This document shows, one piece after another, positions 1 through 38,811 of a DNA stretch of 38,811 nucleotides. The notes under the pieces are model-generated. The model was not told the origin of the DNA and made no database searches. It saw only the letters and a program-made list of their open reading frames with translations. Both the position numbers and the translations under genes were made by a program. The number at the start of each line of letters is the position of its first letter. Within the stretch, counting starts at the first letter, position 1. Origin of the DNA: Lenisia limosa (Eukaryota; Protista; Breviatea); contig LPNZ01005727.1 in the NCBI GenBank assembly GCA_001655205.1, positions 1 through 38,811 on the forward strand, in the 5' to 3' direction.

Positions 1-22
1 CACACACACACACACACACACA
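1..22. repeat. (CA)n microsatellite, truncated by window start
   Basis: cacacacacacacacacacaca at positions 1-22. Confidence 0.95.
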
Positions 23-309
23 AAAGAGTATATTTATCATACCGTATATACAGCTGAATTCAACCTCGGATTCAATACGCAGATAAAACAGAATAAACTC
101 AGAAAATCGTCAAGAACCGATCCGTCTATTATTGCTTCTTAGAAAAAGAGGATAGAACGTGAAACATACTCCATTGCAAGGAAGGCCTGACTCTCCACCC
201 CCCCCCCCCCNNNNNNNNNNNNNNNNNNNNNNNNNNNNNNNNNNNNNNNNNNNNNNNNNNNNNNNNNNNNNNNNNNNNNNNNNNNNNNNNNNNNNNNNNN
301 NNNNNNNNN

Positions 310-2385
310 GCGCGGTTGCCGTAAATGCTCTGGGCCGGGCTAGCCGGTCCACGTCGCCATTGTCTCATGGGCGGCTGCGTGCCGGGTTGTCTATTTCGTT
401 AAATCGCTTCCACGAAACAATATAGGCAAATTAAAAAAATTGCGAGCTATAAGTTGATTTCTAAACCCCATAACATGTGTATGGACTTGCAAAGAAGCCC
501 GGGAAAGGCAAGGACAATGGGAAACGAACCTCGCCGCAGGGAGGGGTGGCTTCTTCATTTCTTCGTCGGAGGAAGTGACCATCTCCGACTCACTGTCAGA
601 CTCTGTGCTGTCATCCCCCTAGACAACGTTAATACCTTTTGACTTGCCACAAGGCCTTGCTGAAACCAGGAACTATTCAAGAGAGGTTTAAAATGGAATA
701 CTAACACATCATATCCTTAAAGCGTCAACAACCCAAAATCAAAACACCCAAAGGGGCTGTGAAATCTAACACGTATAATATTGTGTATCTCCAAAAATAA
801 TAGGAACACGGGGAGAGAGCCAAAGAGAAAACAGAGTCTTTTGTTTTATATCCAACCTGGGGGTCCATTGGGCGACTGACAGGGCCTGGAGGGCAAGACT
901 GTGCCCACGGCTTGGTTTCTTCTAGAACATCAGATTACTAATCTCAGAAAAAATAATCAGCGTATCAATGCTACTCTGACACAAACCTTCGGTGTCCTTG
1001 ATTTCAATACTGCCAGTGTCGGAAACTTCATCTTCCGAATGTTCGCTTGCCGACTCATCCTCTTCCGTCTCTTCTTCCGATGACGACCCGTTTCTGCCCA
1101 TATTAGTCGTTCATGGGGATTTCAGGATAAACTACTCTGATGCAAAATTAATAATACGAGAGTACCAAAGCACAAGGAATAAATATATTCTTCTTATCGC
1201 GTGTAATATGTATACATGTTCGCTGAAACTTTCCATTGTATTTGGGAACTTTTCCGCATTATATCATCCTGGCCCAAACCTCAGAAGGAAAGCAGGCTCC
1301 TCCTCTTCATCATCACTACATGGTAAAGAAGAGGTAAGCAATGTCAAAGGTCGAAAAGGTCAAACCAGCAATACTGCCCAAAGTTCAACAAACCTGAAAG
1401 ACTCTCTTGGTGAGATTTCCAAAGTATCCGGGGGAGCATTGTTGAAAGAAACGGACATGAGTTGGGGTGGCTACATTGATAATTAGCTTGAGTTCTCATC
1501 TGGTTGTATTTGAGCCTCTGGTACTTCAAAAACCCCATACTCTGTCAGCAGGATCGCCTGTCTTGAGTACTGAAGAGAAAGAGGACATCGAGGCTGCGTT
1601 AACAAGAGCCTGGTTTGGTTAACAAAAAAGCCAAAAGAGATCTCTTCACCAAGGAAATAGATGGAAGCCAATTAAATACTATTAAACCTCCAACATCAAG
1701 ATAATATGTTAGCACCCATCAAATCAAGGTAATGTTTTTGAAGCTCTCGCTATATTGCCTCTCACCTCCCACCCACCTCATTGCTGTCGTAGCTTTCGGT
1801 GTTCTTACTGCCTTCAGGGTAGCCGTCACCATCGAAGCTAAGCTCCGGCATTACGGGCGGTGAAGGGTAATCGGAATAAACGGGTTCGGAAGATAACTTC
1901 TCAAGCTCAGCACCTTCAATCGCATCCTCTTCATTGAGGGGATCCATCATGGCTGGACGATCTTCCTCAAAGTGAGAACCCACAGTGGCAGTGGTCGAAC
2001 CAACTGCACTTTGATCATCATCACTATTGACACCACGGTCGGCATCAAGCTCTGCAAGTGCTTCACTGGACAGCTCAATTCCAACTGCATCTTCTTCATC
2101 CATCTGTTCATGCTGCCTATCTTCTTCTTCATCAGAAGAAGTTCCAAAAATTACATCTTCAACGCGATCAAGAAGGTCATTTTCACTAGAGCTACCATCG
2201 GACGAAGAAGGATCTTTCTGAGTCACTTCTGTCTCTTCTACAGCAGAAATATCGGATATATCGCCATTGTAAACCTCCTTTTCCTCCTCAGATGACAGAT
2301 CGTTCACGTCAATGTCATTATAGGAACCAAGGTCATCATCTGACATGTCTAATCGATTAGAATATGATTGTAACTGTTCTTTCAT
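310..2385 (-). CDS. Multi-exon acidic (D/E/S-rich), probably disordered hypothetical protein; 3' end lost in N-gap 211-309
   Basis: Exon 1 is the 207-aa acidic ORF ending GGG AG|gtgaga. It splices phase-consistently through six more exons: SDDEEEEPAFLLR (~1280-1317), NGSSSEEETEEDES...IKDTE (~990-1096), EETKPWAQSC...MDPQ, FLVSARPCGKSK, ESDSESEMVTSSDEEMKKPPLPAAR and QPGTQPPMRQWRRGPASPAQSIYGNR. All junctions are GT-AG. No domain recognised. Confidence 0.7.
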
Positions 2386-2712
2386 GCCTCAGAGGTCAAA
2401 AATACCGCCATCTGCGATTCCCCCAAACCAGAGATATCAATATCGTTGGAGCTCATGGCGCCAGTGCACTTAATAACTAAAATCTATACTCCTGTGCAAA
2501 CTATGTCTGAAAACTGGGCTGTCTTTCGGCCAAAAATAATTCCTTAAATACCACGCCGCCGGATATCAAAACCAGAAAAATATTCAAATAAGAAAACAAT
2601 AATCGATAAGCCGTGTGTAAACAACCATAAAATTATATTACAACGTGAATCTATTTATATATTTATTATCTCTTGCTTTTGGATAAAAAGGTCTTTTCAC
2701 AAAAAAAAAAAA
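2386..2712. promoter_or_regulatory. Probable bidirectional promoter
   Basis: 327-bp AT-rich interval between two head-to-head start codons (2385 minus, 2713 plus). Inferred from geometry only. Confidence 0.5.
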
Positions 2713-3097
2713 ATGGCAGAGACCCGACGGCTGATAGACGGTGAACAATCACCTAAACGGTCACGATTTGAGCTAATCAGCCTCGGGGCATCGATTGCTC
2801 TTTTAGTATGCACTCTCACCTAATTATCTAACGCACTTTTAGTTCGCGGCCTTCTTGCTTTCGATTTTTATGTTCAGTCCATCTCTATCGCTGAGACTGG
2901 ATCCGGTATGCTACCCCTACTCTCTCCTTACCCTATCTTTGTAGTTCAAAGGTGAGAAGCTGACATTCCCCGTTGTCAAAACTGAAGAAAACAAACTGAT
3001 TAACGCGACAATATCATCAGCGGATCTGTTTTTCTTTGCCTTCTCGCCACCCACTGTGAGGAGGGTCCGAAAGGTGGAATTTTTGACGCGGTTCTAA
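2713..3097 (+). CDS. Small (102 aa) predicted membrane protein, 3 exons, divergent from the acidic gene
   Basis: Exons 2713-2805, 2843-2905 and 2945-3097; phase-0 GTATGC...TAG introns of 37 and 39 nt. Protein: MAETRRLIDGEQSPKRSRFELISLGASIALL|FAAFLLSIFMFSPSLSLRLDP|FKGEKLTFPVV...EFLTRF*. A hydrophobic stretch spans exons 1-2. The gene may instead continue by further splicing into 3160-4120. Confidence 0.7.
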
Positions 3098-3501
3098 ATG
3101 GCTTGCTTTTCAAATTCAATCTTATTTTCAATATTCCTTCACTTCGCATTATCGAATCAGTTTGAAGCCCATCAACTCAACACAACCTCTCCAGTGGAGC
3201 TGAAGCTAGCCAGTACAAAGTTTGTTTGGGTCATATTACAAATATGTCACGGTGTCTTTTGTATTTACAGAATTGTTTACATGGCGAATAAAAAAAAAGA
3301 GGGGGGGGGGTACTTAAATTACAACTTCGCTACCAAATAGGATTTAGTTCAGTGCATAATTCGCACTTTGCCAAACACTGAGCTTGATAGCATGATATTG
3401 ATGTGCTGAAATGGCCTTTTTTCGGTGATTTGAAAGGAATCTGATTGTACTTTGATTGGAGTCCCCACTACGTGCTTCACAATAGACAATTTGACCGTTC
3501 A

Positions 3502-4120
3502 GATCATGGTCTGACCACTTCCATAAGACACGCAGCCACATGACGGCCCTTGCCACCGCGTACAGTGCGTCAATTCTGCTCCTGACAAGTGGGGTGACGA
3601 GGACATGGGACGAGTCGCAATACCTATGTATATTTTACTCTATAGTGGTGAATAGGGAGTTAAGAGCAAAAATTTGGTTGAATAATATTTTAGATGCTAT
3701 ATTGCATTATATGTGTGTACTATGTACGATATAGTATAATACCCTTTTAAACCCTTAATACACTACATGTCATAGGTGTTCCCTCATGTCATGCATTTAG
3801 CCTCTGCTATCGGGCTTCTCTTTCTCTACCTCAACCCGACTGACAGAGGAAATAGGGTTGTTATTTTGATGGTAAGCATGGAGAAGTAGTTTATAAGTAT
3901 TATTGCTACATAACAAAACGATTTACCACTACTTCAACTGTTGCTACTTGAAATGACTCGCACTCCATATTGACCAAGCCAGACTGCGGCTGTATTTACC
4001 ACATTGTGCTCCCCCATTCTACTCCTCTCTGTGGATGAAGCAAACGAGCCAGCTGATGAAATTTCATGTAAGTAGAAGGGATGTAGTACTTTCCAATACG
4101 TGGTTCAGACCTACAGTCGC
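3502..4120 (+). CDS. Possible exons of a hydrophobic hypothetical protein (perhaps the continuation of the 2713 gene)
   Basis: Splice-bounded open segments: SWSDHF...ILLLTSGVTRTWDESQYL|gt, ag|VFPHVMHLASAIGLLFLYLNPTDRGNRVVILM|gtaagc and ag|TAAVFTTLCSPILLLSVDEANEPADEIS|gtaagt. Phases not fully reconciled. Confidence 0.3.
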
Positions 4121-5239
4121 TTTGAAGAATGAAGTTATAATGGGACTGTTTTGTTTTTTTGTAAAATGACACCCCAACGTACTTCAGAGACTCATGTAAA
4201 GAGAAAAATAATTTGCAAAATTATGAAATGGTGCCCTTGACTTCCAAATTATATTGTTTTCAGCAATTAGTTTTATGACCTATTAGTCAACTTCATCAAG
4301 AAGGACTGTGAAGTCACCCCGGATAATTTGAACTGGGAAAACCCCCTCATGGCGGCCATGATGTGCGACTCCAGAGCATTAGCTTCCAATGGTGTGTTTA
4401 CTGTCGTATCAGGGATGAATAGCTGTGCTGTATAATATGATGCTAATACTTTAAGAATTATCGATATTATTATCATATTGCTGCTCTTATTAAGACTCCT
4501 GAACAACAGCTCTCATTTACTTTGTAGTTGGGATGGGTTTCCATCGATTTTCTTCCTCAGTTTTAATTCCTTACATGTACCTTTGTTGCTTAAGTAAGCC
4601 TGGATACACCTCTTCTGGTTACCTTGTCTAATGGTGGTGAAATGCCATTTTCGGATTTTTTTTGAATTAATATTCAGTGTATTCCTTACATATTCAGGTA
4701 TTGTTTACTTATTTAGTGACATGGGTGAGTGCAATTGTCGGCACTGTTGACCTTATTCTGGTAAGGGCAGGAATAACTCATTAATCCTGATGATATTTAA
4801 CTATTGACCAATGGGGAGTCCATAAACCATATTTATCGTCAAGTTCAAAATATTACGCTTGACATTGTTTTGTTGATGATATGTAATATTCCTGACTTTG
4901 ATAGACGAGACGACGTAACGTCGCTTATTATAACCAGCTTCGCGAAGGCACCCTCTTCGAAGATATTTAAACTTGTTTTGTCTACTTTATCTTTTCTTTT
5001 ATTCTTATGTTGTTTCTCTATTTAATGCACCCTGTTTTCACTTTATGCAAGAGAGCACAAAATCTTTTCATTTAACGTTGTTGGAATTTGACTTAAAGCT
5101 AAATAACACTCACCTTTTACAATATCAAAGATATGAAGCATCTATCTGCACTGTGTCACGTGAAACAACAGTGGAATAAGAAATTACATAAGTGACACAA
5201 ATAAAAAAAGGGAAACAAACAACTCTTCCCCGACTAATT

Positions 5240-6130
5240 CACCCTCGCAAACTAGCTTCCATGTGCTTCCTTGTTTTGTTCATTTCCTGTTCTTCCCTTT
5301 TCTTCTCCTCAATACTCGCCCGTATCTAGTTTGATCAGGAGTTATGCTCTACCTTACATATAATATTACATAAGTTTATTATAATACTAGTAAACGAAAT
5401 AGGCAGTACCTATTCCTACTATTCATTGATATGATATATACTTCGAGCAAAGTCCTTTTTGGATTTCATATCTAGTATTTCTATGAAATAACTAGTGAGT
5501 TACAACAATATGAAAGGAGAAAATAAAGATTCAGTCCAAAATCTTCCATCAAAAATAGCATGGTATTTTTATCATTGTATGAGCATCCTAAACGCGGTTG
5601 TTGACACCACAGACCTTCATTCTTCTGATTCCTCTCGCCACGGTCTTGTTCAAACGATCAGTGTCTCTAAATGATGATTCAAAACAGAAATATTATTGAA
5701 CAATTAAATCTATAATTATATGATATCATATCATTATATTATTCTTCCCCAAAAAAGAAGAAATTTCTCAGGAAAATAGAGCTTTGCGAGGCTTTACCGA
5801 GGTAAACTGTTGAAAACTCTAAGTTGAAGAATATTGTTGATAGGTCAAAAGCCCCTTGATCACCCACACTATGTCCAGCTCTGGTTTTTTCTCTTTAATC
5901 CGTTGTAAGGCGTCTTTAAAGCAAGGACTGTTCTGAAACGATAAGACAGGAACAATCAAAGATGCAACAAACCAGCAGAATTGCAACATCCACGTTGTTT
6001 GGTTTGGTTGTCAGTTTTTTCTGTGGAATCATTAAGTATATGATCAGAAATATGAAACTTAAAACACCCCAACAGTATGTGTGATTTAAGCCTACAATTG
6101 GAGGAGGCACACGGGGCAACGAATCCACCT
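5240..6130 (-). CDS. Fragmentary hypothetical multi-exon gene with ~40-nt introns
   Basis: Removing the 40-nt gtttgt...tttcag intron joins KKLTTKPNNVDVAILL to NSPCFKDALQRIKEKKPELDIVWVIKGLLT. Further exon-like pieces lie at ~5590-5670, ~5450-5495 and ~5240-5330 (IRASIEEKREEQEMNKTRKHMEASLR). Boundaries uncertain. Confidence 0.3.
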
Positions 6131-7036
6131 GTGGGATTCGCGACTATATAATAAGCAGATTTACAAATATGGAACAATTTTTTATATCAGCAAAAAAATA
6201 CAATTACTAAATGATAACAGCTAGATAGGTGAATAATTTTCAATCAAATAGAACTTGAATATCCTTTTGAAGGAACACAAAAACGAACTGCAAGATTTAC
6301 TTCTTCATTATATGCTTAGTTGTGATGGGTAGATCAGAAACTATACTGCCCATTCAGAAAAGAGCATGTAAGCCACAAACCACATTCGTAATGCCAGCCA
6401 CCCATCCCTTATTAAGCTCATAAACCGAAGACGCAGCAATGTTGTGCGACTCTTTCGCAGTTTGGTTCTAAGGGGTCAGATTTAACTGCCGTCACGGCCA
6501 ACCAATGACACAACTGTCTGTGCGAGAGCTTGTTGCGAAGATCCTCCAGTGTCGTCAGTTGAATCCTACACCCATAAGATCATCTTCAAATAAGATGGCC
6601 TCCCAGTCACTTGATCCATTTCCTCACCATCACTGACTCAACGAGTGGAGGAGGTGCAATGTTCAATGTCTGTCAATGTTGTCGCAGCCTGGAAATCCGG
6701 TACAGCGGACGCTGGGCAATCGATGATCGTTAAAGGGTGAAATTGGAATTATTCTTCCTTTTAAACAGTGCCTTGGTGACGACAGTACAATGGGCTTTGA
6801 CAAGGTGAGAGATATCCTGAACCTGAAAACGAAACTATTTCTGACAACTCTATATCTCTGTATTGTTTCACTACTAATTTTTTTTCTGTTACTCACTAGT
6901 TGTCTGTTTCAGTGGTAAAGAGGAAGGGCTGGCGGAAAGAGCGGAACACAAAAAGGATTATTTCCTGGGAGTACAAAGAACCACTTTTTAGCTCTTATTC
7001 CACAGATCGCCGAAGAAGTGGCCTCTCTCAATCACT

Positions 7037-8396
7037 ATGGCAGAAGTAACACCAATTCCTAATGTTCATAACCTTAAGGAAGTCCCTGTGGAAGACAGCA
7101 TCTACTACGAAGATCCCCAGGTGAGCATTCAATGATTTGATGAACGTGGCCTCACGCCTTAGCAAATCTTCTTCTTCAATGCAAAAGATGGTGAATATGA
7201 AGACTTGAAAGAAGCTCTGGAGACTTTTTCTCCGACAGAGAAAGATTTCATGGTTGGTGGGTGATGCAACTGTACGCTTCATTATCGATATATCATTATA
7301 CAGGGACGCACGACGCTTCATTGGGCAGCGGAACGTGGGCATTTGGACTGTGTCAAGCTTCTTCTGGAACACAAAGCGGATATTGAAGCCAAGGATCTCA
7401 TTGTGAGGGGGGAGGGGACAGATAGTGCAATTGTCAGGAGGTCAGCAGTTCCTTCGAGCTTTCATCTCATTATATCATATGATAGATATGCAGAGGATAT
7501 ATTATTTCTGATTGTGATCTTATAACCAACTTACTCATATCATCCATAACGACTGGTGTAACAATCCAGACCCAGACAACTTCTGGATTATCCACTTCTT
7601 CCTACATTATGTTCCATGCTAGTAGCGGGGTCCACTTCTTCCTACATTATGTTGCATGCTAGTAGCGGGGTCCACTACTTCTTACATTATGTTGCATGTT
7701 AGTAGCGGGATTGGGAGAGGGAGATGTTTGGACATTGAAAACCCATTCGTGTTTTAGGTGTGAATTCCAAACTCAATGCTAAAAGAATACTACATCTATT
7801 TGATTGGGCTACATCTTTTCATACACAATGGAGTGTATGATAGGAGTTTTTGAGAATATGAAGCGCACCGTATGGTCAGTTAAAGAAACAGTATCAGTGT
7901 ACATACATAATAGTAACCATACATATGATACAAGTTTTTATTTGTATCAGCAGATGATCCTATTCTGAGTTGATGAAGGCATGCTGAGAAGCTGACGATT
8001 TAGGGTCGCACAGCAGCCTTTTTGGCAGCGCAGGAGGAGCGAAAGGAAGTCCTTCAGTACCTCCTGGAGCAAGGGGCCAAGATAGACTACTTGGACTCAA
8101 CGGTAGGCGGAATCATAATAGGATGTAGACTTGGTAATAGGTATTATTTGGCCGAAGCCATAGTGGGGATTCGGCTTCTGAATTAGTTTATCAAATGGGT
8201 AGATATTGTCATAACATGAGTTAGATGAGAATATCAACATTTGTTGCTTGCCCGTCTTATTTGTTCCGTGAAACTGATTCTTTTTCGGGCTTTATGAAAT
8301 GTAACACTGGTTCAGAAGGACACCGCTTTGATGTGGGTGCAGCGCATGGGTCTGAAGGAAATGGAGGAAGTCATCAAGGCTCATCTCGCGAATTAG
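7037..8396 (+). CDS. Ankyrin-repeat protein, 150 aa, 5 exons
   Basis: Exons 7037-7120, 7163-7252, 7304-7402, 8004-8102 and 8316-8396, all phase-0 GT-AG junctions. Canonical ankyrin motifs GRTTLHWAAERGHLDCVKLLLEHKADIEAKD and GRTAAFLAAQEERKEVLQYLLEQGAKIDYLD, then a KDTALMW... capping repeat ending in TAG. Confidence 0.92.
7591..7710. repeat. 3 x 40-bp tandem minisatellite in ankyrin intron 3
   Basis: tccacttcttcctacattatgtt(c/g)catgctagtagcgggg repeated at 7591, 7631 and 7671 with few mismatches. Confidence 0.95.
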
Positions 8397-8601
8397 TCAT
8401 GTATGTCATGTTGGGTTTTTGATGGAGGTATTTCACTGGAACACCGATGGTGATATGAGTAGGGTTTCAATTAGATCCCAAATAAACTGGGTTTCTGGAT
8501 AAATCACACAAAAAATATTTGGTAATTTGTGAGCCTGGCAGATTTTGGAACTCAACTCGACCATTTTGCATATCTTACATTAAACAAGCTTCACCATCTC
8601 T

Positions 8602-11600
8602 CTATTCGGCCTTTTGATGGTCTCTGAGAATGTACAACATAACAGCGGAAATAGCGAGCAGAAGAACAAAGATGAGCAGCCACCAGAGCCACGATGTGGA
8701 GGAAGACGATGGAGACGTTCCATCAGTAGCGTTGCTGGACCCTCCTTCAGTACCGCCGCCTCCAAGCACGTTTTCTGGCGGTTAGAGGCGTATGCGGAAA
8801 GATCTCTCAATCTGTCAGTCCATCCGCCCACCATTGCAGTTTTTGCCAGGAAGGCATTCCATACAATACACTTCTTCGGTGCATCCTTCAGGAATGCAGC
8901 GACGGTTTGGACACTTCTCAGTGCATGGTTGGACCTAGACAATGTTAGTTCAAGCGGTGCAGGTCAGTCTACAACCTATGCTGGCACCAATTAGATCACC
9001 ATTATATATCCGCAGCCCACCCCCCCTACGGTCGCCTGTCCGCAGCTTAGTGATGCTGCCGCCTCAGCCTGCTGGACCCTTGTCAAGGACTGGCTGAAGG
9101 CGGATATCTTAAGCGTCGCACCTGCAACGGTGAATGTCAAGATGGCAATACGGGATACGTAAGGCGGCAAGAAAGTAGCTAACAACAATACGGTACTCCT
9201 CATAGTCCGTAATAGTTCTATCCATATTGTGTCTAAGAAATTGGGTATTTGCGATATAGTCTCATAAGATTTAAACAAATGTGATCAGATAATGTATGAG
9301 TTGGCCCACGGCCATACCCGCAACTGTCGCCTTGATGCCGAGTTTGAGAGGGAGTGACGACGACCCCGAGGCGCCAAGGCCGGACGTTGATAGGTCCAGA
9401 ACGGATTGCGATGAAGTGCCGGCTGACAGACTATACGGTCATTTTCGCAATGGGACTTGAAAATACTCATTAATAAAATAATTTCACTTGTTTTGAACAA
9501 TCAAGTACATCCGAAGCATTTGTTACCCACATGAAGGAGAAGAAGATGGAGTATCTGCCGTCAGAGAGGCGAGTGCATTGCCACTGGAATCCCATGGCCT
9601 TACCGACTTCGGTCAAAGTGCCCGATTCAACAAACACCTGGGACGTCATATTTAGAAATGAGAAACAGAGAAACGCCAGTCAGAATCAATCATTTTTTAT
9701 CATCAAGATGGGCTCGTCATACCCTGGATGGGATTTCATCAAGAGAGCTGGAAACTAAGTCAACCAGCTGGGGGCACTGGGGATCATTGCTCGCCTTGGC
9801 ATTTTCAGGAATCAGAATGGCGTCCGATCTGAGCGATCCTGGCGGTAATGTGTTGCTGAAGGCTGATGGATCCAGTTGATAGAGGAGCGATGATACGAGA
9901 GACCGTGGCGGATCAGTAGATCTAAATTGATTAGGTAATGTCCGGATAGTTCGGGGGGCAGTTATCTTTATTGGCGAAAGTAATATGCAGAAATGCCTGG
10001 TACAAGTGTAATTATAACACACCTGGTACAATAATAATACAACACACCTGGTGCTGCGGCGAAGTTGGCGGTTTGCCTCGACAATGAAGGAGCCTTGGAA
10101 CCGAGACCCAACAATGACGGGGACTGTGCAGTTAATGGTACATATCAATAGAAGACTATGGGGAGAAAATTCAACAAATTTGAGATGCAAATTGAATATA
10201 ACATTTTGAATACATGCACATCTGTAATAGCGATAATCATAATTGTTTTAAAAACTCGTCCATTTCTGAGGAAGGGAAACATCACAATTTCAGGATAAAC
10301 AAAATTTAGCCTCAGATTCGCTTATGACTTGTCCAGAAACACACTTGGACTAGTATCGGGCTGTGCGGATACCACGGTCAGCCGGGAGGACAGTAGGCTT
10401 TGTGCGGGACAGGCGTCAATGGTCGATACGGATCTGGTTAGGCCCGGCCTGGGGGTTAGAGAGCCTTTGGTCCTGAGTGCATTGCGCATCTCGCGATTGT
10501 CTCAAAGTAAAGGAGTTCCCATTTCATTTCAAATACCGATTTGTCACTTTAAAAAAAGATAAGACGAAAGAATATTTGATACAGTCTCAAGAAAACGAGA
10601 TGCCTCTTCAAAGCCTACGTAAGGACGGAAATGTGGAACATTGCAACCATTCTCATGTCAGACATGGAGCAGACGGACTTCTCACGACAGGTCAGAAGAA
10701 CCGGTACGGCATATCCACCTGTTGGTCAGTTAATATCGTCAAAGATAAGTCTGGGGCATTTCATTTTAACAATTTTAATTTGATATTTTGAATGAACACT
10801 GGTGCTTATGTCCATTCAACAAATAGATGTATACATTGAAGATTCAAACTAAATATCAAACGAGCAGCGCTCACCATCAAGGTCACAGGCGGCAGACTTC
10901 GGCCTCAGCGTCACGGTGACTGTACTGATGCACGCAGCAGTGACGGCCGAGGAACAGTCATTTGGAGATTCATACTCCGTTGTAATATTGGTCACAGTAA
11001 TTTTTTCCGGTACCTAAATATTAGTTTGAACATGATGAAATTGATTTTGAAAATTGCTAATTAATTACGTAGGCTCACAGTTGCTCCGTTTAAATGTTTC
11101 AGGACAGCAGGATGATTAACCCGAAGACTAAACTGTAGTTCGGCCGTCCTTGAGGATGCGTTCCATTGAATGTGGTCCATTCTAATGCTCACCTTCAATG
11201 TGAACTCATGAAATATATCAAGGCTTATTTTAGAACTGCAAAAGAAATGTCATGAAAATGACTGCAAAAGAAATGGCATGAAAATGACGGCAAAAGAGTC
11301 TTCCAACTTACCCCAACATCAGGCATCCTGAGGCCGTTAGAAACAAGGGTAGGTGCAGAAGATGTGACCTGGGGAGTTAACTATTACAAGTGAATTTGTG
11401 CAATATTGAACTTGTGAGTTACACGAGCCAAAGTGAGTAATCACATATCATTTGAAAAGGATGAAATTGGAAGAAAAAGTATGGTAAAGTCGTCATCAGT
11501 AACCTTGAAAGGGGTGTCATTTTTTGGTATGTCTACGTGTAAAGCAGCAGTCACTCCAGTCCATTTGTTGCCTCCAAGGGATTTTTGTGTGGTAACCTAA

Positions 11601-14600
11601 ATGCATGGTGAGGTGTTGGCGGATTATTACAAGAGCAATTGTGACATTTTTGTAAAGGTGAACTTACCTGAACCACAGCAGCCAAAACTGAGTCGCCTTC
11701 CAAGCCACACTCGTTTATCAACGTGTCGATAGTCGTAATCAATGTGGACGTCGTGTAGCATTCCGACGTTGAACCCCGGACAAAGTACTTTGGACCCGAG
11801 CATTGTGTAGGGTTGGACTATGGGTGAGATGCAGGGTGTTACTTTGGTTCGGTAAAACATCGATATTTGAGGAGTTATTGAGAAATTCAGGCATTTTTTG
11901 CACACCACGTGAATTATTAGATACCGAGCTACTTACTTCGGAGCCAATTGAAAACACGGTGTTCAGCACGGTTTCTGCAGTCACCATGAGCTGAACAATA
12001 AGATAAAGTATGTTTTAGACGTTATTGGAGTTGGTAACAATAAAATGAGTCCAATAGAGAAGTTCAATTGTAATTATACATTTACCTGTACAACCCCGTT
12101 GGCCACACGGCTTGATGATAAGAGTGTTAGAGGGTCAAGATTCAGCCTACAGCTTGGTGCTGGAGGCACCTCCAAAATATCATCTGAAAACTGAGTGCTA
12201 ATAATGAATACATAAGTAACCAGCTATCACAAACAACATTCAGCAAAACGGTATGGGTTAGCCCATCTCACAACATCTCCCGTCAATGCAGCCCGAGGTT
12301 GCGGCACATTGCACCCCGCAGGACCCACAGTTGTCAAAGTCTGTTGACAGATTTACACAGGCAGTCCCACACGGAGACTCATTAGAACCGCATTCTGTCT
12401 CTTCAAGGTCTAAATAGTGACCAATGGACAGTGAGGTTATCATCAAATAGCATAAATTACGTCATATTTAAATGGAGTATCAACTATCATCTTGCTCATA
12501 TCATTACCTGAACAGACGCCGTCAACGCATTCAGAAGGGTACTGACAGGAGTTGTGACATTCCCCGCAATGAAGGTTGCTGGAATTGAGCTGGGCCGCCT
12601 CAAGACAGCTATTTGTTCCGCAATCAATCAGCCCAATTGGACAGCCTATTGGATGAAATGGACAGAATCGTATTTGTAATAATTATTCAATTATTTATTT
12701 GTTTATTCTGTTTCATTTGTTACTTACCTCCAGAGCAGAAATCGTTATAATCTAAGCAGCAGTCCTTCATGGACTAAAAAAATGAGTCAGGCGTTGCTAA
12801 GACCTCCCAACCTTGCACTGGTTGTCACAAGAACATGACGTTACATCATTGGAGACAAAATTCCCGCAGTTTCCTTGGCAGCTCGCTATAATGTCATTTC
12901 TCTTTTTCTAGCACGCAAGAGTTTGATTTTATACTTAACACAATCACCTTTACACTCTCCATCAATACATGCAGAAGTTGCAGGGCACTTGTTTCCACAA
13001 GAACCACAGTGATCTCTACTCTCTGAAAAGATTTCGCTTTCGAAACAGGAGTTTTGACATAATGTGATACCTTCATGACATTCTGGACATATCAACTGAT
13101 AAAGTCTCTCGTTTTGTTCACTTTGATCCAAAGAACAAAATGTAGAAAAGAATGGTAATAATGTTGCCATGGCAGAAGTAAGACCAATATAATAGTGAGA
13201 TATAACCTAGGCAATATCAGTCCAAAACCATATCTTACACATTTTGGTCAAAGTGAGTATTAAATGAAGATGCTTACTTGTGCATTTCATCGCTGAATCT
13301 TTGCATTCTTTACAACTGCCATGACATTCTACATTGGTAAATTCAGTCATTTCAAAAAGGGTACTAAAGATCAGGAACCAATTGGCTACCTCTGCATTGC
13401 GAAGGCATAGGGGGGCTGATGTGAAGGAACTCTCCTTCGGGACAGGGAAGATTGTTGGAAATACACTTATCCAGCGAAATGGACAAATGATAGTCTTCAT
13501 GGCACCGAATACAGATGTCACTAGTGCTGCATTTTTCGCAGTTTACAAGACATTCTGAAGATGATAACAATAAAGTATGCAGGCATTACCTTGGCATGAT
13601 CGCTCCACTGTATTCAGCCATTGGCCCGGGGGGCATTCTTCATCATCATGGTGGCATGAAGTGTGGTTCAGATTGAGATGCTCCTCCTGGTGACAGGCCG
13701 TACAGTTTGTGGAAGATGAGCACGAACTGCAAGATGGAGGACATTCTGAATGATTATGTTACAGAGTTTTTCCATACCAAGACAACTAGCAGGACTTTCA
13801 GCATTGAAATATGTGCCCATTGGACATAGAATGTCGTTGGATACGCAGCTGGTAGCCAATACAAGATGATGGTCGTTGTCGCATTCCAAACATGTCATGG
13901 AGTCTAGATGTTAATATAATAATCAGCCCACTTGTGCAGTTGTGACAGTTTGTAAGACATTCCACACATTTTGATGCTGACGAATCTGTAAAGTGACACA
14001 AGCCTTCATTTATACAGACAAAAGACTAATTGTGTTAAAACCTGAGATTTTTAACCCTTTCCATTGTTGATGACCATAATGCAAGACTAGCGTGATTATG
14101 ATCATACCCACACAAATGACAATAAAAATATCAAAACTGCAAAGTGTTGCAAACTATAAAGTGTTGCAACAAACCTATAGCAAGGAAGTAACTTTGTGGG
14201 CATCCTTCGGAGTCACTGACACAGGAAGTGTTGTTAACTGACTGGTGGAAGCCTTTATTGCAAATGCTACAGGTGGTGCTATTGAGGCAGGTTGAGCACT
14301 GATCCAAACATTCTGTATTGTCAGAAACTGATCATATCTTTATCTCTCAGGATTACTAAAAATTCTTCCAAACCTTGGCACTGCATTAATCCATTGTCCA
14401 TGCTCAAAAACTGGCCATCAGGGCAGTCATTCACATTTGACGAGCCTAAGAAGTCATGTGAAACTTGTCTTACAGTTAAGTCCATGAACGTCAAGATGGA
14501 AACCGGGACGGCACTTCTGACACTCATCCACATGGTCGCAGTCAAGGCACATTGATCGGCAGTCTAAGTTGGTATTAGTAATACAAACAATTGCCAACAG

Positions 14601-17600
14601 GGCTTCAGTCCTACTTCTACACATTGGCACTGGGCTTGGGCTCAGGAACTCGCCTTCCTGGCATGATTCCCCGTTGGGTTGACATGTCCTTTGGTCCCTA
14701 AACTGTTTAACAATAGTAATTCACTTCGGTCCAAAAAATCCCAATAAATATCGATGATGTGTGCTATTTAAATGTTGTGCTGCATACTTAGAAAGGAAGA
14801 AGTCCTTGGAGCAGAAATCACATGTTGTCGCCAAGGAACAAGTGTCACAATTGTCAATACATTCTAAAAGTCTTAGAGTTGTTCTTAGTTGTAAAAGATA
14901 AAATATTTAATTCCTTTGTATGGCTTACTGGTGCAGAGGCCTATTTGGTCGAAGAAGCCAGGTTTGCATTGTTCAGTGCAATTGCCATCACTAATAACTT
15001 TGTTCCGGTCATTACATACAAGACAGCCGGATTCCAGACACTGCATACACTCCTTATCTTCACACGCTAATCGAATAAGTTAACAAATTGTAATTACGTA
15101 AACAAGTGCCGTTCTTCTTGAAGGTTGATTCGGGGCAAGTGGAAACACAAGAGGTTCTGTCAACGGACATCACTAGTTCATCAGCACACGTTTCGCACTC
15201 GGTTAAGTTCTTGCATGTCAAGCATGACGTCAGACATTCTAAACTTGTTAGTCAGACTTAATCTCACCTTTACATTGACCATTATCACTAAACATTCCGT
15301 CAGGACATGTCTCAAGACAGGCATCTTGGTCAAGGCTGAGGTGTTTGTCAATTTGACAAGCTTGGCACTTTTGATTGGATTCACATGCTTTACATCCAGG
15401 GAGACATCCTGAATTTGTCAGACGTAGTAAATAATATGTGATATTGTTTACTATAGATTGTTTTATGGAGACTAAAAACCATAATGAACACAAAGTTTAT
15501 TTCAGTCAAAATAGTATTCTCATGTATTTTTACAAAGTCTTGCTGTTTACTCATTATAACCTCAGTATCCCACTTTCACATCTTTCAGTGCTCTCAAACT
15601 GTCCATCTGGGCATTTAACAACGCACATTGTGCTGTTCAACGAGAGGACTAAGTCTATGGTGTCAGCTTCTCACAGGACATACCACTCTTGCAGACACTG
15701 CATTGCGTCTCATCACATAGTAAACAGCTTGAGGTACATGCTTAAATGTAAAAACAATATGTCAACTCACCTTGGCAATTATCTCCTGTAGGGTAGAATC
15801 CTGCTGAACATCCTTCATTACAGGATGATTTGTCTTGAGAAAGAAAGCGCCCTACAACGCATTTCTCACAAACGGCCGCATCGATGCACGTTTCGCAGAA
15901 TGCCGGACAGTCTAGATGGTAATACTAACATTGCGTGGTTACTTTGACAGCTGGTACCATTAGAGAACTGACCACTAGGACATTCAGTAAGACATTCCGT
16001 CCCGCTATAATAGTGACACTGTCAATGCTATAACCAACGTGATAGACAAAACAGTATTGCTGCTGCACTTCAGACAAGTCGAACTTGAAACACATGTGTC
16101 ACATGATGGTACACAAGCTGTGGGTTAATGGTGAACTTGTTCAAGGAAAAATAATCAATTTGTCCTTGATTATTACACTTACCTTTACATGATTTCATTT
16201 CTTCGAAAAACCCAGAAGGGCATTGTGTGACACAAGTCAGGTTGCTTTGAAGCAAGAAGCCTTCCTGGCAAAAAATGCACTGAAAAGGGTTTTCACAATC
16301 TTCACACCCATTGATGCAGCCTGTTTGTCAAACGGCAAAAGTGCATACCTGAGCAAGTGCCATTGTTGTTAAACTCTCCTTTGGGACAGTTTGCCACACA
16401 CATAGAGACATCAGAGGACAACAGAAGGCCAGAGCGACACACAGTGCATTTGTCCTCAAAGTTGCATTCACGACATCCGATTGGACAGGCTATATCATGA
16501 CTTATGCTTACAATGGGTCGAAAAGACAGGTGGAACATTGTTATTTGATTCTTGAGATTATTAAGAAGTTGTTCTCTGATGGACCTTTAGGGTCCAGCAC
16601 TATCCCAAACAGACCTGCACAAGCACCTCTACTTTCAAAGAAACCATTTGGGCAGTCAGAGTGGCATTGTTTTGTTGTTGGGTTAAGAACGGACCCTGGG
16701 GTACACCCCAGGCATAAATCCGAGGAAGCGCAAGTGGCACAGTTCTGGGGGCAGTCTAAACGTGTTATAAGGCCAACACGTGCTTCACCTTGGCATATTA
16801 GTCCGTCAGAGAAGGTTGACGCCGGACAATTGTCAACACATTGGAAATCGCCTGTCAGTACATTGGGGAAACGACAGGACTGGCATTTCTTGGCAGTTTC
16901 ACATGATGAGCATCTGGAAGGGCATTCTAAAGCAAAATAAAAAGTCGAATCGTTGCCATACGTTTGCATTCAGAATTGTCGACATAGAACTCATCAGGAC
17001 ACTGGGTGATGCACTTCAAGGTTGTTGATAGGAAGAGTCCAGGGTTACAAACGTCACAGATGTTCAGGTTACTACATTTAGCACACCCAGAAACACAGCC
17101 TGAAAGTAAGGGCAACGGCAGTGAATCCAACTTCGACATTGGCCTGGGTTTGCGGGGTTGACCATTGAGCCCAAAGGACAGCTATCAACACACTGATTGA
17201 GAGTATCTGTGAGAAGAAGGCCGTCTGCACATTCATGACAAGTTGTCCCATCATCACATTTTGTACACCCGTCTAAACACTCTACAATGTTACTCTTTAT
17301 GAATTCCACATTGCTCATAACCTTCTCAAGCATACCTTTACATTTGCCAATATCTGGGTACGACCCAGTAGGGCAGGATTTCACACAATTTCCATTGCTT
17401 AACAATAATCCTTCTTGACATTTCTGACAAGATGTTGCATCTTCACATTTTTCACAACCTTCCATGCATACTAGAGGTAAAAATAACGTTTAAGCCTACA
17501 TTTACACTTCAAGATGCCCTTGAACTGTCTAATTGGGCACGATTCGAGACACTCCGTCTGGTCAATCGAAAGGATGAAATCGTCTCGACATACAGTACAC

Positions 17601-19557
17601 AGCTTCTCATCGGTGCACTTTTTACAGTTCTCCAAACAGTCTACAAATCAGGCAACACTTAGGCTTACCTTTACATATCCCATTCTCATTAAAAAACCTA
17701 TTTCCACAAGATGTTTCGCATTTACCCTCATTGGTAAGGACTTTGTTTTCGTTACATACGAGGCACTTGTCGATAGTGCAACTGGAGCAGCCAGTTGGGC
17801 ATTCTTGATCTGTGAGAAAGAGAAAACGTCTTACCAATGCACTGCCCTTCAATTGCTGACTGTCCTTCAGAGCACTTCCCAACGCATTCTGTCTTGGAAA
17901 CAGAGAGGTGTAGTGTATCATCACATTCAATGCATGTATTGGCATTATCACATTTAACACAGCCGTCCAAGCAGTCTACATGGTCATAGTTGCACAACCT
18001 ACCTTGACAGTTAATGGTGCCAATGCGGAATGCACCAGATCCGCAATTTATGATGCAGCTGAAGTCGTCATCTAGCAGAAAGCCATCCTGGCATTTAATG
18101 CATGTTGACTGCTCAGTGCACTGCTCACAGCGATCAATACAATCTAGAAGTTATTGGGAGTAGGATACAAACTAATGCATCTGGTTGGGTTTTCAGGGTC
18201 AAGCATTTGGCCAGCTGGGCAGCTATCAACGCATTTGGACCCATCAGAAGTCATAACCTTGCCAACTTTGCAATTCAAACAGGAACTTCCTGATGAACAT
18301 TCGGTACAACCGTCAGTACAAGCTACAAGATTACAGGATAGCCGTTTTACTCACTCTGACATTTGGAGGTTGTTTTTTCACCATAAGAACCAGTTGGACA
18401 ACTTCGTTTACACTGGCCATCGAATTGGATGAAGTAGCCACTGTCACAACGTGTACAGCTGCTTTCAGAACATGTAATACAGCTGCTCATACATTCTGTG
18501 TGTTAATATCTGCCAATGCTCCCTGGGTTAACCTACCCTCACAAGTTGTCTCCGCCTTCCTGTATCTTAAAGGGCAATTTACCACACATGATCTATAACC
18601 AATTGCCGTTTTGCGATGAAGGTAACTTCCTAGGAATGTAATTGGAGTTGTAAAGCTCACCATCTTGACAGACATCGCACCTCGATCCAAACCTGCACAC
18701 TTTGCATCTACTGAAGCACTCTGAACGTTGTTAATTCGACACTATCACTAACTTAAGCATGTCTGCTTTTTACTGAACTGGAAAGCAGGGCATTGTTCCT
18801 CACACTGTTTTTCAGTAGATAAGAAGAGAGGGGTTGCGCACTCGTTGCACTTTGTCCCCCGGCAACTTGCGCAACGGGCAGTTGGGCAATCTGAAAAGTG
18901 AATAGTATTTGATATTGTCCTACTGGGATTTTCTTGTTTTCCTCCTTCAAGACCAAGTTCTAATAAGTCAGCAAACAATGAGTAACAATTCATCATTACC
19001 CAGCTTACTTGAACACCGTTCGTTGACTATTTCATACCCTTCTGGGCATTCAGCAAGACATTGATCTGCGTGTTCGGAAAGAAAAAAGGTGGAATTACAT
19101 GTTACACACAGAGATTCATCTTGACAATCCAAGCAGTTCAAAGGACATGCTTAAAGAAATTATAGACAGCAGTTTTCTTACCAGTGCAATTTCCGTCTTG
19201 TGCCAGGATGAATCCTTCTTTACATTCAGCACATCCAAATATTTCGGGCAACTCATCGTTCAAAACATGGCAAATCTCACACCCGTCAATAGCTGGGTCA
19301 CATGGGGTTGTCCACTCGTCCAGTTGCCCCAAAGAAGAAGCTTAACCATGAGTATTATAAATATTGACAATGAAAGGTCTATCTAATTAAGATCTCGTTG
19401 AAGTTTCAATTGCTGAACATTCAATTTCACAATAATATTCATGAAATAACGCAATTATTATCAATTTCAATGGTTGATTTACCAGGTCAATATAAATGGC
19501 CAACATACCTGCAAGAAACCAGCAGATTCCAATGAGGACAAAGGCAAAATACTTCAT
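8602..19557 (-). CDS. Giant cysteine-rich type I membrane/surface protein: signal peptide, ~30 furin-like repeats, STIG1-like/SMB region, unknown domain, TM
   Basis: ATG at 19557, exon 1 MKYFAFVLIGICWFLA G|gtatgt. It is followed by a long series of GT-AG exons whose translations are continuous Cys-repeat units. Last exon 8602-8774 is ENVLGGGGTEGGSSNATDGTSPSSSTSWLWWLLIFVLLLAISAVMLYILRDHQKAE*. Most junctions reconcile in phase; a few (~11340-11470, ~13090-13270, ~13960-14180) are unresolved. Estimated 55-60 exons. Confidence 0.85.
12272..13082 (-). other. Three STIG1-like Cys repeats flanking the SMB domain
   Basis: Exons 12948-13082 (...SRDHCGSCGNKCPATSACIDGECK), 12508-12645 (...SNLHCGECHNSCQYPSECVDGVCS) and 12272-12409 (CVNLSTDFDNCGSCGVQCAATSGCIDGRC) match the 'D/N-x2-N/H-CG-x-CG-x2-C-x5-C-x2-G-x-C' pattern I associate with STIG1-type repeats. 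The family name is from pattern recall, not a search. Confidence 0.6.
12728..12885 (-). other. Somatomedin-B-like domain within the giant gene (two exons)
   Basis: Exons 12812-12885 and 12728-12773 splice to ASCQGNCGNFVSNDVTSCSCDNQCK|SMKDCCLDYNDFCSG, the 8-Cys SMB pattern (C-x3-C...CxC-x3-C-x5-CC-x-DY-x3-C). Confidence 0.8.
13278..19340 (-). other. Array of ~29-30 furin-like (FU / growth-factor-receptor Cys-rich) CxxC repeats within the giant gene
   Basis: Units such as ACPLNCLDCQDESLCVTCNSTFFLSEHADQCLAECPEGYEIVNERCS, ECPSRCSSCETAKKCQSCRFPNVLTGDFQCVDNCPASTFSDGLICQ and ECLVNCEKCSTSDICIRCHEDYHLSISLDKCISNNLPCPEGEFL show the C-x2/3-C-x2-C...C-x2-C...C-x3-C-P spacing typical of FU repeats. Confidence 0.9.
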
Positions 19558-20079
19558 TGCTTTCTTGTCATAAAGTTGTCTGTTTACACAAGGACACACG
19601 TTGAATTTTGAGAAGAGAAACCCTTGTTTATCAAAGGAAATTGACTACCTGGTCAATTTTGTTCAGATAGCAAACTGTTGTGTCGTTGATTTGTAGGGAA
19701 AGAAGATTGTATTTGAGAGCTGAAAGAGATAACTAAAAGAATGCTATATATAGAAGGTTAGAAAAGTCATCAATGGAATCGGCTAGAAAAGTAAAACTTA
19801 TTTCAAATAGTGTAAAAACTTACATAAGCTTCAAATTCGCTGTTGTTATAAAGAGAAAACGCATTAGCAGTCATAACATTTAACCTTTGCGCGAGGCGTT
19901 ATGCGTGTATTTTTGGGAAGTTGTCGAATAATTGAGACCTCTTATGCAACCTCATACCTGATAATCATACTTGGGACATTATTTAGAGCCTAAATTATTA
20001 TAAATCCTAATGGTTTTCATTGGAAGTTACTGTTGAAGAGACTTCTCAGTCCATTCTAGAGCTTGGTAAGAAGTTTAAT

Positions 20080-20950
20080 CAATATGGCCCCTTCTCCGGG
20101 AGATTTAGAGCCAGATAATTGTCTCAATGTTGCTTCAACCGACAGTGGACTTGATCTAGAGTCCTGTAAATTAGTCTGCAGAAAGTCAAGAACACATGGA
20201 GATCTATTTGTTTCTGTTGTCATTGCTGGAAGCGCGGTTTACATCATTGAAGGGATGGCAGTCTTGTCAAAGTTCATCTGTCCGAAAGCTCCAAGAGATG
20301 CCTTTTTTGCCCTCTTTCCTGAGTATCCTTCCCTGTCTTCAATGACCACATCCACATCGTGTACAACTACACCGTTTCTTGAGCACCTCGTTATTGTCAA
20401 CGATGATACGTTCATTGTCATGGGCCCTGACAAGAAGGTCGAAGTAACTGTAAGCTCCCTTGGATTTTATTGTTTTTGGTATTATTATTCTAAGCATTAT
20501 TGTTAATGATTTCTGTAATTAACGAGATAGGTGTCTTTGTTTTGTTTATACTTTCAGATTATTTGATTCCACGAGAGAAGAGGCATTGTTGATCTTTACA
20601 AGTTCCGAGTTTTACACCTCCAGGTGAACAGTCCCCACGGCCGACATATCACCAGTTATGCCCCTTGCTCAACCGGGTTTGTCTTCTCCACCGTCTTCCC
20701 TGAAATCAGCCCGCTCTCTGCCGTACCAGATCACATAACCGCCGGTTTGGGGGTAAACACTCGGATTTTTTGAACATGCAAAAGCGATCTCTGAAATCTT
20801 TCTTGAAATAACGGGCAAGGCATGTACCTGCTGAGCCATCCGTTGGACGTACCGGTTAACCTCAAAATAACCGTTCCTCTTTCGCCGTCATCTTCTGGAC
20901 CGTCTAGATCGTTGAACTTCGCAAAATCAAGTGGGTTTGGATTTTAATTG
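20080..20950 (-). pseudogene. Degraded or unresolved hypothetical gene
   Basis: Protein-like stretches (GELTVTSTFLSGPMTMNVSSLTITRCSRNGVVVHDVDVVIEDREGYSGK...; NPNPLDFAKFNDLDGPEDDGERGTVILRLTG...) are interrupted by in-frame stops. No family recognised. Confidence 0.3.
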
Positions 20951-21446
20951 ACAATTATCTTGAACTGCCATACATATGAGTATGGTATTAGCCTCATTAT
21001 ATGTACAGATATGGAATCATTTACTGTTTTCTTTTTTTGTATAAATTTTGACACTGATAATGAAGAATATACAGCTTAACACCTATCTCGTTAATTACCT
21101 TGCAGCTTTCCAGGTTGTGTCGTCTTACGCTCCCTTGCCCATAATTGCGGTGGAGGGAAGATGGCCGGTTGTGAACAAGCTTCCTGCTAATTCCAAATTC
21201 GTGGCAGGTTTGAGGCTACTCAATTAACTCTCACTTGAGAATTGGGGGATTTTAAAAAAATGTTTATTCTTGTTTTGTCTTAATGGAGAGTGAACAGAAT
21301 TCATGTGTAAAATATGTCCTCAATGATAGCTGTCGGCGGCTTCTGCGATATTCACCTTCTCTATATTGACTCATGCTGTGTGTGTTCATAGACAAGGAAT
21401 TTTATTGTAAAAACATGTTTTGATTTCCTTTAGACTTCGTTGAGAT

Positions 21447-22520
21447 ATGGCACCTGTCATCACCCCTGACCCCAAACGTTCGACCGGTTATGTCGGAAGC
21501 GGTGCCGTTTGTGACGGGCACAATGGCTTCTGGTATGTACACTAAATGACTTTTTATTTGGAAATAGCACTCTTAGTTGACTTTTTCTCAATCACTGAAA
21601 GAATATGGTCCTATTTTTTACCGAAGTGCAGTCGTTATGATTATATTGGGAGCGATTTTGTTCCTAATCTGCTAATCTTACTATTCAGGTGCGGTGTTTC
21701 TCCCCCTCCAAACTCCGACTAAAAATCAAGGGTAAGATGGCGAGTTCTATTCTGTCCCAAAAAGAAGGATTTTTTTTAAACTCTCGCTAAAGATGATATT
21801 TCCATTTTAAACCTTCCTGACATGACCAGTCCGGCCGCGCTGGCCAGTTCGGCGTTCCAGTTTGTAACTGCCCGGCGACTGTGGTCTTCCCGGCTTGGTT
21901 CGAGGTCCCTCGCTATCCCCGCCGCCGTTAAGCTCACTCCAAGCCAAAAGTACGGCGCTGTGCGTCACTGGCAGTTACTAATATATCATGCGATAAGTCC
22001 TGAGACGATTGACTAAAGATAAAGCTCACTATCCGTGTCAGGAGTTATTACAGTCACAGTAGTGAGATAACATTATTTGACCATAAAAAGTCCAAACAGT
22101 ATCTATCACTTGTTTACATAATTCTTGTTCCGATATACAGTCACATTTTTCATCTGCAGCCCCTCGGAAACGCCTCATTTCGGCAAGCCACTGGAACTGT
22201 CTTCTTTGGTGTTTATCAACACTAAGGTTGTTGGACCCTTACGGTAGGCAAATGGAGTGAAAAAAGACTACTATTTTGAATTAGACCTCTGTCCTATTTA
22301 TCAAACCTGTTCAGAAACCTATTTTAATTCCCCCTGATCATTTTAGCTCAACATCATGCAACGAATCAGCAGTTATTGGGCTGTTTCTGCCTTCCTCACG
22401 CCTTCTTCTGCGGTTCTCTGTTCAGCCACTCGGACTCTATCCTGTTGCCTCATTTTTGGCTATTGGAAAGCTGAAGTACTCTTTGAAAGAGAACTTTAAA
22501 GCGCTTCCTCCCCTGAAGTA
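21447..22520 (+). CDS. Spliced hypothetical gene (reading frame ambiguous)
   Basis: Clear intron 21533-21688 (gtatgt...gctaatc...ttcag), plus further donor/acceptor pairs at ~21732/21828, ~22160/22245 and ~22350/22520. It reads either as a 39-aa ORF (21447-21722) or as an internal part of a longer frame. Confidence 0.3.
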
Positions 22521-22559
22521 AGCCTTTAACTTGTCTCATATCGCAAATGAACCAGGAGA

Positions 22560-22673
22560 GTTTTTTTTGTTTCATACAGTTCCTTTCCCTTTGTCATATG
22601 TGTTGTCAGCCAACAGGGTATTTGGGTTGTTTTTTTTTTGTTTCATCAATTTTCCACACACCCCCCCCCCCCC
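22560..22673 (+). repeat. Intron-like dispersed repeat, copy 1 (3' end in gap)
   Basis: Core gtgttgtcagccaacagggtatttgggttgttttttttttgtttcatcaatttt...poly-C. Confidence 0.75.
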
Positions 22674-23740
22674 NNNNNNNNNNNNNNNNNNNNNNNNNNN
22701 NNNNNNNNNNNNNNNNNNNNNNNNNNNNNNNNNNNNNNNNNNNNNNNNNNNNNNNNNNNNNNNNNNNNNNNNNNNNNCTAGCGGTAGTAACTCCCGGGGA
22801 CAAGACAGCCATTCTGTCGCTTACTGCGGACAATATGCCACTGGCCACTGTTCCGACTCCGGAGGGCCTTCTCCCGAACTTGGTCTGAGGGTCTTTACAA
22901 ATGACAGCGTGATTGGCCCTTTTGTACATACAGCATTATTTGAACAACATCACCACGTCTATAATCCAGCAATTTTCAGGTTTCCTGACTTTTTAGACGC
23001 TCCTACCACCGCCGTCACCCCAACTCCCGCCTGCCTTCAACCCACCCAGTGTCCCAATGTCTCCTCCAAACAGGCTCCTAAAGCCCTACTCCCCAGGCCC
23101 CCTGAAACACCCTGTTCACGCCAACCTTCCAAAAGCGGCAATCAAGGCCCCGGCCCGCCCTCCTCGGATGCTTTTCCAGGCAAGTGGTGCAGCGCCGGAT
23201 CCGAAAAATCTTGCCGACTCTCACCCCGCATTGCCAAAGCCTTTGTTCCCCTCCGCCACTGCACCGCCTATTATTCCGCCTTTCTCCCCGGGTTCCGACA
23301 ACAGCAATAATGTCCGCTTCGAAAGGGGTAAATTGGCCGCCAGCCCTCCGAGCCTTATGCAAGACATTTCTCTCGGTTTGCTCTTTTGCGGATCTTATTC
23401 TAACTTCAAAGTCGGCCCCATGATATAATTGTTGTTGTTTTTTTATCTTGTGTTGTATGCGTATCTATGATCACACCTCCCCTTGTTGAAGCCCACTAAC
23501 ATTTAAGAATCACCAACTGAGTCTTCGAGACGGCGGCGCACCGAGGCAGCTAATGGACCCGGCCTAGACTCGTGCCCCTTATCCCCTCGGGTGCCCAGGC
23601 CAACGTACCCGGATATCCACATTTCTGCTATTGGGCATAGAACCGTCTTCATCTCTCCCTTGGTGGGTGAACAGTTTGATAGTGTGTGATATGGGCGTTG
23701 GTGTTTCTTCATTTTGTCTGCCTCTTCCAGATTCTCATTT

Positions 23741-23865
23741 GTGTTCTTTTTCTTTCAAATAACCTTCACTTCCCTCCCACAGTTGTTGTCAGCCATCAAA
23801 GTTGATTTTGATGTTTTTTGTTTCATACATTTTCTAATCCCCCCCCCCCCTATCTTTTTCCCAAG
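23741..23865 (+). repeat. Intron-like dispersed repeat, copy 2 (GT...AG, 125 nt)
   Basis: attt|gtgttc...gttgtcagccatcaaagttgattttgatgttttttgtttcatacattttctaatcccccc...cccaag|. Confidence 0.75.
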
Positions 23866-24043
23866 TTGTCTTACACGACCATGTTGTCATTCTTCAGGAT
23901 TCTAAGGAGAGCCTGCACGGTGTGGCTGTACCGTTGCCNNNNNNNNNNNNNNNNNNNNNNNNNNNNNNNNNNNNNNNNNNNNNNNNNNNNNNNNNNNNNN
24001 NNNNNNNNNNNNNNNNNNNNNNNNNNNNNNNNNNNNNNNNNNN

Positions 24044-24561
24044 CCGAGGGTCCAACATCCGACCTTATTGCCGCTCTCTCCTCCGTCCTTCCCGTCTCGG
24101 CTTCCTCCATATTCCTTTCCGCTTCTCTGTCCACGGAGCCCGAAAACTGGTCAAGCTTTAGCGACCCATTCGACGAACTTCTGCCCACTGCCACATCATC
24201 GTTTAAGGCCACCATCCGTCAAGTCCTCCGCAAGCTCAACAACCCTGTCCCCCTCGTTGTACCCCCTAGTAACCTGGCACCCGTTGATGTGCCCGCGATT
24301 CTCCTCCTGCTTTTTTCCGGCCTTGTCCCCACAATGCGCCCTACGGCTGCCGACCCCGTCCCGTTCACACGGCCGACAACGGAGGAACAGGCCTGGGCCT
24401 GGGCTCAAGACAGGTTGGCGTTTCAGGTGTATCAATTCGTTGGAAAAGGGCTATTTGACATTTTTCAGCGTAACGTCATATCAGACCACTGCAACCCAAT
24501 ACCAGTGTATCACGCGATAATAGGGCTTTTGTTCATGCCATTTATTGATTTTCATGGATGA
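24044..24561 (+). CDS. Hypothetical ORF fragment (172 codons after the gap), probably repeat-borne
   Basis: Open frame EGPTSDLIAALSSVLP...AQDRLAFQVYQFVGKGLFDIFQ...FIDFHG*. No recognisable domain. Confidence 0.3.
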
Positions 24562-25447
24562 CCTCTTTCAGATACGGTTTACATAAGGAAGACGACAAGC
24601 CAATGCACAATGATGCATGGGAGGTGAGTGTGTGATCCAGTGTAGAAGGCAAATGACTAAGGGAAAGGACGACTTTAAAGCCATGAGGAAAGAAGAGAGT
24701 CACTCATACCCACTTGACCGATTTAGTTTTTGGTTGTGGCGGCTAACGACTGTGTTGACTTGGCCAGAACACAGGTGAGCTTCTTTGTATACCTGTTCTG
24801 TTAGCACCATAATCTCATGCGGTATTGTTCACATAATCCAAGATGTTAATGGTTAATCTCTTCCATTCCAAGCAAATATAATTGAAGGTTAATCTCTTGT
24901 CCTGTTGATACTACCCCTCTCATTCAGCAAAATATTTGTATGTGTACATGTAAGATATAACAGCTCGTATTGATTATATATAGCATATCATATGATATGA
25001 TACATGTATCGATTTGATATGATTACCAATATATTTTATGTAGAGGTGAGAAATAAAAATAGGTAGTATCTGGTCGAAGTCATCCCATCTCATCACGCTT
25101 ATAGAGGTATTATAGATATGATATGATAGATATTATGATATACTGTGTTAGATTTTGATTGATACGATACAAGGTGTCAGCTATTTATTTATTCAACATC
25201 GCAATAGCCCGCAAGGCCGTCATGGTTCAGATGACGGCATTTCCTGAATGGTGGACCACATGGTACAGTATGGAAGGCTCGGTTGCGGTTCTCACGAGTC
25301 TCGCAGCTTTAGTCAACGGTTAGCTAAGTTAACTGTTGTTCATGGATTTTTTCAGGGGTTTTCAAAAGGGGAAATTCTAATTTTTCACATTTTATCAAAA
25401 ACGCTAGCACCAGAAAAAGGAATTCGAAACTAATTTAACTTGACAGA

Positions 25448-25915
25448 CATGCTTCTTCAGTCCTTCCCGCCGCCGCACTTTGAGGCGTTTGTTGTGGTTA
25501 TTGCTCTGATGTCAGCCCGGCTCGGGTTCCAGTCCTGGGCAAAATGGGCCGTGTGCCTACTCAGTGGCGAACCATGGGAATGTGAGCGGAAATGATCTTC
25601 ATGATCGTTTTTGCAACACTGCATATATATATGGGTTAAATTTAGGTACCCCTAATTTTGGCAGACTCAGAGAACCCGGGGTACGGAGAGCCACCTGTCC
25701 CTGATGTCCATGCGGTTCTCAAGAAAATCCTGTCCAAAGTACTGTGCTCCAAAGACGCCACACTGGTGAGGAATGCTTTCCCACTTATTTACCTGCAGAA
25801 TGATGATGACGTTCCACGAAGCGGTGATGGAGGGCCGCTCATAGTCTCGCCCCTCACAGCAACAGCTATAAAATGCTACGCTGCTCTGTCAAATACCTTT
25901 GTTGGGGGGGGGGTA
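25448..25915 (+). CDS. Hypothetical spliced gene fragment
   Basis: MLLQSFPPPHFEAFVVVIALMSARLG...|gtgagc and ag|VPLILADSENPGYGEPPVPDVHAVLKKILSKVLC...|gtaatc. No domain recognised. Confidence 0.3.
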
Positions 25916-26499
25916 ATCTTTAAGTATTGCTTAGAGCAAGATAAAAGGATAAAAATAATACCAAGAGATTGAGAGTAAGATAAAAATAATATCTGCGTAA
26001 CCTCTCTCCTCTCCCTCTTCCCCAAGCGCTGTCATTAAAAAGTGGTTATTTAGATTCTCATTCCCCCCCAGGGTGCGCCACCAGCCCTCCGAACCATAGA
26101 CCTTCGATCTCCATGGTACTCAAACACCAACGGCCGAAAAATCGACGAGTATCTTGCTCTGACTCTCCAAACTCAGGTTTAGACCCCCTTCTGACATTTC
26201 TTTGTCCCGTGACACTAATTAATACTTATTATTATTCTCATTTTGTTGACACATTTCCTTGTATCAATGTGTATATTGTCGATTCTTTTTTGTTAAATAA
26301 TGATGATCTATTTGTTTATTTATTAAACAATCCCGCAATTTTCTTTCCCTAGCTTTTCATTAATTGATTTAGGATGAGTGGAGTAATGACACATTTGATG
26401 TAAGAAGGGAGTAACCATTTCCCCCATCTTTCTGGTAGTCCTTACAATCAATACAACTCATTTCGATCCCTTCTTAGACTACACACAGAACACGATTCT

Positions 26500-26551
26500 A
26501 CCCCCTTTTTTGTTTCATAAATTTTCCAATTTTACTCCCCCCCCCCCCCCC
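26500..26551 (+). repeat. Intron-like dispersed repeat, copy 3 (3' part only, runs into gap)
   Basis: ttttgtttcataaattttccaattttactcccccccccc matches the 3' half of the other copies. Confidence 0.65.
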
Positions 26552-27204
26552 NNNNNNNNNNNNNNNNNNNNNNNNNNNNNNNNNNNNNNNNNNNNNNNNN
26601 NNNNNNNNNNNNNNNNNNNNNNNNNNNNNNCGGCAGTCGCAGGCTACAAACATCCTGCGGTCCTCCGATGCTGAGACCGACATCGGCACCGCTGTGGTCG
26701 AGGTGTCCGGGTCGCCTTTTTCTGCTTTTTTAAAGAGAAATAATAAACACTAGAAATCTAGGGTGAACAAATAAATACACAGGGATCCCATAAGCAAATT
26801 ACCATACTTCCACCCCCACACTCCTCGGCCCCTCCGCCTGTTCTGCTGAGCTGTAATATTTGGGGACAATCACTATTTGAGGAACTTTTTTTTCTGAAAT
26901 TATAGTCATATTCCTTGATCTTTGACTTCTTCTCACTCCACAGGCCCTGACACAAATGAGCTGGGGCGTGGCGGCGCCGCTTCGATACATCTTCCAAAGC
27001 AGCCAGCTGGTTCTGCCCTCAGCCGCGGCGTCGGGACTGTGCAAGGCCCTGGGGAGGTCGGATTTGGCCATTTTAAGGAACTCATCTGTTTCGGAAGCTG
27101 ACAAGGTGGGGCTGCTTATGATGGGGTAAGGGTGAAACTCTTTGTACGCTGTGTTTTTGTTTTTCACTCTTCATATGTGTGGGTGTTTTGGTCAATATTG
27201 ACTT

Positions 27205-27290
27205 GTTGTTTTCAACCCTCGTGTGTTGTCAGCCAACTGAGTTGATCTTGGGCTTTTTTGATCTCCAAATTTTTCAATTGTATCCCCCCC
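27205..27290 (+). repeat. Intron-like dispersed repeat, copy 4
   Basis: ttttcaaccctcgtgtgttgtcagccaactgagttgatcttgggcttttttgatctccaaatttttcaattgtatccccccc. Confidence 0.75.
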
Positions 27291-27445
27291 ATGCCCATCA
27301 AGTTGATATTTGTTCTGTTTTGTATTCCAATATCTCCACCATCTCTTGTTATGTTCAGGTTTGGATCCTCGCTCTAATTTCTCAATTTTTCCAATGGAAC
27401 TTACCCCAACCCCTCAGATCCAGGCCTGTTCGTCCTTTGTTCGAT

Positions 27446-27517
27446 GGGTGAGAGCCGCAGCCAATGACTGGGAGGTATTGGGGGTGAGAGCCGCAGCCAA
27501 TGACTGGGAGGTATTGG
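27446..27517. repeat. 2 x 36-bp perfect tandem duplication
   Basis: gggtgagagccgcagccaatgactgggaggtattgg at 27446 and 27482. Confidence 0.95.
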
Positions 27518-30500
27518 GGGTGTGTGTAATTAAATAGTTCCATGGAGGGAGGAGATAACGTTACGGACATAAAAGGCGGAATGCGATTTGTTGCTGGGGT
27601 AAAATGTGTTCCTGTTTCCTCATTATCATCTTAATAATCCCATGTAGTTACCAATATATTATTTCTGCAATTTTAACTCATTTTTCTTTAAAAGAGATTT
27701 TATATTCTCTTTTCCTCTGGATAGGAGCAAACGGCCCCCTTTATTGTATCCCCTCCCCCTTGTCACAGCCCAGGTCTTAGAACACACCCGTGACCTCAGC
27801 ACCATCCCAAGCAAGCTCGTCCCTGAGGTTGGTCAATGGTCTCCCTAGGCAAAATATCGACACAAACGGGGATTTCTCCCTTTAAAAACGAAATTGAGCC
27901 TCTCTGTATTGAGGTGAGCACTTGGTCACCCCCCCCCCAGGTTGTCCAGCTGAAAGACAGGCTGCAATGGGCCGAGAACGGGGAGACGCGTGTTGGCAGG
28001 ATGGACCGACGACTTGCCTCTCTCGAGGGCCTCATCAACACCTCCAAACCCACGCTGTCTACAATGCCGGTTGGCTAGGACGCTTGTTAATGATAACGAA
28101 CACTCTGATCCTGGACAGGAGGTAATAAAAACAATACTTAACACAGAATGTTGATCTGGACGATCACTTTATAATTAATTTCTCATGTCCACGTAATTTT
28201 TCAACTGGTGTCAACTTGGCAAGGAAAGGACTTTATTAAAAGGCAAGACATTCACACCATTCGATGGGATTATATACATGCAATATCAGAAAGTTGTAGG
28301 AACCCAAATCAAATACTACCACCAACTTCTCAAAGAGACACAAGACCTTTGATTTGCTACACATGTTGATCCTCCAGAATAAACAGACAATTCCTGCCGA
28401 AACGGAGCTTCTGAACCTTCTGTAAGAGGGCTGTCAAAGCCGAACATTAATTTTAGGGGGGGATGCATCAAACCATTCTGAATATTGGACCATCTTTCAC
28501 ATCTTCCTAGATGCACAGCTTTTCTCATTTCCAACTATTTCTCCCAGCACCCCCAGAATTCATACTTCTCCATTTTTCCCGCCACTTGGAGGCACCCGGG
28601 GCTTTCTGGGGGGCATCTCACAAATTTAGCGGGGTGGTGGCGTCTAAGCCATTTACGCGTGGTGCTACTCGAATGTGCCTTGTCAAAGCCGGACCAAGAA
28701 ATGTGATCCAAATCCCAAGACTGAATCTCACTGTAAAGGTGGGACAGTGGGAAATAATGGTTCAAGCATTATATACATCTAGCTATATTATATTATAGTG
28801 TATGCATATAATATATGAAATGTATGTATTATTTGGTGAAACACCCAATTCTTATTGTTTTCATATTTGCTTCTTTTTATGCACTGTCACATTGACAGAG
28901 GATATTGATCATGAGTGTGGGTTCATATGAAGGCTATTGTAAATGACAGTTCAGCACCCTGAAACGCACGTTGTATCCGAGCCAGACCTGGAGAGTTACT
29001 CTGAGGCTATCACAGCGTGGGCTGAGTTTAACACTGGAACTGCAGCTGGACTTGAGGTTTGAGGCGTCTTATGGGTGGGCTGCTTTCGGCTTGAGAATAT
29101 CCTTTAAACTTTCTCTACTCCTCATCTATACATGAGCCTACACTTTGAGAATTTCAAAAAAATCATTTCTATCATATTCATGATGCTTCCGATTCCAACA
29201 CAAAAACATGGTAAATATCAGGATTCGATCATGAAGATCGACATTGAGTAATCCTTCAGCTATGTCCATCTTCAGCAGACCTACCCGATATCTTTTTGAG
29301 CATCATTTCTACGCATTGTAAGCTCTTTGAAAAAAAACCCTTTTACAATATATATTACCTGAAGAAGATATTATGTATTAGTGCTTGACCCATCTTCAGT
29401 TTTTTGAATAGTTTGCTCTTCAAGTTTCGTATTATATCATTTCGAGAACATAATATATAGATATTTCTTATTTCGCAGCCTCGTCGCCAACCCACCTTCC
29501 CATGAACCACGACGGAGGCCTCATTTACGGCCTTGGCCTCACGGGTTGCCTGTCTTCCTCTCAACTCATCACATACATCTCAAAGTCTTTGACCACGGTA
29601 TGAAACGTCTTTCCCCTACGACTCAGATAATCATTTGCACTTCTGAATAGCAATTATTATTTTTTTTTACTTTTCCCTCTCTTTCAGCTCTAGAACTCTT
29701 TCTATTTGATATTTTGCTGTAAAAAATCCGTCTCTTAACTGAGACCCTTCCTTTTTTCACAGTAAAGTCTCTATTGAAACTAGGATTATCAACACAATTT
29801 TTTTTTTTTTTGCAGTAAAGTCTCTATTGAAACAAGAATCGTAGAGATCCAGCGGTTGACTACACAAAGAAACATCCACAGAAAACGACAGAAACAGGAC
29901 TTCATGAACAACTTAGATAAATCGGTTAGCTAACTACTTGAGGAAACTACTTGAATCACCATGTGTTGAGAAGAATGCCTACTCCCTTGGGGGGGGGGGC
30001 GCTAATAAGTACCATTGGGTAAAAGGAAACACATAAATGTGAATCAGTAAACTTTTTTTTTTTGCAAGTGTAGAAAAACGTTTATTTATAAAAGAAAAGA
30101 GAAACGAAACTATACAAAAAAAATACAATGATGATTAGAGAGAGGACTAGATGCGGAAGATGGAGTCACCAGGGGAGAATGGGNNNNNNNNNNNNNNNNN
30201 NNNNNNNNNNNNNNNNNNNNNNNNNNNNNNNNNNNNNNNNNNNNNNNNNNNNNNNNNNNNNNNNNNNNNNNNNNNNNNNNNNNNNNNNNNNNNNNNNNNN
30301 NNNNCTAGTGCAAAAGACGAGATCGTACAATGTGGTGAGTGCATATGCAAGAGTAGCCAACTCCTGTTGCAAAACAATTTTGAAAGGACAACAAATGTAT
30401 TTATCATTCAGAAAACAAAAGATAAAAAAAGATACATAGGAGAGCGGTGGCGGATTGGACGGGTTCTAGAGTGGTGCGGCGGGGGACTTCTGGGCAGTGG

Positions 30501-31082
30501 GTAAGCAGACTAGAGCGGCGGCGGGATGGTGACTTCTTTTGTGATGACGGGCGCGTTGGGTGATCTGGGCACTTGGAGTGCAAACCGTTTTACGGGTTTC
30601 ACCTATCACATAATAATGTAACAGGGATGGTATTCAATTGCTGTAAATCGAATAGGTGGAGGCTATAGGGTGGTTATGGTTGAGGCTTGAAGACGAAGGT
30701 GAGGTTAGTGAGGTGGTGGGAGGTACGCCAGGTACGCCCGAAACGACGGACATGTGGGGCCAAGGAAGGTCGGGTTTGTGGTGAGGTTACCCGATATGAT
30801 CCCCCTGGCGATGTCGAAGTTGAAGTCTGTGGGTGTCCGGGGTCGGAGGCGGCATTATCGGGAGATGGTATCCGGGTGGATAGCAACATTCATTGTGAAA
30901 GAGTAAAAAAAATATCAGTTAAAAAAAAAAATCTATATATTTCGGAAATAACTTGCATCGGAAATGAAATAGGTGGTTTAGCTTTCGGCTACGGTCATAC
31001 TCTGGGGGTCATCGCGCATCCCGTCCGCTCTGCGAACGCAAGCCCCAGCAGGCCTTGGTAGTACTGACGTCGGAGACGAGTC

Positions 31083-31152
31083 GGGAAGGCAGGGTACTGT
31101 AGTTTTTTCTTTTTCTTTTCTTTTTCTTTTCTTTTTCTTTTCTTTTTCTTTT
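31083..31152. repeat. CT-rich low-complexity tract ((CTTTT/CTTTTT)n)
   Basis: Directly visible. A second similar tract lies at ~31290-31380. Confidence 0.9.
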
Positions 31153-33063
31153 CTTTTTCTTTTCTTTTCTTTTGGTCACGGGAATAAACAATAATAAAAT
31201 AAGAGCAAAATTGGTGTAGATTCCCTGGGTATATTCGAAGTATTTAAGGGTCTCCTTACGCAGTCGAGATAACATTATTGCGCTAAGGTGTTTTTGTCCC
31301 TTTTTTCTTTTGTCCTTTTGTCCTTTTTTCTTTTGTCTTTTGTTCTTTTTTTCTTTCTCTTTCTTTTCTCTTACTTTTTCCTGACTAACAACGTAGGGCC
31401 ATACTACCACGATTTGCGGCATCCTCCTTGGCTTCGCAGCGTCCTTCATCGGATCCGCAGTGGGCTCAGGGAATTGTGGATGGTCATTATGTACTGATGA
31501 TATGGGTCAAACAGCAGTGCGCCGATTTTGAAATTACGCGTCTACGCGCGGCAAAATTTGGGAATCCAGTATTTTCAGCTTAAATCATGTTCAAATTAAA
31601 ATGTTATTTTCTTATTTTCAAGAGGAATTCAACTTTGTAATTCAGTTTTTACCTTCAATTTTGTGGCGCTCTGCTATTTGACCCATGTTGATTTAGGAAG
31701 GAGAGGAAGTCGGGGAGATTCTGATGGGAAAAGTGATTGAGATTATTAGCCAATTCCTCGTATAAATGGGATGGTGTTGATAGTTTCGCCCAGATTCACC
31801 TTTATTATTTTCCATTCCAACAGGTCATAGTAAACCACTGTGCGTTGACCAAAATGCCACCCCCGGCGTGGGCTTCCTGTCATCCGTTTTTCTTTTTGTC
31901 TCCTTTTTCTTCTTCCTCCTTTTTCTCTGAACAGACCATGTCCGAATTTGACACTTCAGAACCGATCCTGTAGCCGGCTTATCAGCATGCACCTCCCATG
32001 GCGGCACTCAGCATCGCCCTTTGCAGCCCTTGTCGACGCCCAGGCCGTGGTGGCGGCTGGCATGCTTTATGAGGTATGCAATATTAGCTAGTTTGTAAGG
32101 TATGCAATATTCCTGGCTGCAATGTCTGGTGTACCGTGTGAGTAAGATGGATGCAATGGTTATATCACTTTGGCTAAAGGTCGTGGAAATTTGCTTGATG
32201 GTTTAAACTGCTTTATCACAAGAAATACCATTTTATTGTCGTCATAAAGACGTTTTGTTCCACATTGCTTAATGCTGCAGATGACAGCAATGGCAGATCT
32301 GACTCTCCAATTAACGGAAGGTTAGTCGGAAGCAAGGCATCGCATTTGAAACAATATTTTATCACTGAGGACTACCTATGTGTCTGTCATTATCACTTAT
32401 TAGGGGTTCTTGGTGGACACGTGACTGATGCGCACGTGCGCATCGCTCTTTGTCATGCGTCGGGACTTGCCCTTGGATGGGTAGGCATTTGGTGTAGTAT
32501 TTAAACGAAACTCACACTGTCCACAGTATTTCCTGTTCACCCCCTAGGTTCATGCCTGTATGGGACTTCCCCTGGCCACGCTCAGCAAACTGACAGGTCT
32601 CCTCCATGGTGCCAGGTCCCCCGTATGACGGGCATGAATAAGGTTCATCTTACACTGTTTCTCTGCTCAAACAGATATTTCGTGTATTTCCTGTGTAAAA
32701 CACCAGTCTAGTTATTATATTGTACATACCATCTGTCTTGGTAAATGATCTTGTGGAGTGTTATTTTTCTGATGGATGAAGGAGAAGTTTTCAGCGAGTG
32801 TGTTCTCAAGCCCATCGTACCCCCTTTACTCAGTAAATTCTGCCATCATCGCACTAGGTTTGTGGTTGCCTTCTTCGGATATAATTCTTATGATATTAAA
32901 TGTTGCCTCGTCAGTTGTTTTTTTTTTTTTTTTGAGTCAGAAGTCAAAGTGTTTCCCAGTGCCCCTGGGTAGCACACGAGCAAAATCATCATCAAAACGA
33001 CCTTACCCAGTATCATATTTTGCAGTTGCCTATTCGTTGAACAAGGGGAAGATATACTATAAC

Positions 33064-33135
33064 TAGGGCTTCCCTTCGGTCCGAAAAAGACCGGTAAATT
33101 ATCGATATTTATCAAGGATTTATCGAGAAAATCAG
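33064..33135 (+). mobile_element. Truncated copy of the MITE-like element at 38143
   Basis: tagggcttcccttcggtccgaaaaagaccggtaaattatcgatatttatcaaggatttatcgagaaaatc aligns with the 38143 copy. Right TIR absent. Confidence 0.6.
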
Positions 33136-33808
33136 TCTTTTTTTGGGACGCAGGAGCTTCTAACTATAACACTCAAGCAGGAGAGTTACACATATTAAAA
33201 AAAAAACCCCAAGCCTCCATTTTCGTAACAATCCAGCTATATCCGGGGCCTACACTCGGCATCCAATGGCACTCAATATTCTGTCATTGCCGTCAACACA
33301 CCTGTCACTTCGCCCGGAGAAGGCATTCCTACTGGCCCTCGCGAGAGGCCTTGTTTTGAAGTGGGTTGAATGAAGGCTTGTTTCTCTATTTTATCATCAT
33401 TTCGTTGTATGTACGTTGCTTGCTTGCTCATTAGGACAATGTTTATCACTTCTTTCCCTGTCAGATACGAGCTTTAACCAGTCTACTAATACTCCTTTGT
33501 CTTCTCGTTTTGAAACTGTGTATGAAGCCTCCCCCCTCTCACTTCCAGGCCCCTATGTTCGACTATGGTGCGTGAGATCGCCCCCATGAAGAGTACGCGA
33601 GGGCAACACATTGTTCATTTCATTAGATTCTGGCTACATGAGCTACAGATGAACTCGAATACGAATCAGCCTACTTTTGTAATATCCTAGCATCTTTGGT
33701 ATCCAGATATTCCTATGTATTATGTTGTATCCTTAGAATTACTATTCTTGATCTCAAAACCGCGATTATGAACCCGCAGACACAGAAGTTGGCCTATTCG
33801 AGAGCAGC

Positions 33809-34477
33809 ATGGAGTACATTTCAACGCTTGTCCCGCGATGGGTGCTTGATGTAGGGCTCACTCTGGAAATATACGGGAAAGCAGTGGGTACTATTAATTA
33901 TACCGAGAAATTAGGTGAATTCATCACGCTTGTTTCTCTTTCACGCATTTTAGAAGATCAGCTCGTCGGTTTTGACAGAAGAGAACAGTGTAAGCTACTC
34001 CGCCCTTTCAGTCATTGTTCTATTATTCAATTGCAACTCATTCCCTTCAGTTATGCTCCCATCTTATTCACCCCTCAGCTTCTGTGTGACATTTCGTTCT
34101 CTATCATCACAGGGTCCCTCCTGGCAGCTTCCATTGCCCTTGCCGGGACATCGTGCCCGGTTCTCATAGAGGTTGGCACTGTGTTTCTTAAGGGAAGCAC
34201 TTTGGACCAATTTTCAATGATGTCTATGATCCCAAATTCACAAGCAATAAAAGTTAAATGTCACATTGAGCACTACTCACCATATGCACCATAGGCACTA
34301 CTCGACGTGGGAGAGCTGTTGCATGGACCGTTCCAAGGGGACACAGCCAAACCCCTCAAACGCGACACCCCACAAACATGCTGTCTTGAGGAGTGCAGGT
34401 GAGTGGACTCCTAAACAAACCATCTCCTGACGATGTAGACACCGAGTATCCCAAGGCTTCGACCCTCCTTGTGGTAA
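33809..34477 (+). CDS. Hypothetical multi-exon gene fragment
   Basis: 161-aa ORF containing internal splice signals and a hydrophobic segment (LLCDISFSIITGSLLAASIALAG). It is followed by ag|ALLDVGELLHGPFQGD...EECR|40-nt intron|HRVSQGFDPPC|gtaagc. Confidence 0.3.
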
Positions 34478-35604
34478 GCAAGTATAAGGCTAGGTGTATA
34501 GAGTATGAAGATCAAAATAGAAAGAAACCCATATAATATTAATTTATTTCGCCTCTATTCTGGGTTCTTAAATAAATGATATTGAGGACACTCGAACCCA
34601 GCATGAACAGTTTCATTGGCATCAAAAAGATAATCATAATTGAAGATATGACCCAAATGAACACATCAAAATGAACTAACACCCAACTTGCAGATGTGAA
34701 GCTCATTGGACTGCCAACTTCGATTCGCTGCATGGCTGCCGTCACGCGTGCTCTTGGTATGGGGGGTGAGGTGGTGTTGGACTTTTGGTGAGTTTTTGAT
34801 GTTTTTGGACATATATTGAAATTCTTGAGGCTTGCCTGAGACAAACCTGTTTTATTGTTCACATTTTATCATCTTGAATAATCCTAATGCGAAAAACCTG
34901 AGCTAACTTCATAGGAATTAGTGCTGCTGGCTCCGGGGACTTGACAATTATGAGGTTCCTCAGGCGCATCATGACGTCACCATGCTACAGTGAAATGTGG
35001 GCATATGATGGTAAATGATTGGGTAAACTACTATGATGGGGGGGTATCCTATGGAAGCACACAGAAAGCTGCCAGATACAACCTTGTTTTTTTATTTCTC
35101 ATTGCTATATAATAAAAAATCATATTATATTGGACTAAAAACTAGAGTTTTCTCATCGTACCCCCCACCCCTAGCTTTCCGCTGCAGATAGCCGCAAGCC
35201 AGGCAATGGGATGGCTGTTCCTATCATCAGGAAGGGCCTCGTTCCCATGCGTGTCCCCATGTCTCTGTCATGCTCACTCCGTCAAGGTCTGGCTATGAGC
35301 GGTTTCGGCTAAAGTGCTAATAATATCCTTTTATATTAATAAGAGAGCCATTCGTCTTAGCTTACACTTCTTGGCTCATCTAAAAAGGGGGTGGCAGCGT
35401 CTGTTGTTAAAAATTTTAATGTGATTTTTATGAATAACATTAAACAAGGTTAATTTTTGTAACTTTTTAAAAGAGCCACCCATTTCTTGAAACAAACTCG
35501 TTCTTATTTGCCCCTCTCTCCCCACGGCATAATTGACTTCTCAGATTCGCCCAGTTCCCAAAATGAACGCAAGTATGAACATCAGTATGGACGCCTCGCT
35601 TCTC

Positions 35605-35790
35605 GATACCAGCATGGCTCTACAGGTATCCTCTCATATAGTGATACCAGCATGGCTCTACAGATATCCTCTCATATAGTGATACCAGCAGCATGGCTCT
35701 ACAGGTATCCTCTCATATAGTAATAGCAGCATGGCTCTACAGGGATACTCTCATATAGTGATACCAGCGTGACTCTACAGGAATCCTACG
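35605..35790. repeat. ~5 x 38-bp tandem minisatellite
   Basis: gataccagcatggctctacaggtatcctctcatatagt at 35605, 35643, 35681 (+3 nt), 35722 and a partial copy at 35760. Head-to-tail with no spacers. Confidence 0.95.
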
Positions 35791-36251
35791 ACCACAAATC
35801 TCCGTATACGTATCCTCTTTAATCGTTATTTCTCACCTTACTCCTCACGCCTCTTACTATACTTATCCTCCCACCCCTATCTGTATTCTTTAGTACATAT
35901 AATATATGATATAAGTACATTATAATTTTATAGTATATACTAATCCTCNNNNNNNNNNNNNNNNNNNNNNNNNNNNNNNNNNNNNNNNNNNNNNNNNNNN
36001 NNNNNNNNNNNNNNNNNNNNNNNNNNNNNNNNNNNNNNNNNNNNNNNAGGCCGAGTCGCAGCGGCGTTGGTGACGTCATGCTTGCCTTATTTGGAAGGTA
36101 ACATTTTCGACAACAGTCAAGGTGTCCAAGCTTGGAGGTGGGTCAGATTTGTCGAAAATTCCAAATGCTTTATGTTGCATCAAAGAATATGTATGATCAC
36201 CAGCGCACCCTCACTTAAAATCCCCCAATGCGTGCGACTGACCTGGGATTT

Positions 36252-36348
36252 GTTTGTTTTCTTGCTATCACCCCTCATATATTGTTAGCCAACAGAGTTG
36301 ATTTTGGGCTTTTTTTGTTTCTTTTCAATTTTACTCCCCCTTTTTTAG
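36252..36348 (+). repeat. Intron-like dispersed repeat, copy 5 (GT...AG, 97 nt)
   Basis: cctgggattt|gtttgt...attgttagccaacagagttgattttgggctttttttgtttcttttcaattttactcccccttttttag|. Confidence 0.8.
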
Positions 36349-36645
36349 GAACTTGGCACTAGTAGCTGCGGAGCCAGCATGCTTAGTAGCGCGAAGAGCC
36401 TCGGACAACGCCCTCGTTGATACGCAGCTGGACGTCTTGTTCGGATGCAGAGTGGCAGCTGAGAATGACTGTGGGGGGGGGGGGNNNNNNNNNNNNNNNN
36501 NNNNNNNNNNNNNNNNNNNNNNNNNNNNNNNNNNNNNNNNNNNNNNNNNNNNNNNNNNNNNNNNNNNNNNNNNNNNNNNNNNNNNNNNNNNNNNNNNNNN
36601 NNNNNNNNNNNNNNNNNNNNNNNNNNNGTCAGCCAGCCCCTGCAA

Positions 36646-37882
36646 ATGACCTGGCGAGAGTCCAAGCCGTCCACCTGTCTCCTCTCATCCCGCAAATGGA
36701 TCCAGCGCATCACGCTAAATGACCCTGACTATCTTGGCTTGGCCATCTCAAGAGGCTCTGAAGAATGGGCGTCTCTGGAGATCTCTCGGATCTTGCCAGT
36801 CAAGCCGAAGGTTGATGATGGTGAAGACGTCATCACTCTCGACTCTCTTCCAAAATGTGGGCTGATGAGTTTGGCTCTCTAAGGTTGAATAATAAAGCAA
36901 ATGTTCATAGGATTGGGGGCTCTTGGGAGTTTGATTACCAGGAAATATGGGTGGAGGTTATGTATGAATTAATCATATCAGTGCGAAAAAAGTACTGAAT
37001 TTCTGGATAACTCCTTGATAAATATCTTGTGACCTCTAACTTTTCAGACGTTCAGCCCTCAGATCCTGCAGAGCCGCCACCAGAGAAAGTGGTAAGCTGT
37101 TGCCTTTGGTTTTCAAAATAATTCTCAATTCGCAAACAATCCTCTTTGAATCCTTTGAAAACTGTTAGAACGGCAATGCCAGGGCTTGGTTGAATGCCTG
37201 CCCTTTCTTTGTAACTTACCAATCTTACCAATCCAGACGTCCGACAGTATGGCGGACTTTTTCGCCACCATTAACCCCTTTGAACGAGATCGTTTGGAGC
37301 TCAACGGGGTAGGCGCTTTTCGAGGGTCTTGAAATAATGCAGGATAGACTCTGAATGTTAAGATAGACACTATCATGATATGATGTACTGAATAAGTGCA
37401 GACTATGTGGAGACTTGAGGAGGAGACCATTTTTAATATCGTATCTATCTTAACATGCAGTGTCTATCTTAACATGCAAGCTCTATTGGCCATATCAAAC
37501 TAATGTTGGCAATGCTATTTTGTTTGAGTGTCATGAGCTAGGACCCGCCCCCACAACCAGCCAATGGATTCCTCAGTCAAATTCCGGACCTGACGGGTCT
37601 GATTGTAGGTATGTTTGGGCTGGCTGAAGGTATCAGTGGGTGTTTTGGGTTTGTATCTGGGCTTTTTGTCGAAAACTGCTCAGTATGTTCAACAACAATT
37701 CTGAATGGCAAGATCAAGTGATCTATCTGATCTATGCAGACCCCGAGGCGCTTCACAACCGGGTCAGCTCGGCCGCCGGCTTCATGACGGCAAATCTCGG
37801 CCTAGCTCGGCACGGCGAGTGGGTCAAAACCATGTTCACGGGTAATGCGCTGAGTGAGTTCGAGAGAACACTAAATGAGTAG
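36646..37882 (+). CDS. Hypothetical multi-exon gene (partial)
   Basis: Splice-bounded coding-like segments: RKWIQRITLNDPDYLGLAISRGSEEWASLEISRILPVKPK..., DVQPSDPAEPPPEKV|gtaagc, NGNARAWLNACPFFVTYQ..., DPPPQPANGFLSQIPDLTGLIV|gtatgt and SMFNNNSEWQDQVIYLIYADPEALHNRVSSAAGFMTANLG...RTLNE. Confidence 0.4.
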
Positions 37883-38142
37883 TTTGTATGTGCTTTTGTA
37901 TTTGTTGTACTTCTGATTTGATATGTTTAGAATTGTTTCCCCTAATATAATCCTACGACACACTAAATTTAAAGAAATAATAAGAAATATAAAAAAAAAC
38001 AATACCAAGCGCCTATGAGAAAACGTCCTCTTCGTTGTCGTAGAGGGGATTGGCGCATCCCTGGGGCGTGTCGCTACCCATGACATACAGCTCGTTTTCT
38101 ACATGGTCAAGGGGCAGAATGGATTCAAATCCTGTTTATCGA

Positions 38143-38236
38143 TAGAGCTTTCAGTTCGAAAAAGATCGATAAAATATCGATAGTTTTCGAGGATTTATCG
38201 AGAAATTCACTAATTTCGAACTAAAGTGAAGCCCTA
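38143..38236. mobile_element. MITE-like element (94 bp) with imperfect terminal inverted repeats
   Basis: 5' tagagctttcagttcgaaa versus the reverse complement of the 3' end, tagggcttcactttagttcgaaa. A homologous left end sits at 33064. TAGGG-type TIRs are reminiscent of hAT non-autonomous elements (inference). The putative 8-bp TSD is only 5/8 identical. Confidence 0.6.
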
Positions 38237-38254
38237 TACATCGTGCATTAACTA

Positions 38255-38811
38255 TGCTTTGGGGAACAAATATCGGGGTAGTAAGAGACAGAAAAAGATA
38301 TAATAAAAAAAACATGAAAACAACAAACACAACTCACCTTTATTGGCCCATTTAAGGTTGCGCTGGTCACGTTTGAAGTCTGACCAAGCCTTACGGTCGC
38401 GGGTCACGACAACTCCCTTCCATATGGCCGCCGCCGTGATAATGCCTGGATTGTGAGGGGTAAAGTAATTTATGAAATAAAAAAGCCCAAAATCAACTCT
38501 ATTGGCTGACAACACACAAGGGTTGATAACAAAACACACAAATCCCAGGCCAGTCGCTTCTGCAGCCGCATCCCATCACTCGTGAGGGGAGGAGGAGGAG
38601 GTAAGAATGGATTTATGAAACAAAAAAACCCAAGTCAACAAACAGCTGTGTGAAGGGGTAAGAAAAAGGCCAACATTCACAAGATACACCATGCACCAAC
38701 CTCCGATGCCAAGTAGAGCAGTACCCGACAGTACCAGCGCAGTGTCTGACACCACCACCGCATCAGCTCCCGGACACTGAGTCAGAATGGTCTGGGGGAG
38801 GGGGGGGGGGG
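38255..38811 (-). CDS. Hypothetical spliced gene fragment, 5' end outside window
   Basis: One phase-consistent splicing gives GADAVVVSDTALVLSGTALLGIG|VMGCGCRSDWPGI|CIITAAAIWKGVVVTRDRKAWSDFKRDQRNLKWANK|gtgagt. Confidence 0.35.
38446..38539 (-). repeat. Intron-like dispersed repeat, copy 6 (GT...AG, 94 nt)
   Basis: Minus strand: cctgggattt|gtgtgttttgttatcaacccttgtgtgttgtcagccaatagagttgattttgggctttttatttcataaattactttacccctcacaatccag|. Confidence 0.8.
38579..38700 (-). repeat. Intron-like dispersed repeat, diverged copy 7 (adjacent intron of the same fragment)
   Basis: Minus strand contains gttgacttgggtttttttgtttcataaatccattcttacctcctcc...gag|, matching the 3' half of the family. Confidence 0.55.

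What the first reader, a model, noticed from the sequence alone, without database searches (positions are those of the whole stretch)
8602..19557. An 11-kb gene hidden from the ORF track: giant surface protein with an unusual FU + STIG1-like + SMB + unknown-domain + TM architecture
Seen: dozens of short minus-strand ORFs join through GT-AG junctions into one frame, from a signal-peptide exon (19557) to a TM exon with a 7-aa tail (RDHQKAE*). Known: long CxxC/FU arrays anchored by a C-terminal TM characterise protist surface antigens and adhesins such as Giardia VSP/HCMP and Entamoeba Igl. SMB domains are best known from animal vitronectin and ENPP proteins. Inference: this is a rod-like adhesin, receptor or coat protein. 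I do not recognise this domain combination from any characterised protein.
Basis: partly seen in the sequence, partly recalled or inferred. Interest (0 to 1): 0.8.

Follow-up and report, generated by a model that had tools for sequence, protein, structure and literature searches.

The report
Giant furin-repeat surface protein gene
A protist gene split into 58 small pieces encodes a 2,236-residue membrane-anchored surface protein built mostly of 28 cysteine-rich "furin-like" repeats; the gene is real and its domain mix is unusual, but this kind of protein is well known in protists.

Summary
On the minus strand, 19557-8602, I could join 58 exons through 57 GT-AG introns into one 6,711-nt frame (2,236 aa). 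It has only two hydrophobic segments: an N-terminal signal peptide and a C-terminal TM followed by RDHQKAE*.

The order of parts is:
- 28 full furin-like (FU) repeats, with a partial FU-like unit before them and a half repeat after them
- one STIG1-like module, one true somatomedin-B (SMB) domain, then two more STIG1-like modules
- a 514-aa cysteine-poor region that matched nothing
- a 7-Cys module, a Ser/Gly-rich stalk, the TM and a 7-aa tail

The FU repeats match R-spondin FU domains in sequence and in predicted fold. The SMB domain passes Pfam's threshold once its two exons are spliced.

PolyA RNA contigs confirm only the last five introns and the TM exon. Nothing covers 9.9-19.6 kb, so a single transcript is inferred from chained reading phases, not shown.

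The best reading is a type I rod-like surface coat or adhesion protein without a signalling tail. In build it resembles the Giardia CRMP/HCMP class, but it is not a VSP.

It is a new domain combination of a known kind. Scan notes report other FU-plus-TM genes in this genome. Interest is modest.

The parts
8602..19557 (-). Whole gene: 58 exons, 57 GT-AG introns, 6,711-nt CDS, 2,236 aa
   Evidence: Splice-aware DP plus manual curation. One open frame from ATG 19557 to TAG 8604-8602.
19509..19557 (-). Exon 1: start codon and signal-peptide core (MKYFAFVLIGICWFLA, continued by ASS in exon 2)
   Evidence: It is the first ATG of its ORF. It is one of only two segments with a 19-aa Kyte-Doolittle mean above 1.6.
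13278..19340 (-). FU array, exons 2-38: an N-terminal FU-like unit, 28 full FU repeats (aa 71-1436) and a terminal half repeat. Most repeats are a single 135-165-nt exon bounded by phase-1 introns of 25-35 nt.
   Evidence: Alignment A1 gives the consensus CxxxCxxCx5CxxCx12Cx3CPxGxFx5C. The profile finds 28 full hits at i-E 3e-8 to 1e-17. PDB profile search: R-spondin FU, E 3.5e-9. AF2 pLDDT 93, TM 0.85 to RSPO2 Fu1-Fu2.
12948..13082 (-). STIG1-like module 1 (exon 39)
   Evidence: Pfam Stig1 19.9 bits, below the 24.1 cut-off. It is 43-48% identical to the other two modules.
12728..12885 (-). Somatomedin-B domain, split over exons 40 (12885-12812) and 41 (12773-12728) by a 38-nt intron
   Evidence: The spliced 39 aa score Pfam Somatomedin_B 37.1 bits, E 4e-9, cut-off 23.1, covering model positions 2-38 of 40. 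The best PDB match is the SMB domain of snake venom phosphodiesterase, followed by ENPP2/3.
12508..12645 (-). STIG1-like module 2 (exon 42)
   Evidence: Pfam Stig1 20.2 bits; alignment A2.
12272..12409 (-). STIG1-like module 3 (exon 43)
   Evidence: Pfam Stig1 27.1-28.2 bits, above the 24.1 cut-off, matching model positions 42-82 of 85.
9030..12183 (-). Unassigned region, exons 44-56, aa 1632-2145 (514 aa). It is Ser/Thr/Leu/Val-rich with 13 Cys. Introns are 65-221 nt with mixed phases.
   Evidence: Exons 53-56 lie on a spliced RNA contig. Exons 44-52 are predicted only. The chosen frame has the best codon score in 9 of 9 exons, and exon GC is 51% against 38% for introns. No match in Pfam, PDB, 1.84 billion representative proteins, the Atlas or metagenome contigs.
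8832..8934 (-). Membrane-proximal 7-Cys module (exon 57), unclassified
   Evidence: No Pfam family. RNA contigs cover 8832-8915, and the junction 9030|8934 is seen.
8602..8774 (-). Last exon: Gly/Ser/Thr-rich stalk, TM (WLWWLLIFVLLLAISAVMLYIL), tail RDHQKAE and stop
   Evidence: One RNA contig runs unbroken over 8581-8774 and is spliced to 8832. Translation; hydrophobicity.
8775..9722 (-). Five RNA-confirmed GT-AG introns: 9722-9638, 9530-9431, 9317-9122, 9029-8935, 8831-8775
   Evidence: Joints in Logan contigs of polyA RNA run X1. GT and AG ends checked. The 9029-8935 joint rests on a 9-nt loose end that matches the start of exon 57.

Best explanation
This is one protein-coding gene of a tiny-intron protist. 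Earlier scan notes name the breviate Lenisia limosa; I did not test that.

The product is a type I single-pass membrane glycoprotein of about 2,236 aa. A cleavable signal peptide sends it into the secretory pathway. About 1,400 residues then form a disulfide-stapled rod of 28 FU repeats, each with the R-spondin/EGFR-type beta-hairpin ladder. If extended, the rod would hold the N-terminus tens of nanometres from the membrane.

Below the rod come four small disulfide knots (STIG1-like, SMB, STIG1-like, STIG1-like). After them come a 514-aa cysteine-poor region of unknown fold, one more Cys module, a Ser/Gly/Thr-rich stalk that is probably O-glycosylated, and the TM helix. Only seven residues lie in the cytoplasm, so the protein cannot signal by itself.

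Its most likely role is a structural surface coat or adhesion molecule that binds bacteria, prey, epibionts or the substratum through its ectodomain.

Shown: the exon chain, the domain identities, the 3' splicing, and the TM with its tail. Inferred: a single transcript across 9.9-19.6 kb, surface location, glycosylation, rod length, and any binding function.

The array probably grew by old tandem duplication of an "exon plus tiny phase-1 intron" unit.
For: - One open frame across 58 exons with canonical GT-AG ends. G stands at donor position +5 in 48 of 57 introns, and a pyrimidine at acceptor position -3 in 54 of 57.
- 28 full FU profile hits, confined to this strand and locus.
- Six repeats that are split by internal introns score as full or nearly full FU units once spliced: model positions 1-39 to 1-46 of 46.
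- The FU profile matches R-spondin FU domains at E 3.5e-9. The AF2 model has pLDDT 93 and superposes on RSPO2 Fu1-Fu2 at TM 0.85 and 1.4 A.
- The SMB domain exists only after the 38-nt intron is removed. It then scores 37.1 bits against a cut-off of 23.1, which independently validates that splice.
- RNA contigs confirm the last five introns, the TM exon and the stop codon.
- Hydrophobic segments occur only at aa 1-19 and about 2206-2230.
- Continuity across the gap without RNA: exon 44 has no Met and strong splice sites, and the phases of exons 43 to 53 chain without a break.
- The downstream part has no signal-peptide candidate of its own, yet it carries extracellular-type features: a Cys module, N-glycosylation sequons and a Ser-rich stalk.
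- Cys content is 12.8%, with 91 CXXC motifs.
- FU repeats are only 32% identical to one another at the median, with no DNA-level repeats, so the duplications are old.
Against: - No RNA covers 9.9-19.6 kb. Run X1 holds 0.00 of the sampled words there. One transcript, and exons 2-52, are therefore model-based.
- Some exons are uncertain: 18959-18924; a possible extra exon at 16550-16512, which I left out; the pair 11596-11445 and 11235-11079 against the alternative 11368-11312; and 10718-10619.
- Phase 1-1 exons keep the frame whether they are included or skipped. The frame is therefore a weak test inside the FU array.
- The splice-site consensus is partly circular, because the model was trained on its own introns.
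- Function is inferred from architecture alone.
- The organism's identity comes from earlier AI notes.
Confidence: 0.68

Rival explanations
1. Two adjacent genes on the same strand. The first would encode a secreted FU/STIG1-like/SMB protein that ends at the read-through stop just after exon 43 (…CIDGRCCEMG*, about 12261). The second would encode a separate membrane protein from about 12.2-8.6 kb.
For: RNA contigs cover only 8581-9867, and none covers the FU array. Reading past the donor at 12272 reaches a stop after five codons. Intron size and phase change sharply at this point: median 34 nt with 40 of 43 in phase 1, against 109.5 nt with mixed phases.
Against: Exon 44 has strong acceptor and donor sites, contains no Met, and is phase-compatible with exon 43. 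No segment between 12.2 and 8.8 kb is hydrophobic enough to be a signal peptide. Yet the C-terminal part has extracellular-type Cys modules and a glyco-stalk. The missing upstream RNA is expected from 3' bias in a 47-Mb polyA data set.
Confidence: 0.15
2. One gene, but the product is a ligand-binding receptor or cargo or endocytic receptor that works with a partner protein. The FU and SMB modules would bind a specific ligand, and lateral association in the membrane would pass on the signal.
For: FU domains bind receptors in R-spondins, and SMB domains mediate protein binding in vitronectin and ENPPs (names of the PDB matches). Scan note s1-190280 reports an FU-containing mosaic receptor with a signalling tail in the same genome.
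Against: The cytoplasmic tail is 7 aa (RDHQKAE), with no tyrosine-based or dileucine sorting motif and no domain. Twenty-eight diverged repeats suit a spacer or coat better than a single binding site. No partner is known.
Confidence: 0.12
3. A decaying or untranslated repeat array. The FU exons would be relics, and only the 3' end would be expressed.
For: No RNA words from the array appear in the only RNA run. One repeat (exon 33) lacks its last Cys.
Against: A 6.7-kb frame stays open across 58 exons. The first seven Cys positions are invariant and the eighth is present in at least 90% of the 22 aligned repeats, although the repeats have diverged to 32% identity. That pattern indicates purifying selection.
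Confidence: 0.05

Closest known systems
Giardia Cys-rich membrane proteins (CRMP, formerly HCMP) and VSPs
   Same: Type I build: a signal peptide, a Cys-rich ectodomain dominated by CXXC motifs with FU or EGF-type repeats, a single C-terminal TM and a very short cytoplasmic tail. These definitions are from bioRxiv 10.1101/2022.03.07.483299. Here there are 12.8% Cys, 91 CXXC motifs and a 7-aa tail.
   Different: There is no CRGKA tail, which defines VSPs. The Pfam VSP score of 21.3 bits is below the 31.4 cut-off. This protein is much longer. It has SMB and STIG1-like modules and a 514-aa Cys-poor region. It is encoded by 58 exons in an unrelated lineage. Common descent was not tested.
R-spondin FU1-FU2 domains, and the Cys-rich regions of ErbB and insulin receptors
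   Same: The repeat unit has the same Cys spacing and the same predicted fold: profile E 3.5e-9, TM 0.85, rmsd 1.4 A.
   Different: R-spondins are small secreted proteins with two FU units followed by a TSR domain (from memory). Here 28 units form a membrane-anchored array.
Animal membrane proteins with long FU arrays (PCSK5/PC5B Cys-rich region, FRAS1, ELAPOR1). These are recalled from memory and were not fetched here.
   Same: Tandem FU-type repeats followed by a TM. Two repeats weakly hit Pfam TNFR_ELAPOR1_6th.
   Different: There is no protease, CSPG or Calx-beta domain. The membership features of those families were not tested.
SMB domains of vitronectin and ENPP1-3
   Same: All eight Cys are in the canonical spacing. 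Pfam scores 37.1 bits; the best PDB matches are the SMB domains of snake venom PDE and ENPP2/3.
   Different: This is a single SMB embedded between STIG1-like knots. No hemopexin or phosphodiesterase domain is present.
Other FU-plus-TM genes of the same genome (scan notes s1-192379 and s1-190280)
   Same: They are reported to place FU-type repeats next to a membrane anchor.
   Different: Those carry a polysaccharide-lyase head, or Sushi and Ig domains with a signalling tail. I did not examine their sequences.

Membership tests
Furin-like (FU) repeat | Conserved eight-Cys spacing of the repeat | tested here: met
   Seven Cys are invariant and the eighth is present in at least 90% of 22 repeats. 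Consensus CxxxCxxCx5CxxCx12Cx3CPxGxFx5C.
Furin-like (FU) repeat | Sequence-profile match to solved FU domains | tested here: met
   R-spondin-1/2 FU domains, E 3.5e-9 to 6e-7.
Furin-like (FU) repeat | FU fold (beta-hairpin ladder) | tested here: met
   AF2 pLDDT 93.3. Foldseek gives TM 0.85 and rmsd 1.4 A to RSPO2 Fu1-Fu2, followed by ErbB and insulin-receptor Cys-rich regions.
Furin-like (FU) repeat | Pfam Furin-like_2 gathering score (28 bits) | tested here: not met
   The best single repeat or repeat pair scores about 20-21 bits, and 12 of 22 repeats hit below the cut-off. Only single repeats or a pair could be submitted. The model has 102 positions.
Somatomedin B domain (PF01033) | Pfam gathering score and eight conserved Cys | tested here: met
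   37.1 bits against 23.1, E 4e-9, model positions 2-38 of 40, for the spliced exons 40 and 41.
STIG1-like (PF04885) | Pfam gathering score (24.1 bits) over the domain | tested here: inconclusive
   Module 3 scores 27.1-28.2 bits; modules 1 and 2 score 19.9 and 20.2. Only model positions 42-82 of 85 are matched. There is no solved relative. The AF2 model has pLDDT 58.7 and is unusable.
Giardia VSP | Conserved CRGKA cytoplasmic tail (the defining feature per 10.1101/2022.03.07.483299) | tested here: not met
   The tail is RDHQKAE.
Giardia VSP | Pfam VSP gathering score (31.4 bits) | tested here: not met
   21.3 bits for a two-repeat ORF; 3 of 22 repeats hit weakly.
CRMP/HCMP-type build (a descriptive class) | Signal peptide, Cys-rich CXXC ectodomain, single C-terminal TM, and a tail other than CRGKA | tested here: met
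   This shows a shared build, not shared ancestry.
SEA domain (considered for the membrane-proximal region because of a GSFIV motif) | Profile match to SEA | tested here: inconclusive
   The 176-aa ORF that contains the motif has no Pfam hit at E up to 1. The domain would span several exons, and I could not submit them joined.

The most novel reading that the evidence does not exclude
The 514-aa cysteine-poor membrane-proximal region, which has no detectable relative, could be a new fold that carries the protein's real activity. One possibility is a ligand-binding head. Another is a SEA-like self-cleaving module, hinted at by a GSFIV motif. The whole molecule could then be the docking site through which this breviate holds its bacterial epibionts or prey. 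Its phase-1, one-repeat-per-exon design would show animal-style exon shuffling of extracellular modules in the deepest branch of Obazoa.
Probability: 0.12. Interest if true: 0.6.

Novelty: new variant of a known kind. Interest (0 to 1): 0.3.

Why it matters
If the gene model holds, it adds a very large, well-defined surface molecule to an organism whose biology turns on cell-surface contact with bacteria. It also places FU, SMB and STIG1-like modules together in a deep-branching relative of animals and fungi.

It is a clean example of how tiny-intron, one-module-per-exon genes escape ORF-based annotation.

The practical value is a curated exon map and a 514-aa orphan region worth folding. The protein class itself, a Cys-rich FU-repeat type I surface protein, is already familiar from several protists and from animals.

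Tried and rejected
- Non-AG acceptors. Earlier scan notes report TG-ending introns, so I allowed TG and GG ends for introns up to 40 nt. None was chosen at either penalty. All 57 introns end in AG.
- Automatic model versus hand curation. The DP mis-set or missed several boundaries (the split of exons 6 and 7, the starts of exons 15 and 26, and exons 47, 48 and 50). I reset them by eye so that they restore FU repeats or long open frames.
- Homologues of the unassigned region, all blank or spurious:
  - phmmer of the 176-aa ORF against 1.84 billion representatives gave two low-complexity hits.
  - The Atlas gave a best score of 0.66.
  - Two metagenome scans found nothing.
  - Exon-wise Pfam found nothing.
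  - Exon-wise PDB searches found nothing.
- A conserved C-terminal exon shared by a multigene family, as in VSPs: no candidates.
- Near relatives of a two-repeat ORF: none.
- Fold of the STIG1-like module: pLDDT 58.7, unusable.
- Flanking ORFs: no Pfam family. I could not confirm the organism from this window.
- DNA-level repeats within the gene or the window: none.
- Steps not done. The spliced protein has no reference, and long sequences may not be typed. The whole protein and the 514-aa region therefore never went through Pfam, HHpred-type searches or structure prediction. Only the 39-aa SMB domain was typed.
Full report
**What is in the sequence**

The six-frame view of 8.4-19.8 kb shows dozens of short, stop-free, cysteine-rich segments on the minus strand only. 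I built a splice-aware dynamic-programming model with codon log-odds, learned donor and acceptor matrices, and RNA-confirmed introns held fixed. I then corrected it by eye wherever a furin-like repeat was visibly cut.

The curated model has 58 exons and 57 introns, all GT-AG. It gives a 6,711-nt frame from ATG 19557 to TAG 8604-8602, or 2,236 aa. Beyond the imposed GT and AG, G stands at donor position +5 in 48 of 57 introns and a pyrimidine at acceptor position -3 in 54 of 57. This is partly circular, because the matrices were trained on the model's own introns. Allowing TG or GG acceptors, which earlier scan notes report for this genome, changed nothing.

**RNA evidence**

Only one RNA run holds this locus: a small (47 Mb) polyA metatranscriptome, available as Logan contigs. 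Laid on 8500-14499, it gave two spliced contigs.

- The first covers 8581-8774 joined to 8832-8915. This shows that the stalk, TM, tail and stop lie in one exon.
- The second covers 9867-9723, 9637-9531, 9430-9318 and 9121-9030. A 9-nt overhang on it matches the start of the exon at 8934.

All junctions are GT-AG on the minus strand, and the joined contigs read as one open frame. No RNA contig covers 9.9-14.5 kb, and the run holds 0.00 of the sampled words of 9900-19600. Transcription and splicing are therefore shown for exons 53-58 only.

**Domains**

*FU repeats.* Twenty-two repeats that each occupy one exon align with seven invariant Cys and an eighth that is nearly invariant. The consensus is CxxxCxxCx5CxxCx12Cx3CPxGxFx5C. 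A profile of them finds 28 full repeats in the spliced protein (aa 71-1436), with i-E values from 3e-8 to 1e-17. Six of these repeats are split by an internal intron and score as full or nearly full units (model positions 1-39 to 1-46 of 46) only after splicing. In the six-frame translation of the whole window the profile gives 30 hits, all on this strand and in this locus.

The profile matches R-spondin FU domains in the PDB at E 3.5e-9. An AlphaFold model of one repeat has pLDDT 93.3. It superposes on Xenopus RSPO2 Fu1-Fu2 at TM 0.85 and rmsd 1.4 A, with ErbB and insulin-receptor Cys-rich regions ranking next. Pfam's Furin-like_2 and VSP models hit only below their cut-offs.

*Small Cys modules.* After a half repeat come three mutually homologous STIG1-like modules, 43-48% identical. 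One exceeds the Pfam Stig1 cut-off and two do not.

Between the first and second STIG1-like modules lies a somatomedin-B domain. It is split by a 38-nt intron. Alone, the first exon scores 19.2 bits. Spliced, the domain scores 37.1 bits (E 4e-9, cut-off 23.1) over almost the whole model. Its best solved relatives are the SMB domains of snake venom phosphodiesterase and ENPP2/3. That gain in score is independent support for the splice.

*The unassigned region.* Exons 44-56 encode 514 aa with 13 Cys, rich in Ser, Thr, Leu and Val, with no internal repeat. Nothing matched it, and I could test it only exon by exon or as stop-free ORFs:

- no Pfam family
- no PDB chain
- only two spurious low-complexity hits for the 176-aa ORF among 1.84 billion representative proteins
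- an Atlas score of 0.66
- no related metagenome loci

In all nine exons that lack RNA support, the chosen frame has the best codon score of the three. Exons of this part have 51% GC against 38% for their introns. These support coding status but are not independent of how the model was built.

*The C-terminal end.* The region is followed by a 7-Cys module with no family, a Gly/Ser/Thr-rich stalk, a 22-residue TM and the tail RDHQKAE. The only two strongly hydrophobic stretches in the protein are aa 1-19 and the TM. The protein is 12.8% Cys, with 91 CXXC motifs and 23 N-glycosylation sequons.

**Gene anatomy**

In the part that encodes Cys modules, 40 of 43 introns are in phase 1 and the median intron is 34 nt (range 25-195). 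In the 3' part, phases are mixed and the median is 109.5 nt (range 57-221). FU repeats are 32% identical at the median, or 17% without the Cys columns. BLASTN finds no DNA-level repeat in the gene or the window. The array therefore looks like an old tandem multiplication of an "exon plus tiny phase-1 intron" unit. It is not a recent or cassette-like expansion.

**One gene or two?**

Reading through the donor at 12272 gives a stop after five codons. A secreted FU/STIG1/SMB protein followed by a second gene is therefore conceivable, and the change in intron style falls at the same place. Three points speak against it:

- Exon 44 has good splice sites, contains no Met, and fits the phase of exon 43.
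- The phases of exons 43 to 53 chain without a break.
- The downstream part has no signal-peptide candidate, although its Cys module, sequons and stalk are extracellular in character.

I put one gene at roughly 0.8 and two genes at 0.15.

Uncertain exons, which would change the length by tens of residues, are:

- 18959-18924
- an omitted candidate at 16550-16512
- the pair 11596-11445 and 11235-11079, against the alternative 11368-11312
- 10718-10619

**How it most likely works**

The anatomy is that of a type I surface glycoprotein. A long disulfide-stiffened FU rod stands on a globular, membrane-proximal region and a glyco-stalk. A 7-residue tail cannot signal. I therefore read it as a surface coat or adhesion molecule.

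Surface location, glycosylation, rod length and any ligand are inferences. The idea that it binds the organism's bacterial partners is speculation. It is prompted only by the lifestyle reported for Lenisia limosa (abstract of PMC12453579).

**Comparison with known proteins**

In build it matches what the Giardia literature calls CRMPs (formerly HCMPs): a signal peptide, a CXXC-rich ectodomain with FU or EGF repeats, one C-terminal TM, and a tail of variable length that is not CRGKA (10.1101/2022.03.07.483299). It is not a VSP, because the defining CRGKA tail and the Pfam VSP threshold are both missed.

The repeat unit itself is a bona fide FU domain of the R-spondin, ErbB and insulin-receptor type.

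SMB is not confined to animals. An SMB domain-containing protein is annotated in Ostreococcus tauri (PMC5082852). I found no paper describing FU plus SMB plus STIG1-like modules together, or such proteins in breviates. The open library is incomplete, however.

Scan notes report two other FU-plus-TM genes in this genome, s1-192379 and s1-190280. An FU stalk thus seems to be a recurring building block there. I did not check those notes.

**Limits**

- The spliced protein has no reference and long sequences may not be typed. Whole-protein Pfam, HHpred-type searches, SignalP and structure prediction of the orphan region could not be run.
- The organism name rests on earlier AI notes. The 25-35-nt introns agree with those notes, but flanking ORFs gave no family to test it.

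**Verdict**

It is a new domain combination of a familiar kind of protist surface protein. Interest is modest and centres on the orphan region and on the exon design.

Noticed in passing
window 12272-19508 versus 8775-12271: Two intron regimes occur within one gene. The Cys-module part has 43 introns with a median of 34 nt, and 40 of them are in phase 1. The 3' part has 14 introns with a median of 109.5 nt and mixed phases. Almost every FU repeat is one symmetric 1-1 exon, the layout known from exon shuffling of animal extracellular modules.
   Followed up: partly
window 16756-16788 and 17282-17335: Some tiny introns have lengths that are multiples of three and contain no stop codon in frame. 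They read through as 11-18-aa linkers, which is why ORFs of 141-142 aa holding two FU repeats appear in the ORF list. Retaining these introns would not break the frame.
   Followed up: no
window 10048-10123 (exon 52): The motif FQGSFIVE resembles the G/SVVV self-cleavage motif of SEA domains, which sit near the membrane in mucin-like proteins. No Pfam SEA hit was found for the ORF that contains it. This is an untested lead and could be chance.
   Followed up: partly
window about 11240-11300, 10010-10055 and 14150-14190: Short local duplications lie at or next to splice sites. They are 'cattttcatg.catttcttttgcag' (twice), 'ACCAGGTGTGTT' (twice) and 'ttgcaacacttt' (twice). They offer alternative acceptor or donor sites.
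   Followed up: no
window 14175-14312 (exon 33): One FU repeat lacks the eighth Cys (…CPQSYFLAI followed by a donor site). No phase-compatible alternative that restores it was found.
   Followed up: partly
window about 22.7, 24.0, 30.2 and 36.5 kb: Runs of masked bases (N, seen as X in the ORF translations) interrupt the rest of the window. Another scan note (s1-211578) proposes introner-like elements in 22560-38700.
   Followed up: no
window 1-8600 and 19600-38811: No FU or STIG1-like module occurs elsewhere in the window. Seven flanking ORFs have no Pfam family.
   Followed up: partly
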